Shown one piece after another: positions 1 through 44,389 of a stretch of 44,389 nt of DNA (positions are counted from its first letter, which is position 1; the number at the start of each line of letters is the position of its first letter). The notes below the pieces were generated by a model, which did not search any database, had not been told where the DNA came from, and saw only the letters and a program-made list of their open reading frames with translations. The translations under genes were made by a program, and so were the position numbers. The DNA comes from Thermoanaerobaculia bacterium (GTDB lineage: Bacteria > Acidobacteriota > Thermoanaerobaculia > Multivoradales > UBA5704), in the NCBI GenBank assembly GCA_030150965.1, contig JASLEW010000115.1, forward strand, positions 1 through 44,389, in the 5' to 3' direction.

Positions 1-171
1 CGGCCCCTCCGGCGCGGCGCCGGGCCCCCGCCGCGCCGGCAGCCCGCGCCGCCGCTCCACGGGCGGCGGCGCATCGGCCCCGCTCAATCCACGCCGGCCC
101 GCAGGGCCGTATGAAAGTATCGTCAGGCGCACTCGTGCGCCGCGCCTTCTTCCGTGAGAGGACGGGTCATC

Positions 172-885
172 ATGCGAAGCCGAATCCCTGCCATCGCGAT
201 CACGCTGGTGCTGGCGCTCGCCGCGCTCCTGGGTCTGCAGGCGGCCCGGCAGGCGGGAGCCGATGCGATCAACAAGCCGATCCCGCCGCCCGCGCTCGAC
301 ACCCCGGCCGCCGAGGCCACCGGCCCGCAGACCGCCGTGCTCGCCGGCGGCTGCTTCTGGGGCCTCCAGGGGATGTTCGAGCACGTCAAGGGGGTGACCC
401 GCGTGGTCGCCGGCTACTCCGGCGGCAGCAAGGAGTCCGCCCACTACGAGATGGTGGGCACCGAGCGCACCGGCCACGCCGAGTCGGTCGAGATCACCTT
501 CGATCCCAAGCAGGTCAGCTACGGCCAGCTGCTCCAGCTCTACTTCTCGGTGGCCCACGATCCCACCGAGGTCGACCGCCAGGGTCCGGACACCGGCCCC
601 AGCTACCGCTCGGAGATCTTCTACAACTCGCCCACCCAGCGGCGCATCGCCGAGGCCTACGTGGCGCAGCTCGGCAAGGCCAACGTCTTCGACCGCGCCA
701 TCGCCACCAGGATCGAGCAGGAAAAAGGTTTCTATCCGGCCGAGGACTACCATCAGGACTTCCTGATTCACAATCCCCACTACCCCTACATCGTGATCAA
801 CGACCTGCCCAAGATCGACGCCCTCAAGCGCGTCTATCCGCAGCTCTACCGGCCGGCGCCGGTGACGGTCGGCGGCGGACGCTAG
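172..885 (+). CDS. msrA: peptide-methionine (S)-S-oxide reductase MsrA with N-terminal signal/anchor segment
   Basis: ORF 154..885. It has the GCFWG active-site motif (LAGGCFWGLQGMF), AGYSGG, and the GPDTGPSYRSEIFY core typical of MsrA. The ATG at 172 is preceded by GAGAGGA; the GTG at 154 is an alternative start. Confidence 0.9.
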   Translation: MRSRIPAIAITLVLALAALLGLQAARQAGADAINKPIPPPALDTPAAEATGPQTAVLAGGCFWGLQGMFEHVKGVTRVVAGYSGGSKESAHYEMVGTERTGHAESVEITFDPKQVSYGQLLQLYFSVAHDPTEVDRQGPDTGPSYRSEIFYNSPTQRRIAEAYVAQLGKANVFDRAIATRIEQEKGFYPAEDYHQDFLIHNPHYPYIVINDLPKIDALKRVYPQLYRPAPVTVGGGR

Positions 886-943
886 CCCGCGCCAGCCCGC
901 CGCCTTGCCCCGCGGGCGCACCCGCAGGGCCTGGCGTGCCGCC

Positions 944-3010
944 TCAGCGAGGCGGCGCCGCGGCGGCGAGCCGGTAGAGGCCGTAGCCCGCGGTCAGGGC
1001 ATAGAGGCGGCCGGGATCGGCCGCATCGAGCACCAGGCCGGTGACCTCGGCGGCCGGCAGGCCGGCGCCGTAAGGCGACCAGGTGGCGCCGCCGTCGGTG
1101 CTGAGGTAGACGCCCGGGTCGCCGGTCTTTCCTGCCACCGCTCCTGCCGCCGCGCCGCCGCCGCCGCCGACCGGGACGACCGCGGCGTAGACCAGGGCGG
1201 GATGCCGTGGATCGACCGCGACCGCGGCGACGTTGCCGGCCGGCAGGCCGCTGCCCGTCCTGCTCCAGGTGGCGCCGCGGTTGGTGCTCTTGAACACGCC
1301 GTCAGGGGTGGCGGCATAGGCGATGGCGGTCCGCGCCGGATCGAGGGCGAGGTCGGCGACCGCCAGGCGCTTGCCGCGCACCGGCAGCAGCTGCCAGGTC
1401 GCGCCGCCGTCGTCGCTGCGCGACAGGCCGGAGCCGAAGGCGTAGAGGGACGTGGGGTGGGAGGGATCGATCAGGAGCCATGGGCCGTCGAGCGGCAGGT
1501 TCTTCCATACCGCCCCGCCGTCGGCCGTCTTCCAGGAATGAGAATCGCGCGTGTCGCAGGTGTTCTCGTAGGAGCCGCCGAACAGGTACACGGTGGAGGA
1601 CCGGACCGGGTCCAGGGCGATGGAAAAGACGATCATGCAGTCATCCGGAATGTTGGCGAGGGTCCAGGTGGCGCCACCGTCGCCGCTCCAGGCGGCGTCG
1701 AAGAAGGTGCCGCGCCAGAGGATCGTGGGGTGGCGCGGGTCCACCGCCAGCGCCGTCCCGGCGTCCTGGTCCTGCGCCGCCAGGTTGCCGTTGGCCGGCT
1801 GCCAGGCCGGCCGGTCGAGCGCACCGCCGGCCGCGCCGGGAGCGGGCACCTTGCTGCCGACCACGCCCAGGCCCTCGACGCTGGCGTAGACCGTGGCCGG
1901 CGCGCCGGCGGCGATGACCACCCTGTCGATCGTGGTGCCGGTCAGGCCGCGGCTGGCCGAGCGCCAGACCGTGCCGTAGGAGGCGCTTGCCAGGAGGCCC
2001 GAGGTCGCGGCGGCGAAGATCAGGCCGGTCGTCGCCGGGTCGGCGATGAGGGCGCGCCCGTGCTCGGGAACGACCGGGGACGGGATGCCGGTCGCCACCC
2101 AGGTGGCGCCGCGGTCGGTGCTGCGGTAGACGTCCCACGGGCCGATGCCGAAGAGCCAGCCGTTCGGCGCCACCGCCAGGTGATCGACCGTGGCATGGGC
2201 GCCGGCCGTCCAGCTTCCGCCGCCGTCGTCGCTGCGGAAGACCTGCCCATAGGCGGTGGCATAGAGCGTGGCCGGAGCGCCGGGGTCGGCGGCCAGGTCG
2301 TAGACCGGGGTGCCGGGAGGCAGGCCGGCGTTGCTCGCCGTCCAGGTGGCGCCGCCGTCCGTGCTCTTGAAGAAGCCGCCGGCGAGGGCGCCGGCATAGA
2401 CCGTCCCGGGGTGCACGGCATCGAACAGCAGCGCGTAGACCGCCTGCGCGGCGATGGCGCCGCCGAGCGCCGTCCAGGTGGCGCCGTGGTCGGCGCTCTG
2501 GAACAGGCCGGTGAAGGTGCCGGCGAGGAGCCGGCCGGGGGCCGCGGGATCGGCGGCAAGGACCAGCACCAGCGGATTGGGCTCCGGCAGGCCGGCGGTG
2601 TGGATCGTCCAGGTGGCGCCGCCGTCGGCGCTCACCCCCACCCCCACCTCCTTGACCGCGGCGTAGAGCCGCAGCGGGTCGCGCGGATCGACCACCAGGT
2701 CTTCGAGGTCCTGGCCGTTCAGCGCATCGCCGGCGAGCTGCCAGTCGCGGCCGTGGTCGGTGCTGCGGAAGATCCCGCCGCCTCTCGTCACCGCGTACAG
2801 GACGTCCGGCGCTCCGGGGGCCTGGGCGATCTCGCGCAGCGGTCCGCCGTTGGGACCGATCGGCTGCCACTCCTGGGCGCCCAGAGGCGGCGCCAGACCG
2901 GCGCCGCCCAGGGCCAGAAGGGCCGCGGCGACGGCCGTGGCAAGGGAACGCCGGCGGCAGCGGCGGCACGCGGGCAGGCAGGGGAAGGCTGCTGGGGACG
3001 GCGGAGCCAT
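944..3010 (-). CDS. secreted BNR/Asp-box repeat protein (sialidase-like beta-propeller fold)
   Basis: 688-aa ORF with an N-terminal signal-like segment (LATAVAAALLALGGAGLA). It carries many S-x-D-x-G-x-T-W Asp-box repeats (STDGGATW, SDDGGATW, SADGGATW, STNRGATW, STDRGATW). Confidence 0.8.
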   Translation of the reverse strand: MAPPSPAAFPCLPACRRCRRRSLATAVAAALLALGGAGLAPPLGAQEWQPIGPNGGPLREIAQAPGAPDVLYAVTRGGGIFRSTDHGRDWQLAGDALNGQDLEDLVVDPRDPLRLYAAVKEVGVGVSADGGATWTIHTAGLPEPNPLVLVLAADPAAPGRLLAGTFTGLFQSADHGATWTALGGAIAAQAVYALLFDAVHPGTVYAGALAGGFFKSTDGGATWTASNAGLPPGTPVYDLAADPGAPATLYATAYGQVFRSDDGGGSWTAGAHATVDHLAVAPNGWLFGIGPWDVYRSTDRGATWVATGIPSPVVPEHGRALIADPATTGLIFAAATSGLLASASYGTVWRSASRGLTGTTIDRVVIAAGAPATVYASVEGLGVVGSKVPAPGAAGGALDRPAWQPANGNLAAQDQDAGTALAVDPRHPTILWRGTFFDAAWSGDGGATWTLANIPDDCMIVFSIALDPVRSSTVYLFGGSYENTCDTRDSHSWKTADGGAVWKNLPLDGPWLLIDPSHPTSLYAFGSGLSRSDDGGATWQLLPVRGKRLAVADLALDPARTAIAYAATPDGVFKSTNRGATWSRTGSGLPAGNVAAVAVDPRHPALVYAAVVPVGGGGGAAAGAVAGKTGDPGVYLSTDGGATWSPYGAGLPAAEVTGLVLDAADPGRLYALTAGYGLYRLAAAAPPR

Positions 3011-3111
3011 CCCATACTTCTATTCTTCTATGCATTGAATGTCAAGGCTTGACTTGATCGGCGGCGAGGGACTGGTAGGATCGTTCATACCTCCGTGACT
3101 CTCGTGGGCGG

Positions 3112-6100
3112 ATGAGCGGATCGATGAGCAACCGGCGCGCGCTGCGGCTCGCCGTCCGGCCGGGCATCGCCGTGCCGCTGCTGCTGGCCCTGGCGGCGCT
3201 GGCGGCGCCGGCCCCGGCGGCGGCGCTGCCGCAGGCACCCCTGGACGGCGGCGGCGAGGTGGTGGCGTTCGGGCGGGTGCAGGTGCCGGACGACGTGCCC
3301 GCCCACCTGTGCACGGCGCTGGCACAGGACCGCGCCGGGTTCCTGTGGATCGGCACCCAGGGCGGGCTGGTCCGCTACGACGGCCACCAGTTCCGGGTCT
3401 TCCGCCCGGACCCCGGCGATCCGCGCTCGCTCGGCGGCAGCTACGTGCGGTCGCTCCTCGCCGCGGCCGACGGGCGGCTGTGGATCGGCACCTTCAGCAG
3501 CGGCCTCTCGGTCTACGATCCGGCCACCGGCGCCTTCACCCGCTACCTGCACGATCCGCGCAATCCGGGCAGCCTGGCGCACGACCGCGTCGAGGGGCTG
3601 GCCGAGGACCGCGCGGGGCGGCTGTGGATCGCCACCTACGAGGGGCTCGACCGGCTCGACCCCGCGAGCGGCAGGATCGCCCACTTCCGCCACGCGCCCG
3701 GCGACCCGCGGAGCCTCGCCGACGACCGCGTGCGCGGCGTGCTGATCGACGGCGCCGGGCGGCTCTGGGTGGGCGGCGGCGACGGCCTCCAGCTCTGGCG
3801 CGGCGAGGGGCGCGGCTTCGAGCGCGTCGCCTCCGACCCCCGCGTCCCCGGGTCGCTCGCCGGCCAGTTCGTCGCCAAGCTCACCGCCGACGCACGGGGC
3901 CGCCTCTGGATCGGCACCACCGACCACGGCGCGGCGGTGCTCGATCCCCGCGACGGCTCGCTCCGCCGCCTCGCCCCGGGCCCTCGGCAGACCTTCAACG
4001 TCGCCGGCTCGCCGGCCTCGCCGGGCTTCGGCGCTGCTGCTGCCGGAGCCGGGAGCGCCGGGTCCGGCGGCGCCGCCCCCGGCCTCAGCCACTTCTGGGT
4101 GTACGGCTTCGCCGAGGTGCGGCCGGACGAGATGTGGATCGCCACCTTCGGCGGCGGCATCGACGTCGTCGATCCCGCCTCGCTCGCCGTGGTGGCGCGC
4201 CTGCGCCACGATCCGGCGCTCGACAGCACGATCGGCAGCGACCGCGTGGGGGCGCTGCTGCGCGACCGGTCGGGCGTCGTGTGGGTGGGGACCTGGGGGC
4301 GCGGGCTGATGCGCCACGACCCGGCGGCGCGCGCCTTCCAGGCGCTGCGCTACACGCCGAACCGGCCGGACGGCCTCACCCATCCCGAGATCGTGCGCGC
4401 GCTGCCGCTCGCCGACGGCACCGTCTGGGCGGGCACCAACGGCAACGGCGTGGACGTGCTCGACCGCGCCGGACGGCGCATCGCCGGCCACCGGCCCGAT
4501 CCCGCCGACCCGCGGGCGCTGGCGGACGGAGCGGTGACCTGCCTGGCGCAGGGCGCCGACGGCGCCGTCTGGGTGGCGACGCTCGACGGCATGCTGCACC
4601 GCCGCCGCCCCGGCGCCCGCGGCTTCGACCGGCTGACGCCGCGGGACGGCCTGCCCGGCGGGCCGATCCGCACCCTGCTCTTCGGCCCCGACGGCGCCCT
4701 GTGGGCCGGCGCCGCCGGCGGCCTGGCGCGCATCGATCCCGCGACGCTCGCGGTCCGCACCTGGCGCCACCGCGGCGACGACCCCGCCTCGCTCTCCGGC
4801 GTCGCCGTCGAAGCGCTCGCCTTCGATGGCCGCGGGACCCTCTGGGTGGGCACCGAGAGCGGGCTCAACGCCTTCGATCCGGCGCGCGGCACGGCGCGGC
4901 GCATCCTCCACGAGCCGGGGCGCCGCGACGGCCTGCCCGCCGGCTGGGTCCCCGACCTGATGGTGGCGCGCGACGGCCGGCTGTGGGTCGCCACCCCTGG
5001 CGGCGCCTGCATCCTCACCTCCTGGGACGGCCGCACGGCGCGCTTCGCCGCCGTGGCCGAGCGCCTCGGGCGCGCGCCGGAGCCGGTCGAGTCGCTGATC
5101 GAGGACGCCGGCGGCTTCGTCTGGCTCGGCCCGCGCCTGCGGGTCGATCCGCGGCGCTGGACGGCGCAGGACTTCGGGCCGGCCGACGGCTGCACCTTCC
5201 ACGAGTTCTTCATCGCCAGCCGCGCGCGGACGGGCGAGGGCACGCTGCTCTTCGGCTCTCCCGAGGGGCTGCTCGCGGTGCGGCCGGAGCGCATCGTCCC
5301 CTGGACCTTCGCGCCGCCGCTCGTGGTCACCGGCCTGCAGGTCGACGGCGTCGAGCGGCGGGGCGCCCAGGCGCTGCGCCGATTGCAGCTTCCCCCCGGC
5401 ACGCGCGGCTTCCGGCTGGAGTTCGCGGCGCTCGATTTCACCGCGCCGTCGCGCAACGCCTACCGCTACCGCCTGGTCGGCTACGACGACCGCTGGCTGC
5501 CGGCGAGCGCCGCCGTGCAGTCGGTCGCCTACAACAGCCTGCCGCCGGGGCGCTACCTGCTGCGCATCCAGGGGACCAACCGCGCCGGCCGCTGGAGCCC
5601 GAGCGAGATCGGGCTCGCGGTGACGGTGCTCCCGGCCTTCCACCAGACCGCGGCGTTCCGCCTCCTGGTGGCGCTCGCGGCGATCGCCCTCGCCTATGCC
5701 GCCTACCGCCTGCGCGTGGGCCGCCTGGAGGCGCGCGGCCGGGAGCTCGAGCGGCAGGTGCGGGAGCGGACCCTGGCGCTGTCGGAGAGCAACCGCGAGC
5801 TGGCCGCGGCCTACGAGCGCATCGAGGAGGCGAGCCTGACCGACCCGCTGACCCGCCTGCGCAACCGCCGCTTCCTCGACCAGAGCATCGGCGGCGACCT
5901 GGAGCTCGCGGCGCGGCGTCACGAGGACGGCGGGCCGGCGGCGGCGGAGAGCGCGCTCGTCTTCCTGCTGCTCGACCTGGATCACTTCAAGAGCGTCAAC
6001 GACACCCACGGCCACGCCGCCGGCGACGCGGTCCTGGTGCAGACCGCGCGGCTCCTGGCCGCCGCCTGCCGCGCCTCGGACCACGTGGTGCGCTGGGGCG

Positions 6101-6495
6101 GCGAGGAGTTCCTGGTCGTCGCCCGCTTCTGCGACCGGCGCACCGCCCCCGACCTGGCGGAGAAGATCCGCGCCGCGATCGCCGGCCACGAGTTCCGCCT
6201 CGACGGCGGCACGGTCCTGAGGCGCACCGCCTCGATCGGCTTCGCCGTCTACCCGTTCGCGCCGCGCCTGCCGCGCGCCGCCGGCTGGCAGGAGATCGTC
6301 GCCCTCGCCGACCTCGCCCTCTACGCCGCCAAGCGCAGCGGCCGCGACCGGTGGGTGGGGATCGAGGCCGGCGAGGCCGCCGACCCGCCGGCCGCCCTGC
6401 GCCGCTTCCTCGGCGACCCCGCCCCCGCGGTGGCCAGCCGCGAGATCCGCGTCCAGGCCCCCGCCGGCACGGCGGAGAGCCTGCGCTGGGCGTAG
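3112..6495 (+). CDS. sensor diguanylate cyclase: periplasmic two-component-regulator propeller/Y_Y_Y region, one TM, coiled coil, GGDEF domain
   Basis: 1127-aa ORF with a signal peptide and repeated G-LWIGT / WVGT propeller motifs. A TM segment (FRLLVALAAIALAYAAY) follows, then a GGEEF motif at nt 6097..6111 with an RxxD I-site (RASD) five residues upstream. Confidence 0.9.
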   Translation: MSGSMSNRRALRLAVRPGIAVPLLLALAALAAPAPAAALPQAPLDGGGEVVAFGRVQVPDDVPAHLCTALAQDRAGFLWIGTQGGLVRYDGHQFRVFRPDPGDPRSLGGSYVRSLLAAADGRLWIGTFSSGLSVYDPATGAFTRYLHDPRNPGSLAHDRVEGLAEDRAGRLWIATYEGLDRLDPASGRIAHFRHAPGDPRSLADDRVRGVLIDGAGRLWVGGGDGLQLWRGEGRGFERVASDPRVPGSLAGQFVAKLTADARGRLWIGTTDHGAAVLDPRDGSLRRLAPGPRQTFNVAGSPASPGFGAAAAGAGSAGSGGAAPGLSHFWVYGFAEVRPDEMWIATFGGGIDVVDPASLAVVARLRHDPALDSTIGSDRVGALLRDRSGVVWVGTWGRGLMRHDPAARAFQALRYTPNRPDGLTHPEIVRALPLADGTVWAGTNGNGVDVLDRAGRRIAGHRPDPADPRALADGAVTCLAQGADGAVWVATLDGMLHRRRPGARGFDRLTPRDGLPGGPIRTLLFGPDGALWAGAAGGLARIDPATLAVRTWRHRGDDPASLSGVAVEALAFDGRGTLWVGTESGLNAFDPARGTARRILHEPGRRDGLPAGWVPDLMVARDGRLWVATPGGACILTSWDGRTARFAAVAERLGRAPEPVESLIEDAGGFVWLGPRLRVDPRRWTAQDFGPADGCTFHEFFIASRARTGEGTLLFGSPEGLLAVRPERIVPWTFAPPLVVTGLQVDGVERRGAQALRRLQLPPGTRGFRLEFAALDFTAPSRNAYRYRLVGYDDRWLPASAAVQSVAYNSLPPGRYLLRIQGTNRAGRWSPSEIGLAVTVLPAFHQTAAFRLLVALAAIALAYAAYRLRVGRLEARGRELERQVRERTLALSESNRELAAAYERIEEASLTDPLTRLRNRRFLDQSIGGDLELAARRHEDGGPAAAESALVFLLLDLDHFKSVNDTHGHAAGDAVLVQTARLLAAACRASDHVVRWGGEEFLVVARFCDRRTAPDLAEKIRAAIAGHEFRLDGGTVLRRTASIGFAVYPFAPRLPRAAGWQEIVALADLALYAAKRSGRDRWVGIEAGEAADPPAALRRFLGDPAPAVASREIRVQAPAGTAESLRWA

Positions 6496-6724
6496 GCCCC
6501 TCCTGCGCTGCCTGCACTGCCATTGCCTCGGCGCCCCCGGCGCCGTGCCGGCCGGCCGCGCCAGGCACCCCGACGGCCGACCAACCGCAGGGCCTCGAAC
6601 CGGGCTCTGGCTGGGCACCCTTTGCCCGTCTTGCGGGGACGCCTCGACCGCTCGCGGTCAACGGGCGGCCGAGGGCTCACCCGCGGCAGCGGAATGGCCC
6701 GTAGCCCTCTCCCATACCTTGACA

Positions 6725-6769
6725 TCTGGGTATCTCTCGGCTCAACCTATACCCAGTCCTCTGGGTATC
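6725..6769. promoter_or_regulatory. operator-like repeat set upstream of the PadR gene
   Basis: CTGGGTAT at 6726..6733 has its exact inverted copy ATACCCAG at 6749..6756. A third direct copy lies at 6761..6768 (10-bp TCTGGGTATC repeated at 6725 and 6760). TTGACA at 6719..6724 lies just upstream. The set is about 90 nt before the PadR ATG. Confidence 0.35.
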
Positions 6770-6857
6770 AGCCCGGCGGACCTGGCCGGCGGCCGGCGGA
6801 AGACGGAGCAGGGGAGGAAGCCGGCGGACGCCCGAGGACAGCGGAGGCCGAATCACC

Positions 6858-7214
6858 ATGAAGACGACCAGCGACCGGCTGCGCGGCACCCTCGACGCCC
6901 TCATCCTCAAGGCCCTGGCGGCGGCGGGGCCGCTGCACGGCTACGGCGTCTCGCGCTGGCTGCGCACCCGCGGCGCGCAGGCGCTGCGGGTCGAGGAGGG
7001 GACGCTCTATCCGGCGCTCTACCGCCTGGAGCGCCTGGGCTGGATCGAGGCCGATTGGGGCCTCTCGGAGCTGGGGCGGCGCGCCCGCTTCTACCGCCTG
7101 ACGCCCGAGGGCGAGCGGCAGCTGGAGGTGGAGATCAGGACCTTCGCCGAGTTCCTGGCGGCGGTGGCGCCGATCCTGCTGCCAGGCCCGGCGCCGGCGC
7201 CGGAGGCGGGCTGA
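6858..7214 (+). CDS. PadR family transcriptional regulator
   Basis: 118-aa ORF with the winged-helix PadR signature (LHGYGVSRWL ... EGTLYPALYRLERLGWIEADWG). GGAGG lies upstream of the ATG. Confidence 0.9.
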   Translation: MKTTSDRLRGTLDALILKALAAAGPLHGYGVSRWLRTRGAQALRVEEGTLYPALYRLERLGWIEADWGLSELGRRARFYRLTPEGERQLEVEIRTFAEFLAAVAPILLPGPAPAPEAG

Positions 7215-7308
7215 TGGCCCGGCCCGACCCAGCGCCCCCACCGGCGGCCGCGGCAGAGACCGGGCACCGCCCCACCGCCGGGACCGCCAGCCCCGGCGGC
7301 CCACGGCG

Positions 7309-8544
7309 ATGAGCACGAGCGCGCCGCGCCGCACCCGCCAGGGCTTCGAGCGCCGCCTGCGGGCGCGCATCCTCGGCCCGTCGATCGAGGACCAGGTGGC
7401 CGAGGAGATCGAGCTGCACGTCGAGCTGCTGGCGCGGGAGCTGATGGAGGAAGGGATGAGCGAGGCACAGGCAAGGGCCGAGGCGGCCCAGCGCTTCCAC
7501 GACCGCGCCCAGGTGGAGGCCGCCTGCGCGGCCATCGCCCGCCGCAGCGAGCGGCGCTGGCGCTGGCGGATCTTCCTCGGCGAGCTGCGCGACGACATGC
7601 GCCAGGGCGTGCGGCAGCTGCTGCGCGCCCCCTCCTTCGCCGCCGTCGCCCTGCTCACCCTGGCCGCCGGGATCGGCGCCACCACCGCCATCTTCAGCGT
7701 CGTCGAGGGGGTCGTGCTGCGCCAGTTCCCCTTCGCCCATCCCGAGCGGGTGACGATCGTCTCGGAGCTGTGGAGGGAGGGCGACAGCGACTTCTCGGTG
7801 GGCAACTTCGCCGACCTGGAGGAGCCCGCCGCCCGCGGCTTCGCGGCGTTCGCGGCGCAGCGCTTCCTGCCGCTCAACCTGGCCGACGGCGACCATCCCG
7901 AGCGCTTGCTGGCGGCGCCGGTGTCGCACCGCTTCTTCGCCGTCTTCGGCGTCGAGCCCCGGCTCGGCCGCACCTTCACCGCGCGCGAGGACCGGCCCGG
8001 GGCGGAGCCGGTCGCGGTGCTCTCCGACGGGCTCTGGCGCGAGCGGCTCGGCGCCGACCCCGCCATCCTGCAGCGCTCGATCCACCTGTCGGGACGCGCC
8101 TACCGGGTGGTCGGCGTCATGCCGCCGGGCTTCGATCCCACCCTGTCGCACGAGGAGCTGTGGCTGCCGATCGCCTTCACCCCGGCGCAGCGCGCCCAGC
8201 ACGACGACCACTTCCTCGAGGTGGTGGGGCTGCTGCGGCCAGGGATCAGCCCGGCCGCGGCCCAGGCCGGGCTGACGCCGGCGATGCGGCGGGTGGCGCA
8301 GCTCCATCCCGAGGGCAACTCCACCCGCACCGGCGTGCACGTCGTGCCGCTGGCCGATAAGGTGATCGGTTCCTACCGCCAGCGCCTGCTCGTCCTCCTC
8401 GCGGCGGTCGGCCTGGTGCTGCTGATCGCCTGCGCCAACGTGGCGAGCCTGCTGCTCGCCCGCGGCTCGGGGCGGGCGCGCGAGCTGGCCATCCGCGCCG
8501 CGGTCGGCGCCGGCGCGGGGCGGATCGTGCGCCAGCTGACGTGA
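7309..8544 (+). CDS. ADOP/MacB-type FtsX permease, N-terminal portion (truncated)
   Basis: The order is an N-terminal helical prefix, TM1 (FAAVALLTLAAGIGATTAIF), and a MacB-like periplasmic domain. The first FtsX helix follows (LLVLLAAVGLVLLIACANVASLLLARG...RELAIRAAVGAG). The ORF stops immediately after that helix, and the remaining FtsX helices are missing. Confidence 0.75.
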   Translation: MSTSAPRRTRQGFERRLRARILGPSIEDQVAEEIELHVELLARELMEEGMSEAQARAEAAQRFHDRAQVEAACAAIARRSERRWRWRIFLGELRDDMRQGVRQLLRAPSFAAVALLTLAAGIGATTAIFSVVEGVVLRQFPFAHPERVTIVSELWREGDSDFSVGNFADLEEPAARGFAAFAAQRFLPLNLADGDHPERLLAAPVSHRFFAVFGVEPRLGRTFTAREDRPGAEPVAVLSDGLWRERLGADPAILQRSIHLSGRAYRVVGVMPPGFDPTLSHEELWLPIAFTPAQRAQHDDHFLEVVGLLRPGISPAAAQAGLTPAMRRVAQLHPEGNSTRTGVHVVPLADKVIGSYRQRLLVLLAAVGLVLLIACANVASLLLARGSGRARELAIRAAVGAGAGRIVRQLT

Positions 8545-9137
8545 CCCCGGAGTTCTACCTGCCGGTCGCCCAGGCGCCGCCCGAGGCCTGGACCTGGATC
8601 CAGCGCACCATGAGCCTGGTGGCGCGCGGCCGCGACCCGCGCCTCCTGGCCGGCGTGATGCGCGCCACGGTGCGCGGCCTCGATCCGTCGCTGCCGCTCA
8701 CCTTCAGCTCGCTCGGCGAGGCGCTGCGCGGCGCCACCGCGGAGGAGCGCTTCTACACCCTCCTGCTGTTCACCCTCGGCCTGCTCGGCCTGTTCCTGGC
8801 GGCGGTGGGCGTCTACGGCGTGATCGCCTACTTCGCCGGCCTGCGCACCCGCGAGATCGGCATCCGCATCGCCCTGGGCGCCAGCCGGCGCAGCGTCCTG
8901 GCCCTCATCGCCTGGCAGGGCGTGCCGCCGGTCGCGGGCGGCCTCGCCGCCGGCGCCGCCGGCGCCCTCGCCGCCACCCGCGGCCTCCAGGGCTCGCTCC
9001 ACGGCGTGAGCCCAACCGATCCGCTGACCTTCCTCTGCGTCATCCTGGTGCTCGCGGCGACCGCCGGCTGCGCCGTGCTCATCCCGGCCCTCGGCGCCAC
9101 CCGGGTCAATCCGCAGGAGGCGATCCTGCGGCCCTGA
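8541..9137 (+). CDS. ADOP/MacB-type FtsX permease, C-terminal portion
   Basis: It starts at a GTG that overlaps the upstream stop (GTGA) in a different frame. It encodes the end of a periplasmic domain plus a complete FtsX three-helix module (REIGIRIALGAS... LTFLCVILVLAATAGCAVLIPAL). Confidence 0.7.
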   Translation: MTPEFYLPVAQAPPEAWTWIQRTMSLVARGRDPRLLAGVMRATVRGLDPSLPLTFSSLGEALRGATAEERFYTLLLFTLGLLGLFLAAVGVYGVIAYFAGLRTREIGIRIALGASRRSVLALIAWQGVPPVAGGLAAGAAGALAATRGLQGSLHGVSPTDPLTFLCVILVLAATAGCAVLIPALGATRVNPQEAILRP

Positions 9138-10845
9138 GGGCGCCGGGCGGGCGGCGGCGCGCGGCCCTGGCGCGCGGCCTGGTTGGGTGCCGCGAATCGT
9201 CGATCCCGCGCCGCAGCATCTGGCCGGGCATGGCGGAGGTGAGCTGGCCGTGATCGAGCACCAGCTGCCCGTTGACCAGCACGTCGTCGATCCCGTCCGG
9301 CAGCAGCAGCGGGTGCTCGTAGGTGGCGCGGTCACGGATGCGCGCCGGATCGAAGATCACGATGTCGGCGTGGTAGCCCTCGCGCAGCAGACCGCGCCCT
9401 GCCAGGTGGAAGGTCTCAGCGCTCAAACCGGTGAGGCGGTGGATGGCCTGGGACCACGACAGCACCTCCTCCTCGACCACGAATCTCCTCAGGAAGCGCG
9501 GGAAGGTGCCGCAACCTCGGGGGTGCGGCAGGTAGGCCGTGTCCCGATAACGGATGGCGCTGTCGGAGCCCACCATGGTCCCCGGGTCGGCCGCGATGCG
9601 CTCCATGACCTCGCCGCAGATATTGTGATAGATCATCTGCGCCTCGCCGCCCGCGACCAGCTGATCCACGATACGCAGCTGCTGATCGAGCCCACGGGCC
9701 CCGAGCTCCAGGTCGGCGATCTGCGGCACCCGCAGGCCGCTCCACCGCGGGTGGCCGCCGGCCAGAGCGACGCGCGCAAAGCCGAAGTCCTGCCATCCCT
9801 GCGCCGCGAGGCCCGCCATCACCGCGGCTTCCAGCCGCCGCAGCTGGCGCGGATCACGCAGCAGCCGGCGGCGCTCCCCCCCTTCGGCGGCGAAGTACCA
9901 GTCGGGAAGGAGCGGATCGAGGTTGGTGCTGGACGCCGCGTAGGGATAGAAATCGTCCCCCACGATCAGGCCCTCGCGGCGGCCCGCCGCGATCAGCTCC
10001 TGGCGGCGCTGGAAGTCGCCGCAGGCGGCGGCGCCGGTACCGGTCACCTTGAGGTGCGAGATGAACAGCGGGATCCGCGCCTCCCGGCTCAGGCGCATCA
10101 CCTCCTCCAGGGCCGCCAGCCCCGCCGCGCCCTCGTCGCGGACGTGGCTCGCATGCAGGCCCCCGAACCGCGCCGCCTCGGCCAGCAGCGCCTCGATCTC
10201 CTCCGGCGGGCTGAGGCGCCCTGGCAGATACGCCAGACCGGTGGAGATCCCCAGCGCACCCTGGCGCATCGCCCGGGCGACCAGCTCCCGCATGCGGGCC
10301 AGCTGGGCCTTGGAGGGAGCGTCGTTGGCCCGCGCTCCCATCACGGCGCGCTTGACCGTGTTGTGACCGATCAGGGTGGCGACGTTGACGTTGACGCCGT
10401 AGCGGTCGATGAGGGAGGCGAGCTCGGCGGGGTGGAGCGGGGACCTGCCGCAATTGCCGGTGACGAGGGTGGTGACGCCCTGTCCCACGTAGTTCCAGGC
10501 GTTGATCGGCGCCTCGGCCGCCAGCACCGAGGCGTCGGCATGGGAATGGGTATCGATGAAGCCCGGGGCGGCGATACGGCTCCTGGCGTCAAGGAGCTGC
10601 CGGCTGTGAAACCAGCGCGGACCGCGCCAGATCGCCACGATGCGGTCCCGCCGCACACCGATGCTGACGTGGTAACGGGCCGGAGCGCCGCTGCCGTCCA
10701 CCAGCGTGGCATCGGTGATGACAAGATCATAGCTCGGCGCCCGCCCCAGCCCCAGGTGCACGGCCACGGCGATGCCGAGCGCCAGCGCCGCCGTAGCCGC
10801 CAGGGCCAGGTGCGGCCGGCGCCAGGGTGGCGGCAGGAGGCGCAT
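9106..10845 (-). CDS. N-acyl-D-amino-acid deacylase (D-aminoacylase, amidohydrolase superfamily), N-terminally anchored or secreted
   Basis: 579-aa ORF with PGFIDTHSHAD metal-binding and GVTTLVTGNCG motifs, and the DLVITDATLVDGSGAP start typical of D-aminoacylases. Its ATG is 3 nt downstream of the stop of the preceding gene. Confidence 0.85.
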   Translation of the reverse strand: MRLLPPPWRRPHLALAATAALALGIAVAVHLGLGRAPSYDLVITDATLVDGSGAPARYHVSIGVRRDRIVAIWRGPRWFHSRQLLDARSRIAAPGFIDTHSHADASVLAAEAPINAWNYVGQGVTTLVTGNCGRSPLHPAELASLIDRYGVNVNVATLIGHNTVKRAVMGARANDAPSKAQLARMRELVARAMRQGALGISTGLAYLPGRLSPPEEIEALLAEAARFGGLHASHVRDEGAAGLAALEEVMRLSREARIPLFISHLKVTGTGAAACGDFQRRQELIAAGRREGLIVGDDFYPYAASSTNLDPLLPDWYFAAEGGERRRLLRDPRQLRRLEAAVMAGLAAQGWQDFGFARVALAGGHPRWSGLRVPQIADLELGARGLDQQLRIVDQLVAGGEAQMIYHNICGEVMERIAADPGTMVGSDSAIRYRDTAYLPHPRGCGTFPRFLRRFVVEEEVLSWSQAIHRLTGLSAETFHLAGRGLLREGYHADIVIFDPARIRDRATYEHPLLLPDGIDDVLVNGQLVLDHGQLTSAMPGQMLRRGIDDSRHPTRPRARAARRRPPGALRAAGSPPAD

Positions 10846-10848
10846 CGC

Positions 10849-12438
10849 TCACCGCGGCCGGCGGAGGCCGTGCGCGCTGCCGCGCGTTCCCAGCTCCCGG
10901 ACGTACTCCTCGATCTTGCCGCGGACGGCGGGATCGGTCTCGTAGCGCAGGCACTGCTGGTAAGCCTGGATGGCATCCTGGTTGCGGTGCAACCGGACGT
11001 AGACACGGCCGAGCTCACGATAGAGGCTGGCCCGCCCGGGCTCGATGGCGATGGCCTGCCGCAGGTAGCCGAGGGCCTCCTGGGGCTGCTCGTCGCCGAC
11101 CAGCTTTGCCAGGTTCAGCAGCGGGAAGATGAACCTGGGGTCGGCGGCATGGGCCCGCTGGTAGAACTCCTTCGCCCGCTCGGTGCTGCGCAGCTCGGCG
11201 CCGCCGCGGACGTACACCTTGCCGATGCCGTTGAGCGCCAGCGGCCAGTCCGCATGCAGCGCCAGCGCCTGCTGATAGCCGTCGAGCGCCTCCCGGTAGC
11301 TGCCGCGGGCGAACGCCAGCTGGGCATTGCAGTAATCGAGGCGGGCCGTCAGCTCGCGGTCTGCCGGATCGGTCTTGGCAAGGAAGCCGTACATCGCCGC
11401 CAGCCGCGGCCAGTCGGTGTTCTCGTCCGACTCGCTGTAGAAGCGCTGCAGGAGCGCATCCGCCTGCGGCCTGAGGACGGCGGAGATCCGGCGGCCGAGG
11501 TCCCGCAGCTCGGTGGAGCCGGGTTCCGCCTGGGCGAGCTGGTTGTAGAGCTCGACCGCCGAGCTGCCCGAAGACGACAGGAGATCGCCGTGCCCGATCG
11601 CCTCCAGCGCCCGCCCGTAAGGTCCCTGGCCGCCCACCCAGCGGACGAGCAAGTAGATCAGCACGGCGGCGGCGACGGCCAGGACGAACAGGGTCCGGCC
11701 GCTCCTCCGCCGTGGCGCCGGAGCGGCCCCGGAAGGCGCGGCAGCCACCGGCGCTGGTTGTGCCTGGGGTGGGGCCGGAGCGGCAGCCGCCGGCGCTGTC
11801 GCCTGCGCTCGCCGCGAAGGAGCGCCGGCACGCGCCAGGGTGGCGGCGACCGGCGGGGAAAAAGGTGCAACCCGCGGAGTTGCCCTCGCCTCCCCTGCTT
11901 CCGGTCCCTGCGCCGTCCGCAAAGACGGCGGCGCGGCGGCGGGCAGGGCGGCCACCGGCGGATCTGCCGGCGTTGCCGGAGCCAGGGGGGCCAGCGAGAT
12001 CGGCGGAGTGGTCGGGGCGGGGGTCTCGCCACAGAACGGACAGGAGGCGCCACCTAACAGCACCTTGGTGTCGCCGCCGACGCCGCGGCAGGCGTGGCTG
12101 GGGCCGCTGGGGCCGCGCCGGCACCAGGCGCACGCCGGCTCGATGTCGGCCGGGGAGACGACGCCGCACGGGCAGGCGAAAAGCGTCCCCGGCATGATGT
12201 TGCAGTGCCGGCATTGCAGATCGGCAGGCACCTTCGCCCGCCAGGCCACGGGGTCGGGCTCACAGGAACACAGATACCAGCTGTAGTCCTCTCCCTCCTG
12301 GCGGGGGAAGGTCCCCAGGCACCCGCCACCGCTCACATCCATCACCACGCGCGAGCCGTCGACCTCGTAGACCTGGGTGCCCCCGGCATCGGGGAGGAAG
12401 AAGGCCAGGAAGCGCCGGGCCGCTGCCGTTGCGGGCAT
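10849..12438 (-). CDS. zinc-ribbon / Pro-Ala-rich linker / single TM / TPR-repeat protein
   Basis: The N-terminus has Cys knuckles (CSC...CRHC, CPC...CAWC, CPFC). A TM segment (TLFVLAVAAAVLIYLLV) is preceded by RRRSGR, and the C-terminus has TPR-like repeats (ALNGIGKVY..., AKEFYQRA..., ALGYLRQAIAIEP..., AIQAYQQCL). The ATG at 12438 follows GAGAGGA; a GTG at 12453 would overlap the upstream stop as GTGA. Confidence 0.7.
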   Translation of the reverse strand: MPATAAARRFLAFFLPDAGGTQVYEVDGSRVVMDVSGGGCLGTFPRQEGEDYSWYLCSCEPDPVAWRAKVPADLQCRHCNIMPGTLFACPCGVVSPADIEPACAWCRRGPSGPSHACRGVGGDTKVLLGGASCPFCGETPAPTTPPISLAPLAPATPADPPVAALPAAAPPSLRTAQGPEAGEARATPRVAPFSPPVAATLARAGAPSRRAQATAPAAAAPAPPQAQPAPVAAAPSGAAPAPRRRSGRTLFVLAVAAAVLIYLLVRWVGGQGPYGRALEAIGHGDLLSSSGSSAVELYNQLAQAEPGSTELRDLGRRISAVLRPQADALLQRFYSESDENTDWPRLAAMYGFLAKTDPADRELTARLDYCNAQLAFARGSYREALDGYQQALALHADWPLALNGIGKVYVRGGAELRSTERAKEFYQRAHAADPRFIFPLLNLAKLVGDEQPQEALGYLRQAIAIEPGRASLYRELGRVYVRLHRNQDAIQAYQQCLRYETDPAVRGKIEEYVRELGTRGSAHGLRRPR

Positions 12439-12449
12439 CGGAGATCCTC

Positions 12450-13778
12450 TCACCCAACCTGGAGGCGGCCCTTGGTGACCACCCGGTATCCCCTGCCCGA
12501 CTCCTCCAGGCAGGGATGCTGGAGCAGCGAGACGGGGCCGTAGTTCGCTCCGTCCACATAGAACAGTGGCTCGAAGATGAACAGGTGCTGGCGGAAATAG
12601 GGCTGGTCGATCGCCGGCAGTGCGCGCACCTCGCCGTTTGTGGGGTCCTTGAAGACGCGGAAGCCCGGCTGCGACGGCGCTGGCGCCTCCACCAGCAGAT
12701 CCACCATTTTGTCGAACCGCATCATCCGGCTCGCCGGCGGGGCGAGACGCTGGAGGTCGGCGACGAGGCCGAGGTAGCTGTTCGCCGCGGGCTGCGGCGC
12801 GACGGAGTCGTCATCGGGTCCTGGCGCCGGAAGCGGTTCGTATCCCACGCCGCCTGAGGAGTCGGGCGTGGCGCCGCCGGCGCCGGCCGGGGACCGCGGG
12901 GCAGTTTGAATCCTGCGGTCCGGCGTCTCCCCCGGCCCGGCGCCGCGCTCCTCACGAATGGACAACAGCCGCCGGACCTTCTGCTCGGTCTGGTCCTGGG
13001 CCGTCCTGGCAGAGGAGTCCAGCTGATTGAGCTGCTCCCACAGCTTCCCCAGCTCCACCTTCAGCGTCTGCTCGCAAAGAATCACCCTGGCGCGGAGGTC
13101 CTTCCTCTCGGTCTGGTCGAGGAACTCCTTGGTCACGGCGAGACCACCCAAGACCAGGCCGAACACCGCAACCACCAGCGGCAGATTCGGCACCACCGGC
13201 AGGTTCGGCCCCGGCGGGGGTGGGGGCGTACCCTGCCCGCGGTTCTCCGGCGCTGAATCAGTTCCGCCCGCCGTCCCCCCTCCCTGCTGTGCGCCCGGCG
13301 GTGGCGGCGGCGTCCCTTGCAGCTCACCTGCGATCTCGTCGCGTTTCCGCTGGATCCGCGTGTGGAGATCGTCATAGGCATCCAGCCCCGAGCTCGTCTT
13401 CAGCTTGTCGTAGCTCTGTTCGAGGTTCTGTTCGAGCTCTCCGAGCCGGTCATCGAGATCCTTCAAGACCTCGGGGCCGTGGCTCGGCGCATCCGCGGTG
13501 CACGACTTGAAGCCCTGGTCGAAGGGGAGCAGCAGCGTGCGATCGGGGCTCGGCTTGGGGAGCGCTTCCACGCGGTCCGTCGCCGCACCCGCACCGTTCC
13601 GCGCTGACGATGCGCCGGCCGCCGTGCCCTTCGAGCCCGGCGACCGGTTCCCCGTCCGGTGCGCGGACGCGCCCTTCGTCCCGCCTCCCTGCACCTCCAG
13701 GCACACGGCCGCGGAGGCCCACAGGCAGAGGGCGAGCACCGGCCATGCCGCGCCCGCCCGGAAGCGACTCCGTGCCAT
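12450..13778 (-). CDS. bitopic membrane protein with signal peptide, coiled-coil segments, Pro-rich spacers and an uncharacterised C-terminal domain
   Basis: The ATG at 13778 lies 7 nt after GGAGGG and 1 nt after the upstream stop. The signal peptide is MARSRFRAGAAWPVLALCLWASAAVC, with heptad-like regions on both sides of a TM segment (LPLVVAVFGLVLGGLAVT). I recognise no family match. Confidence 0.65.
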   Translation of the reverse strand: MARSRFRAGAAWPVLALCLWASAAVCLEVQGGGTKGASAHRTGNRSPGSKGTAAGASSARNGAGAATDRVEALPKPSPDRTLLLPFDQGFKSCTADAPSHGPEVLKDLDDRLGELEQNLEQSYDKLKTSSGLDAYDDLHTRIQRKRDEIAGELQGTPPPPPGAQQGGGTAGGTDSAPENRGQGTPPPPPGPNLPVVPNLPLVVAVFGLVLGGLAVTKEFLDQTERKDLRARVILCEQTLKVELGKLWEQLNQLDSSARTAQDQTEQKVRRLLSIREERGAGPGETPDRRIQTAPRSPAGAGGATPDSSGGVGYEPLPAPGPDDDSVAPQPAANSYLGLVADLQRLAPPASRMMRFDKMVDLLVEAPAPSQPGFRVFKDPTNGEVRALPAIDQPYFRQHLFIFEPLFYVDGANYGPVSLLQHPCLEESGRGYRVVTKGRLQVG

Positions 13779-13779
13779 G

Positions 13780-16700
13780 TCAACGCCCTCCACTCATCAT
13801 CTGGAGCAGGGTGTGCCGCACCTCGCGGTGGAGCAGCGGGTACTCCCAGATCGCCCGCACCAGACTGGTGGTGTCCGGCGTGTGCTCGGAAGAGGCGGTG
13901 CCGTAGACGTCGAGGGCCGTCCTGGCAATCTCGTGGAGCGCGCTGTTCCAGGCCTCCCAGCCCATCTTGTCGAGCATCCGGGCCGCCGGACCGGTGTAGC
14001 CGCCGGTCTTCATCAGGTCCAGGGCCTGGAGCTGCCGGGCCACGCTCTCGGGGCCGGGGACCGGCTGGAAGGTCGCGGGGTCGGGGCTGACCCGCGCCAC
14101 CTTGATCGTTTCGGACCCGTCGCCATGTCCGTTGGGCGAGAGCCGGCCGACCTCGCGCAGGATGAAATCGTCGACCTGCTCCTTGCCGACCGACGAGTAC
14201 CACGGCAGCACGATCCTCGGCTGCGGCCCGCCGTCGGCGCCGGTCTGCCCGTCCGGCAGCACCGCCAGGTCGAAGCCGACGATGCCGCAGGCCGAGCTGC
14301 CGCTACCGCCCGCACCCTCGATCAGGCCGCCGGCGGCGACCAGGTCCTTCGAGTACACGGCCTGGCCGTCGAGGACGTAGCTGACGATGTCGTCCATGAG
14401 CCGGACCTTGACCTCGTCGGCCTCGGGCAGGCGCGGCCGGCTCTCCGGCGGCCCCTGGCCCTCCATCGCCCGCTTGAGCTCGCGGTACAGAGCCTTCACC
14501 AGGGTGGTGATCCTGGCCGCCGACCGCGCCACCCCGGCGTGCGGCAGGAGGCCCCAGCCGTTGCCGGCCAGCACCACGTAGATCGCCGACGGCAGCGGGC
14601 GCCCCGGGATCGGGGCCACGGCGAGGAGCAGCCCGTGGGTCAGCACGAGATGGAACAGCGACCGCATCCAATGCCCGGGCGCATAGCGGTCGATCTTCGG
14701 CGCCACCTCCTCCGCCACCGTCGCCTCGCGCAGGTCGAGCGTCCGGATGTCCCGGTTCTTCATGTACGACGGGCTCTTGTCTGGCATCATCTCGCCGACC
14801 CGCAGGGTGTAGAACTGGCGCAGCTTGCCGATCACCGCGTCGTCGCGCAGGCAGGCCAGGTCGGGGAACCAGGCCGGCAGCCCGGTCATCGACTCGATGC
14901 TCTTCTTGAACGTCGCGTACTCCGCGTCGGACGAGATGTCCTGGAAGAAGCTGAACAGCCGGTTGCCGGCCAGCACCATGCTGTCCAGGAAGCAGAGCTG
15001 GTCGCCCGGATGGATGCCGCCACCGGCCGGGCGTGGGCCGCCGGCGAAGACCGCATAGTCGGCCGAGCCTCCCCCCATGTCGATGAGGACCACGCGATGA
15101 CTCTCCGGCAGGTACTCCTCCTTCTTCTCGCGGTGCGAGCGGTTGTAGGCCCGGAAAACCGCCTGGCTCTCGTCGACCATGGCAATGTTGGGGCCTTCTT
15201 TGGGGTTCACGCCGCCTGGGCAAGCGAGCTCCTCGACTACTTCGACCGCGCGGCGCGCTGCGTTCTCGTAGAGCCTGGCCTCGATCGGCTTCATGCTCAG
15301 CGGATAGGTGAAGGTGTAGTGCGACGGCAGCGCGCCGGTCTTGGCGAAGACCTCGGCGGCAACGTGCAGCAGCAGCAGCTCCAGGAACGCCATGCGGAAG
15401 GCGCGGCGCCGCAGGTCCTGCTCGGGGGAGTCGCCGGGCGACGCCCACTTGAGGTTGTCCTCGACACCCCAGGGGAGGAGCGTGGAGTCGCGGATATCCA
15501 GAGCCAGCTGGCCCTTGGTGCCCAGCAGGTCGAAGACCCCGACGAGCCCGGCCAGGTCGGCGGCGGTCTGGCCGCCGGGGTTGGCCAGTCCCTGGAGCAG
15601 CGGCAGATCGCGGGCGAGCGCCAGGCGGTAGCCGAGGAGCGTCGGGAAGAACCCGCGGTGGAAGCCGCTGTCGTCGCCGCCGGCCTCCAGGAACCAGCCG
15701 GGCTGGACAGCCTGCGGCAGCCGGCGCTCGGGGCGCGGCTGCACCAGCGGCCCCGCCCAGGGGCGCAGCTCCAGCACCCGCGGCTTGGTGGCGCCGTCTC
15801 CCCTCAGGGCCACGCTGGTGTTGCTGGTGCCGAAGTCGATGCCGGCCTGGAGCCGGCTCTGCTGCTCGGCGTCGCGGAAGACGGCGCCGCTGAGGAAGAG
15901 CAGGCCGGCCTGCTGGGGCTCCTCGGCGCCGGCTTGGCCGGTCTGAAGGACCTCGGCCAGGCGCGGTGGGCTGGTCAGCCGGGTGAAGGTGTAGGTGTCC
16001 TGGGCGTCGTGCGGCGCCGCCGCCACGGCGGGCTCGGCGACGCCGTCCTCGCCGTGGAAGCGCAGCGACAGCCGGCCGCTCGCCGCCAGCGTCCGCACGA
16101 AGTACGCCGACCAGCGCGGCTCCCGCACGGCGCGGAAGGTCGGCCAGACGTCCGCCTGCGGCAGCCTCATCTCGTCGAGCTTCCAACCGATCAGGCGGGT
16201 CTTCCAGCTCACCTGCCGCAGTGCATCGAAGTCGGTCCCCTTGGGCAGCGGCAGGGTGAGGCGGCAGAGCGCCTCGGTGGCGGCGTTGGCGCCGACGGCG
16301 CCGGAGGCAAGCCGGACCAGCTCCCCCGGGGCGGCGATGAATTGCGGGAACAGCCGCAGCAGGTTGCTGTGGAGCGGCAGCAGCGGCGTCACGTCGTCGC
16401 GCTTGGTGAGCGTGCGCCGCCAGTCGGCGTGCGCCTGGTGGAGCAGGGCGGGGTCGAGCGCGTTGGCGCCTTCCAGGTAGAACAGCGCCCCGCCGACGGC
16501 CCGCAACCGCGCCGGCGCCTGGGGGCTCAGCGACAGCACCTGATGATCGCTCGGCACCTGGTACACCTGGCGGTTGCGGCCCAGCACCTCGACCACCTGG
16601 TTCTCCGGGTCGATGCGCACCGTGAGGTCGCAGAGACGCGAGCGGTCCGCGGTGCCGGGGAAGGCCAGCCGCGTCGCCCAGGGGTTCAAGGCGACATCGA

Positions 16701-17646
16701 TGCCTTCGGCGATGAACAGCACCGGCGTCGCGCCGCCTCCGGCCCCCGGCGCCAGGGCACGCAGCGGATAGTTGCTCCAGACCTCGGACTGATCGAGGCC
16801 GTGATATCGGTAGCCGAGGAAGCTCCGGGGCTCGCTCGTCAGCCGTTCCTCGACGGCCCGCCCGGACGCGCCGTACTGCGTGGCCAGCACCGTGCGCAGC
16901 AGCTCGACCGCCTGGTACAGGTTGCCGAAGAGGCTCCCCTGCTGGCTCTCGGCCAGTTGCTCGGCGAGCCTGCCGAGAACGGAATCGAAGGCTTCGGCGA
17001 AACCCTCCTGCCGTCCATAGTGCTCCATCAGCTGCGACAACCGGAACGTCACCGCCGCCGCTCCGGGCACCTGGAACTTCTCCAAGCCGGGATCTGCATC
17101 CGGCGTCGGCGTCTCCAGCGCGGGAAACACGAGGCAGGGCCCGTAGCAGGCGCCGACGACCGCGCCCCCGGAGCCGGTGCGCAGCACGGTCAGCCCGCCT
17201 TCGCCGTGCAGGCGGTAGAGGACCGGCGGCCAGCGCGCCTCGTCAGGCTCGATCGGCAGGCCGGCGTGCAGCGCCGGGTAGAGGTCCTCGTCGAGCCGCT
17301 TGAGCGTCTCGGCCGGCACTCGGACGGCTTCCAGGTCCCCCTGGAAGAGGGCGGCGAGCAGGCCCGCCCACACCTGGAAGTGCTCGGCGTCGGTCCGCCG
17401 CGGTTTCTGGTCGATCTCGGCGGCCAGCGTCTCGAGGAAGGTCTCGGCGTGTGCCCAGATGGTCGGCTTGGCCTCGCGTGCAAGGCCGCGGAACGCCGCG
17501 TCCAGCGGATCGAACAACCGGCGTTCGCGGATCGCGGTATCGAACAGGGTGAAGGCCCTGGTCTCGCCGGCCCGTGTCGCCGCACCGATGCCGTGCCAAT
17601 GATCGCGGCCGAACTTGGGCAGGAGAAACTCCAGCTTGTTGGACAT
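13780..17646 (-). CDS. giant actin/Hsp70-fold (ASKHA) ATPase-like protein with ~600-aa uncharacterised N-terminal region
   Basis: 1288-aa ORF; the ATG follows GGAGGGAG. The phosphate-1 motif is GIDFGTSNTS (nt 15814..15843). The phosphate-2 motif is VVLIDMGGGSADYAVF (nt 15046..15087). An adenosine-like motif is YVVLAGNGWGLL, and the terminal motif SKDLVAAGGL resembles Hsp70 DEAVAxGAA. Confidence 0.8.
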   Translation of the reverse strand: MSNKLEFLLPKFGRDHWHGIGAATRAGETRAFTLFDTAIRERRLFDPLDAAFRGLAREAKPTIWAHAETFLETLAAEIDQKPRRTDAEHFQVWAGLLAALFQGDLEAVRVPAETLKRLDEDLYPALHAGLPIEPDEARWPPVLYRLHGEGGLTVLRTGSGGAVVGACYGPCLVFPALETPTPDADPGLEKFQVPGAAAVTFRLSQLMEHYGRQEGFAEAFDSVLGRLAEQLAESQQGSLFGNLYQAVELLRTVLATQYGASGRAVEERLTSEPRSFLGYRYHGLDQSEVWSNYPLRALAPGAGGGATPVLFIAEGIDVALNPWATRLAFPGTADRSRLCDLTVRIDPENQVVEVLGRNRQVYQVPSDHQVLSLSPQAPARLRAVGGALFYLEGANALDPALLHQAHADWRRTLTKRDDVTPLLPLHSNLLRLFPQFIAAPGELVRLASGAVGANAATEALCRLTLPLPKGTDFDALRQVSWKTRLIGWKLDEMRLPQADVWPTFRAVREPRWSAYFVRTLAASGRLSLRFHGEDGVAEPAVAAAPHDAQDTYTFTRLTSPPRLAEVLQTGQAGAEEPQQAGLLFLSGAVFRDAEQQSRLQAGIDFGTSNTSVALRGDGATKPRVLELRPWAGPLVQPRPERRLPQAVQPGWFLEAGGDDSGFHRGFFPTLLGYRLALARDLPLLQGLANPGGQTAADLAGLVGVFDLLGTKGQLALDIRDSTLLPWGVEDNLKWASPGDSPEQDLRRRAFRMAFLELLLLHVAAEVFAKTGALPSHYTFTYPLSMKPIEARLYENAARRAVEVVEELACPGGVNPKEGPNIAMVDESQAVFRAYNRSHREKKEEYLPESHRVVLIDMGGGSADYAVFAGGPRPAGGGIHPGDQLCFLDSMVLAGNRLFSFFQDISSDAEYATFKKSIESMTGLPAWFPDLACLRDDAVIGKLRQFYTLRVGEMMPDKSPSYMKNRDIRTLDLREATVAEEVAPKIDRYAPGHWMRSLFHLVLTHGLLLAVAPIPGRPLPSAIYVVLAGNGWGLLPHAGVARSAARITTLVKALYRELKRAMEGQGPPESRPRLPEADEVKVRLMDDIVSYVLDGQAVYSKDLVAAGGLIEGAGGSGSSACGIVGFDLAVLPDGQTGADGGPQPRIVLPWYSSVGKEQVDDFILREVGRLSPNGHGDGSETIKVARVSPDPATFQPVPGPESVARQLQALDLMKTGGYTGPAARMLDKMGWEAWNSALHEIARTALDVYGTASSEHTPDTTSLVRAIWEYPLLHREVRHTLLQMMSGGR

Positions 17647-17667
17647 GTCGTTGTGCTCCCTCCGTCT

Positions 17668-19491
17668 TCAGACGACGCCCTCTTTCACCGCGGTCAGGTG
17701 ATCGGCCATGTAGTTCCACAGCGACTGAAGATAGGCGATGCCCAGCGGGTGGTTGTCGGCGCGGTCCTCGGTCGAGACGCCGCGCAGGGCCTCGAGCCGC
17801 GAGGTGACGGGCACGTTCTTGCCGAGTGCCTCGGTGTCGACCCCCGCCAGGCGCCAGGCGGCGAACGCATAGGACGCCGGCGCCTTGTGCAGCAGGCCGC
17901 CGGTCTTGCCGAAACGGACCGGGTGGCGCAGCCAGTCGCGCATCAGCTGGGTGGTCTGCACCTGCTCCCAGCCGAGGGCGCGCGCGGTGTGGAGCAGCGC
18001 CTCGCCGATGTGGCGGGCGAGGGCGTTGAGGTCGTCGCGGAACTGCTCATAATGATCGGCGCTGACGAAGCGGTGCAGGGCCTGCAGCGTGTTGCGGGCG
18101 TTCTCGAACGACTGTCGCGTGGCGATGTAGGGCACCAGGCTGTAGGTCAGCCAGTTGAACCCGGCGAGCGCCGCGTAGAGCCAGCGGTCGGCGCTCACCG
18201 ACGGATCGAGCGCCAGGTCGGCCCAGCAGAGCGCGTCGCCCACGGCGCTGTCGTGGTGGTGCACGCCGAGCAGCTGTGTGCCGCTCTCCGGCGCCGCGGT
18301 CTTGGTGAAGAAATTGAGCGCCAGGCCCGCCGCCGCGAACTCCACGGCATGCAGGGGCGAGACCTGGTTGCGGCCGCCGTTGCACCAATGGATGCGCGGA
18401 CTGAAATGCGGATCGTTGGGATAGTCCGCCGGGTCCAGCTCCACCTCGCTGTAGCGGGTGGGATTGCGCAGACCGAGCACGTACAGCTCGTCGAACAGCT
18501 CCTGGCCGTGCTTCTGGTAGTAGTCCCAGCTCGCCACCGCTCGCCGCTCGATCTCCTCGGGCTTGGCATAGTAGCCACGCGCGATCTGCCGTATCTCGTC
18601 GGTCGAGAAGTCCTGCCCGAGGCCGGCAAGGCCGCGGCCGACATTGCGCGCCCGCACCCCCTCCAGGAAGTCCGCCTCGCTCTGGCCGCTCCGCCGCAGG
18701 AAGTCGTCGAGCGGCTCGGCGCCGTCTGGAAGCCACTGGTTCCCCCAGTCCAGCTCGCGCAGCGGCGGGGCCGGCGGGTAGAAATAGGGACCGAGCAGGC
18801 AGCCGGCGACCCGCCAGCTGTCGCGGTCGTGGTTGTCGTCGGCCACCTGGCGCACGATCTTCGAGATCACCGGGATCCCGGCCGCGCCGGTGCCGCCGTA
18901 CATGCTGCCGACCACGAAGACGCGCAGCCGCTTGCCGCGGAAGCCCTGCAGCAGGGCGACCAGCGGCGATTTCGCCTCCACCTTGAGCTCGCCCATGGAG
19001 GCGATGACCGCGGCGCCGATGAAGGGTTTCTGGAAGAAGCCGCGGTCGAGCGGCGTCGCGAGATCGGCCTCGCTGTAGAAGAGCCGCAGGATCTGCATGG
19101 CCTCGTTGTGCCCGGCCGGCCGGCTGGCCAGCTTGCCGGCCAGCGTTTCGACGCCGGGAGGCCCGGAGAGCGCGTCGAGCGGGTGGATCGTGACCAGGTC
19201 CTGGAGCTTGAGCGACCAGAGCCCGCGCGACGCCCCGTCGCCGCCGGTCTTGCCGATGGCGCGATAGCGGCTGACCGCCTCTTGCAGCGACGCGGAGCGG
19301 CAGGCCTTGTCGGGATCGATACGCACCAGGGTGAGGCTGTCGGCGGCGTTGGCCGCGGCATGACCGGCGGTGGGCTCCTGCGCCAGCAGCGGGATGCCCA
19401 GGCACAGCAGATCGATCAGCGCCTCGGCCACCTTGGCGCCGGTGCCGCCGACGGCGAAGACCACGTAGTTGGTGGCGGTGTCGTTGGCCAT
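17668..19491 (-). CDS. divergent tubulin/FtsZ-like GTPase
   Basis: The internal ATG at 19491 follows GGAGGG and overlaps the upstream stop (TGATG). The N-terminus reads NYVVFAVGGTGAKV. GFFQKPFIGA is T3-like. VFVVGSMYGGTGAAGIPVISKIV (nt 18877..18906 covers GSMYGGTGAAG) resembles the FtsZ T4 loop AGMGGGTGTGAAPVIA. The upstream 148 codons of the ORF are R/G/A/P-rich and overlap a better gene. Confidence 0.75.
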   Translation of the reverse strand: MANDTATNYVVFAVGGTGAKVAEALIDLLCLGIPLLAQEPTAGHAAANAADSLTLVRIDPDKACRSASLQEAVSRYRAIGKTGGDGASRGLWSLKLQDLVTIHPLDALSGPPGVETLAGKLASRPAGHNEAMQILRLFYSEADLATPLDRGFFQKPFIGAAVIASMGELKVEAKSPLVALLQGFRGKRLRVFVVGSMYGGTGAAGIPVISKIVRQVADDNHDRDSWRVAGCLLGPYFYPPAPPLRELDWGNQWLPDGAEPLDDFLRRSGQSEADFLEGVRARNVGRGLAGLGQDFSTDEIRQIARGYYAKPEEIERRAVASWDYYQKHGQELFDELYVLGLRNPTRYSEVELDPADYPNDPHFSPRIHWCNGGRNQVSPLHAVEFAAAGLALNFFTKTAAPESGTQLLGVHHHDSAVGDALCWADLALDPSVSADRWLYAALAGFNWLTYSLVPYIATRQSFENARNTLQALHRFVSADHYEQFRDDLNALARHIGEALLHTARALGWEQVQTTQLMRDWLRHPVRFGKTGGLLHKAPASYAFAAWRLAGVDTEALGKNVPVTSRLEALRGVSTEDRADNHPLGIAYLQSLWNYMADHLTAVKEGVV

Positions 19492-19970
19492 CAGCGTACC
19501 CTCCGCCACGGCATGTGCGTCAGGTGCGCCGGCAGGTGCAGGCCGAGGAAGACGGCGACGTAGATCACCGCGCCGCAGAGCAGCAACGACATCATGTTGG
19601 TGACGCCGATGAGCCGTGCCGAGTTGGGCTCCAGGAGATAGACGGCGCTCGCGTAGCAGGCGAGGAAGACGAACAGCCACAGCGCCAGGGCAAACCGCGA
19701 GCGCCGCGGGCCGTACGCCAGCTCGCGCGCCCCGTTGCTGCGGGCGACGCTTTCGCGCCAGAGCTTGAAGAGGAATGCCAAGATGGCCGCCACCACCGCC
19801 GCGAAGGTGATGGAGAGCGCACTGGAGACGGCGACCTGATGCGCCGCCGGATGGCCCTGGAACTCCGGCCGGATCAGGAAGTCGATCAGCCAGCGCAGCA
19901 CCGCACTGGACTCCGTCATCCTGGCGGGCTGCCACGCCAGGACCTCAAAGGCATCGATGATGGTGGTCAC
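19491..19970 (-). CDS. small polytopic membrane protein (3-4 TM)
   Basis: 159-aa ORF with a GTG start 6 nt after GGGAGGA. It has hydrophobic helices (VAVSSALSITFAAVVAAILAFLF, FALALWLFVFLACYASAVYLL, MMSLLLCGAVIYVAVFLGLHL). Its stop overlaps the start of the tubulin-like gene. Confidence 0.65.
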   Translation of the reverse strand: MTTIIDAFEVLAWQPARMTESSAVLRWLIDFLIRPEFQGHPAAHQVAVSSALSITFAAVVAAILAFLFKLWRESVARSNGARELAYGPRRSRFALALWLFVFLACYASAVYLLEPNSARLIGVTNMMSLLLCGAVIYVAVFLGLHLPAHLTHMPWRRVR

Positions 19971-20009
19971 TCCTATCCTCCCATGGGCACGCGGCGGTGG
20001 CGGAATGCA

Positions 20010-21611
20010 TCAGACCTTGCTGGGCCAGATGACCAGGTACCAGGGCTTGAGCGTCTGCGCGGCGCTGCTGGAGTTGCGCAGCAACCCGGATACCAGGGCC
20101 TTCAGGTTCAGCAGCTGGTTCGCCGAGCCGGGTTTGGAATCGTCCTCCGTCGACCAGCTCTCGATCCACGCCGGCAGGCGCAGCCGCGCCGGATCGAAGC
20201 GCCCCTCGACCCGCAGCAGGGTGAGCGGCAGGTAGTCGCCGGACGGGGTCCAGCGCAGCACCAGGTGGCCGCCGGCTCCCGCCCCGGCCGCGCTCGGAGC
20301 AGTGGCCGGCGCGAAGGTCAGCGGTTCGCTCACCGTATCCGCCAGTGCCTCCTCGAATTGCAACCGTTTCAGCTGGTAGCCCGCGGGCGGCCAGGCGAGC
20401 GATTGGGCGCTCTCGTACCAGGCGCGGGGCCGCGCGACCTCGCGCACGGTGAAGCGCAGCTCGCTCGCCGCGTCCCTGGCGGCGCTGCCGAAGAAGGCGC
20501 GGCCGGCCTCGGTAAGCTCGATGTCGGCGGCGATATGGACCGCTCCCGGATGCAGGAAGTCGAGGTCCTGCCAGAGATACTGCAGCACCTGCACGTCCTG
20601 GCTGAGCGGGATGTCGTTGAAGTCGACGCGCCAGGTATCCTCGGTGGCCAGGCGCAGCGGGTTGGGCACCGGCGAGCCCCCGGCGACGGCGTCCTTGACC
20701 GCATAGGCCGCGGTGTCGAGCGCCGGCCGCGCGCGCTTGACCAGGGGGAGGGTCAGCGGCAGCTCCCGCACCAGCCGCGGATCGAGGCCGGCCTGCACGG
20801 CCTCGCGCAGCCGGTCCACCACCGGCTGCAGGTCCTCGCGGTTCTCGGTGAAGACGAGCAGCAGGAACGGCCGGTAGCGGGCGGGGTCGGCGGGATCGAC
20901 CGCGCGGTAGACGCCAGATTGGCCGCCGCCGCGCGTCTCGGAATAGACCGGGCCGGAGAAGCGGCTGCGGATGCCGAAGATGTGGACGCCCCAACCGCGG
21001 TCGATCAGGGCGGCGATCGCGGCATTGGCGCAGCGCGCGTCGGCGCCGGCGGCGCAGCGGGAATCGGCGACATCGAGCGGCAAGCTCTGCACGCCGTCGG
21101 TGACGAAGAGATCGACCGCGTTCGGCCGGTCCGCCGCGTGGGCCGCCGGCTGGGGGGCTTCGCCGAACGAGCGTATGGTCGCGGCGATGTCGCTCGCCGC
21201 CCCGTTGTAGAACCCGGCGGAGCGGGTCACGGTGAGCAGGGTGGGGGCGGCGGCCGGGGCCTGGCGCGCGGCGGCATCGACTCGCCGCAGCGTGAGCGGC
21301 TGCGCGGCATCCAGCTGATCCGCCATGGTCGCCACCGCCCGCAACGCGCGCGAGTACTCGAAGGAGCCTGCCGGGTCGGAGAAGCCCCGCATGCTGGCGC
21401 TCGCATCGATGTAAAGGACGGGAGCGCCGCGGCGCCGCGCGGGGCCGGCCGGCGAGCGGGTCCCCTCGGCGGTTTGGATCCAATCCGCCAGCGTGTGATG
21501 CCTGAACGTCGGATCGTCAGGCTGATGGATACAGCTGAAACATGCTGCCGCCGCCGCGGCGAGCGCTAGGGCCCCGACGCGGGCGCGATGTCGAAACGCT
21601 GGCAACGGCAT
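20010..21611 (-). CDS. von Willebrand factor A (vWA)-like domain protein, probable lipoprotein or secreted, with ~300-aa uncharacterised C-terminal region
   Basis: The signal is MPLPAFRHRARVGALALAAAAAAC. The MIDAS DxSxS motif is YIDASASM (nt 21390..21413), with a downstream LFVTDGVQS motif. The ATG follows GAGGAAGGG. Confidence 0.75.
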   Translation of the reverse strand: MPLPAFRHRARVGALALAAAAAACFSCIHQPDDPTFRHHTLADWIQTAEGTRSPAGPARRRGAPVLYIDASASMRGFSDPAGSFEYSRALRAVATMADQLDAAQPLTLRRVDAAARQAPAAAPTLLTVTRSAGFYNGAASDIAATIRSFGEAPQPAAHAADRPNAVDLFVTDGVQSLPLDVADSRCAAGADARCANAAIAALIDRGWGVHIFGIRSRFSGPVYSETRGGGQSGVYRAVDPADPARYRPFLLLVFTENREDLQPVVDRLREAVQAGLDPRLVRELPLTLPLVKRARPALDTAAYAVKDAVAGGSPVPNPLRLATEDTWRVDFNDIPLSQDVQVLQYLWQDLDFLHPGAVHIAADIELTEAGRAFFGSAARDAASELRFTVREVARPRAWYESAQSLAWPPAGYQLKRLQFEEALADTVSEPLTFAPATAPSAAGAGAGGHLVLRWTPSGDYLPLTLLRVEGRFDPARLRLPAWIESWSTEDDSKPGSANQLLNLKALVSGLLRNSSSAAQTLKPWYLVIWPSKV

Positions 21612-21736
21612 GATTACCCTTCCTCTTCTCCCCCGGCGGTCCGGCGTCCGTGCCGCGCCCCGGCGTAAGGTGCCTTCATCAGACCTACGCGAGGAAGGGA
21701 GGAGGAGCGGTTCATCCCCTGTAGAATGGCCGCAGG
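21612..21736. promoter_or_regulatory. divergent intergenic region between the vWA operon and the ECF sigma gene
   Basis: This 125-bp gap separates two divergently oriented start codons. A TAGAAT -10-like hexamer at 21722..21727 sits only about 10 nt from the sigma ATG. Promoters for both units must lie here. Confidence 0.4.
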
Positions 21737-22309
21737 ATGCCCACCGCGCCGCGCGACGTGACGGTCCTCCTCAGGGAATGGAGCGAGGGCGATCCCGCGG
21801 CCCTCGAAGGGCTCATGCCGCTGGTCCTCGACGACCTGCGGCAGCTGGCGCGCCGGCAGTTCCGCGGCGAGCGCTCGGCGCACACCCTGCAGCCGACCGC
21901 GCTGATCAACGAGGTCTACCTGCGCCTCTACGGCCAGCAGAAGCTGCATTGGGACAACCGGGGGCAGTTCTTCGCCTTCGCCGCCACCCTCATGCGCCGC
22001 GTCCTGGTCGATCACGCCAAGGCCCGGCTGGCGGCCAAGCGCGGCAGGGGAGTGCCCAACCTGCCCCTGGACGAGGCGCTCGCCGTGCCCGCCGGCACGG
22101 ACCGCGGCGTCGACTACATCGCCCTCGACGAGGCGCTGAGCCGCCTCTCCGCGCTCGACGGCCGGCAGGGCCAGATCGTCGAGCTGCGCTTCTTCGTCGG
22201 CCTGACCAACGAGGAGATCGCCGAGCAGCTCGGCATCTCGGTGTCCTCGGTCAAGCGGGACTGGGACCTGGCCCGCACCTGGCTGTTCCGGGAGCTGAAG
22301 CGGCCGTAG
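21737..22309 (+). CDS. ECF-type RNA polymerase sigma factor (kinase-associated ECF family)
   Basis: The N-terminus reads DVTVLLREWSEGDPAALEGLMPLVLDDLRQLARRQF. The region-4 HTH is LTNEEIAEQLGISVSSVKRDWDLARTWL. Both are typical of the ECF family encoded next to Ser/Thr kinases. Confidence 0.9.
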   Translation: MPTAPRDVTVLLREWSEGDPAALEGLMPLVLDDLRQLARRQFRGERSAHTLQPTALINEVYLRLYGQQKLHWDNRGQFFAFAATLMRRVLVDHAKARLAAKRGRGVPNLPLDEALAVPAGTDRGVDYIALDEALSRLSALDGRQGQIVELRFFVGLTNEEIAEQLGISVSSVKRDWDLARTWLFRELKRP

Positions 22310-22419
22310 GCGGCGGCGCCGGGGCGCGAGCCCGCGGCGGCGGATTCGTCGCGTCGGAAGGAGAAGGCGGGGCGGGGAAGGGCCTCGGCCAGCCGCGGAC
22401 GGGGCGATGCGAGGTGACT

Positions 22420-24882
<2,463 letters not shown>

Positions 24883-25019
24883 AGCGCCGGCGACCGCCAT
24901 AAGCCGAAACCCCGCGTTACCCCCCGGGTGAGAGGCGGCACGGGCCGCCTTTCCGAACGGGGATCCCCAGACCCGCAAACGTTGCTCGGACGAGACCTCA
25001 GCGGTCTGTGGGAGAAGTC

Positions 25020-25805
25020 ATGCCTTGTCATCGAGTCTCTCTGGAAAGGTTTTCCATCACGCTTGCCACCCTCGTCGCCGCCGGCCTGCTCCGGGCCGGC
25101 GCGCCCGCCGCCATCGCCGCCGGCCTGCCGGTCACCCCCAGCACCACCCAGGAATGGGGCAGCGAGGTGGTGCGCGTCACCGCCGACAGCCCCGGCACGG
25201 TCGCGGTCGGGCCCGACGGCGCGACGATGGAGAGCGGCAGCGGCAGCGGCGGGGGCAGCGGCACCTCCGCCTGGCGGGGCGGGGCGGGCGCCGCTCCCGC
25301 GGACACCGACGCCGCCACCGACTATTGCCTCGAGCTCGACCTCGCCGACGCCTCCTCCGGTCCCTACCGGCTGCGCTTTCATTTCGACACCTCGGGCGGC
25401 AGCTCGACCTCGCGAGCCAACCGGGCGCGCGGAGCCGCCCCGGCCGCCGCACCCGGCCCTGCCGCCAGGACCGCCGCCGCCACCGGAGCCATCGCGCCGC
25501 GGCGCGCCCCGGCCTCGCCCGCCGCGCGCCGCCGCCGCCGCGTTTCACCTCTGGACACCTCCCTCTCGCTCTCCTTCGCCCTCGCCACCACCGCCGACGC
25601 CTCGGCGCTGACCACCGGCGACCTCGGCCTCGTCGCCGCGATCTACGATGCCGACGACAACCTGGTGGCCGCCGACGACGGCGCCGGCGGCCGCATCTCC
25701 GCCACCCTGCCGGCCGGCAGCTACACCCTGGTCATCAGCGGCGGCGACCAGCTCGCCGGCAGCTCCGCCGTGATGGCCGACAGCGGCACCTGCTCCGGTG
25801 ATTAG
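25020..25805 (+). CDS. hypothetical secreted protein with C-terminal pre-peptidase-C-terminal-like beta domain
   Basis: The ATG follows GGAGAAG and the signal-like segment is ITLATLVAAGLLRAGAPAAIAAG. The C-terminus (LGLVAAIYDADDNLVAADDGAGGRISATLPAGSYTLVISGG) resembles PPC-type domains. The central R/A/P-rich stretch looks non-globular. Confidence 0.45.
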   Translation: MPCHRVSLERFSITLATLVAAGLLRAGAPAAIAAGLPVTPSTTQEWGSEVVRVTADSPGTVAVGPDGATMESGSGSGGGSGTSAWRGGAGAAPADTDAATDYCLELDLADASSGPYRLRFHFDTSGGSSTSRANRARGAAPAAAPGPAARTAAATGAIAPRRAPASPAARRRRRVSPLDTSLSLSFALATTADASALTTGDLGLVAAIYDADDNLVAADDGAGGRISATLPAGSYTLVISGGDQLAGSSAVMADSGTCSGD

Positions 25806-25921
25806 CCAGGGCGCGGCCGGAGCGGCCGGCAGGACCGGCCATTGTTAAGCGCTCCACGTTCTGATGCATCGAGCCCTGTTGTCTTGTCGAGCTTCGTTTC
25901 GCGCTCTGTTGTCAAGCTCTT

Positions 25922-25955
25922 GCGATCCGGCCGCAAGGCGTGGCGGCCGGATCGC
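25922..25955 (+). terminator. strong hairpin downstream of the 25020..25805 gene
   Basis: A perfect 13-bp stem (GCGATCCGGCCGC at 25922..25934 pairing with GCGGCCGGATCGC at 25943..25955) closes an 8-nt loop. There is no clear T-tract. An AT-rich island follows. Confidence 0.4.
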
Positions 25956-26012
25956 CGATCTTCATCTGCGGGAACGTGCGTGTTAATATCACTGTTATTG
26001 TTTACGTTTGAA

Positions 26013-27212
26013 TTGAAAGCTTTCCGGCACCCGCGGGCGTCGGCGGCGCCCCGGCCGCAGCCGTTCACCGACCTCGTCCGCCGGCAGGCGGCGGATGAGC
26101 CCGTGGATGCCGCGCGGCTCGCCGCCGTGCGGGAGGCCCTTCGCCAGGCGCTGCGCCGCGAGCTGCGGCAGCGCGGCCTGTGGGAGAGTCCGCCGGCCTA
26201 CCTGGGCGTCCAGGGCTGGGAGAGCTGGCAGCAGCCGGCGGCGGGGCAGGGCGGAGCGTTTGCCGAGCTGCTGGAGGATTGCTACACCTTCGTCTTCGTC
26301 GACCGCCTGCGCAGCATGAGGGCCCAGCTCGCGGTCAAGGACAACATCGAAGGACTGGTCCTGCTCAACATCCGTCATTTCCTGCACGAGCGCCAGCGGA
26401 CCCACGATCCGCTGGGCTACCGCGTGTTCGAGGTGGTCTGGGCGGCGGTCGAGCGGGGCGTCGCCGCGGGCACCCTGGAGGTCGTCGACGGCGATCCGCG
26501 GATCCGCAACGACACCCTGCTCGCCTTCGATCCCGATGCGCTCCATCCGCCGGCGGCGCCGGCGGCGCTGGAGGACTGGGCCGCCCGGGTCGGCGACGAC
26601 CTGCTGCCGGACCTGGTCACCGCCACCGGCCGGCGCCAGGAGGAGACGGCGGCGGAGATCGCGCTGCGCCTGGCGCGGCTGCGGCAGGCGGGCGTGGTGG
26701 CGTTCCGTTTCAAGGCGCTGGTCGATGCCTTCAAGCGCGACGTGCGCCAACGGTGGGCGGCGATCCTGAGCGGCGAGGGGGGCGGCGGGATCGACCGCCG
26801 GGAGGACGCGGAGGGTGGTGCGGTGTGGATGGAGGCCCCGGGCGCGCGCTTCGAGGCGCAGGAGAGCTTCCGCGCGCTGGTCGCGTGCGTGCTGCGGTCG
26901 CTGGCGCGGCTCGAGGCGCCGGCGCGGACGCGGGCGCAGCTCGCCACCCTCTGGCAGTACCTGCGCCTGTACAGCGTCGAGGGCCTCGACCCGGAGGCCG
27001 AGGAAGAGGAGGCGCCGGCGGCCCCGGCGAAGAAGCGCCGCCTGCGCGCGGGCAGGCCCTCCGACCGGATGCTCGCCGACCGGCTGAAGATCCCCCGCGA
27101 GCAGCTGCCGCAGCTCTTCGCCACGCTCGGCGGCCTGGTCGCGGGCTGCCGGGCGAGCGGTGCCGTCCCCGGGCCGCGGCGGTGGGACGCGGCGGAGCAG
27201 GGGCCCGCATGA
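26013..27212 (+). CDS. hypothetical protein, possibly a highly divergent sigma-70/ECF-like factor (start uncertain)
   Basis: The ORF frame is open from 25842, but the sequence up to about 26012 crosses a hairpin and an AT-rich island. TTG 26013 and GTG 26103 are candidate starts. LLEDCYTFVFVDRLRSMRAQLAVKDNIEGLVLLNIRHFLHERQR is reminiscent of sigma region 2. SDRMLADRLKIPREQLPQLFATLGGL is reminiscent of a region-4 HTH. Confidence 0.5.
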   Translation: MKAFRHPRASAAPRPQPFTDLVRRQAADEPVDAARLAAVREALRQALRRELRQRGLWESPPAYLGVQGWESWQQPAAGQGGAFAELLEDCYTFVFVDRLRSMRAQLAVKDNIEGLVLLNIRHFLHERQRTHDPLGYRVFEVVWAAVERGVAAGTLEVVDGDPRIRNDTLLAFDPDALHPPAAPAALEDWAARVGDDLLPDLVTATGRRQEETAAEIALRLARLRQAGVVAFRFKALVDAFKRDVRQRWAAILSGEGGGGIDRREDAEGGAVWMEAPGARFEAQESFRALVACVLRSLARLEAPARTRAQLATLWQYLRLYSVEGLDPEAEEEEAPAAPAKKRRLRAGRPSDRMLADRLKIPREQLPQLFATLGGLVAGCRASGAVPGPRRWDAAEQGPA

Positions 27213-28147
27213 CCGCTCCCGGCGAGCTCCTGGTCCTGCGCCAGGCGGCGGAGTTTCCGCTGGAATGGGCGGTGGTGGCGCGCAGCGCTGCCGGCGACCG
27301 GCGCCTGCTGGTCGTGCCCGCCGACACCAACCCGAGCGCCGGCGCCGACGACCTGCTGGTGCCGCCGCGCGCGGCGGGCGGACCGCTCAGCCTGCGCTGC
27401 GGCTTCGCGGTCTGGCTGCCGGAGGAGCTGCTCGGCCAGGGGGAGCGCACGGGCACCCTGGAGCGCGAGGACCTGGCGCGGATCGAACGCCGCCTGGCGG
27501 CGATCGCCGCCGGCGAGTCCGGCGACGATCCGCTCGGCCTCGAGGCCGAGGGCGATCCGGACTACATCGACTGGATCGGCGCCACCGTGGCGCCGGCCGT
27601 CGCCGCCCGGCGGGCGGCGGGCGCCGGTTGGCAGGACCGCCCCGCCGCCGCGGTCCTGCCGCCGCCGCGACCGCCCGCGCCGGGCCCGGCCCTGGCGGTG
27701 ACCAGATGGGCCGCGGCGGCCCTGCTGCTGCTGAGCCTCGGCCTGACCTGGACCGTCCTGTCGCTGCGCCACCGGCTCGACCGCCTGGCGCAGCCGTCCT
27801 TCGACGTGCCGGCCGTCGAGCTGCTCATCGACGGTCCGCGCCGCGGCGCGGGCCTTGAGCCCCTGCGCGTCCGGGTGCCCCGCGCCGCGCGCCAGGTCCT
27901 CTTCACCGTCGTCTTCGGCGCCGGCCTGCCGGCCGGTGGCAGCGGCCGCCTGGAGCTGCAGACCGCGGCGGGCCGGACCGTCTGGACCAGCCCGCCGTTC
28001 GCCATCCGGCCCGGCGACGAGGTCCATCTGCTGGTGCCGCGGGAGCTGCTGCCCGAAAGGCGGTACCGCGTGGCGCTCGCTCATCGGGATGCCGCGGGAT
28101 CCGAGGCGGTGGAGCTGCGCGCCGTCGAGCTCGTGCCCGGCCCCTGA
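27209..28147 (+). CDS. single-pass membrane protein (candidate anti-sigma-like partner)
   Basis: Its ATG overlaps the upstream stop (ATGA at 27209..27212). The 312-aa product has a cytoplasmic N-domain, a TM (WAAAALLLLSLGLTWTVLSL) and a beta-rich C-terminal domain. Confidence 0.55.
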   Translation: MTAPGELLVLRQAAEFPLEWAVVARSAAGDRRLLVVPADTNPSAGADDLLVPPRAAGGPLSLRCGFAVWLPEELLGQGERTGTLEREDLARIERRLAAIAAGESGDDPLGLEAEGDPDYIDWIGATVAPAVAARRAAGAGWQDRPAAAVLPPPRPPAPGPALAVTRWAAAALLLLSLGLTWTVLSLRHRLDRLAQPSFDVPAVELLIDGPRRGAGLEPLRVRVPRAARQVLFTVVFGAGLPAGGSGRLELQTAAGRTVWTSPPFAIRPGDEVHLLVPRELLPERRYRVALAHRDAAGSEAVELRAVELVPGP

Positions 28148-28254
28148 GGTCTCCGGCGCCGGCGCCGCGGCGGAGCCGCGAGAGGGCGCGCGGACCGATG
28201 GCAGGGACCTTGCACTTTCCCGGCCGCCGGTGAAACCCAGCAAGGAGACCGCTC

Positions 28255-28464
28255 ATGAGACTCGTCGCGATCGTCCTGATTGTCCTTGGCATCCTCGGCC
28301 TGCTGTACGGCGGGATCACCTACACCCAGCGGTCGCACGACGCCAGGATCGGCCCGCTCGACATCTCGGTCAAGGAGAAGAAGACCGTGCCGATCCCGGT
28401 GTGGGCGGGGATCGGCGCGATCGTGGTGGGCGGCGCGCTGCTGCTGGTGCGCGAACGTCCCTGA
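28255..28464 (+). CDS. small two-TM membrane protein (DUF3185-like)
   Basis: 69 aa, reading MRLVAIVLIVLGILGLLYGGITYT...IGPLDISVKEKKTVPIPVWAGIGAIVVGGALLLV. AAGGAGA lies upstream of the ATG. I recognise this conserved small-protein pattern from memory. Confidence 0.75.
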   Translation: MRLVAIVLIVLGILGLLYGGITYTQRSHDARIGPLDISVKEKKTVPIPVWAGIGAIVVGGALLLVRERP

Positions 28465-28491
28465 CGAGCGGCGCCACCCCTCCGCCGCTCG
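28465..28491. terminator. hairpin between convergent genes
   Basis: A 9-bp stem (CGAGCGGCG pairing with CGCCGCTCG) closes a 9-nt loop directly after the stop at 28464. It is 17 nt from the stop of the convergent cytochrome gene. Confidence 0.35.
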
Positions 28492-28507
28492 CTCTGCTGG
28501 CGGTCGA

Positions 28508-31500
28508 TCACCGCCGCCTCGACCCCGGCCTGTCCACCGCCGCGGCCGCCGCGGCCGTCGGCGCCGTCCCCTGCCCCGTCACCGGCACCTCCCCGGTGGA
28601 CACCACCTGCAGCTTCCAGCCCTCGGCGCGGGTGCCTTCGAGGTTGAGGTGCCCGGCGATGAAGAAGAGCCGCTGGGTGTCGGGCTGCGCCGGCGTGGAG
28701 CAGAAGCGGTCCTGGAGATAGAAGGGCGGCGTCGCCTGGTAAAAGAGCGTCGCCCGGACGCTCGCCGGCCTGGCGCCCTTGAGGTCGGCGAGCGGGACCG
28801 AATAGATCACCGCGTCGCCGCCGCCGCCCAGCCCGCCCTCCGCCTTCGGCCTGTACCAGGGATCGTCCACCTGGCCGCCCCTGCCGTCCGGCAGCTTGGG
28901 ACGCACCTCGTGCGCCAGTTGCTCGGCGCTCAGCTTGGCGCTGCCCAGCCCCTCGCTCCGCGCCAGCTCGACGCTCGGGTTCCAGCCGCGCGGCAGCAGG
29001 CGGTTGTCCTTGACCACGTCGGCGAGCGACAGGAAGCTGGTGGTGAGATGGCCGCGCGGGTCGCGCACCAGCTCCTGGTAGATCTGCGCCTGGTCCTGGC
29101 GCGAGATGGCGAGGTAGTGCGGTTGCAGGGCGCCCTGCTGCTCCGCCGCGGTCATCGGCTGGCAGTCGCTCTTCCACAGCAGCTCGCCGGCAAGCGGCCT
29201 GCCGTTCTCGTCCACCAGCACGCCGGAGGGGCTGGTGCGGCCGGAGACCCACAGCTCGCGGCCGGTGGCGTCGAGCACCTCGAAGCGCAGGAAGACGCGG
29301 CGGAAGCCCACCCCGGATGGAAGCTTGTGCCCCACCCGGCTCTCCACCTTGACGGTGGCGGCGAGGCGGCCGGCGTCGAGCTTGACGTCGCTGACCGACA
29401 CCTGGGCGGTGGCCGAGTCCGCCTGCTGGATCATCGACTCGAAGGTGCCGGTGAGCGGCGGCACGCCGTGGCCGCCGAGCATCGGGTCCTGGACGCGGAT
29501 GCCGAGGACGTCGGGGAACTGCTGGGCGAACAGGTTGAAGAAGACGTTGAGCCCGACGAGCGTGTGCCGGCCGTAGGGCGAGCGCGGCTTGAGGTCGATC
29601 TCGGAGCGCGGCCGCCGGTTGTCCACCTGCGGCATGTTGCTCGCCTCCTCGATCGAGGCGATCCTGAACGAGAGCGGCCCCAGGCCGGGGTAGCTCCGGC
29701 TCATGTGGCAGTCCTGGCAGGACTGCGCCGCCGGGCCGCCGTCGCGGAAGTCGCTGAACACCCACTCGGGATAGGTCCCCTGCTCGATCTCGATCTTGGC
29801 CTGCGGCGCGCCGGGCGGCGACCATGGCTGGTTGCCGTCGAACACCGGCAGCACGACGCTGTGGCAGCTGCCGCAGATCTTCGAGCTGCCGAGGTCGGCG
29901 CGCTCGATGGGCGTGATGCCCAGCGCATGCACCATCGGCACCTGCTGCGGGGCGGCGAAGGGGCCGTGGATCTTGTCCGCGTCGCCGACGCGGAAGTCGC
30001 CGGTGAAGGTGTCGCCGAAGTTGAGCTTCTCCGGCAGGTCGATGTGATGGCAGGTGGCGCAGGAGACGCCGTCTCGCGCCAGGCCGCCGTACTTCGCATC
30101 GCGTCTCTCCGCCTCGCTCCTGGCGCGGAACGGCACGGCGTTGGCCATCTCGCGGGTGAACAGCTCGCGCCGGACGATCGGCTGCGATTGCTGATCGAGG
30201 CCGGTGAGGCCGGTGTTGTCGCAGACCGCGTTGGCGCGCTTGGGGTCGCCGGGGAACTGATCGAGGCAGAGCTGGCGCTGCCCCATCACGCCGTGGCAGT
30301 GCAGGCAGAGGTCGGGGATCACCTTGCCGAGCGCGGCATGCGCCGCCTGCTCGGTCTCGAGCTGCGAGTAGAAGACCGGGTCCCGGCCGGCGAGGCCCAT
30401 GGGCGAGCCGCGCCACTCGCCGTAGGGCGCCAGGTTGAGCAGGTTGGTGTAGGCCGGCTGGCCGGCCTGCTGCAGGGTCATGTCGTAGTGCATGCCGGTC
30501 GCGCCCGCGGCATGGCAGCCCACGCACTGATCGGAGGTCAGGAACATCGGCGGCCCCGCGGGCGGCACGTCCAGATGATCGTAGGGCTCGGGCGGCATGA
30601 ACAGCCGGTGCACACCGGCCGGGTCGGGCTTGACGATCGCCCGGGCGTCGAACGTGCGCAGGAAGTCCTGGACGTAGACGGTGTACGGCGTGCCGAGCCG
30701 TTTCACCGCCGGGTCGGGCCACGGCATCCGCTCCCAGGTCGGGCCGGCGCTGTCGAGCCGCTGGAGCAGCTCGAAGCGGCGGTGGGGCTCGACCGTCTGC
30801 GCCGCCGGCTGCGGCGGCAGGCCGACGATCGGCGGCTGGTCCTGGAAGTAGAAATCGGTGAAGGTGTCGGGATCGCCCAGGACGTTGTTCAGCTCGGAGT
30901 AGGTCAGCTCGTCGTTGTTGGCCGAGGCGTGGCAGTTCACGCAGTAGTAGCCGAAGCCCATCCACGGATAGGGGAGGTTCGCCGGCGGCGGCCAGTCGAG
31001 CTGCGACGCCTCGGTGGTCGGCGGCGGCTCCCAGGAGCCCCAGAACCAGCCGTCCTTCGCGCCGTGGCTGTCGCGCACCATCAGCGCCATGCCCACCCGC
31101 CTGCCGTTGGTTGGAATCGACGGATCGAGCAGCACCGCCTCGGTGGTGTCGCCGAACATCAGCTTGACGATCATCGAGCCGTCGGCGATCGGCCGCGGCG
31201 GCAGCCTGCCGTCCAGCCGGCAGCCGGGGCAGCTCCGGCGGCAGGCGTCGAGGAAATGCCGCCGCCCGGCGGCGTCGCGCTCGCACATCCAGCGGTAGAC
31301 GTCCGGAGAGTAATAGACCAGCACCGTGTCGTGCGTGCCCCAGGTGGTGGTGGTCCAGCGCGGCGCGTGCGGGTCCGGGATGCCGGCAACGGTGGGGCCG
31401 GTGACGCGCAGCTGGCGGTCGTGCGGCCAGCGCGCATAGCACTCGGCGCGCAGGAAGCGGCCCAGCAGCCGTTCGTACTCGGACTTGGCGAACGGCAGCG

Positions 31501-31762
31501 CGCTCGGCAGCGGCAGCGGCTCGCGGCAGACGTCCGGCAGCGGCGGCACGGATGCCGGCGGCGCCGGCGCCGCCGCCGCCGAGGCCTGAGAGGCCCCCGG
31601 GGCCCGCGCGGTCCCCGCGTTTCCCGCCTTCCCCACGTCCCCTGCTTCCGCTACCGCCCGCTGTGCCGCGCGCACCCGCGCCATCGGCGCTCCGAGCAGC
31701 CACAGCAGCGCCGCCGCCAGGGGCGGCAGGACAAGAGACCACCGTGCTCGTCGCGAGGTCAT
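28508..31762 (-). CDS. large secreted multiheme c-type cytochrome (6 CXXCH)
   Basis: The ATG at 31762 lies about 7 nt after GGAGGAG and the signal is MTSRRARWSLVLPPLAAALLWLLGAPMA. Heme motifs are CVNCH, CVGCH, CLHCH, CATCH, CGSCH and CQDCH. The region before the first heme (GSMIVKLMF...GWFWGSWEP...CVNCH) is reminiscent of cytochrome P460-like domains. A GHKLPSG motif occurs in the C-terminal part. Confidence 0.85.
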   Translation of the reverse strand: MTSRRARWSLVLPPLAAALLWLLGAPMARVRAAQRAVAEAGDVGKAGNAGTARAPGASQASAAAAPAPPASVPPLPDVCREPLPLPSALPFAKSEYERLLGRFLRAECYARWPHDRQLRVTGPTVAGIPDPHAPRWTTTTWGTHDTVLVYYSPDVYRWMCERDAAGRRHFLDACRRSCPGCRLDGRLPPRPIADGSMIVKLMFGDTTEAVLLDPSIPTNGRRVGMALMVRDSHGAKDGWFWGSWEPPPTTEASQLDWPPPANLPYPWMGFGYYCVNCHASANNDELTYSELNNVLGDPDTFTDFYFQDQPPIVGLPPQPAAQTVEPHRRFELLQRLDSAGPTWERMPWPDPAVKRLGTPYTVYVQDFLRTFDARAIVKPDPAGVHRLFMPPEPYDHLDVPPAGPPMFLTSDQCVGCHAAGATGMHYDMTLQQAGQPAYTNLLNLAPYGEWRGSPMGLAGRDPVFYSQLETEQAAHAALGKVIPDLCLHCHGVMGQRQLCLDQFPGDPKRANAVCDNTGLTGLDQQSQPIVRRELFTREMANAVPFRARSEAERRDAKYGGLARDGVSCATCHHIDLPEKLNFGDTFTGDFRVGDADKIHGPFAAPQQVPMVHALGITPIERADLGSSKICGSCHSVVLPVFDGNQPWSPPGAPQAKIEIEQGTYPEWVFSDFRDGGPAAQSCQDCHMSRSYPGLGPLSFRIASIEEASNMPQVDNRRPRSEIDLKPRSPYGRHTLVGLNVFFNLFAQQFPDVLGIRVQDPMLGGHGVPPLTGTFESMIQQADSATAQVSVSDVKLDAGRLAATVKVESRVGHKLPSGVGFRRVFLRFEVLDATGRELWVSGRTSPSGVLVDENGRPLAGELLWKSDCQPMTAAEQQGALQPHYLAISRQDQAQIYQELVRDPRGHLTTSFLSLADVVKDNRLLPRGWNPSVELARSEGLGSAKLSAEQLAHEVRPKLPDGRGGQVDDPWYRPKAEGGLGGGGDAVIYSVPLADLKGARPASVRATLFYQATPPFYLQDRFCSTPAQPDTQRLFFIAGHLNLEGTRAEGWKLQVVSTGEVPVTGQGTAPTAAAAAAVDRPGSRRR

Positions 31763-31940
31763 CGCCATCTCCTCCTGGTCCAGAACTGGCCCGGTGCCTG
31801 TGCGGCCGAGCTTAGCGCAGCCGGTCCCGCACGGAGCAGCGGCCGCGGGGGCCGCGGCTTCGCTTGTGTTCTCGCACAAGCTGTGCGACGATCCTTGCTC
31901 CCCAAACCGCAGCCCTCTTGCGCGGAAACCGGAGGAATCT

Positions 31941-33074
31941 ATGCGTCTTTCGCGGCTTTTACCCTGCCTGGCCGCCGCCGCAGTCTGCCTGCTGCTCGCG
32001 CGCCCGGCCCATGCGGATGTCTGTATCGCTCACCATTTCCAGTACATCGAGGGCATCCTGGAGATCGAGTACCCGGACGGCTGCACCGGCCACGACGAGC
32101 CGGAGCTCGATCCGCTCTCGACCCTGGCCGGCTCGGCGCAGGACGCGACCTGGACGGTGGTGCTGCCGGCCGACGGCGCGGTGCCGGTCTCGGCGGTGGG
32201 GCCGACCTTTTGGTTCGGCGGCCCGGTGGCCGACGCCAACAGCCTGGGCGGCCAGGCGTTCGTCGAGCTGCAGTTCTATCCCGACTCGCTGGTCGCCCGC
32301 TGCACCAAGGGCGGCGGCTTCGCGGTCAGCAACGCGCCCAACGTGTTCACCGCCTGCTCGCCGGTGTTCAGCGTCGTGCCGGGCAAGAAGCCCGGCCACT
32401 TCAAGGAGGTGGCGGCCTTCAACGCCATGCTCACCGACAGCGCGGCGCCCAAGCAGCCGTTGGTGATGCATGCCGGCGACACCATCACCGTGCATTGGTA
32501 CGTCACCTCGGCGGCCGACGGCTGGCACGTCACCGTGGTCGACCTGACCACCGGGCACGAGGGGACGATCGTGCTCAACTCGGCGACCGACGGGCCGCTG
32601 ATGCCGGCCTACAGCACGCAGCAGCTGGGCAACTCGCTCTACTGGGGCGTGGTCGACGACGCGCCGATCGCCTTCGTCTGGGAGATCGGTCACACCTCGC
32701 TCTACAGCAGCTCGGGCGGCGCGGTCTGCGCGCCGGGCGACACCGACTGCGGCTCCTACGACGCCGCGACCTGGTCGGGCATCTCGCCCATCCAGATCCA
32801 GAGCGTCACCTTCAGCGACGGCTCCCAGGCGAAGCACTGGGCGACGGTGAGCGACCAGGGCGGCAAGGCCGAGGTGCTGCTGACCTGCGCCACCTACGGC
32901 GGGCCGTTCTGCATCTATCCCTGGTACTCGCTGGCGCCGGACGGCTTCCACTACGGCATCGACTTCCCGGACAGCACCAGGAACTTCGGCAAGGCCGACC
33001 AGTTCACCCAGACCCTCCAGTGCGGCGGCCCGAGCGGCGCCGACACCACCTACTGCGCCACGCAGATCAAGTAG
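31941..33074 (+). CDS. secreted hypothetical protein, Cys-rich, beta-rich
   Basis: The ATG is preceded by GGAGGA at 31931 and the signal peptide is MRLSRLLPCLAAAAVCLLLARPAHA. Composition is coherent and non-shadow. I recognise no family. Confidence 0.7.
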   Translation: MRLSRLLPCLAAAAVCLLLARPAHADVCIAHHFQYIEGILEIEYPDGCTGHDEPELDPLSTLAGSAQDATWTVVLPADGAVPVSAVGPTFWFGGPVADANSLGGQAFVELQFYPDSLVARCTKGGGFAVSNAPNVFTACSPVFSVVPGKKPGHFKEVAAFNAMLTDSAAPKQPLVMHAGDTITVHWYVTSAADGWHVTVVDLTTGHEGTIVLNSATDGPLMPAYSTQQLGNSLYWGVVDDAPIAFVWEIGHTSLYSSSGGAVCAPGDTDCGSYDAATWSGISPIQIQSVTFSDGSQAKHWATVSDQGGKAEVLLTCATYGGPFCIYPWYSLAPDGFHYGIDFPDSTRNFGKADQFTQTLQCGGPSGADTTYCATQIK

Positions 33075-33094
33075 CGCAGGGACGGGACGGCAAC

Positions 33095-33128
33095 GCCGGA
33101 CGGAGCGCCGCGACGCGCTCCGTCCGGC
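33095..33128 (+). terminator. strong hairpin after the 31941..33074 gene
   Basis: A perfect 14-bp stem (GCCGGACGGAGCGC pairing with GCGCTCCGTCCGGC) closes a 6-nt loop, 21 nt after the stop. There is no T-tract, as is usual in GC-rich genomes. Confidence 0.5.
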
Positions 33129-33208
33129 GGGCCCCCGCGGCGGCGAAGCCCTTGTAGCGGGTCCACTGCTCCGGTAGCGGTGGCACCGCTCTTGTAACAC
33201 CCTCGCGC

Positions 33209-33868
33209 ATGGCAGGCGCGAAGGCAGCGAAAGGGAGATCAGCGGCCTGGGACCTCATCCCCGAGCATCCGACGCTCGGCGCCATCCGGCGCGCCGCCCA
33301 GGCGTGCACCGCCTGCCCTCTTTATGAGCACGCCACCCAGGCGGTGATGGGCGCCGGCCCGCCCGGCGCGCCGCTGATGCTGGTGGGCGAGCAGCCCGGC
33401 GACCGCGAGGACCGTGCCGGGCAGCCGTTCGTCGGCCCCGCCGGCCAGCTGCTCGACGAGCTGCTCGCCGGCGCCGGCATCGACCGCGCCGCGGTCTACG
33501 TCACCAACGCGGTCAAGCACTTCAAGTGGGAGCCGCGCGGCAAGGTGCGCCTGCACCAGAAGCCGAGCCAGGGCGAGGTCACCGCCTGCCGCCCCTGGCT
33601 GGAGGTCGAGATGCGCCTGGTGCAGCCGCACGGCATCGTCTGCCTGGGCGCCACCGCCTACCAGTCCCTGATGGGCAGCGGCGCCCGCGTCACCCGCGAC
33701 CGCGGGCAGTTCTTCGACAGCCCGTGGGGCGCCTGGATCACGCCGACGCTCCATCCCGCGGCGGTGCTGCGCATGCCCGATGCCGCCCGCCGCGACGAGG
33801 CGCGGCGGCAGCTGCAGCAGGACCTGGCGGCGGCGGGCCGGCGCCTCGCCCGGGACCGGGATCCGTAG
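33209..33868 (+). CDS. udgX: family-4-type uracil-DNA glycosylase of the UdgX subtype
   Basis: Motifs are CTACPLYE (Fe-S Cys), the GEQPGDRED motif A, and VTNAVKHFKWEPRGKVRLHQKPS. The last carries a K-x-R-x-H loop that aligns by eye with the UdgX KRRIH loop. ACRPWL and the C-terminal HPAAVLR are also present. Confidence 0.85.
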   Translation: MAGAKAAKGRSAAWDLIPEHPTLGAIRRAAQACTACPLYEHATQAVMGAGPPGAPLMLVGEQPGDREDRAGQPFVGPAGQLLDELLAGAGIDRAAVYVTNAVKHFKWEPRGKVRLHQKPSQGEVTACRPWLEVEMRLVQPHGIVCLGATAYQSLMGSGARVTRDRGQFFDSPWGAWITPTLHPAAVLRMPDAARRDEARRQLQQDLAAAGRRLARDRDP

Positions 33869-33934
33869 TTGCCCGTCGGCTGGTACCGACCCCGAGCCAC
33901 GAAGGTGGGCGGGGGCGCCCCCTTCCCCCCCGGA

Positions 33935-33967
33935 GGGGTGGGAAGGGGGTTGGGGGGATGAGGGGGG
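33935..33967 (+). other. G-quadruplex-prone tract in a convergent intergenic region
   Basis: The sequence GGGG-T-GGG-AA-GGGGG-TT-GGGGGG-ATGA-GGGGGG has five G-runs with loops of 4 nt or less. It is preceded by the palindrome GGGGGCGCCCCC (33910..33921) and a C-run. Confidence 0.4.
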
Positions 33968-34050
33968 CGATCCGATCGACGCCGGTAAGCTGCGCGACAC
34001 ACCTGAGCTCCGGAGGCGCTATCGGCCGAGCCGGGCAGGCGGGTCCCTCT

Positions 34051-35232
34051 TCAATAGGAGCGCGGCAGGCGCAGGACGTACTCGGCGATCTGGTTGTAGA
34101 CCAGGGCGTTGCTGATCGGCGCCACGCGCAGCAGCTGCACCATCTCCAGCAGATGGACGATGCCGTAGCGCTCGTCGAACCCCCTGCCGCCGAGCGCGTC
34201 GAGCGCCGCCTCGGTGGCCTTGGGGCCCAGCTCCGCGGCCAGGAGCTTGGCGGCGTTCGCCGCCAGGCTCACCTCGCGCGGGTCGGCGCCCCCGTCGTAG
34301 GCCGTGGCCGCCCGCCAGACCAGGAGCCGCAGCGCCTCCTGGCGGACCTTGACCTCGGCCAGCGGGTGCTGGATGGACTGGTAGCTGCCGATCGGCGTGT
34401 CGCCGAACACCCTGCGCGTGCGGGCGTGCTCGCAGGCGACATCGAGGCAGTGCTGAACGGTCCCCACCTGGAGGGCGGCGATCAGGATGCGCTCGGGGTT
34501 GAACAGGTCGAGCAGCACGCCGAAGCCCTCGCCGTCGCGCCCCACCAGGCTCGCGTCCGGCACCTCGACCCCGCTGAGCTCCACCTCGAACTGCCGCATG
34601 GCGCCCTCGCCGCGGCTGGGCAGCGGCCGCAGCTCGATCCCCGGCGAGCGGGCGTCCACCAGGAACCAGGAGAGCCCGGCGGTCTTGGGCAGGCCGCGCG
34701 CCGCCGCGTCCGCCGCCGAGAGCGTGCGCGCCAGCACGAGCAGGTGGTCGGCGACGTCGGCGCCGGAGATGTAGACCTTGGTGCCGTCGAGCCGGTAGCC
34801 GTCGCCCGCGCGGCGGGCCGCGGTGCGGGTGTTGAAGGTGTTGAAGCCGGCCTCGCTCTCGGTCACCGCCAGGCACATCCGGCAGCTGCCGTCCGCCACC
34901 CGCGGCAGGACGGCTCCCTTGAGCGCGGCGGTGCCGTGCCGGGCGATGCCCAGGGCGTCCACGGCGGTGAGCACGGCCAGCATGTTGGGCAGGCCGGTCG
35001 CCGCCAGCTCCTCGAGCGCCAGGGCGAGGCCGAGCAGGCCGCCCCCCGAGCCGCCATGCTCGGCGGGCACCACCGCGCCCAGGAAGCCGCCGGCGCCGAG
35101 CGCCTGCCAGGAGGGGTCGAAGAACTGCCCGTGCGGGCCGCGCTGGTACCAGCCGCGCAGCCCGGCAAAGGCGGCGCGGGCGCGTCCCACGATCGCCCGC
35201 TGCTCGCCGCCGAGGGTGAAGTCGAGCGCCAT
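34051..35232 (-). CDS. acyl-CoA dehydrogenase family protein
   Basis: The start MALDFTLGGEQ and the overall ACAD layout fit this family. Other family features are GFNTFNT...GTKVYISGA and the C-terminal ALGGRGF...LLRVAPISNALVYNQIAEYVL. An alternative ATG lies at 35250. Confidence 0.9.
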   Translation of the reverse strand: MALDFTLGGEQRAIVGRARAAFAGLRGWYQRGPHGQFFDPSWQALGAGGFLGAVVPAEHGGSGGGLLGLALALEELAATGLPNMLAVLTAVDALGIARHGTAALKGAVLPRVADGSCRMCLAVTESEAGFNTFNTRTAARRAGDGYRLDGTKVYISGADVADHLLVLARTLSAADAAARGLPKTAGLSWFLVDARSPGIELRPLPSRGEGAMRQFEVELSGVEVPDASLVGRDGEGFGVLLDLFNPERILIAALQVGTVQHCLDVACEHARTRRVFGDTPIGSYQSIQHPLAEVKVRQEALRLLVWRAATAYDGGADPREVSLAANAAKLLAAELGPKATEAALDALGGRGFDERYGIVHLLEMVQLLRVAPISNALVYNQIAEYVLRLPRSY

Positions 35233-35273
35233 CGAAGCAGATCCTAACATCCCCTCTGCTATCCTCGTCCCCT

Positions 35274-36290
35274 ATGCGGCAAGCGTGGGTGACCCGGCAT
35301 GGCGGGCCCGAGGTGTTCGCGGTGCGCGAGCAGCCCGATGCGCCGCCCGCGGCCGGCGAGGTCGCGATCCGCGTGCGCGCCATCGGCGTCAACTTCGCCG
35401 AGGTGCTCGCCCGCATCGGGCTCTATCCCGACGCCCCGCCGCCGCCCTGCGTCCTGGGCTACGAGGCCGCCGGCGAGGTGGCCGGGGCCGGCCCCGGCGT
35501 CACCGCCTTCGCGCCGGGCGAGCGCGTCCTCGCCATCGCCAACTTCGGCGCCTACGGCGACCGCCTGGTGGTGCCCGCCGACCACGTCATGGCGCTGCCC
35601 GCGGACATCAGCTACGAGCGCGCCGCGGCGCTGCCGGTCAACTACCTGACCGCCTGGCTGCTGCTGGTGCGCATGGGCAACCTGCGGGCGGGCGAGACGG
35701 TGCTGGTCCACGCCGCGGCGGGGGGCGTGGGGCTGGCGGCGCTGCAGATCTGCCGCTCGCTCGGCGCCACCGTGATCGGCTCGGCCAGCCCTGCCAAGCA
35801 CGACCGCCTGCGGGCGGCGGGCGTCGCCCATTGCCTCGACTCCGGCCGCGCCGAGTTTGCCGCCGAGGTGAAGCGGCTGACCGGCGGGCGCGGCGCCGAC
35901 ATGGTGCTCGACGCGATCGGCGGCCGCTCCTACCGCGAGAGCTACCGCTGCCTGGGCTCGCTCGGGCGGCTGATGGTGTTCGGGATGTCGAGCTTCGCGC
36001 CCTCGTCCCGGCGCCGCCTGCTCTCGGTGGTGCGCGGGGTCCTCACCACCCCGCGCTTCCATCCGCTGTCGCTGATCAACCGCAACCGCGGCGTCTTCGG
36101 CCTCAACCTCGGCCACCTCTGGCAGCATGCGGAGCTGCTGCTCGGCGTGCTGCGCGAGATCGTCGCCGGCGTGGCCGCCGGGCGCTACGACCCGGTGATC
36201 GACCGCACCTTCCCCCTCGACCAGGCCGGCGCCGCCCACACCCACCTCCAGGAGCGCCGCAACTTCGGCAAGGTGCTGCTGATCCCCTAG
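35274..36290 (+). CDS. NADPH:quinone oxidoreductase / zinc-type alcohol dehydrogenase superfamily (VAT-1-like)
   Basis: Family features are GEVAIRVRAIGVNFAEVLARIGLYP, LGYEAAGEV and the nucleotide-binding VLVHAAAGGVGLAALQI. The C-terminus reads HLQERRNFGKVLL. Confidence 0.9.
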   Translation: MRQAWVTRHGGPEVFAVREQPDAPPAAGEVAIRVRAIGVNFAEVLARIGLYPDAPPPPCVLGYEAAGEVAGAGPGVTAFAPGERVLAIANFGAYGDRLVVPADHVMALPADISYERAAALPVNYLTAWLLLVRMGNLRAGETVLVHAAAGGVGLAALQICRSLGATVIGSASPAKHDRLRAAGVAHCLDSGRAEFAAEVKRLTGGRGADMVLDAIGGRSYRESYRCLGSLGRLMVFGMSSFAPSSRRRLLSVVRGVLTTPRFHPLSLINRNRGVFGLNLGHLWQHAELLLGVLREIVAGVAAGRYDPVIDRTFPLDQAGAAHTHLQERRNFGKVLLIP

Positions 36291-36296
36291 CCCTGT

Positions 36297-37451
36297 TCAG
36301 GGGGAGGGTGCCGTGCCGAGGAGCGGGGGCGCACCGGCGGCGTCGCGGAAGCTCACCAGCCTGCCGCGCCGCTCGTCCCAGAGCTTGAGACGCACCATCC
36401 TGAAGCTCTGCCGCAGGGTCACCGGCGGCACGGCCGACAGCTCGGGAATCTCGCGGTGGCACCGCTCCAGGTTGTAGTTCGGGATCTTGGGGTCCAGGTG
36501 GTGGACGTGATGGAAACCCAGGTTGGCGGTGAGCCATTGCAGGAAACGCGGCAGTTGATAGTAGGAGCTTCCCTCCAGGGCCGAGCGCACGAAGTCCCAG
36601 CGCTCGCCGCTCTCCCAGTAGGAGCTGTCGAATTGGTGCTGGATGTAGAACATCCACATCGTCGCCAGCTCCGACAGATAGGCGACCGGCAGCTGGACGA
36701 GGAGGAACCGGCGCCAGCCGACCGCCGCGCAGAGCGCCGCCACCAGGGCCGCGATCCCCAGGTTGGTGAGGTACACGCTGCGCCGCTCGCACCGCCACGA
36801 GCGCGGGGCGGAATAGGGCACGCGCTGGACGAGAAAGAAGTAATAGATGGTACCGTAGCCAAAGAGCAGCAGCGGATTGCGGTAGAGCCGGTAACGCAAG
36901 CGCCCCCAGCGCGTGAGCTTCAGATACTCCACGACCGTCAACGTCATCAGGTAGCCCGAGCCGCGGCGGTCGAGGTCGCCGTAGTTGCCGTGATGGCGGC
37001 GGTGCAGGCGGTTCCAATGATGGAAGGGGATCAGCGTGAGGACGCCGAAGATCGTTCCCAGGACCTCGTTGGCGCGCCGTGAGCGCAGGAGCGAGCCGTG
37101 TCCGAGGTCGTGGGTGAGGACCGAGATCCGCATCAGGAACCCCGCCGCCACCGCCGCCCATAGCAGGGTCAGGCCATACGACACCTCCAGGCAGCGGAGC
37201 GCCAGCAGCCAGCTCACGACGAAGGGCACCACGCTCTCGGCCACCTGGCGGAGAGCCCTGCGATCGTCCGGTCTCTCGTACCGGCGGAGCCTGGCGAACA
37301 GCTCCGCGGTGCCGGCACCTGGTACGCTCGGTACGCTCGGTACGCTCGGAATGCTCGGGTCGCTCGGGATGCCTGGGAGGCTTGGGTCGCTCGGGATGCC
37401 TGGGATGCTCGGGGTGCCTGCGATGCTCGGAACGATGCCGGACCGGCTCAT
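36297..37451 (-). CDS. membrane fatty-acid desaturase with repetitive Pro/Ser N-terminal extension
   Basis: The three His boxes are HDLGHGS, HRRHH and HHVHH, with multiple TM helices. The ATG follows GAGGAGGAG. Confidence 0.85.
   Translation of the reverse strand: MSRSGIVPSIAGTPSIPGIPSDPSLPGIPSDPSIPSVPSVPSVPGAGTAELFARLRRYERPDDRRALRQVAESVVPFVVSWLLALRCLEVSYGLTLLWAAVAAGFLMRISVLTHDLGHGSLLRSRRANEVLGTIFGVLTLIPFHHWNRLHRRHHGNYGDLDRRGSGYLMTLTVVEYLKLTRWGRLRYRLYRNPLLLFGYGTIYYFFLVQRVPYSAPRSWRCERRSVYLTNLGIAALVAALCAAVGWRRFLLVQLPVAYLSELATMWMFYIQHQFDSSYWESGERWDFVRSALEGSSYYQLPRFLQWLTANLGFHHVHHLDPKIPNYNLERCHREIPELSAVPPVTLRQSFRMVRLKLWDERRGRLVSFRDAAGAPPLLGTAPSP
37321..37437. repeat. degenerate 9-bp tandem repeat (about 13 units) inside the 5' end of the desaturase gene
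   Basis: GGTACGCTC occurs 3 times perfectly (37321..37347). Variants follow in strict 9-nt register: GGAATGCTC, GGGTCGCTC, GGGATGCCT and others. On the minus strand it encodes PS[IVD]/PG[IL] tripeptide repeats (SIPGIPSDPSLPGIPSDPSIPSVPSVPSVPG). Confidence 0.8.
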
Positions 37452-37615
37452 GGTGCTCCTCCTCGCCGGAGACGCCGGAGACGCGGGGCCGGCGGCGAGG
37501 GCCGCCGACGGTGCGACGCCCCTTTCGTTGCCGGCCGGTGACGCCTCCGTTCCGGGGTCTCTCCGGAGTCTCTTGAACGGAGCTGTCGAGCTCTTATTTT
37601 GAACTTCTATTATAC

Positions 37616-39763
37616 ATGGAAGCGATGCCCGAGATCCACCACCGCGGCTGCAACCTGTGCGAGGCCATGTGCGGCCTGGTGATGGAGCACGAGGGGCGGC
37701 GCGTGCTGTCCATCCGCGGCGATCCGGAGGACCCGCTGAGCCGCGGCTTCCTCTGCACCAAGGCGCGGGCGCTGGTCGAGGTGCGCGACGACCCCGACCG
37801 CCTGCGCCGGCCGCTGCGGCGCCGCGGCGGCGATTGGCAGGAGATCGGCTGGGACGAGGCGCTGGAGGAGGCGGCGGACCGGCTGCGCCAGGTGCAGGCG
37901 CGCCACGGGCGCGACGCCGTGGCCCTCTATATCGGCAACCCCACGGTCCACGACCACGGCGCGATGATCGGCGCGGGGCTGCTCTCGGCGAGCCTCGGGA
38001 CCCGCAGCCATTTCTCCGCCACCTCGGTCGATCACCTGCCGCGCCTGGTGGTCTCGCGGCTGCTCTACGGCCACCAGGGGCTGCTGCCGGTGCCCGACCT
38101 GGCCCACACCGCCTGGCTGCTGATCGTGGGCGCCAACCCGGCGGCCTCGAACGGCAGCCTGATGTCGGCGCCGGGGGTGGGCCGCAGGCTGCGCGAGCTG
38201 CGGGCGCGCGGCGGCAAGGTGGTGGTGATCGATCCGCGGCGCACCGAGACCGCCGCGCTGGCCGACGAGCACCACTTCATCCGCCCGGGGACCGACGCGC
38301 TGCTCCTGCTCGCCATGCTGCACGTCATCCTCGGCGATGGGGCGGGCGCCGGGCTCCCGGGCGAGGGACTCGACGAGCTGCGCCGCATCGTCCGGCGCTT
38401 CCCGCCCGAGCGCGTGGCCGGCGCCACCGGCATCGCCGCCCAGGTGACCCGGCGGCTGGCGCGCGAGCTCGCGGCGGCGCCGAGCGCCGCGGCCTACGGG
38501 CGGGTGGGGGCGTGCACCCAGCGCTTCGGCGGCCTCACCACCTGGCTGCTCGATCTGCTGGCCGTGGTCACCGGCAACCTCGACCGCCGCGGCGGGCTGC
38601 TCTTCGCGCGGCCGGCGGTCGATCTGGTGCGCCTCGGCCGCCGCCTCGGCTTCGGCCGCGGCGAGCTGCGCGGCCGGACGCGGGTGCGCGGCCTGCCCTG
38701 CTTCGACGGCCAGCAGCCGGCCGCCGCGCTCGCCGAGGAGATGGACACGCCGGGCGCGGGCCAGATCCGCGCCCTGGTGACCCTGGCCGGCAACCCGGTG
38801 CTGTCGCTGCCGCACGGCACCCGCCTGGAGCGCGCCCTGCCGGGCCTCGACTGCATGGTGGCGATCGACTTCTATCTCAACGAGACCACGCGCTTTGCCG
38901 ATCTCATCCTGCCGCCGGCGCATGCGCTGGAGCAGGACCACTACGACCTGGCCCTGCACCTGGTCGCCGTGCGCAACGTCGCCAGGTACTCGCCGCCCCT
39001 CTCGGCGCCGGAGCCGGACAGCCGGCGCGGCTGGGAGATCCTCCTCGGGCTCGCCGAGCGCCTCGCTCCGGGCGGCCCGCTCGGCAGCCTCGGGTGGAGT
39101 CTCCTGCGCCGCCTCACCCCCGCCCGGCTGCTCGACGTCGCCCTCCGCCTCGGCCCCTACGGCGACCGCTATCTCCCCTGGTCGCGCGGCCTGTCGCTCG
39201 CCCGGCTGCGCCGCGCGCCGCACGGCATCGACCTCGGGCCGCTGCTGCCCGGCCGCCTCGCGGCATCCCTGGCCGGCCGTCCCATCCCGCTCGTTCCGGC
39301 GCCGTTCGCCGCCGACCTCGACCGGCTGGAGGAGACGCTCGGCGCCGCGGCGCCGGCCGGCGGCCTCGTGCTCATCGGCCGCCGTCACATGCGCGACAAC
39401 AACTCGTGGCTGCACAACGTCGCGCGCCTCACTGCCGGGCGCGAGCGCTGCACGCTGCTGATGCATCCGGACGACGCGGCGGCGCGCGGCGTGACCACCG
39501 GTCAGCGGGTGCGGTTGCGCTCGCGGACCGGCGCCGTGGAGGTCGCGGCCGAGGTCTCGGACCGCGTGATGCCGGGCGTGGTGAGCCTCCCCCACGGCTA
39601 CGGCCATCACCGCGAGGGGGTGCGCCTGGCGCAGGCCCGGCGGCGGCCAGGGGTGAGCGTCAACGACGTGACCGACGAGACCCTGCTCGACGAGCTGACC
39701 GGCAACGCCAGCCTGAGCGGCGTGCCGGTCGAGGTCGAGGCCGGGACCCCGCTCCCAGGCTGA
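37616..39763 (+). CDS. molybdopterin-dependent oxidoreductase (MopB superfamily, formate-dehydrogenase-like)
   Basis: The N-terminal Fe-S motif is C-x2-C-x3-C (CNLCEAMCG) plus FLCTKA. VVVIDPRRTETA is present. The C-terminal MGD-binding beta-barrel is HPDDAAARGVTTGQRVRLRSRTGAVEVAAEVSDRVMPGVVSLPHGYG. Confidence 0.9.
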   Translation: MEAMPEIHHRGCNLCEAMCGLVMEHEGRRVLSIRGDPEDPLSRGFLCTKARALVEVRDDPDRLRRPLRRRGGDWQEIGWDEALEEAADRLRQVQARHGRDAVALYIGNPTVHDHGAMIGAGLLSASLGTRSHFSATSVDHLPRLVVSRLLYGHQGLLPVPDLAHTAWLLIVGANPAASNGSLMSAPGVGRRLRELRARGGKVVVIDPRRTETAALADEHHFIRPGTDALLLLAMLHVILGDGAGAGLPGEGLDELRRIVRRFPPERVAGATGIAAQVTRRLARELAAAPSAAAYGRVGACTQRFGGLTTWLLDLLAVVTGNLDRRGGLLFARPAVDLVRLGRRLGFGRGELRGRTRVRGLPCFDGQQPAAALAEEMDTPGAGQIRALVTLAGNPVLSLPHGTRLERALPGLDCMVAIDFYLNETTRFADLILPPAHALEQDHYDLALHLVAVRNVARYSPPLSAPEPDSRRGWEILLGLAERLAPGGPLGSLGWSLLRRLTPARLLDVALRLGPYGDRYLPWSRGLSLARLRRAPHGIDLGPLLPGRLAASLAGRPIPLVPAPFAADLDRLEETLGAAAPAGGLVLIGRRHMRDNNSWLHNVARLTAGRERCTLLMHPDDAAARGVTTGQRVRLRSRTGAVEVAAEVSDRVMPGVVSLPHGYGHHREGVRLAQARRRPGVSVNDVTDETLLDELTGNASLSGVPVEVEAGTPLPG

Positions 39764-39770
39764 GGCCCGG

Positions 39771-40592
39771 CTACGCTCTGGTGGTGCGCCGTGCCGCATC
39801 GCCGGGCGCCCCCGCGAGGAGATGCTCGGCGAGCAGCCGGCTCACCTCGTCCGGCAGGTTCAGCGGCAGGAAGTGACCGCTGTCGAGCACCACCGCGCGC
39901 GCCCGCGGCAGGATTGCCGCGGCGCGCGTTGCGAACTCCTCCGGAATCGCGCCGTCGGTCCGGCCGTGCAGGATGAGCGTCGGGGCGGCGACCTCGGGGA
40001 GCCGGGCGGCGGTCCTGCCCAGGACCTCTTCGGGCTCGCCCCAGCGCAGCAGCCGCGCCAGGCGCCGGCCGCCGGCCAGCCCGCGGAAGGGCTCCATGAA
40101 GGCGGCGACCGCCGCGTCCGCCTCCGCGCCCGGCCGCTCGATCAGCGACCGCAGCCCGCCGTGGCGGGCGCGCCACACCACCGCCGCCGCCGCCAGGCCG
40201 CCGACCCCGCGCCGGCGCACCAGGCGGAAGAACCAGGGCGGCCGGAAGTCGGGGAAGATCGGCGGCGCCAGCAGCGCCAGGCCGAGCGTCCGCCGCGGCC
40301 AGCCGGCCGCGCAATGCACGGCCACGGTCGCGCCGGCGTCGTGCCCGACGACGTGCCAGGCGTCGATGCCCAACCCGTCCCGCAGCTCGTCGAGCGCGCC
40401 GGCGATCCACTCCGGATCGCTCCCCCGCGGCGCGGGCTGCGAGTCGCCGAAACCCGGCAGATCGACGGTCACGCAGGTGAAGCGGCCGGCCAGCCGCGGC
40501 ACCACCAGGTCCCAGAGGCGCCCGCAGGTGGGGATGCCGTGCAGCAGGAGGACGGCCGGACCGCGGCCGGTCAGCCGGTGGGCCAGCGCCAT
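39771..40592 (-). CDS. alpha/beta hydrolase with Asp nucleophile (haloalkane-dehalogenase / epoxide-hydrolase-like)
   Basis: An internal ATG at 40592 gives MALAHRLTGRGPAVLLLHGIPTCGRLWD. This is an HGxP oxyanion motif like HGNPTSSYLWR. The nucleophile elbow is VVGHDAGA, with Asp where a Ser would sit. The catalytic His lies in SGHFLPLN. Confidence 0.85.
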   Translation of the reverse strand: MALAHRLTGRGPAVLLLHGIPTCGRLWDLVVPRLAGRFTCVTVDLPGFGDSQPAPRGSDPEWIAGALDELRDGLGIDAWHVVGHDAGATVAVHCAAGWPRRTLGLALLAPPIFPDFRPPWFFRLVRRRGVGGLAAAAVVWRARHGGLRSLIERPGAEADAAVAAFMEPFRGLAGGRRLARLLRWGEPEEVLGRTAARLPEVAAPTLILHGRTDGAIPEEFATRAAAILPRARAVVLDSGHFLPLNLPDEVSRLLAEHLLAGAPGDAARRTTRA

Positions 40593-40601
40593 GGTTGCTC
40601 T

Positions 40602-40619
40602 AGTGTCCCGCGGGACACT
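40602..40619. promoter_or_regulatory. perfect 18-bp palindrome just upstream of the hydrolase start
   Basis: AGTGTCCCGCGGGACACT lies 10-27 nt upstream of the ATG at 40592. It could be a dimeric-regulator operator or a 7-bp RNA hairpin with a CGCG loop. Confidence 0.3.
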
Positions 40620-40710
40620 GGCCTCCACCGCCCGCGGCGACCGCGATGGATGGAATCGGGCGGCCGGCCGGGGGACAGGAGCGCTCCCTTTCGCGGCAGG
40701 GAAGCCTGTC

Positions 40711-42132
40711 CTAGTGCCCGGCCGCGGCCAGCTCCCGCGACCGCCGCCGGGGGGAGCGGAGCCAGCGCGCCGTGCGGCCGAGGAGCGACCAGGAGTCGAT
40801 CCACAGGTGCACGCCGGCCAGGATGCCGCCAAAGAGCTGGATGGACAGCCAGCGGCTGGGCCGGTACTTGGAGTAGAGGGCGTTGATGGTGTACGAGAAG
40901 GCGGTGTAGACCTTCTGCGCCGGCATCACCCCCAGGCCCCAGCGGATCGGCCACTTGTAGATCGCCTCCTCGATGCTGTGGTTGAACACCTGGCCCATGC
41001 GCCGCACGTTGGTGTTGTAGATCCAACGCTGACCGCGCGTCAGGCTCCCCGCGGCGAAGGACGCGGCGACCATCTCCGCGGCGTCGCCGGCGTGGCGCAT
41101 CGCGGCGGTCACGCCGTTGGCGGTGAGCGGGTCGGGCAGCGACGCCGCCTCGCCCAGGATGAGCCAGTTGGGACCGCAGGCCCGCTCGTAGACGTAGGAG
41201 TGGTACGAGGTGGCGCGGACCTCGAAGTCCGGCTCCACCGCGATCAGCGGCGGGAAGCGCTCGTAGCGTTCGAGCTGCTGGCGGAGGATGGTCTGCACCG
41301 AGGCGCCCTCGCGGCGCCGGTCGCGCACGAAGGCGGCCGGCATCACGCAGCCGATGCTCACCGTCTCCGGGCTGATCGGGATCTCCCAGGTCCAGGTCAG
41401 GTACTCGTCGCCGGCGGTGTCGGCATAGAACGTCGTGCCCTCGTTCGAGGGCGGCGACTGGAAGTAGGTCCAGAAGCAGACCTTCTCCCGGCCGTACTCG
41501 CGGCGCGGGATGTCGAAGCGGCGGGCGAAGAGGCGCGCGCCCCTGCCCGACCCGTCGAGGAACCAGGGTGCCTGGAGGCGGCGGCCGGAGGCGGTGGTGA
41601 CCGCGGTCACCCGCTCGTCCTCCCCGGCCTCGATCTCCGCCACGCGGTCCCACAGGAACTCGGTGCCCAGCCCCTGCGCGAGGTCGAACAAACGCTGGTC
41701 CATCGCCGCGCGGTCGACGTGGAAGGTGACGGTGTTGAATTGCAGCGGCGGCTTCTCGAACCAGGGCTCGGGCTGCGCGGTGTAGGGGGGCCGGTCGGTG
41801 GCGACGATCTTGATGTTCTTCTTGTAGATCGCCACCCGGTCGGCGCGCATGCCCTCGCACGACACGTCGAGCTGGGCGAGGAGGCCCGGCGCCGACCAGT
41901 CGAGCGACTCGCCGACGCGGTTGTGGGGGAACGGATCCGGCTCGATGCAGACGACCGACAGGCCGCGGCGGCGCAGGCAGATCGCGGCGGCCAGGCCGGC
42001 GATGCCGCCGCCCACCACCACCACGTCGTGGGCCGCGGACGGCTGGCCGCTGGCGGCCGCGGCGGTGCCCGAGGCGGCGGCCGGCGTCCCGCCCCCGGCC
42101 CGGACCTGGTCAGCTGAGCTCGGCTCGCTCAT
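40711..42132 (-). CDS. FAD-dependent oxidoreductase of the flavin-dependent halogenase-like family
   Basis: The GxGxxG motif is VVVVGGGIAGLAAA, followed by RVGESL. A WxWxIP motif (LTWTWEIPI) and a PDPLTANG motif (compare FxDPxxSxG) are present. Confidence 0.8.
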   Translation of the reverse strand: MSEPSSADQVRAGGGTPAAASGTAAAASGQPSAAHDVVVVGGGIAGLAAAICLRRRGLSVVCIEPDPFPHNRVGESLDWSAPGLLAQLDVSCEGMRADRVAIYKKNIKIVATDRPPYTAQPEPWFEKPPLQFNTVTFHVDRAAMDQRLFDLAQGLGTEFLWDRVAEIEAGEDERVTAVTTASGRRLQAPWFLDGSGRGARLFARRFDIPRREYGREKVCFWTYFQSPPSNEGTTFYADTAGDEYLTWTWEIPISPETVSIGCVMPAAFVRDRRREGASVQTILRQQLERYERFPPLIAVEPDFEVRATSYHSYVYERACGPNWLILGEAASLPDPLTANGVTAAMRHAGDAAEMVAASFAAGSLTRGQRWIYNTNVRRMGQVFNHSIEEAIYKWPIRWGLGVMPAQKVYTAFSYTINALYSKYRPSRWLSIQLFGGILAGVHLWIDSWSLLGRTARWLRSPRRRSRELAAAGH

Positions 42133-43318
42133 GACTCTCCCCTTCCGGCAGCGCCATCATCTGCTCGAGCCGCTCGAGCCGATCCCGCCGGCCGCGGCGG
42201 CGCAGCGGCGCGCTCACCCGGTGGAGGTGGCCGACCACCTCGCGGAAGGCCTGGATGACCCCGGTCTCGTGGTAGGCGCAGCCGTGGTCGTGGCAGAACT
42301 GGCGCACGATGCTCCGCAGCTCTCCCAGCCGGTGACGCGCCATGGCCGGGAAGAGATGGTGCTCGATCTGGTAGTTGAGGCCGCCGTAGAGGAAATCGAC
42401 CAGCGGTCCGGGCCGGACGTTGCGCGAGGTCATCACCTGCTGCTCGACGAAGCCGGTCAGCGCGCCGCGCTCCAGCAGCGGCATGCCCTTGTGGTTGGGC
42501 GCGAACACCGAGCCGCTGTAGATCCCGGAGACCGCCTGGCTGGCGGCGATGAAGGCCAGGGCCGGCCACAGGTCGAGCAGGCCGAAAACCAGCCCGCAGT
42601 ACAGGCTGTAGTGCGCGACGAGCAGGCTCCATTCCAGCCACGGCCGCCGGTTGCGGTTCTGCGCCAGCCAGGCCATGGAGCCGCCGCGCAGGCTGAAGGT
42701 CTGGAGCAGCAGCAGCGGAAAGAAGTACAGCGCCTGATGGCGGACGATCATGCGGCAGGGCCACCGCTTGCTGAGCGCCTGCTCCTCGGAGAACGCCAGC
42801 ACCGGGAAATCGATGTCGGGGTCGGTGTCGAGCTGGTTGGGGCTGGCGTGGTGCCGGTTGTGCTTGTCCATCCACCAGCTGAAGCTGAGGCCGACCAGGA
42901 GGTTGGCGCAGATGAAGCCGACCGCGTTGTTGGCGGCGGTCGAGCGGAAGATCTGGCGGTGCCCGGCGTCGTGCATCAGGAACCCGACCTGTGCGTAGAG
43001 CACGCCGAGCAGGGCGCCGTTGGCGAGCTGGAAGAGGACCCCCTTGCCCAGGAACAGCAGCGCGCCGCACAGGGCCAGGCCCAGGCCGGTGGTGATGAAG
43101 CGCCAGAGGTAGGCGTGAGGCTGCTTCTCGAGCAGTCCGGCGCGCGACACGAGCCCCTTGAGCCGGGCGTAGTCGGCGGCGCCGCTCCGGCCGGTGGCCG
43201 GCGCGGGAGCGGCATCGGTCGCGGGCAGCAGGAAGGGTGAGAACGGCTCGTCCAGGGTGGCGGCGCCACTGGCGGACAGGCCGGCTCCAGACGGGACTGA
43301 AAGGCCGGTGATGGGCAT
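42110..43318 (-). CDS. membrane fatty-acid desaturase (front-end / Q-x2-HH type third His box)
   Basis: The His boxes are HDAGHRQ, HNRHH and QIEHHLFP, with 4 or more TM helices. The ATG follows AAGGAA. Its 3' end overlaps the next gene by 23 nt. Confidence 0.85.
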   Translation of the reverse strand: MPITGLSVPSGAGLSASGAATLDEPFSPFLLPATDAAPAPATGRSGAADYARLKGLVSRAGLLEKQPHAYLWRFITTGLGLALCGALLFLGKGVLFQLANGALLGVLYAQVGFLMHDAGHRQIFRSTAANNAVGFICANLLVGLSFSWWMDKHNRHHASPNQLDTDPDIDFPVLAFSEEQALSKRWPCRMIVRHQALYFFPLLLLQTFSLRGGSMAWLAQNRNRRPWLEWSLLVAHYSLYCGLVFGLLDLWPALAFIAASQAVSGIYSGSVFAPNHKGMPLLERGALTGFVEQQVMTSRNVRPGPLVDFLYGGLNYQIEHHLFPAMARHRLGELRSIVRQFCHDHGCAYHETGVIQAFREVVGHLHRVSAPLRRRGRRDRLERLEQMMALPEGESHERAELS

Positions 43319-43695
43319 CGAGGTTCCTTATAGTTCTTGCCTAACTCTAGGCCGAGCAGGCGTCAAAAGACAAGGGCCCTCCGGCTTCCGGCGGCTCCTG
43401 GGAGACTCGCGGTGATTCCAGTGACAGCAGCTGCGGTATGGACATCAATCCGAAGGGCTCAAGTTGCAACTCTGATGCAGGGTGTACGTGTACCGAGGTG
43501 TCGTTGCAGGTCGCGGATGACCCGTTGGCTGCATCCCGCTGAGCGGGGAGAGGCCCATCTTATGCCAAGACGGCCAGGCCGTCGGTAGTTGGGTAGGGCA
43601 CCACGACCGCGCAAGGTTCCGGCGCCGCGGCGGCACGAGGCTTGCGAGCGCGCGCAGGCAGGGCTTCATGGTGGGCCCGCGAAAGGAGGCGGAAC

Positions 43696-44196
43696 GTGCC
43701 AGAGAAAGAGACCGTCGAGCGGGCGCGGCGCGACAAGCGCGAGGGCAAGTCGGCCAGCACCCAGGCGGGGGAGTTCGTGCGCGAGGAGATGGATCACATC
43801 CGCGAGGGCAAGCACGGCGCGCGCTCGACCAAGCAGGCGATCGCCATCGGCCTGTCGAAGGCCCGCCGCGCCGGGGTGGACCTGCCGCCGCCGAAGGCGG
43901 GCAGCGCCTCGGAGGAGACGCGGCGCGCCGCCCAGCGCGACCGGCAGAAGGGGCGCGCCGCCGGCACCGCCAAGCCGTCGCCGAAGCGCTCGCGCGCCAC
44001 CAGCGCCGCGCTCAAGCGCGAGGGGAGCGAGGCGGCGTCCCCGGCCGCGCTCTCCCGCCAGGCCCGCTCCGCCGCCAGCAAGCGCCCGGCCGCGGCGCGC
44101 TCCGCCGCGGCGCAGAAAGCGGGGCGCACCAAGGGAGCGGCCGGCCGCTCGGCGGCGGCGAAGAAGGCCGCTCGCACCCGCGCCCAGGAGTCCTGA
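43696..44196 (+). CDS. small basic protein: conserved N-terminal domain (DUF6496-like) plus Lys/Ala/Arg-rich histone-H1-like tail
   Basis: The GTG at 43696 lies 6 nt after AAAGGAGG. PEKETVERARRDKREGKSASTQAGEFVREEMDHIREGKHGARSTKQAIAIGLSKARRAGV is a pattern I recognise from widespread small proteins. The tail is rich in AAKK/AARS repeats. Confidence 0.7.
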   Translation: MPEKETVERARRDKREGKSASTQAGEFVREEMDHIREGKHGARSTKQAIAIGLSKARRAGVDLPPPKAGSASEETRRAAQRDRQKGRAAGTAKPSPKRSRATSAALKREGSEAASPAALSRQARSAASKRPAAARSAAAQKAGRTKGAAGRSAAAKKAARTRAQES

Positions 44197-44389
44197 GCCG
44201 GTGACGCTGCGCTGGCCGCGGACCCTGGCCCCGCTGCTGTCGCCGGGGGCCGCCGCGGCTCACCCGGCGAGCGACCGCGCCAATCCCCAGGGCACCCTGG
44301 CAAGCGTCGCCGGCACCTCCGCGTTGCCCGGGCCGTAGGCCGCTCCGACCCGGCGGACGGCGCGCGCGGCGCCGGCCGGCCGCCCGGCC

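Follow-up and report, generated by a model that had tools for sequence, protein, structure and literature searches.

A conserved gene module pairing a predicted short tubulin/FtsZ-fold GTPase with a giant actin/Hsp70-fold protein in a Thermoanaerobaculia bacterium

The window, which is the whole 44,389-nucleotide stretch of DNA that was analyzed, carries on its minus strand (positions 9106 to 21611) six co-directional genes, A to F, and a seventh, the amidohydrolase gene G. The first five of these (A to E) form a conserved, self-contained module, to which F and G are added here. We read the module as a separate, short-form branch among the FtsZl1 (Tubulin_2)-vWA systems, one whose tubulin-like GTPase (C) has an ASKHA (actin/Hsp70-fold) protein (D) as its obligate partner. 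C is followed by D in 75/75 loci and has A upstream in 77/77, so that the co-conservation of the pair and of the cluster across genomes is borne out. Metagenomic and MAG loci share the order A-B-C-D-E, as do 79 GTDB loci; this order is invariant across phyla and extends to low-GC Bacteroidales and cyanobacteria. Overall, the loci span at least seven bacterial phyla, including Acidobacteriota, Cyanobacteriota, Bacteroidota, Bacillota, Alphaproteobacteria, and others. Chance falls far short of explaining the arrangement: all related loci that were examined keep one gene order. D matches only 80 clusters among 1.84 billion representatives, and a scan of 185,579 species genomes gave 140 confirmed stretches. 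Five cyanobacterial plasmids carry the module, one of them mobilizable. In one locus (L039), C and D are fused into one ORF of 1689 aa, although an error of sequencing or assembly could account for this single case.

The genes had been described, in a sequence-only reading, as tightly packed, and rereading the junctions from the sequence recovered each of them. The stop of A and the GTG of B are 39 nt apart, with a GGGAGGA ribosome-binding site between them; the TGA of B overlaps the ATG of C (TGATG at 19491); 21 nt, with GGAGGGAG, lie between the stop of C and the ATG of D; and the TGA of D (13782-13780) is separated by a single base from the ATG of E at 13778. F starts either at a GTG at 12453 that overlaps the TGA of E (GTGA) or at an ATG at 12438 after 11 nt. 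Only 3 nt separate the stop of F from the ATG of the next gene, as had been noted, and its product, earlier called a D-aminoacylase, is here the amidohydrolase G. GC3 is 0.84 to 0.93 in the five of six ORFs that pass the codon-position filter; the TPR gene F, taken as a single ORF, does not pass it. The genome is 72% GC, and such DNA gives many long spurious ORFs. For the tubulin-like gene, a mechanical ORF (17668-19935, 755 aa) was rejected as over-extended; the real gene, with the extent assumed in the earlier reading, is 17668-19491 (607 aa, start MANDT). A promoter and terminator scan gave no signal above shuffles. The window has no dcw or mre context, and inspection of Pfam matches and flanks revealed no MoxR AAA+, DnaJ, or GrpE gene in the cluster or its flanks, in agreement with the context first proposed. 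A Walker A motif is absent from all seven proteins, and among curated defense systems, no PADLOC model matches the module.

Gene C (17668-19491, minus strand) encodes a predicted tubulin/FtsZ-fold GTPase with no transmembrane segment. Its direct Pfam matches are sub-threshold (Tubulin_2, E of 7.5e-5 and 22.6 bits against a cut-off of 27; Tubulin, E of 0.011), and relatives at 41% identity carry PF13809. The AF2 model is confident (pLDDT 84.3, pTM 0.91), and the best 50 of its 75 Foldseek matches in the PDB (E ≤ 1e-3) are all tubulin/FtsZ, with a best E of 5e-5. These alignments cover more than 570 columns with an rmsd near 27 Å, because of which a two-domain tubulin match is suggested rather than established. 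The model, the structural matches, and the transitive PF13809 matches uphold the fold first proposed for C, which is a short, divergent, distant relative of Pfam Tubulin_2 (FtsZl1). The motifs quoted earlier (GGTGAKV, GFFQKPFIGA, and SMYGGTGAAGIPVI) are present, and GGsGxK, GFyxxPxIG, GGTGAxG, and PY are kept over 83 C-family proteins, where they may be read as loops T1, T3, T4, and T5. A T7-type catalytic loop, which is needed for polymerization-coupled GTP hydrolysis, was not identified across the C-family alignment, in which only a stretch of the form NGGxxQxNPxxxxE is conserved.

Gene D (13780-17646, minus strand) encodes a giant cytoplasmic protein of 1288 aa, in which a predicted ASKHA ATPase domain (residues ~598 to 1115) lies between an N-terminal part of ~590 aa and a C-terminal part of ~170 aa. 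Five ordered ASKHA motifs were found (DFGTSNT; ESQAVF; DMGGGSAD with LAGNRLF; GNGWG; SKDLVAAGG), and the forms GIDFGTSNT, IDMGGGSADY, and LAGNGWG, like all the motifs quoted by the sequence-only reading, are in the translated product. A profile of the 18-sequence D family matches MreB (2e-9), the Hsp70 NBD (1e-6), and FtsA (6e-6) in the PDB, and in a Foldseek search with the D model, which is of low confidence (pLDDT 49), Hsp70 NBDs rank first (E of 2e-6). Relatives of D give sub-threshold matches to MreB, Ppx-GppA, FtsA, and EutA. These lines of evidence together support the ASKHA fold; for the N-terminal 590 residues, the family profile detected no relatives of known fold in the PDB. At the level of sequence and models, both NTPase folds, with intact nucleotide-binding motifs, are confirmed.

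Gene A (20010-21611, minus strand) encodes a predicted lipoprotein (533 aa) whose N-terminal domain is vWA-like and whose C-terminal domain is rich in beta structure; its predicted location is outside the cytoplasm. The lipoprotein signal is a signal peptide with a lipobox-like Cys, and this Cys and two more are invariant in eight relatives from window-like loci. The MIDAS-like motif reads DASAS ... SD ... VTDG (including the quoted forms IDASASM and VTDG), and across phyla, D69 and D172 hardly vary. Alignment of A to a verified vWA reference with hhalign gave a probability of 60.6% (E of 8e-5); the 126 aligned columns run from beta1 to beta5. The best PDB match of the A profile is the TRAP vWA domain (E of 0.33, MIDAS residues aligned). 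Pfam VWA models reach only E of 0.15 to 0.24. The original vWA assignment gains no significant HMM match, and a vWA-like nature for A is only moderately supported, by the hhalign alignment.

Gene B (19491-19970, minus strand) encodes a small integral membrane protein of 159 aa with three hydrophobic segments by hydropathy and no Pfam family. A gene of 120 to 220 aa occupies this position in loci of all phyla, and an HMM finds B in most Acidobacteriota loci; among the cyanobacterial, Bacteroidales, Bacillota, and sphingomonad loci, it finds B in some. The product of gene E (12450-13778, minus strand; ~442 aa from the ATG at 13778, or starting at a GTG at 13793), earlier described as a coiled-coil protein, is predicted to be membrane anchored, with an N-terminal signal or anchor, low-complexity Pro/Gly stretches, a second transmembrane segment at ~196-225, and a globular C-terminal part. 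It has no Pfam family; a positional equivalent of 210 to 480 aa is present in most loci, with HMM detection across phyla. Gene F (10849-12453, minus strand) encodes a 534-aa protein with CxxC pairs of a zinc ribbon within its first 160 residues, a Pro-Ala linker, a single transmembrane segment (251-276) with RRRSGR on its N-side, and Pfam TPR families at residues 346-516; its N-in topology would place the TPR array outside. Homologues of F are found in 38/48 near-family loci, and in other lineages zinc-ribbon membrane proteins recurrently adjoin the module. Simple predictions for A, E, and F agree with the topologies first suggested. Gene G (9106-10845, minus strand), a lineage-specific accessory gene of the operon, encodes a membrane-anchored or secreted amidohydrolase of 579 aa with an N-terminal hydrophobic segment (Pfam Amidohydro_3, 5.5e-25; NCBIfam PRK09061, 3e-49, under the curated cut-off of that model).

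The closest computational precedents are the operons of FtsZl1 (Tubulin_2) and vWA genes that Makarova and Koonin predicted in 2010 (PMC2875224) and the DO-GTPase/GAP1-N2 conflict systems with tubulin+vWA or HSP70+GrpE themes described by Kaur, Burroughs, Iyer, and Aravind in 2020 (PMC7159879). In the FtsZl1 operons, as here, a divergent FtsZ/tubulin-fold GTPase adjoins a vWA-type protein and several membrane proteins, the distribution is sparse and multi-phylum, and canonical FtsZ is kept elsewhere in the genome; both systems are known from genes alone, and distant relatives of C score on PF13809. However, FtsZl1 proteins, of 760 to 1200 aa, contain a long coiled coil and have a C-terminal domain that is helical, whereas C proteins have 480 to 640 aa and no coiled coil; the FtsZl1 vWA partners belong to COG2304, whereas A reaches no vWA model; the GTPase_new, OmpA, and kinase partners are missing from the present module; and the obligate giant ASKHA partner, B, and E are outside the FtsZl1-vWA description. 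A Magnetospirillum operon in the supplement of that work (amb2957-2961; PMC2875224) has a 1626-aa DnaK-like gene. The DO-GTPase systems are likewise NTP-dependent, membrane-proximal, multi-gene systems with tubulin-fold, vWA, zinc-ribbon, TPR or other repeat, and Hsp70-fold proteins; they are proposed to be threshold-setting assemblies in biological conflicts, have caspase/CHAT and STAND neighbors, and are enriched in social or multicellular bacteria (PMC7159879). The DO-GTPase (a TRAFAC P-loop GTPase) and GAP1, which define those systems, are both absent here. Furthermore, in the published account their tubulin and HSP70 themes do not overlap and are confined to Firmicutes and Actinobacteria (PMC7159879), whereas the present module always brings the two folds together, and does so in other phyla and with no GrpE or DnaJ. 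Of the claim that the cluster is undescribed, the part that stands is the short-tubulin/giant-ASKHA module, which is in neither description; FtsZl1-vWA operons as such were already predicted. Nobody has so far characterized the short-tubulin/giant-ASKHA set.

FtsZ and FtsA are the best-understood case of an actin-fold protein that tethers and regulates a tubulin-fold polymer. The present module resembles them in that genes for a tubulin-fold GTPase and an ASKHA-fold ATPase lie side by side and in the action at the cytoplasmic membrane with bitopic adaptors that is proposed for it. However, there is no sequence-level family membership (Pfam Tubulin is sub-threshold, and FtsA is sub-threshold in relatives only), D has large extra domains and is three times as large as FtsA, and the module is rare, plasmid-borne, and outside a dcw context. 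MoxR-vWA systems also combine a vWA/MIDAS protein with a dedicated ATPase in a small operon, but here the ATPase is of ASKHA fold, neither the cluster nor its flanks encode an AAA+ MoxR protein, and the partner with the vWA-like domain is predicted to be exported as a lipoprotein. The three-gene operon SrfABC encodes a protein of ~1000 aa, SrfB, which is a member of the actin-ATPase clan. SrfB (PF07520) had been named as a candidate family for D, but D gave no match to it at E ≤ 0.1, and SrfA- or SrfC-like partners were not detected.

Under the explanation that we tentatively prefer, C would bind GTP and self-assemble on the inner membrane, at its cytoplasmic side. Direct binding of D to C is suggested by their genes, which adjoin in every locus, are translationally coupled in the window, and form one ORF in one genome. 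With ATP, D would tether, nucleate, or remodel the assembly of C, in much the way that FtsA acts on FtsZ. The C/D pair would be anchored by B, E, and the zinc-ribbon membrane proteins, which would also link it through the membrane to the TPR domain and lipoprotein A. The MIDAS site of A may bind a ligand outside the cytoplasm, so that the module would turn ligand binding on that side into NTP-dependent assembly in the cytoplasm, or work in the opposite direction. Filament formation and this function are what we infer.

A possible but doubtful alternative is a "mini-divisome," an envelope- or membrane-remodeling cytoskeletal machine in which C and D act like FtsZ/FtsA or MreB and position or activate periplasmic enzymes and the lipoprotein via bitopic adaptors, resulting in local peptidoglycan or membrane remodeling, vesicle formation, or developmental shape change. 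The pairing of an FtsZ fold with an ASKHA protein and membrane tethers fits such a machine, as do the predicted periplasmic TPR domain of F, the exported amidohydrolase G (translationally coupled here and downstream of the module in 16/48 near-family loci), an SLT lytic transglycosylase downstream in a Thermoanaerobaculaceae locus, and transglutaminase-like and PrsW proteins downstream in Bacteroidales. An envelope- or membrane-remodeling role was already hypothesized for FtsZl1 systems by Makarova and Koonin (PMC2875224). However, the enzyme neighbors vary by lineage, the peptidoglycan synthases SEDS and class B PBP are not consistently linked to module loci (one transpeptidase lies near one Bacillota locus, with a transporter gene between), and dcw or mre genes do not surround the cluster; a module that is rare, patchy across phyla, and plasmid-borne is a poor fit to a housekeeping morphogenetic system.

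It seems improbable that C and D form no filament, with D as an Hsp70-like ATP-driven chaperone or remodeler and C as a GTP-dependent switch. The two would control folding, export, insertion, or release of membrane and lipoprotein components, analogous to MoxR-vWA pairs with an ASKHA ATPase in place of the AAA+ partner. In favor of this reading, the best structural matches of D are Hsp70 NBDs, not actin or ParM, vWA proteins usually have an ATPase partner and MoxR is not encoded here, no T7 catalytic loop was identified in C, and FtsZl1 proteins were reported to lack identifiable T6-H7-T7 elements. However, D is without an Hsp70 substrate-binding domain, no J-domain or GrpE partner is encoded, and MreB and FtsA share the top of the sequence-profile matches of D with Hsp70. 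With A predicted to be exported and D to be cytoplasmic, any direct chaperone-client contact between them would precede export. The length of the alignments of C with tubulin also argues against this reading, with the two-domain match only suggested at that rmsd. Chance juxtaposition of unrelated hypothetical genes, with chance motif matches in so GC-rich a genome, is ruled out by the co-conservation census: although most products have no Pfam family, long spurious ORFs abound in such DNA, and the promoter/terminator scan was no better than shuffles, codon-position GC backs the called frames of most genes, the order recurs in all 75 and all 77 loci, low-GC ones included, and structure and profile evidence supports both NTPases.

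The preferred explanation, which joins the module A to E, the proposed mechanism, and a conflict or stress role at the envelope, has as a whole somewhat less than an even chance of being correct. It has precedent in the FtsZl1-vWA operons and in the tubulin/HSP70 themes of conflict systems. Against it stand the T7-type loop not identified in C, the low confidence of the D model, and the moderate vWA assignment; against the conflict reading in particular, the core A to E has no recognizable effector (nuclease, pore-former, or hypervariable component), PADLOC is negative, and the periplasmic hydrolase neighbors (amidohydrolase, SLT, transglutaminase-like) fit envelope remodeling equally well. 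TPR-CHAT genes lie within 10 kb in 15/48 Acidobacteriota loci, a STAND-WD40 gene is directly upstream of the module in Microcystis, and caspase, NB-ARC, toxin-antitoxin, and integrase genes are near some loci. Most loci lack the CHAT/STAND neighbors, which, where present, often lie on the other strand and are common anyway in these genomes. Overall, the rarity of the module, its patchy phyletic spread, its plasmid location, and its frequent STAND/CHAT/caspase neighbors suggest that it most likely serves as an accessory conflict or stress response at the envelope and not in housekeeping division.

Seven ORFs lie end to end on the minus strand between positions 9106 and 21611 of the window, which has a G+C content of 72%, and most of the called frames are backed by codon-position GC. 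In transcription order, they encode a lipoprotein (A; 20010 to 21611), a small membrane protein (B; 19491 to 19970), a tubulin-like protein (C; 17668 to 19491), a giant ASKHA protein (D; 13780 to 17646), a membrane-anchored "coiled-coil" protein (E; 12450 to 13778), a zinc-ribbon/TM/TPR protein (F; 10849 to 12453), and an amidohydrolase (G; 9106 to 10845). For C, the mechanically called ORF of 755 aa is over-extended, and the gene encodes 607 aa. The sequence-only reading had described tight junctions between these genes, and each of them was recovered as stated when read directly: the genes for A and B are 39 nt apart, those for B and C overlap in TGATG at 19491, the giant gene is preceded by 21 nt that include a GGAGGGAG ribosome-binding site, a single base separates its TGA from the next ATG (13778), the gene for F either overlaps its predecessor in GTGA at 12453 or begins with the ATG at 12438 after an 11-nt gap, and the amidohydrolase gene follows after 3 nt. 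A scan for promoters and terminators gave nothing above shuffled sequences in this high-GC DNA.

Upstream of the module and divergent from it are genes on the plus strand for an ECF sigma factor (21737 to 22309) and a Ser/Thr kinase carrying a long array of TPRs (approximately 22306 to 24882), and the pair shares a 125-bp intergenic region with the module. Together with two genes of no known function (24903 to 27212), this pair is syntenous in the closest relative (locus L001) only, and a regulatory link to the module is possible. Elsewhere in the window are genes for a protein of 1173 aa whose matches are cytochrome P460-like and, weakly, to cbb3-type cytochrome c (28508 to 32029, minus strand), a GGDEF protein with Reg_prop/Y_Y_Y domains (3079 to 6495), and a MacB/FtsX-type permease that seems to be divided between two frames (7102 to 9137). 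The window also encodes a BNR/sortilin protein, MsrA, UDG, a tryptophan-halogenase-like protein, and a fatty-acid desaturase. None of the genes from the P460-like protein to the desaturase is linked to the module in other genomes.

The AlphaFold2 model of C, which was built from a 47-sequence alignment (pLDDT 84.3; pTM 0.91), is compact and has no long coiled coil. When it was compared with the PDB by Foldseek, all of the matches listed (50 of the 75 with E ≤ 1e-3) were tubulin or FtsZ, the best having an E value of 5e-5; the alignments to tubulin span more than 570 columns, but with an rmsd near 27 Å. Against viral structures, the only matches were to PhuZ and phage tubulin, and they were insignificant. 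Profile searches with the single sequence gave 22.6 bits (E = 7.5e-5) for Pfam Tubulin_2 (PF13809) over residues 187 to 238 only, which is below the 27-bit gathering score, a sub-threshold match to Pfam Tubulin (E = 0.011), and weak matches to the FtsZ T4 loop among PDB sequences. Approximately 50 relatives of C were found, all from metagenomes or MAGs. Precomputed PF13809 matches exist for two of the relatives, P0007 and P0009 (41% identity to C), and for many distant ones. The relationship to Tubulin_2 is therefore real, but C of the window itself falls outside the curated family.

The glycine-rich loop and the T4 signature that mark the Rossmann-type GTPase domain of the FtsZ/tubulin superfamily are present in C as GGTGAK (T1) and GGTGAAG (T4), and residues G15, G16, G18, G199, G200, T201, and G202 are invariant in 47 relatives. 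The T4 motif is presumably one residue longer than the PROSITE signature GGGTG[ST]G. Among 83 members of the family, which come from many phyla, the motifs GGsGxK, DpD, GFyxxPxIG, GGTGAxG, and PY are conserved, and we take them to be T1, a T2-like element, T3, T4, and T5. A further conserved stretch downstream of T5, sxGGxxQxNPxxxxE, is possibly T7. In the C-terminal activation domain of FtsZ and tubulin, an acidic residue of the T7 loop completes the GTPase site of the neighboring subunit in the filament.

The giant protein D (1288 aa) has no family match of its own in Pfam or NCBIfam, and a single-sequence search of the PDB returned nothing useful. Alignment with its relatives reveals all five ASKHA motifs, in the order phosphate 1, connect 1, phosphate 2, adenosine, and connect 2, within residues ~598 to 1115: DFGTSNT (from 604), ESQAVF (from 826), DMGGGSAD (from 856), GNGWG (from 1028), and SKDLVAAGG (from 1099). 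Ten catalytic-site residues (D604, G606, T607, E826, D856, G858, G860, D863, G1028, and G1106) are invariant in 18 sequences from several phyla. In the PDB, a profile of these 18 sequences matches MreB (2e-9), Hsp70 nucleotide-binding domains (1e-6), FtsA (6e-6), and an actin-family protein, and the two phosphate motifs line up in order. Distant relatives have sub-threshold matches to MreB, Ppx-GppA, FtsA, and EutA at the phosphate 2 region. The AlphaFold2 model of the C-terminal 719 residues is poor (pLDDT 49) because its alignment held only seven homologues, and a second homologue search with an alignment of D returned the same seven close relatives only. Foldseek on this low-confidence model gave Hsp70 nucleotide-binding domains, followed by PilM.

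Membership of D in the Hsp70/DnaK family, which is marked by a C-terminal substrate-binding domain and by J-protein and nucleotide-exchange partners, was rejected: no HSP70 family matches in Pfam or NCBIfam, the PDB profile matches are limited to the nucleotide-binding domain, and no DnaJ or GrpE gene is among the window genes scanned. SrfB (PF07520) was rejected as well, since no Pfam family matches the 1288-aa protein at E ≤ 0.1. When 1.84 billion representative proteins were searched exhaustively with a profile, only 80 clusters were recovered, most of them of 1100 to 1200 aa with the layout of D, and none of the matches listed was a canonical-length Hsp70. The N-terminal half of D (residues 1 to 590; given as 13780 to 15870 in the window) is conserved across phyla, with motifs such as PxxWAxAxxF and EW..LLAL. 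Since no relative of it was detected in Pfam, NCBIfam, or PDB sequences, it may represent a new domain. For the last 170 residues, as for the first 590, no relative of known structure was found.

Lipoprotein A has a signal peptide whose lipobox-type Cys is shared by all eight relatives compared from window-like loci and also recurs across phyla; two further Cys residues are invariant. Its MIDAS residues (D69-A-S71-A-S73, an S/T at ~140, and T171-D172) are in register with DxSxS ... T ... D and align with TRAP and integrin I-domains; over 18 sequences, D69 and D172 hardly vary, whereas the first Ser is retained in most and the second is variable. HMM searches gave no significant vWA match to A, with E values for Pfam VWA and VWA_2 of only 0.15 to 0.24 in one or two members, and a single-sequence search of the PDB gave nothing useful. 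With the A profile, the best match among 177,635 PDB sequences was the vWA domain of TRAP (E = 0.33), with all three MIDAS elements aligned. A vWA reference alignment, assembled from I-domain and A-domain sequences plus Escherichia coli YfbK, retrieves PDB vWA domains with E values down to 1e-68 and beyond. In hhalign, the A family aligned with this reference over 126 columns from beta1 to beta5 (probability 60.6%; E = 8e-5), whereas only the signal peptides aligned when the single YfbK sequence was used. These comparisons lend moderate support to A being vWA-like.

Of the remaining proteins, B contains three hydrophobic segments, and E combines a signal or anchor at its N terminus with a second TM segment. 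F is made up of N-terminal CxxC zinc ribbons, one TM segment flanked on its N-side by positive charges, and a TPR array, and G, an Amidohydro_3 enzyme, has a hydrophobic segment at its N terminus. F and G are lineage extensions, found in 38 and 16, respectively, of the 48 related Acidobacteriota loci that make up the near-family. Other lineage-specific accessories include zinc-ribbon/TM2-domain proteins, SLT (at one locus), and, in Bacteroidales, transglutaminase-like and zinc-ribbon/PrsW proteins. Small membrane proteins with an N-terminal zinc ribbon recur beside the module in unrelated lineages (L004:7443-7928, L064:17350-18447, L002:16469-17209, and L003:7020-7607), the ribbon being fused to a TM2 domain, a PrsW protease, a double zinc ribbon, or a TPR. 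This ribbon may provide a common docking element to which the cytoplasmic NTPases bind.

Nine contexts retrieved by exact-protein look-ups, including MAGs of Pyrinomonadaceae, Thermoanaerobaculaceae, and Azospirillaceae, have the gene order and sizes of the window (A, ~440 to 550 aa; B, 120 to 190 aa; C, 480 to 610 aa; D, 1130 to 1290 aa; E, 320 to 480 aa). GTDB was scanned with one genome per species and an 11-sequence subset as the query, the 47-sequence tubulin alignment being too divergent, and this gave 140 confirmed stretches, of which 79 loci were kept. The closest relatives (28 to 63% identity) are overwhelmingly Acidobacteriota, which points to this phylum as the probable origin of the window, and distant ones are found in Cyanobacteriota (Microcystis, Anabaena, Aetokthonos, and Pannus), Sphingomonadales, gut MAGs of Bacteroidales, Bacillota, Ignavibacteria, and Salinibacter. 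By tblastn and HMM censuses and ORF maps, the core is present throughout: in every one of the 75 non-redundant loci with enough downstream sequence, C is followed by D on the same strand, and in all of 77 loci A is located no more than 6 kb upstream, divergently oriented in the cyanobacteria. In Acidobacteria bacterium AH-259-G07 (L039:9992-15061), C and D form a single continuous ORF of 1689 aa, which could be a natural fusion or the result of a lost stop codon or an assembly artifact; if natural, it would argue for physical interaction. Intact relatives of C are 480 to 640 aa long. In the closest named relative, a Thermoanaerobaculaceae MAG (L005/L014), the tubulin-like gene is split into ORFs of 355 and 215 aa and the lipoprotein gene is truncated, and at L003 the giant gene is in two ORFs (555 and 582 aa); these may represent pseudogenization and decay or else assembly or long-read indel errors.

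Five cyanobacterial plasmids carry the module: the mobilizable Cy782204 of Gloeothece verrucosa PCC 7822 (L093; NC_014503.1, 39251 to 47534) and plasmids of Picosynechococcus PCC 7003, 73109, and 8807 and of Synechococcus NIES-970. NZ_CP014003.1 (L094) is a plasmid locus of the module. Among the plasmid records searched, Picosynechococcus PCC 7002 yielded no match. RefSeq annotates the module genes on the plasmids as hypothetical proteins, with a "tubulin-like domain-containing protein" in one record. No relative was found in a collection of phage genomes. Several neighbors may belong to conflict systems: TPR-CHAT genes lie within 10 kb in 15 of the 48 near-family loci, and caspase and NB-ARC genes are near the module in two loci. 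In Microcystis sp. BLCC-F210, a gene for a 1249-aa STAND-type NTPase (AAA_35/AAA_16/NPHP3_N) with WD40 repeats (L059:5706-9455) is directly upstream of B-C-D on the same strand, a position comparable to those of the TPR-CHAT, caspase, and NB-ARC genes of the Acidobacteriota loci. Toxin-antitoxin and integrase genes are found near some loci.

Among described systems, the closest in kind are the FtsZl1/Tubulin_2-vWA operons, in which long coiled-coil proteins are accompanied by a COG2304 vWA protein, a novel GTPase, OmpA, and kinase partners (PMC2875224). FtsZl1 proteins consist of an FtsZ-like domain at the N terminus, a long coiled coil, and an alpha-helical C-terminal domain, about 1000 aa in all (PMC2875224), whereas C is shorter (607 aa), compact in its model, and without the long coiled coil, so it is not FtsZl1 by architecture. 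In the supplement of that work, no short form precedes a giant ASKHA protein, the only DnaK-like neighbor being Magnetospirillum amb2961 (PMC2875224). A 2023 survey still places the Tubulin_2 proteins as an uncharacterized outgroup. DO-GTPase/GAP1 systems comprise one or two TRAFAC-clade P-loop DO-GTPases plus GAP1; their GAP1-N2 forms, in Firmicutes and Actinobacteria, pair either tubulin with vWA or HSP70 with GrpE as mutually exclusive themes and require the P-loop GTPases (PMC7159879). The module is not such a system, as a pattern scan found a Walker A motif in none of the seven proteins and no P-loop family matched them in Pfam or NCBIfam. Likewise, it is not a MoxR-vWA system (no AAA+ family in the cluster or the window neighbors, and no MoxR gene among the window genes scanned), a dcw/division locus (no dcw genes in the window), or SrfABC (no PF07520 match to D at E ≤ 0.1). 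Literature searches found no description of the module, which appears to be a variant of a purely predicted kind, with a robust definition by comparative genomics. The ORFs, junctions, and gene order across loci bear out what the sequence-only reading had observed, and its proposal of a tubulin-like plus ASKHA envelope operon largely holds, with support for both NTPase folds and for co-conservation; the vWA part has moderate support.

Beyond the folds, motifs, export signal, strict co-occurrence, and mobility documented for the module, a working scheme can be proposed. C would bind GTP and assemble at the inner face of the membrane, and D would bind C and use ATP to tether or remodel the assembly, in the way that FtsA acts on FtsZ. 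B, E, and the zinc-ribbon membrane proteins would anchor the C-D pair and link it to the outward-facing TPR domain and the MIDAS lipoprotein, thereby coupling the binding of an external ligand to internal NTP-driven assembly.

For its role, an accessory conflict or stress response is our leading candidate, at slightly under an even chance, because of the rarity and patchiness of the module, its carriage on plasmids, and its STAND, CHAT, and caspase neighborhoods. Counting against this are the lack of any PADLOC-DB 2.0.0 family at E ≤ 0.1 for six of the proteins, the lack of an evident effector in the core, and the periplasmic hydrolases, which would suit morphogenetic remodeling of the envelope. 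Such remodeling is somewhat less likely given that same rarity, patchiness, plasmid carriage, and neighborhood. A non-polymerizing chaperone or switch is improbable. We tentatively suggest, as a doubtful but specific proposal, that A to E form a previously unrecognized class of machine in which a tubulin-fold GTPase and an actin-fold ATPase obligately assemble together as a single unit in the cytoplasm, with dedicated membrane proteins connecting it to a MIDAS lipoprotein that acts as an extracellular sensor. Such a mobile, trans-envelope "dual cytoskeleton" switch would convert a surface event, such as contact with a phage or competitor, into NTP-driven polymer assembly and then cell arrest or sacrifice or envelope reshaping.

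Proteins with the tubulin fold and those with the actin fold make up the two great cytomotive families, and their cooperation in bacteria is known mainly from the divisome (FtsZ-FtsA). The module represents a second, independent, and strictly conserved pairing of these folds, equipped with dedicated membrane adaptors and a MIDAS lipoprotein that faces outward, and it spreads horizontally between at least seven phyla and onto plasmids. Because some of these plasmids are in cultured cyanobacteria (Picosynechococcus sp. PCC 7003, 73109, and 8807 and G. verrucosa PCC 7822), it is directly accessible to experiment. Characterization would provide the first functional handle on the FtsZl1/Tubulin_2 branch, uncharacterized since 2010, and a test of the idea, proposed on genomic grounds, that bacterial conflict systems use polymerizing NTPases as threshold switches, and it may reveal a new route of signaling across the envelope.

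Follow-up and report, generated by a model that had tools for sequence, protein, structure and literature searches.

A giant gene and the family it founds

The stretch of DNA analysed here (44,389 nt in all, the window) holds a reading frame for a protein of 1288 amino acids, whose comparison with Pfam, NCBIfam, PADLOC and PDB sequences gave zero significant matches. What kind of protein does this frame specify, and with which partners might it act? The open reading frame is a genuine, previously unannotated gene. Its GC content by codon position (0.72/0.49/0.93) is coding-like in a window of 73% GC, an SD sequence, GGAGGGAG, lies 9 nt 5′ of its ATG, and the N-terminus MxxxxEFLLPKF is kept in six full-length homologues of 44–53% identity. 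Hydropathy analysis of the protein revealed no hydrophobic segment strong enough for a transmembrane helix. The product is probably a soluble cytoplasmic ATPase and the founder of an unannotated protein family, a prediction that forms part of the explanation weighed below. Members of this family have three parts, which in the window are arranged as follows.

13780..17646 (−): gene for the giant ASKHA protein, 1288 aa; stop codon 13780..13782
15862..17646 (−): N-terminal region, residues 1–595, family-specific
14317..15855 (−): predicted ASKHA (Hsp70/MreB-like) ATPase core, residues ~598–1110, located by profile and Foldseek
13783..14316 (−): C-terminal extension (~180 residues), residues 1111–1288, family-specific and conserved among close relatives

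An exhaustive profile search recovered 164 related clusters at E ≤ 1e-3, mostly of 1000–1300 aa and with the same layout. Among 155 family proteins examined, 110 are 1000–1300 aa long with an ASKHA part that begins near residue 500–600. All named members are labelled ‘hypothetical protein’, in keeping with the opinion of an earlier, sequence-only reading that proteins of this kind are poorly characterised. Neither this giant ATPase family nor its operon has been described before.

Motifs and remote homology of the ASKHA core

The sequence-only reading had proposed a complete ASKHA core in the C-terminal half, recognizable by four motifs in canonical order, and all four are present in that order. 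The positions of these motifs and of two further conserved residues are given here.

15814..15843 (−): phosphate-1 loop GIDFGTSNTS, residues 602–611; D604, G606 and T610 invariant
15448..15450 (−): K733 in the motif NLKW; Lys invariant in 40 relatives
15169..15171 (−): E826 in the motif DESQA; invariant in 40 relatives and paired by hhalign with DnaK 167–176
15046..15093 (−): phosphate-2 loop VVLIDMGGGSADYAVF, residues 852–867; D856, G858 and G859 invariant
14545..14580 (−): adenosine-type motif YVVLAGNGWGLL, residues 1023–1034; G1028 invariant
14323..14349 (−): closing motif K1100-DLVAAGGL, with DLVAAGGL itself at residues 1101–1108 (14323..14346); K1100 invariant, G1106 nearly invariant

The phosphate-1 loop had been placed correctly; for phosphate-2 the start was right and the end, put at 15087, fell six bases short. 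A six-frame search of the window with generalised patterns for the two phosphate loops gave one occurrence of each, both within the giant frame and in the correct order; 200 codon shuffles give an expected count of 0.005 for each. Both motifs are invariant in the close homologues and in 40 distant relatives with 15–34% identity to the window protein, a set across which D604, G606, T610, K733, P782, E826, D856, G858, G859, S889, G1028 and K1100 do not vary. By its position, K733 is inferred to be the counterpart of K70 of Hsp70. E826 is, as judged from sequence alignment, the counterpart of the Glu in the Hsp70 motif NEPTAA (DnaK E171), and an Hsp70-like Pro is also conserved (TYPLSM in the giant protein, TVPAYF in DnaK).

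A profile of the 40 family members matches E. coli DnaK in hhalign at 96.4% probability (E 1.3e-9, over DnaK 134–238), MreB at 95.0% and FtsA at a significant 90.3%. In these alignments the phosphate-2 loop pairs with DLGGGTFD of DnaK, DIGGGTMD of FtsA and DIGGGTTE of MreB. The phosphate-1 loop aligns with GIDLGTTNS of mortalin, an alignment that is not significant on its own. The best 50 of 190 Foldseek matches (E ≤ 0.001) to an AlphaFold (AF2) model of low confidence (mean pLDDT 49) are all Hsp70 nucleotide-binding domains (NBDs), with probability 1.0, E values of 1.4e-7 to 2.3e-5 and TM-scores of at most 0.46. The order of strands and helices in the model is compatible with a duplicated ASKHA lobe. 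Pfam HSP70, MreB_Mbl, FtsA and SHS2 do not match the window protein; MreB_Mbl is the commonest Pfam match in the relatives (23 of 40, best E 4.2e-8), and in eight relatives checked one by one all such matches are partial and under the Pfam cut-off. The ASKHA assignment is thus made through the family profile and the low-confidence model, the window protein alone being without a significant match. Taken with the 164-cluster family of common layout, the profile and model matches indicate a complete ASKHA core of the Hsp70/MreB/FtsA branch, nearest to the Hsp70 NBD.

The best profile match is the Hsp70 NBD (DnaK, mortalin, BiP, Ssz1), with which the giant protein shares its order of motifs: DxGTxNx, Lys, xTxPxxF, [ND]ExxA, DxGGGxxD, an adenosine Gly and a closing Gly-rich helix. 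Unlike Hsp70, the giant protein has two large insertions within the core (~620–775 and ~900–1020, each of more than 100 residues), as had been noticed from the letters, and it adds the long N-terminal region and the C-terminal extension. A substrate-binding domain and lid are lacking, so that the earlier statement that no such domain is visible holds. An S..AG motif after phosphate-2 recalls MreB/Mbl, which the giant protein exceeds three- to fourfold in size.

The N-terminal ~595 residues, which had matched nothing recognizable at first sight, likewise found no relatives by sequence in library searches. An AF2 model of this region (pLDDT 64, confident over ~60–385) drew no significant Foldseek match, the lowest E values being 0.17 against PDB and 0.04 against BFVD. 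Residues P61, W64, F174, P175, P294, P424, W481, P502, W512, P561 and G581 are invariant in 19 sequences drawn from the narrow and wide family. The C-terminal extension is modelled at low confidence, has no significant match in PDB and does not correspond to an Hsp70 substrate-binding domain.

A tubulin-like partner

The gene directly upstream encodes a second divergent protein.

17668..19491 (−): putative divergent tubulin/FtsZ-like protein, 607 aa; T1-like GGTGAK and T4-like GGTGAAG loops

The start of this gene was set by homologues and an SD sequence, and its ATG overlaps the stop codon of the preceding gene. Its tubulin-like identity is putative: the Pfam matches to Tubulin_2 (22.6 bits) and Tubulin (16.5 bits) are both under the cut-off, and the PDB profile match (E 0.38) is not significant. 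The genetic coupling of the two genes is strict. The giant gene of the window has a tubulin-like gene immediately upstream of it, and so does its counterpart at every locus examined (L001/L003, L002, L008/L009, L010/L011, L012, L015, the P0172 locus, L006/L007 and L017, the last from a cultured Prevotella). In all six cluster representatives longer than 1600 aa the tubulin-like domain is fused to the N-terminus of the ATPase. Over its full length the 607-aa protein can be aligned with the first ~565 aa of the fused P0023 and P0040, and in L013 a fused gene fills the exact slot of the two separate genes. The tubulin-like protein, which the sequence-only reading had mentioned merely as an addition to an ATPase assay, is the defining partner of the whole ATPase family.

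The surrounding operon

The pair is embedded in a conserved, tightly packed operon of seven genes (intergenic gaps of −14 to +39 nt) that otherwise encodes membrane and exported products. The other five genes, in order of transcription, and two neighbours are listed here.

20010..21611 (−): predicted lipoprotein, 533 aa; vWA-like metal-site motifs YIDASASM and VTDGV
19491..19970 (−): small membrane protein of 159 aa with three hydrophobic helices
12450..13793 (−): 447-aa membrane protein with one hydrophobic segment at the N-terminus, a second near 196–225, and Pro-rich linkers
10849..12453 (−): protein of 534 aa with a Cys-rich (zinc-ribbon-like) N-terminus, one transmembrane helix and TPRs, from Pfam TPR families and hydropathy
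9106..10845 (−): amidohydrolase (Amidohydro_3, Pfam E 5.5e-25), 579 aa, with a signal/anchor at its N-terminus; the operon ends with this gene
21737..22309 (+): divergent ECF sigma factor (Sigma70_ECF E 1.8e-52; TIGR02999 203 bits)
~22400..24882, after the ECF sigma gene: Ser/Thr kinase–TPR protein (Pkinase and TPR)

Six orthologues of the lipoprotein keep the Cys that follows the signal sequence and the DxSx[SP] and TDG motifs. The protein has no match in Pfam or PDB, and its candidate vWA assignment comes from the motifs. A gene for ~125–160 aa occupies the position of the small membrane protein in all related loci, and each locus has one for ~400–505 aa next after the giant gene. The zinc-ribbon-like/TPR gene is kept in L002, L008, L010, L015 and the P0172 locus, and the amidohydrolase gene, for which a generic NCBIfam amidohydrolase match is below cut-off, in L002, L010, L015 and the P0172 locus.

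The ECF sigma factor and the kinase–TPR protein are candidate regulators. The same arrangement adjoins the operon in L002, and sigma and TPR–CHAT genes do so in L012. Genes of the TPR–CHAT, CHAT–FGE–sulfatase or CHAT–STAND type stand beside the operon in L002, L008/L009, L012, L015 and the P0172 locus. HicAB is found close by in L001.

Proposed role and alternatives

The explanation that we favour, with a probability of about 0.6 for the whole, is that the ATPase and its tubulin-like partner form a membrane-side complex that acts on the envelope. The two proteins would make up a single complex on the inner side of the membrane, much as FtsA and FtsZ do, an analogy suggested by gene adjacency and fusion. 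ATP-driven closure of the ASKHA clamp may control or anchor the GTP-dependent assembly of the partner, or vice versa, and the N-terminal region could be a docking platform for the partner or for membrane proteins. The membrane proteins would pass the state of the complex to the periplasmic lipoprotein and to the TPR and amidohydrolase module; lipoprotein, TPR protein and amidohydrolase might together work on the cell envelope. As with FtsA and FtsZ, the genes of a predicted ASKHA ATPase and a putative tubulin-superfamily protein are adjacent amid those for membrane proteins and envelope enzymes. In contrast to that pair, the tubulin-like gene precedes that of the ATPase, the two proteins are much larger and highly divergent, single-polypeptide fusions occur, the dcw-cluster context is missing and the window protein has no Pfam FtsA/SHS2 match.

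The CHAT, STAND and FGE–sulfatase genes near several loci are as compatible with a conflict system as with envelope remodelling. The pair might then serve an anti-invader or programmed-death system as its NTP-dependent module for assembly or effector action, with the amidohydrolase and CHAT proteases as effectors, a reading that we regard as less likely. Kaur et al. (2020; PMC7159879) proposed such roles, with predicted multimeric assemblies, for the tubulin or HSP70 components of GTPase-centred systems. Those DO-GTPase/GAP1-N2 systems resemble the present operon in drawing on members of the tubulin and HSP70 families and on vWA, TPR and zinc-ribbon components, with CHAT and FGE–sulfatase-type domains in the vicinity. 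The CHAT-type genes at the loci named above, HicAB in L001 and a patchy, rare-looking distribution (seven proteins in the close family; one genome from a pattern-limited scan of the GTDB species representatives) agree with this, as do distant ATPase/tubulin-like pairs on IMG/VR contigs beside DUF4357. However, no operon product has a Walker A motif, so the defining DO-GTPase, a P-loop GTPase, is absent. Tubulin and HSP70 are alternative, non-overlapping themes in Kaur et al., the HSP70 being canonical and accompanied by GrpE or DnaJ (PMC7159879), whereas here they are obligate partners; and those systems occur in Firmicutes and Actinobacteria, not in Acidobacteriota or Bacteroidota (PMC7159879). 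A PADLOC search of five operon proteins gave no match, the seven genes are constant among relatives of ~20% identity rather than tied to variable effectors, and a search of GenBank phage records and plasmids found no homologue except on a 1.77-Mb Prevotella replicon.

That Hsp70 NBDs are the nearest neighbours by sequence and fold, and that the K70-position Lys, the Pro of TYPLSM and the Glu of DESQA are kept, would suit a chaperone or unfoldase of the Hsp70 type whose N-terminal region substitutes for the substrate-binding domain and which folds, holds or assembles the tubulin-like protein or the exported products. We consider this unlikely: the substrate-binding domain and a Pfam HSP70 match are both missing, the partner is tubulin-like where that of Hsp70 is DnaJ/GrpE, neither of which is among the operon products with Pfam matches, and fusion suits a stoichiometric partner more than a client. 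An ASKHA-derived scaffold that has lost ATP hydrolysis could explain the very large core insertions, the extreme divergence and the want of a direct Pfam match. The sequence-only reading had made conservation of the phosphate-loop Asp and Gly the mark of an ATPase as against such a scaffold; these residues and the Hsp70-type Lys and Glu are invariant in the 40 diverse relatives, as would be expected under selection for catalysis, and the invariance of D604, K733, E826, D856 and GGG makes a pseudo-ATPase improbable. Its loose comparison with SrfB virulence factors did not stand up. SrfB proteins are large bacterial proteins of roughly similar size, and one of the 40 relatives has a sub-threshold match (E 1.2e-3), but PF07520 matches neither the window protein at E ≤ 0.1 nor the other 39 relatives, and nothing like srfA or srfC was recognized among the operon products; membership of that family is very improbable.

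Likeness to FtsZl1-vWA operons

The giant-ATPase operon has a parallel in the FtsZl1-vWA ‘membrane remodelling’ operons of Makarova and Koonin (2010; PMC2875224), in which a divergent Tubulin_2-type protein is encoded together with numerous membrane proteins and a protein of the vWA type. FtsZl1 is ~1000–1190 aa long with a coiled coil, in contrast to the 607 aa of the tubulin-like protein, and its operons encode a P-loop GTPase and OmpA proteins (PMC2875224), neither of which is found in the giant-ATPase operon. An Hsp70-like link goes undiscussed in that paper (PMC2875224), where the final protein of the M. magneticum neighbourhood amb2957–amb2961, 1626 aa in length, is listed as ‘DnaK (HSP70)’.

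An expanded ASKHA ATPase gene in a seven-gene operon

The GC content of the window is 70–77%, so long spurious ORFs are common in it. The ORF at 13780..17646 (-), whose 1288-aa product we call the giant ATPase, is a genuine gene: its GC by codon position (0.72/0.49/0.93) is a coding signature, GGAGGGAG precedes its ATG, and its N-terminus is kept in homologues. Codon-position GC and the homologues speak against a spurious high-GC ORF. A 2021-aa ORF at 13498..19563 (+), antisense to three operon genes, has the inverse pattern (0.91/0.49/0.73) and was rejected as a mirror-frame artefact. The gene belongs to a run of seven (-) strand genes separated by gaps of -14 to +39 nt, in which a promoter/terminator scan performed at chance level.

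Genes of the operon, in transcription order, with the basis of each assignment
20010..21611 (-), lipoprotein, vWA-like at motif level only; conserved DxSx[SP] and TDG motifs
19491..19970 (-), protein with three transmembrane (TM) segments; hydropathy
17668..19491 (-), tubulin-like protein, 607 aa; GGTGAK/GGTGAAG loops, sub-threshold Tubulin_2/Tubulin
13780..17646 (-), giant ATPase; motifs, family profile, model
12450..13793 (-), membrane protein; hydropathy
10849..12453 (-), Cys-rich/TM/TPR protein; Pfam, hydropathy
9106..10845 (-), amidohydrolase with N-terminal signal/anchor; Pfam, NCBIfam

Hydropathy analysis of the whole giant ATPase revealed no stretch of transmembrane hydrophobicity. Apart from this protein and its tubulin-like partner, the remaining five operon products are membrane or exported proteins. 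The sole recognisable features of the 533-aa lipoprotein are the vWA-type metal-site motifs YIDASASM and VTDGV, conserved in six orthologues; Pfam and PDB profile searches gave no support for a vWA domain.

Sequence and structural evidence for the ASKHA core

Searched alone, the giant ATPase gave zero matches in Pfam, NCBIfam, PADLOC or PDB sequences. Only six relatives were found among 5.8 billion proteins, all of ~1290 aa with 44–53% identity and all unnamed, and a scan of 185,579 species genomes, the reach of which was set by two peptide patterns, was positive for one Thermoanaerobaculaceae MAG. HMMER, run exhaustively with the C-terminal halves of the seven proteins, recovered 164 cluster representatives at E ≤ 1e-3, and every family member is unnamed in the sources searched. 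As 110 of the 155 proteins in hand are 1000–1300 aa long with the matched part starting at residue ~500–600, the two-part architecture is the family norm.

An alignment of 40 diverse relatives (15–34% identity to the window protein) contains twelve invariant residues: D604, G606, T610, K733, P782, E826, D856, G858, G859, S889, G1028 and K1100. These sit in motifs that parallel those of Hsp70, and D604, K733, E826 and D856 are the invariant counterparts of DnaK D8, K70, E171 and D194, with K733 equated by position only.

Motifs of the giant ATPase and their DnaK parallels
DFGTSNT, residues 604–610, phosphate-1 loop; DnaK DLGTTNS; D604, G606 and T610 invariant in 40 relatives
NLKW, with invariant Lys K733; DnaK K70 position, an equivalence inferred from position
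FTYPLSM; DnaK ITVPAYF
DESQA, E826 invariant; DnaK NEPTAA, E826 aligned by hhalign
DMGGGSAD, residues 856–863, phosphate-2 loop; DnaK DLGGGTFD; D856, G858 and G859 invariant
LAGNGWG, G1028 invariant; DnaK adenosine Gly motif
KDLVAAGG; DnaK closing helix

The sequence-only reading had placed all canonical ASKHA motifs, in order, in the C-terminal half. They lie there at residues 602–611, 852–867, 1023–1034 and 1101–1108, and the sole correction to their positions is the end of phosphate-2, which spans 15046..15093 rather than stopping at 15087. When the window is translated in all six frames, the generalised patterns for phosphate-1 and phosphate-2 have a single occurrence apiece, both within the giant ATPase ORF, against a chance expectation from codon shuffles of 0.005 each.

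A profile of the seven close sequences reached only motif-level matches by hhalign (DnaK, 41%; FtsA, 57%) and a 40-sequence profile was therefore needed. This profile matched E. coli DnaK with 96.4% probability (E 1.3e-9, DnaK 134–238), MreB with 95.0% and FtsA with 90.3%, aligning DMGGGSAD to the phosphate-2 loops of all three. Against the PDB, the close-family profile found just a non-significant Hsp70 match (E 3). Pfam MreB_Mbl matches occur in 23 of the 40 relatives (best 4.2e-8), and FtsA, Ppx-GppA or EutA matches in a few; in all eight relatives examined individually the Pfam matches are partial and under the Pfam cut-offs, the best for MreB_Mbl being 25.8 bits against a cut-off of 27. 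The window protein itself has no MreB_Mbl match. With the 40-sequence alignment as query, a word-indexed search brought back the same seven proteins and nothing more, and a metagenome scan, for which generic ASKHA patterns were chosen, confirmed no locus.

The AlphaFold2 model of residues 570–1288, built from seven sequences, is poor (mean pLDDT 49, pTM 0.50), and its order of strands and helices fits the duplicated two-lobed ASKHA fold. Foldseek comparison with the PDB gave 190 matches at E ≤ 0.001; the 50 matches listed are all Hsp70 nucleotide-binding domains (E 1.4e-7 to 2.3e-5, probability 1.0), with a TM-score to target of at most 0.46. From the profile and this pLDDT-49 model we conclude that residues ~598–1110 are an ASKHA core; it belongs to the Hsp70/MreB/FtsA branch, and within this branch Hsp70 is its nearest neighbour. 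We further conclude that the core is expanded by two large insertions and is followed by a family-specific tail of ~180 residues that is not a substrate-binding domain, the C-terminal extension having neither a significant PDB match nor a confidently modelled β-sandwich; the absence of such a domain had been noted from the sequence.

Unlike Hsp70, the window protein has no Pfam HSP70 (PF00012) match at E ≤ 0.1, nor has any of the 40 relatives at E ≤ 0.01, and the peptide-binding domain and lid of Hsp70 were not found. What the two share is the catalytic Asp/Lys/Glu/Asp set, K733 being assigned by position. Loss of the catalytic Asp and Gly residues of the phosphate loops in homologues would have pointed to a scaffold; D604, G606, D856, G858 and G859 are invariant in the 40 relatives, and this conserved catalytic set argues against a pseudo-ATPase. 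The giant ATPase thus has the ASKHA fold class and a conserved active site, and is a new, unnamed family inside a known superfamily.

The sequence-only reading was largely right, the exception being a loose likeness to SrfB. PF07520 does not match the window protein at E ≤ 0.1 and matches one of 40 relatives weakly (1.2e-3), and on these results we rejected SrfB membership. Neither srfA nor srfC was encountered alongside the giant ATPase; the operon neighbours are tubulin-like, vWA-like lipoprotein, membrane, TPR and amidohydrolase genes.

The N-terminal half

Residues 1–595 are conserved in both the narrow family (the window protein and its six close relatives) and the wide family, with P61, W64, F174, P175, P294, P424, W481, P502, W512, P561 and G581 invariant in 19 sequences. 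A model from 19 sequences has a pLDDT of 64 and is confident over ~60–385. Foldseek found nothing significant for it in the PDB (best E 0.17, to immunoglobulin/FN3-like fragments) or in BFVD (best E 0.04). The initial failure to recognise these ~600 residues thus extends to Pfam, NCBIfam, PADLOC and PDB sequences and to PDB and BFVD folds, and the region is novel.

A divergent tubulin-like partner

Directly upstream lies the gene for the 607-aa tubulin-like protein, which carries GGTGAK and GGTGAAG loops. Its Tubulin_2 match scores 22.6 bits against a Pfam cut-off of 27, and its Tubulin match is also sub-threshold. A longer, 755-aa reading of this ORF (17668..19935, -) over-extends, as homologues and a Shine–Dalgarno sequence set the start at 19491; the 5′ part of the longer ORF is covered, in a different frame, by the gene for the 159-aa three-helix membrane protein (19491..19970, -), whose TGA overlaps the tubulin-like ATG.

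The tubulin-like gene adjoins that of the giant ATPase in every locus examined. In addition, each of the six members of the family that exceed 1600 aa has a tubulin-like domain at the N-terminus, two of them aligning end to end with stand-alone tubulin-like proteins, and in locus L013 the fused gene stands exactly where other loci have the two genes separately. This adjacency, together with fusions in at least two divergent sub-lineages, makes a strong genomic case for joint action of the two proteins. The giant ATPase is linked to the tubulin-like protein genetically and obligately in the loci examined. The gene call for the tubulin-like protein in L001, from a Thermoanaerobaculaceae MAG, is broken in two, 8175..9242 and 9343..9990 (355 and 215 aa), which reflects either a truly divided gene or a frameshift or error of assembly.

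Related loci and distribution

The order lipoprotein, small TM protein, tubulin-like protein, giant ATPase and ~400–500-aa protein recurs in L001, L002, L008/L009 (Pyrinomonadaceae), L010/L011, L012, L015 and the P0172 locus, with ATPases whose identity to the window protein falls as low as ~20%. A TPR gene then follows in most of these loci, and an amidohydrolase gene in L002, L010, L015 and the P0172 locus.

More distant relatives, on two IMG/VR contigs and a Prevotella replicon, keep the two-gene core. On the contigs, both classed viral (L006, 5067..9602; L007, 4662..9197), a gene for a 465-aa tubulin-like protein precedes one for a 1044-aa ASKHA-containing protein, after which L006 encodes a coiled-coil protein and a DUF4357 protein. 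The third case, locus L017, belongs to the 1.77-Mb replicon NC_022111.1 of the cultured human oral Prevotella sp. oral taxon 299 F0039, where the pair lies at ~623.6–628.8 kb (4268..5881 and 5912..9388 of L017), a stretch with no gene in the PLSDB table; hhalign gave 98.4% for its tubulin-like protein and 99.5% for its ATPase core. With the window protein or an IMG/VR relative as query, tblastn found nothing in GenBank phage records, and nothing in plasmids bar one Prevotella replicon. The family's distribution looks patchy.

In five related loci, and not in the window, the operon has beside it genes for CHAT (caspase-like) proteins that carry fused TPR, STAND or FGE-sulfatase domains.

CHAT-bearing spots in related loci
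L002, 20882..23218
L008, 1..2884
L012, 766..4386
L015, 16307..18226
P0172 locus

Relation to known systems and possible function

Makarova & Koonin (2010; PMC2875224) defined FtsZl1/FtsZl2 and FtsZl1-vWA operons. There, FtsZl1 is ~1000 aa or more with a coiled coil and is accompanied by a vWA protein, whereas the partner described here has 607 aa with its Tubulin_2 score below the cut-off, and the likeness to vWA consists of motifs in six orthologues with negative Pfam and PDB results. Additional file 5 of that paper includes Magnetospirillum magneticum amb2957-amb2961, comprising FtsZl1 and three vWA genes followed by a 1626-aa 'DnaK (HSP70)', a link between tubulin-like and giant Hsp70-like proteins that the paper does not discuss. 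This is an older example tying the two kinds of protein together, in which amb2961 is only a putative relative. A full-text literature search, whose coverage leaves out most subscription journals, found no description of the tubulin-like/giant ASKHA pair. The obligate partnership of the giant ATPase with a divergent tubulin-like protein, in a conserved seven-gene membrane-associated operon, is previously undescribed.

One reading, to which we give a probability of roughly 35%, is that the tubulin-superfamily GTPase and the Hsp70/actin-fold ATPase constitute a single two-nucleotide machine, in some lineages one polypeptide. Such a machine, occurring in Acidobacteriota, Bacteroidota and other bacteria, would be a prokaryotic assembly, cytoskeleton-like or membrane-associated, of a class not recognised before; its ~600-residue adaptor domain would be novel, and it would have membrane and periplasmic partners of its own. 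In our main interpretation the two proteins probably come together at the cytoplasmic side of the membrane as a complex resembling FtsA-FtsZ, in which an ATP-dependent ASKHA clamp motion could be coupled to GTP-dependent assembly of the partner and the N-terminal region of the giant ATPase may serve as a docking platform. Through the membrane proteins, this complex might then be connected with a periplasmic module of lipoprotein, TPR protein and amidohydrolase that works on the envelope.

The main competing view differs in biological role rather than molecular mechanism. Kaur et al. (2020; PMC7159879) assigned tubulin and HSP70 components to GTPase-centred NTP-dependent conflict systems, and TPR-CHAT, CHAT-FGE-sulfatase and STAND genes adjoining several of our loci, together with the patchy-looking distribution, recall those systems. 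In their scheme, however, tubulin and HSP70 are alternative themes and not partners, and the gene set of the operon is constant rather than effector-variable. PADLOC-DB 2.0 returned no match for five operon proteins at E ≤ 0.1. The absence of Walker A motifs from all seven operon products, and from the two divergent genes, also led us to reject a DO-GTPase system. We consider a conflict role less likely than one at the envelope.

Among cytomotive proteins the two great families are the tubulin-like and the actin-fold ones, whose best-known cooperation in bacteria is that of FtsZ and FtsA. The giant ATPase and its tubulin-like protein bring these folds together a second time, independently and in highly divergent form. 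This combination, in some cases fused, is conserved in no fewer than 164 sequence clusters and is accompanied by fixed membrane and periplasmic partners. Should the pair form a nucleotide-driven assembly, bacteria would have a further kind of machine, be it cytoskeletal, envelope-remodelling or immune, and the coupling of ATP-clamp to GTP-polymer cycles could be studied in a natural system. The presence of the pair in a cultured oral Prevotella opens the question to experiment.

Genes flanking the operon

Two genes diverge from the operon.

Divergent genes
21737..22309 (+), ECF sigma factor, TIGR02999 type
~22400..24882 (+), Ser/Thr kinase with TPR repeats

L002 and L012 carry a sigma factor and a large TPR protein (b847, the homologue of w1090, or TPR-CHAT) in the same place, which suggests dedicated regulation of the operon. 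Beyond them, a 456-aa protein without a family match (25842..27212, +) is syntenic with a 397-aa protein of L002 (59% identity); therefore, the conserved neighbourhood exceeds the operon, unless the synteny just reflects relatedness of the two organisms. Unrelated neighbours at 944..6495 and 28508..31879 are a BNR/sortilin-repeat protein, a 1127-aa Reg_prop/Y_Y_Y/GGDEF sensor and a 1123-aa cytochrome with P460/c-type motifs.

Follow-up and report, generated by a model that had tools for sequence, protein, structure and literature searches.

Gene C and its conserved neighbourhood

Gene C occupies positions 17668–19491 on the minus strand of the window (the whole 44,389-nt stretch of DNA that was analysed), where translation gives an open reading frame of 607 codons followed by a stop codon at 17668–17670; all other features described below lie on the same strand. 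The plus strand gives no meaningful translation over these coordinates. Its ATG (19491–19489) and the TGA stop of the 159-aa gene B (19493–19491) have one base in common, the junction reading ...CGC TGATG GCC, and a Shine-Dalgarno sequence, GGAGG, is located about 8 nt 5' of the ATG. This 1-nt overlap bears out the original prediction that the start of the gene is embedded in the stop of a membrane-protein gene. Because GC3 was 0.84–0.93 over the operon genes and homologues with 71–22% identity were found within conserved synteny, gene C is a real gene and not a chance ORF.

Neighbourhood analysis placed gene C third in a conserved module, A-B-C-D, to which E and F are added in Acidobacteriota. 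Gene D was directly downstream of C in 71/71 informative loci, gene A was upstream of C in 71 of the 75 loci, and the composition of the module was constant across phyla. Natural C-D fusions containing the full C and D regions were found in five representative proteins (P0023, P0037, P0040, P0091, and P0165), and a single ORF covered both C and D at locus L031.

Gene A (20010–21611) encodes a predicted lipoprotein of 533 aa, possibly extracytoplasmic, with a signal peptide and a conserved Cys27. It contains the motifs DxSxS (residues 69–73) and TDG (171–173); C27, D69, and D172 were conserved at 90% or more in 32 sequences, and D69, S71, T171, D172, and G173 were invariant in 12 sequences. These motifs suggest a vWA-like domain, after which come beta-rich domains. 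VWA Pfam matches among the A homologues were weak (4/32), and the AF2 model of A (pLDDT 78) gave beta-sandwich domains as its best Foldseek matches, none of them significant, with vWA at E values of 0.3–0.5. The A profile had no match in the PDB, and the single A sequence returned nothing useful from it. Gene B (19491–19970), encoding the membrane protein with three to four transmembrane (TM) segments, had homologues in 45 loci, and 23 of 24 distant loci had an ORF of 138–220 aa with two to four hydrophobic (predicted TM) segments at the equivalent position, immediately 5' of C. The co-production of B and C that had been proposed from the overlapping codons is supported by the conservation, across phyla, of a 3–4-TM ORF at this position.

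Gene D (13780–17646) encodes a protein of 1,288 aa, consisting of an N-terminal region of about 560 aa without a known fold and an ASKHA ATPase domain (residues ~600–1110; 14317–15849) recognised by invariant motifs and by alignment to MreB. The motifs were phosphate-1 DFGTSNT (604–610), connect ESQAV (826), phosphate-2 DMGGGSAD (856–863), and adenosine GNGWG (1028), with D604, G606, T607, E826, D856, G858, G859, G860, D863, and G1028 invariant in 37 D sequences. A profile search against the PDB matched MreB (1.9e-9 and 2e-7), actin (3e-5), Ppx (7e-5), Hsp70/DnaK (~3e-4), and FtsA (1e-3), and the phosphate-2 motif of D was aligned to that of MreB. Weak Pfam matches to MreB_Mbl (14/37) and FtsA (12/37) were detected in the D family; D alone had no Pfam match, and its single-sequence PDB search gave nothing useful. 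Judged by its motifs and profile matches, D is a member of the ASKHA (actin/Hsp70-like) superfamily. It is an obligate partner of C that the original reading had missed. The D counterparts adjoining C in other loci were 1,080–1,330 aa long.

Gene E (12450–13793), which overlaps the end of D, encodes a 447-aa membrane protein with an N-terminal hydrophobic segment, a Pro/Gly-rich linker, a TM segment (196–225), and a conserved C-terminal domain, and its homologues were located 3' of D in 48 loci, cyanobacteria included. Gene F (10849–12453; 534 aa) has a Cys-rich N-terminus, a TM segment (251–276), and C-terminal TPRs assigned by Pfam TPR families; it closes the operon in Acidobacteriota, where its homologues follow E. 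NCBIfam searches with A–F gave a chance-level match for C, a TPR-type match for F, and nothing else.

Fold, motifs, and domain layout of protein C

The AF2 model of protein C (pLDDT 79, pTM 0.87) was compared with the PDB using Foldseek, and the best 50 matches were all tubulins or FtsZ, with E values of 2e-4 to 1e-3 and a probability of 1.0 for FtsZ. TM-scores were low (0.15–0.21 on the query and 0.35–0.42 on FtsZ), and given these modest values, only part of the C fold superposes on tubulin/FtsZ. Among the viral structures in BFVD, the best matches were phage tubulin, PhuZ, and FtsZ.

Pfam Tubulin_2 matched protein C at residues 186–237 only, with 22.6 bits (E 7.4e-5), short of the gathering score of 27, and Pfam Tubulin (PF00091) scored 16.5 bits, below its cut-off of 33. 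At the family level, Tubulin_2 matched 33 of the 37 C-family members (best 1.4e-9) and PF00091 matched 19 of the 37 (E ≤ 0.1; best 7.5e-7), with the relatives P0074 (38.2 bits), P0150 (29.4 bits), and P0059 (27.6 bits) exceeding the Tubulin_2 gathering score. Sequence and profile searches of the PDB with C returned mainly FtsZ, CetZ, and tubulin/FtsZ chains aligned at T4, with the CetZ entries 4b45 and 4b46 as the best profile matches; two of the searches gave such chains alone, and in one profile search they were mixed with unrelated chains at a similar weak score. When the C family was compared by hhalign with E. coli FtsZ and then with a five-sequence FtsZ alignment (its E. coli FtsZ sequence verified as 100% identical), T3–T4 alone was aligned, with low probability. 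A homologue search with FtsZ gave just sequences with 99% or more identity to the E. coli protein, mostly from Enterobacteriaceae.

The sub-threshold sequence scores of protein C alone, together with a 6-phosphogluconate dehydrogenase chain that equalled the tubulin/FtsZ score in one PDB profile search, would suit a superficial likeness, in which the Gly-rich loops of C belong to a different Rossmann-like fold that binds nucleotides or dinucleotides. We rejected such a fold as highly improbable, since the 50 best structural matches, the phage tubulins leading the viral library, the family-wide matches to two tubulin Pfam models, and the order and spacing of T1-T2-T3-T4-T5 are all of the tubulin type, and the structure searches (PDB and BFVD) assigned no other Rossmann fold. 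Protein C is a divergent tubulin/FtsZ-superfamily nucleotide-binding protein, and it probably binds GTP. The predicted tubulin/FtsZ domain with a non-canonical T4 signature is supported by the structural matches and by the conservation of its loops.

The motif peptides named in that prediction, VVFAVGGTGAKV (residues 10–21), GFFQKPFIGA (151–160), and VFVVGSMYGGTGAAGIPVISKIV (190–212), were all found in the translation. Twelve loop residues (G15, G16, G18, G151, G159, S196, G199, G200, T201, G202, A203, and P207) did not vary among 37 sequences that represent six or more phyla and were 97–100% conserved in 171 family sequences, so the Gly-rich loops are kept in the homologues to a degree well beyond chance. 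As had been pointed out, neither GGTG loop of C fits [SAG]GGTG[SA]G, and a regular-expression search found that neither fits GG[GA]TG[ST]G; the loops of the family have the variant form GGTGA[ASC]G.

The T1-like loop AVGGTGAKV (residues 13–21; 19429–19455), with the invariant G15, G16, and G18, follows S1, and DSSP of the model assigned a strand at 7–14 and a helix at 15–30. The T2-like RIDPDK (57–62; 19306–19323) is at the end of S2 (strand 52–58); its residues D59 and D61 were 98% conserved in the 171 sequences and, on the basis of topology, would correspond to the N43-T-D45 ('NTD') position of FtsZ. The T3-like DRGFFQKPFIGA (149–160; 19012–19047), in which G151 and G159 were 100% conserved, was paired by hhalign with FtsZ GLGAGANPEVG (E 0.005, low probability). 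S4 and the T4 signature, VVGSMYGGTGAAGIPV (193–208; 18868–18915), have GGTGAxG in place of GGGTG[ST]G; S196, G199, G200, T201, G202, A203, and P207 were 98–100% conserved, and every sequence search aligned this loop to the T4 loop of FtsZ/CetZ. The end of S5 and the T5-like LLGPYFYPP (232–240; 18772–18798), with P235 at 100% and Y236 at 99%, are likely analogous to the T5 'KPF' of FtsZ.

The core is broken up by two lineage-specific insertions. One of them, at residues ~240–310 (18562–18774), is carried by the acidobacterial subfamily, whereas the cyanobacterial, Bacteroidales, and Clostridia members lack it or have a short version, with gaps at alignment columns ~350–430. Beyond it, an H5/S6 block was conserved family-wide (Y325, G340), followed by WCNGGRNQVSPLHAVEFAAAGLALNFFT (369–396; 18304–18387), which includes a helix at 382–396 in the model and appears to be the T6/H7 equivalent. 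In the 171 sequences, conservation in this block was 95% for G372, 99% for Q376, 94% for E384, 91% for A388, and 91% for F394, and position 378 was N in 95% and S in protein C.

A T7-like acidic loop had been proposed as something to look for in the model. The loop LCWADLALDP (421–430; 18202–18231), between the H7-like helix and a helix at 434–455, carries the family motif W-x-D-L-P, with W423 at 69%, D425 at 76% (D+E 78%), L426 at 67%, and P at position 427 in 89% of the 171 sequences. The NxDxxD/E motif of T7 was not found in C, and D425 is the sole acidic candidate; WxDLP is a candidate for the T7 position, with a putative catalytic role. The motifs of the core can be written as GGTGAK (T1), DxD (T2), GFxxxPxIG (T3), GSxxGGTGAxGxP (T4), PYF (T5), QxNP...E...A...F (T6/H7-like), and WxDLP (candidate T7).

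Residues 434–607 (17671–18192) form a mostly alpha-helical domain by DSSP, with no Pfam or PDB sequence match and no similarity to FtsZ_C/Tubulin_C, and it was poorly conserved beyond the acidobacterial subfamily; Pfam detected no FtsZ_C/Tubulin_C domain anywhere in protein C. The original division into a core of ~215 residues and ~390 unrelated residues has to be redrawn, as conservation runs on through T5, H5/S6, T6/H7, and WxDLP (423–427): the GTPase core spans about residues 1–430, and the last ~170 residues alone are unrelated to the FtsZ/tubulin C-domains. The idea of an unrelated C-terminal half is correct for ~434–607, whereas much of the rest is the ~240–310 insertion.

Family extent and comparison with known systems

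A profile search with the C family matched 1,929 representative clusters (E ≤ 1e-3), with relatives in Acidobacteriota, Cyanobacteria, Bacteroidales, Clostridia, and Sphingomonadaceae and on cyanobacterial plasmids; in some cyanobacteria, the module is carried by mobilizable plasmids. Members are annotated just as hypothetical or 'tubulin-like domain' proteins, some under the RefSeq name 'tubulin-like doman-containing protein'. The description of C as an orphan does not stand, because C is one member of a large family, as yet without a name of its own, which occurs in many phyla next to an ASKHA gene, lies at the edge of Tubulin_2, and has members already named in RefSeq. In terms of sequence, the C family is a large unnamed subfamily on the margin of the FtsZl1 clade, Pfam Tubulin_2, and its size, about 1,900 cluster representatives, justifies its own profile model.

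Pfam PF13809 (Tubulin_2) is FtsZ-like 1 (FtsZl1) of Makarova & Koonin 2010 (PMC2875224), the two being equated in PMC9871819, and is the closest sequence model to the C family, with 33/37 members matched and some over the cut-off. In both, a divergent FtsZ-like GTPase core at the N-terminus has inserts particular to the family between T1 and T4, and the C-terminal region is helical in place of FtsZ_C/Tubulin_C. Both also have operon partners associated with the membrane and a gene upstream, which in the C module may encode a vWA protein. However, FtsZl1 proteins are about 760–1,200 aa long (763–1,208 aa in the available portion of the 2010 supplement, PMC2875224) with a long coiled coil, whereas C-family proteins have 480–640 aa and no coiled coil, and no long coiled-coil segment was present in the model of C. 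The FtsZl1 partners described so far are clear COG2304 vWA proteins, a novel GTPase, OmpA/MotB, and families B1–B9 (PMC2875224); an ASKHA protein of ~1,100 aa, invariable beside C, is not among them. T6/H7-like and T7-like motifs were identifiable in the C family and were reported as not identifiable in FtsZl1, which was suspected not to form canonical filaments (PMC2875224).

Adjacency of a tubulin-superfamily GTPase gene and an actin-superfamily (ASKHA) ATPase gene, together with the matches of the D profile to FtsA and MreB, recalls FtsZ-FtsA. FtsZ and FtsA act together at the cytoplasmic face of the membrane. C and D, however, are not their family-level homologues: the gene order is reversed, with the tubulin-like gene first, D is three times the size of FtsA and has an extra N-terminal region of ~560 aa, and C is without the FtsZ C-terminal domain and C-terminal peptide. 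The C-D module is also accessory, being plasmid-borne in some cyanobacteria, and several lineages encode C and D as one fused protein, whereas we know of no FtsZ/FtsA fusion. CetZ and TubZ/PhuZ showed weak sequence and structure likeness to C. In CetZ and TubZ/PhuZ, T7 and the activation domain can be recognised, and filaments form without other proteins; where there is a partner, it is a DNA-binding adaptor (TubR), and none is known to be an ASKHA protein.

The DO-GTPase/GAP1-N2 operons of Kaur et al. 2020 (PMC7159879) are membrane-proximal systems for which NTP-dependent assembly has been proposed, and, in combining tubulin-domain proteins that end in a helical domain with vWA proteins and, in some other versions, with an HSP70 fold, they resemble the C module and its possibly vWA-like A. 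They were reported in Firmicutes and Actinobacteria, as against the acidobacterial, cyanobacterial, Bacteroidales, Clostridia, and Sphingomonadaceae hosts of the C module, and their tubulin and HSP70 themes are described as not overlapping (PMC7159879), whereas the two are always together in the C-D module. No module of the tubulin-like/actin-like or ASKHA kind emerged from the literature searched, apart from what Makarova & Koonin 2010 and Kaur et al. 2020 describe.

This comparison raises the alternative that the module is a regulated biological-conflict system (anti-invader or programmed death) like those of Kaur, Burroughs, Iyer & Aravind 2020; the tubulin-like and Hsp70-like NTPases would then form an invader-triggered, threshold-setting, NTP-dependent multimer. 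Besides the membrane-proximal systems with tubulin-domain, vWA, and HSP70 proteins in PMC7159879, this reading has in its favour the patchy multi-phylum spread and the mobilizable cyanobacterial plasmids, the repeated occurrence of TPR-CHAT (caspase-like) proteins 3–8 kb upstream among members of the acidobacterial subfamily, and, near locus L003, transposase fragments together with RelE/antitoxin genes. However, the defining DO-GTPase and GAP1 components were absent; a Walker A motif was found in 0/8 window proteins (A–G and the ECF sigma factor); Pfam searches with A–F gave just subthreshold Tubulin_2/Tubulin, DUF2304, and TPR matches; and PADLOC (PADLOC-DB v2) matched none of A–F at E ≤ 0.1. 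The module has no variable effector domain, its composition being constant across phyla, and the window is an ordinary chromosomal context. No match to the module was found in the phage collection, and hence no phage copies. In the flanks of 28 distant loci (117 pooled proteins), no Pfam or PADLOC family occurred more than twice, so the flanks gave neither a functional hint nor a defence-island signal; defence families were not enriched (max 2/117), nor was any GTPase family. On balance, we consider a conflict role unlikely.

Proposed working and significance of the C-D module

The reading that we prefer, and think fairly probable, is that C and its ASKHA partner D act within the A-D module as a membrane-tethered GTPase-ATPase assembly. 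C and D would join in a single physical complex at the cytoplasmic membrane face, held there by B (and E/F), and nucleotide would drive its assembly; a loose parallel is FtsZ, which the actin-like FtsA anchors to the membrane. C could conceivably make protofilaments through its WxDLP loop. Such an assembly may scaffold or remodel something at the envelope, or may signal across the envelope to or from lipoprotein A.

Alternatively, C could be a non-polymerising GTP-binding regulatory subunit (a switch or co-factor) of D that forms no filament, with D an Hsp70-like chaperone or translocation motor serving the biogenesis or insertion of lipoprotein A and the membrane proteins B and E. The Hsp70-type DxGTxxT and DxGGGTxD motifs in D and the D profile matches to DnaK/Hsc70 are consistent with this, as are the lack of an FtsZ/tubulin C-terminal activation domain and of a canonical T7 in C, the earlier suspicion that FtsZl1 forms no canonical filaments, and the C-D fusions, which are easier to reconcile with a 1:1 enzyme complex than with a homopolymer. 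The best D matches were to MreB and actin rather than Hsp70, however, no Hsp70 substrate-binding domain, DnaJ, or GrpE was detected in the module, and a conserved WxDLP loop is found at the candidate T7 position; we regard a purely regulatory C as improbable, and more so than a conflict role.

Taking the membrane-tethered GTPase-ATPase assembly further, A-B-C-D could tentatively be seen as a widespread, so far undescribed two-NTPase machine whose tubulin-superfamily GTPase and actin-superfamily ATPase depend on each other as obligate partners, merged into one polypeptide in some lineages, and make up a composite membrane-anchored cytomotive or scaffolding assembly with a link across the membrane to a lipoprotein, although we hold this wider proposal to be doubtful. 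If true, it would represent a new prokaryotic cytoskeleton-like class that couples both ancient filament folds.

Among NTPases, the tubulin and actin folds mark the two ancient families that form filaments and, to our knowledge, FtsZ-FtsA is the sole well-known bacterial pair that combines them. The C-D module is a second, unrelated tubulin-fold/actin-fold pairing, strictly conserved over at least six phyla. It offers a natural system in which to ask whether Tubulin_2/FtsZl1-type proteins without a classical activation domain can polymerise, and how a GTPase of this type is activated. Once its role is worked out, with envelope remodelling, trans-envelope signalling, and conflict as the candidates, the module could reveal a new bacterial use of cytoskeletal folds.

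Gene C and the fold of its product

Gene C, which encodes the 607-aa tubulin/FtsZ-like protein, is a minus-strand ORF of 607 codons (17668–19491) with an ATG at 19491, a stop codon at 17668–17670, and a GGAGG approximately 8 nt 5′ of the start; read on the plus strand, the same coordinates make no sense as a protein. The three peptides quoted in the original prediction were all found in C (residues 10–21, 151–160, and 190–212), and neither GGTG loop fits the pattern [SAG]GGTG[SA]G, as had been stated. The A of the C start codon is, as described, common to the TGA of gene B (19491–19970, minus strand), a 159-aa ORF with three to four hydrophobic segments, and C is translationally coupled to this small membrane protein. 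The GC3 values of the operon genes (0.84–0.93; the window has 73% G+C) and the syntenic homologues show that C is a real gene.

Pfam scores for C itself fell below the cut-offs for both Tubulin_2 (22.6 bits; cut-off 27) and Tubulin (16.5 bits; cut-off 33). Among 37 members of the C family from several phyla, 33 matched Tubulin_2 (best 1.4e-9) and 19 matched Tubulin (PF00091; best 7.5e-7), with some relatives of C exceeding the Tubulin_2 gathering score. PDB sequence searches with C returned FtsZ/CetZ chains only, with the alignment falling on the T4 loop. AlphaFold2, given 20 homologues, produced a model (pLDDT 79, pTM 0.87) that was compared with the PDB using Foldseek, the check proposed for this fold, and the best 50 matches were all tubulin or FtsZ (E 2e-4 to 1e-3), with a probability of 1.0 for FtsZ; the best viral-model matches were phage tubulin, PhuZ, and FtsZ. 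The TM-scores on FtsZ were modest (0.35–0.42), so the fold match is partial, and hhalign aligned the C family to FtsZ over T3-S4-T4 only. The family-level and structural results agree with one another, and the alternative of another Rossmann fold is essentially without support. C thus has the tubulin fold, and its nucleotide-loop motifs are intact.

Conservation scoring in 37 and in 171 sequences revealed that the conserved positions occur along C in the same order as the tubulin loops: T1 (G15, G16, G18), T2 (D59 and D61, where strand 2 ends, like N-T-D of FtsZ), T3 (G151 and G159, set by hhalign on GLGAGANPEVG of FtsZ), T4 (S196, G199, G200, T201, G202, A203, G205, P207), and T5 (P235, Y236). 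These are followed by an H5/S6 block (Y325, Y337, G340) and a T6/H7-like block around helix 382–396 (G372, Q376, N378, which is S in C itself, E384, A388, F394). The search for a T7-like acidic loop yielded a candidate W-x-D-L-P at 423–427 (D425 in 76%, P at position 427 in 89%), lying between helix 382–396 and a long helix at 434–455. The T7 loop of FtsZ and tubulin occupies the matching position; the T6, H7, and T7 assignments of C are inferred. Insertions at residues ~31–51 and ~240–310 were confined to the acidobacterial branch in the 37-sequence alignment, and residues 434–607 were mostly helical in the model and matched nothing. The division first drawn, a ~215-residue GTPase followed by ~390 unrelated residues, gives way to a ~430-residue core with insertions and a ~170-residue helical domain.

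Size and distribution of the C family

C had been regarded as an orphan, a description that no longer holds: an exhaustive profile search gave 1,929 cluster representatives at E ≤ 1e-3, 1,594 at E ≤ 1e-10, and 503 at E ≤ 1e-30. A word-indexed search returned only 21 relatives. Scanning one genome per species located 79 loci, with full-length relatives in Acidobacteriota (Thermoanaerobaculia, Pyrinomonadaceae, Blastocatellia, Chloracidobacterium) and a few in MAGs that carry a Clostridia, Heliobacteria, or Actinomycetota label. Relatives of ~500 aa were found in Cyanobacteria, Bacteroidales, Lachnospiraceae/Oscillospiraceae, Sphingomonadaceae, Ignavibacteria, Saprospiraceae, and Salinibacter, and mobilizable cyanobacterial plasmids also carry copies. 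The cluster members checked in the protein collection were all unnamed or "hypothetical protein"; the Gloeothece verrucosa PCC 7822 copy is named "tubulin-like doman-containing protein" in RefSeq, and databases already recognise part of the family as "tubulin-like".

The nearest genomic relative (63% identity) belongs to a Thermoanaerobaculaceae MAG, and Acidobacteriota is accordingly the most likely source of the window. In this MAG (L006:10001-11816), the C homologue appears as two overlapping ORFs of 355 and 413 aa and the homologue of the lipoprotein gene A likewise as two (391 and 200 aa). In another locus, L043, the C and D genes are broken into many ORFs. The most likely cause of these split ORFs is frameshift errors in long-read assemblies, not pseudogene formation.

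A conserved tubulin-like/actin-like module

ORFs were called in 84 loci, and iterative profile searches were seeded with the six operon proteins of the window. In each of the 71 loci whose sequence extended 3.3 kb or more past C, the next same-strand gene encoded a homologue of D (13780–17646, minus strand; 1,288 aa). C and D are also naturally fused, with both regions complete, in five representative proteins from the acidobacterial as well as the distant branches: P0023 (MDA2925659.1), P0037, P0040, P0091, and P0165. D alone had no Pfam match, and its homologues matched ASKHA (actin/Hsp70/sugar-kinase superfamily) families only, and weakly. A 37-homologue D profile matched MreB (1.9e-9 and 2e-7), an actin-family protein (3e-5), exopolyphosphatase (7e-5), Hsp70/DnaK (from 3e-4), and FtsA (1e-3) in the PDB, and the invariant motifs DFGTSNT, IDxGGGxxD, and GNG correspond to the ASKHA phosphate-1, phosphate-2, and adenosine motifs; the first ~560 residues received no assignment from these searches. 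C is always associated with this ASKHA ATPase, at times covalently.

Upstream, B homologues proper occurred in 45 loci, and in 23 of the 24 distant loci examined, the ORF immediately 5′ of C had 138–220 aa and two to four hydrophobic (predicted TM) segments. Homologues of A (20010–21611, minus strand; 533 aa), a predicted lipoprotein with a signal peptide and a Cys27 that is at least 90% conserved, were present in 71 of the 75 loci for which 2 kb or more of upstream sequence was available (same strand in 61, divergent in cyanobacteria), and this extracytoplasmic lipoprotein is part of the module. Its conserved DxSxS and TDG motifs are typical of a vWA MIDAS site; a vWA fold was not confirmed by profile, Pfam, or Foldseek. 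The A homologue P0179 (L048:7697-9532, 611 aa) carries the NCBI name "DUF2085 domain-containing protein" (PF09858), which suggests a fusion of the lipoprotein-like part with a membrane domain in that lineage.

The acidobacterial operon continues past D with membrane protein E (12450–13793, minus strand; 447 aa) and the Zn-ribbon-like/TM/TPR protein F (10849–12453, minus strand; 534 aa). F has a Cys-rich, zinc-ribbon-like N-terminus with several CxxC-like pairs, then a long linker rich in Ala and Pro, a single TM segment, and TPRs at the C-terminus; the 5′ end of its gene overlaps the 3′ end of gene E (12450–12453). Plasmids of Gloeothece verrucosa PCC 7822 (L085, NC_014503.1) and Picosynechococcus sp. 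PCC 7003 (L086) carry the whole module, which begins with a divergent A and runs through a small TM gene, C, and D to two E-like genes. The L086 gene that follows D bears the annotation "prefoldin domain-containing protein".

Genomic context and proposed function

The window is ordinary chromosome, with a 1,127-aa sensor (3112–6495, plus strand; Reg_prop beta-propeller repeats, Y_Y_Y domain, GGDEF diguanylate cyclase domain), a MacB/FtsX transporter, an amidohydrolase, and a molybdopterin oxidoreductase. The MacB_PCD gene (7309–8544) overlaps the FtsX-domain gene (8541–9137) on the plus strand (7309–9137), and the pair may represent either one MacB-type permease gene that is split or frameshifted, or two real, separate genes. 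The matches of a 1,123-aa protein (28508–31879, minus strand) were limited to weak ones to cytochrome P460 and cbb3-type cytochrome c, which leaves it otherwise unassigned, and its neighbours (25842–27212 and 31794–33074) had no Pfam match.

TPR-CHAT (caspase-like protease) proteins of 940–1,220 aa recur 3–8 kb upstream in about 12 of about 30 acidobacterial loci (L041:770-4378, L043:387-3992, L021:847-3672, L048:1469-4795, L018:3758-6781, L042:2503-5586, L044:625-4206; also L001 and L002), and could indicate regulated proteolysis or a conflict-type context. This is one contextual signal pointing to a conflict system, a reading we consider unlikely: the operon lacks DO-GTPase and GAP1, its proteins had no PADLOC matches, no phage copies of the module were found, and no Pfam or defence family was enriched in the flanks of 28 distant loci. 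These two proteins are the defining components of the conflict systems with tubulin or HSP70 reported by Kaur et al. (2020; PMC7159879), where the tubulin and HSP70 themes are described as non-overlapping. None of the operon proteins contains a Walker A motif. The window contains no TPR-CHAT protein; the position is held by a divergent ECF sigma factor (21737–22309, plus strand) and a Ser/Thr kinase with a long TPR region (22390–24882, plus strand), both transcribed away from the operon, which may be a dedicated regulatory pair. The module in L001 is likewise bordered by this sigma factor (60% identity) and by a TPR-like protein of 847 aa.

In the portion of Makarova and Koonin (2010; PMC2875224) consulted here, FtsZl1 proteins are 760–1,200 aa with a coiled coil and adjoin COG2304 vWA proteins, a novel GTPase, OmpA/MotB, and families B1–B9. 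In contrast, C family proteins are 480–640 aa with an ASKHA partner and do not appear in the tables of that portion. MotB/ZorB-like proteins adjoin the module in two of 28 distant loci (alignment A7 of the flanks), too rarely to call, and recall the link between FtsZl1 and MotA/OmpA-MotB published in 2010. C is a variant of the Tubulin_2/FtsZl1 kind within a conserved tubulin-like/actin-like module, of which no description was found in the literature searched.

C would bind GTP and form one complex with D at the inner membrane face, held by B (and E/F), and nucleotide-dependent assembly of this complex would do the work, loosely like FtsZ tethered by actin-like FtsA. C may polymerise head-to-tail through D425 or act as a GTP switch on D; that it is a non-polymerising switch seems to us quite improbable, and neither this nor the conflict reading is fully exclusive of C-D assembly as the main explanation. 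Candidate outputs are envelope scaffolding or remodelling, trans-envelope signalling, and conflict. The pairing of C with D and their natural fusions would be unexpected to those who study the prokaryotic cytoskeleton and can be tested directly.
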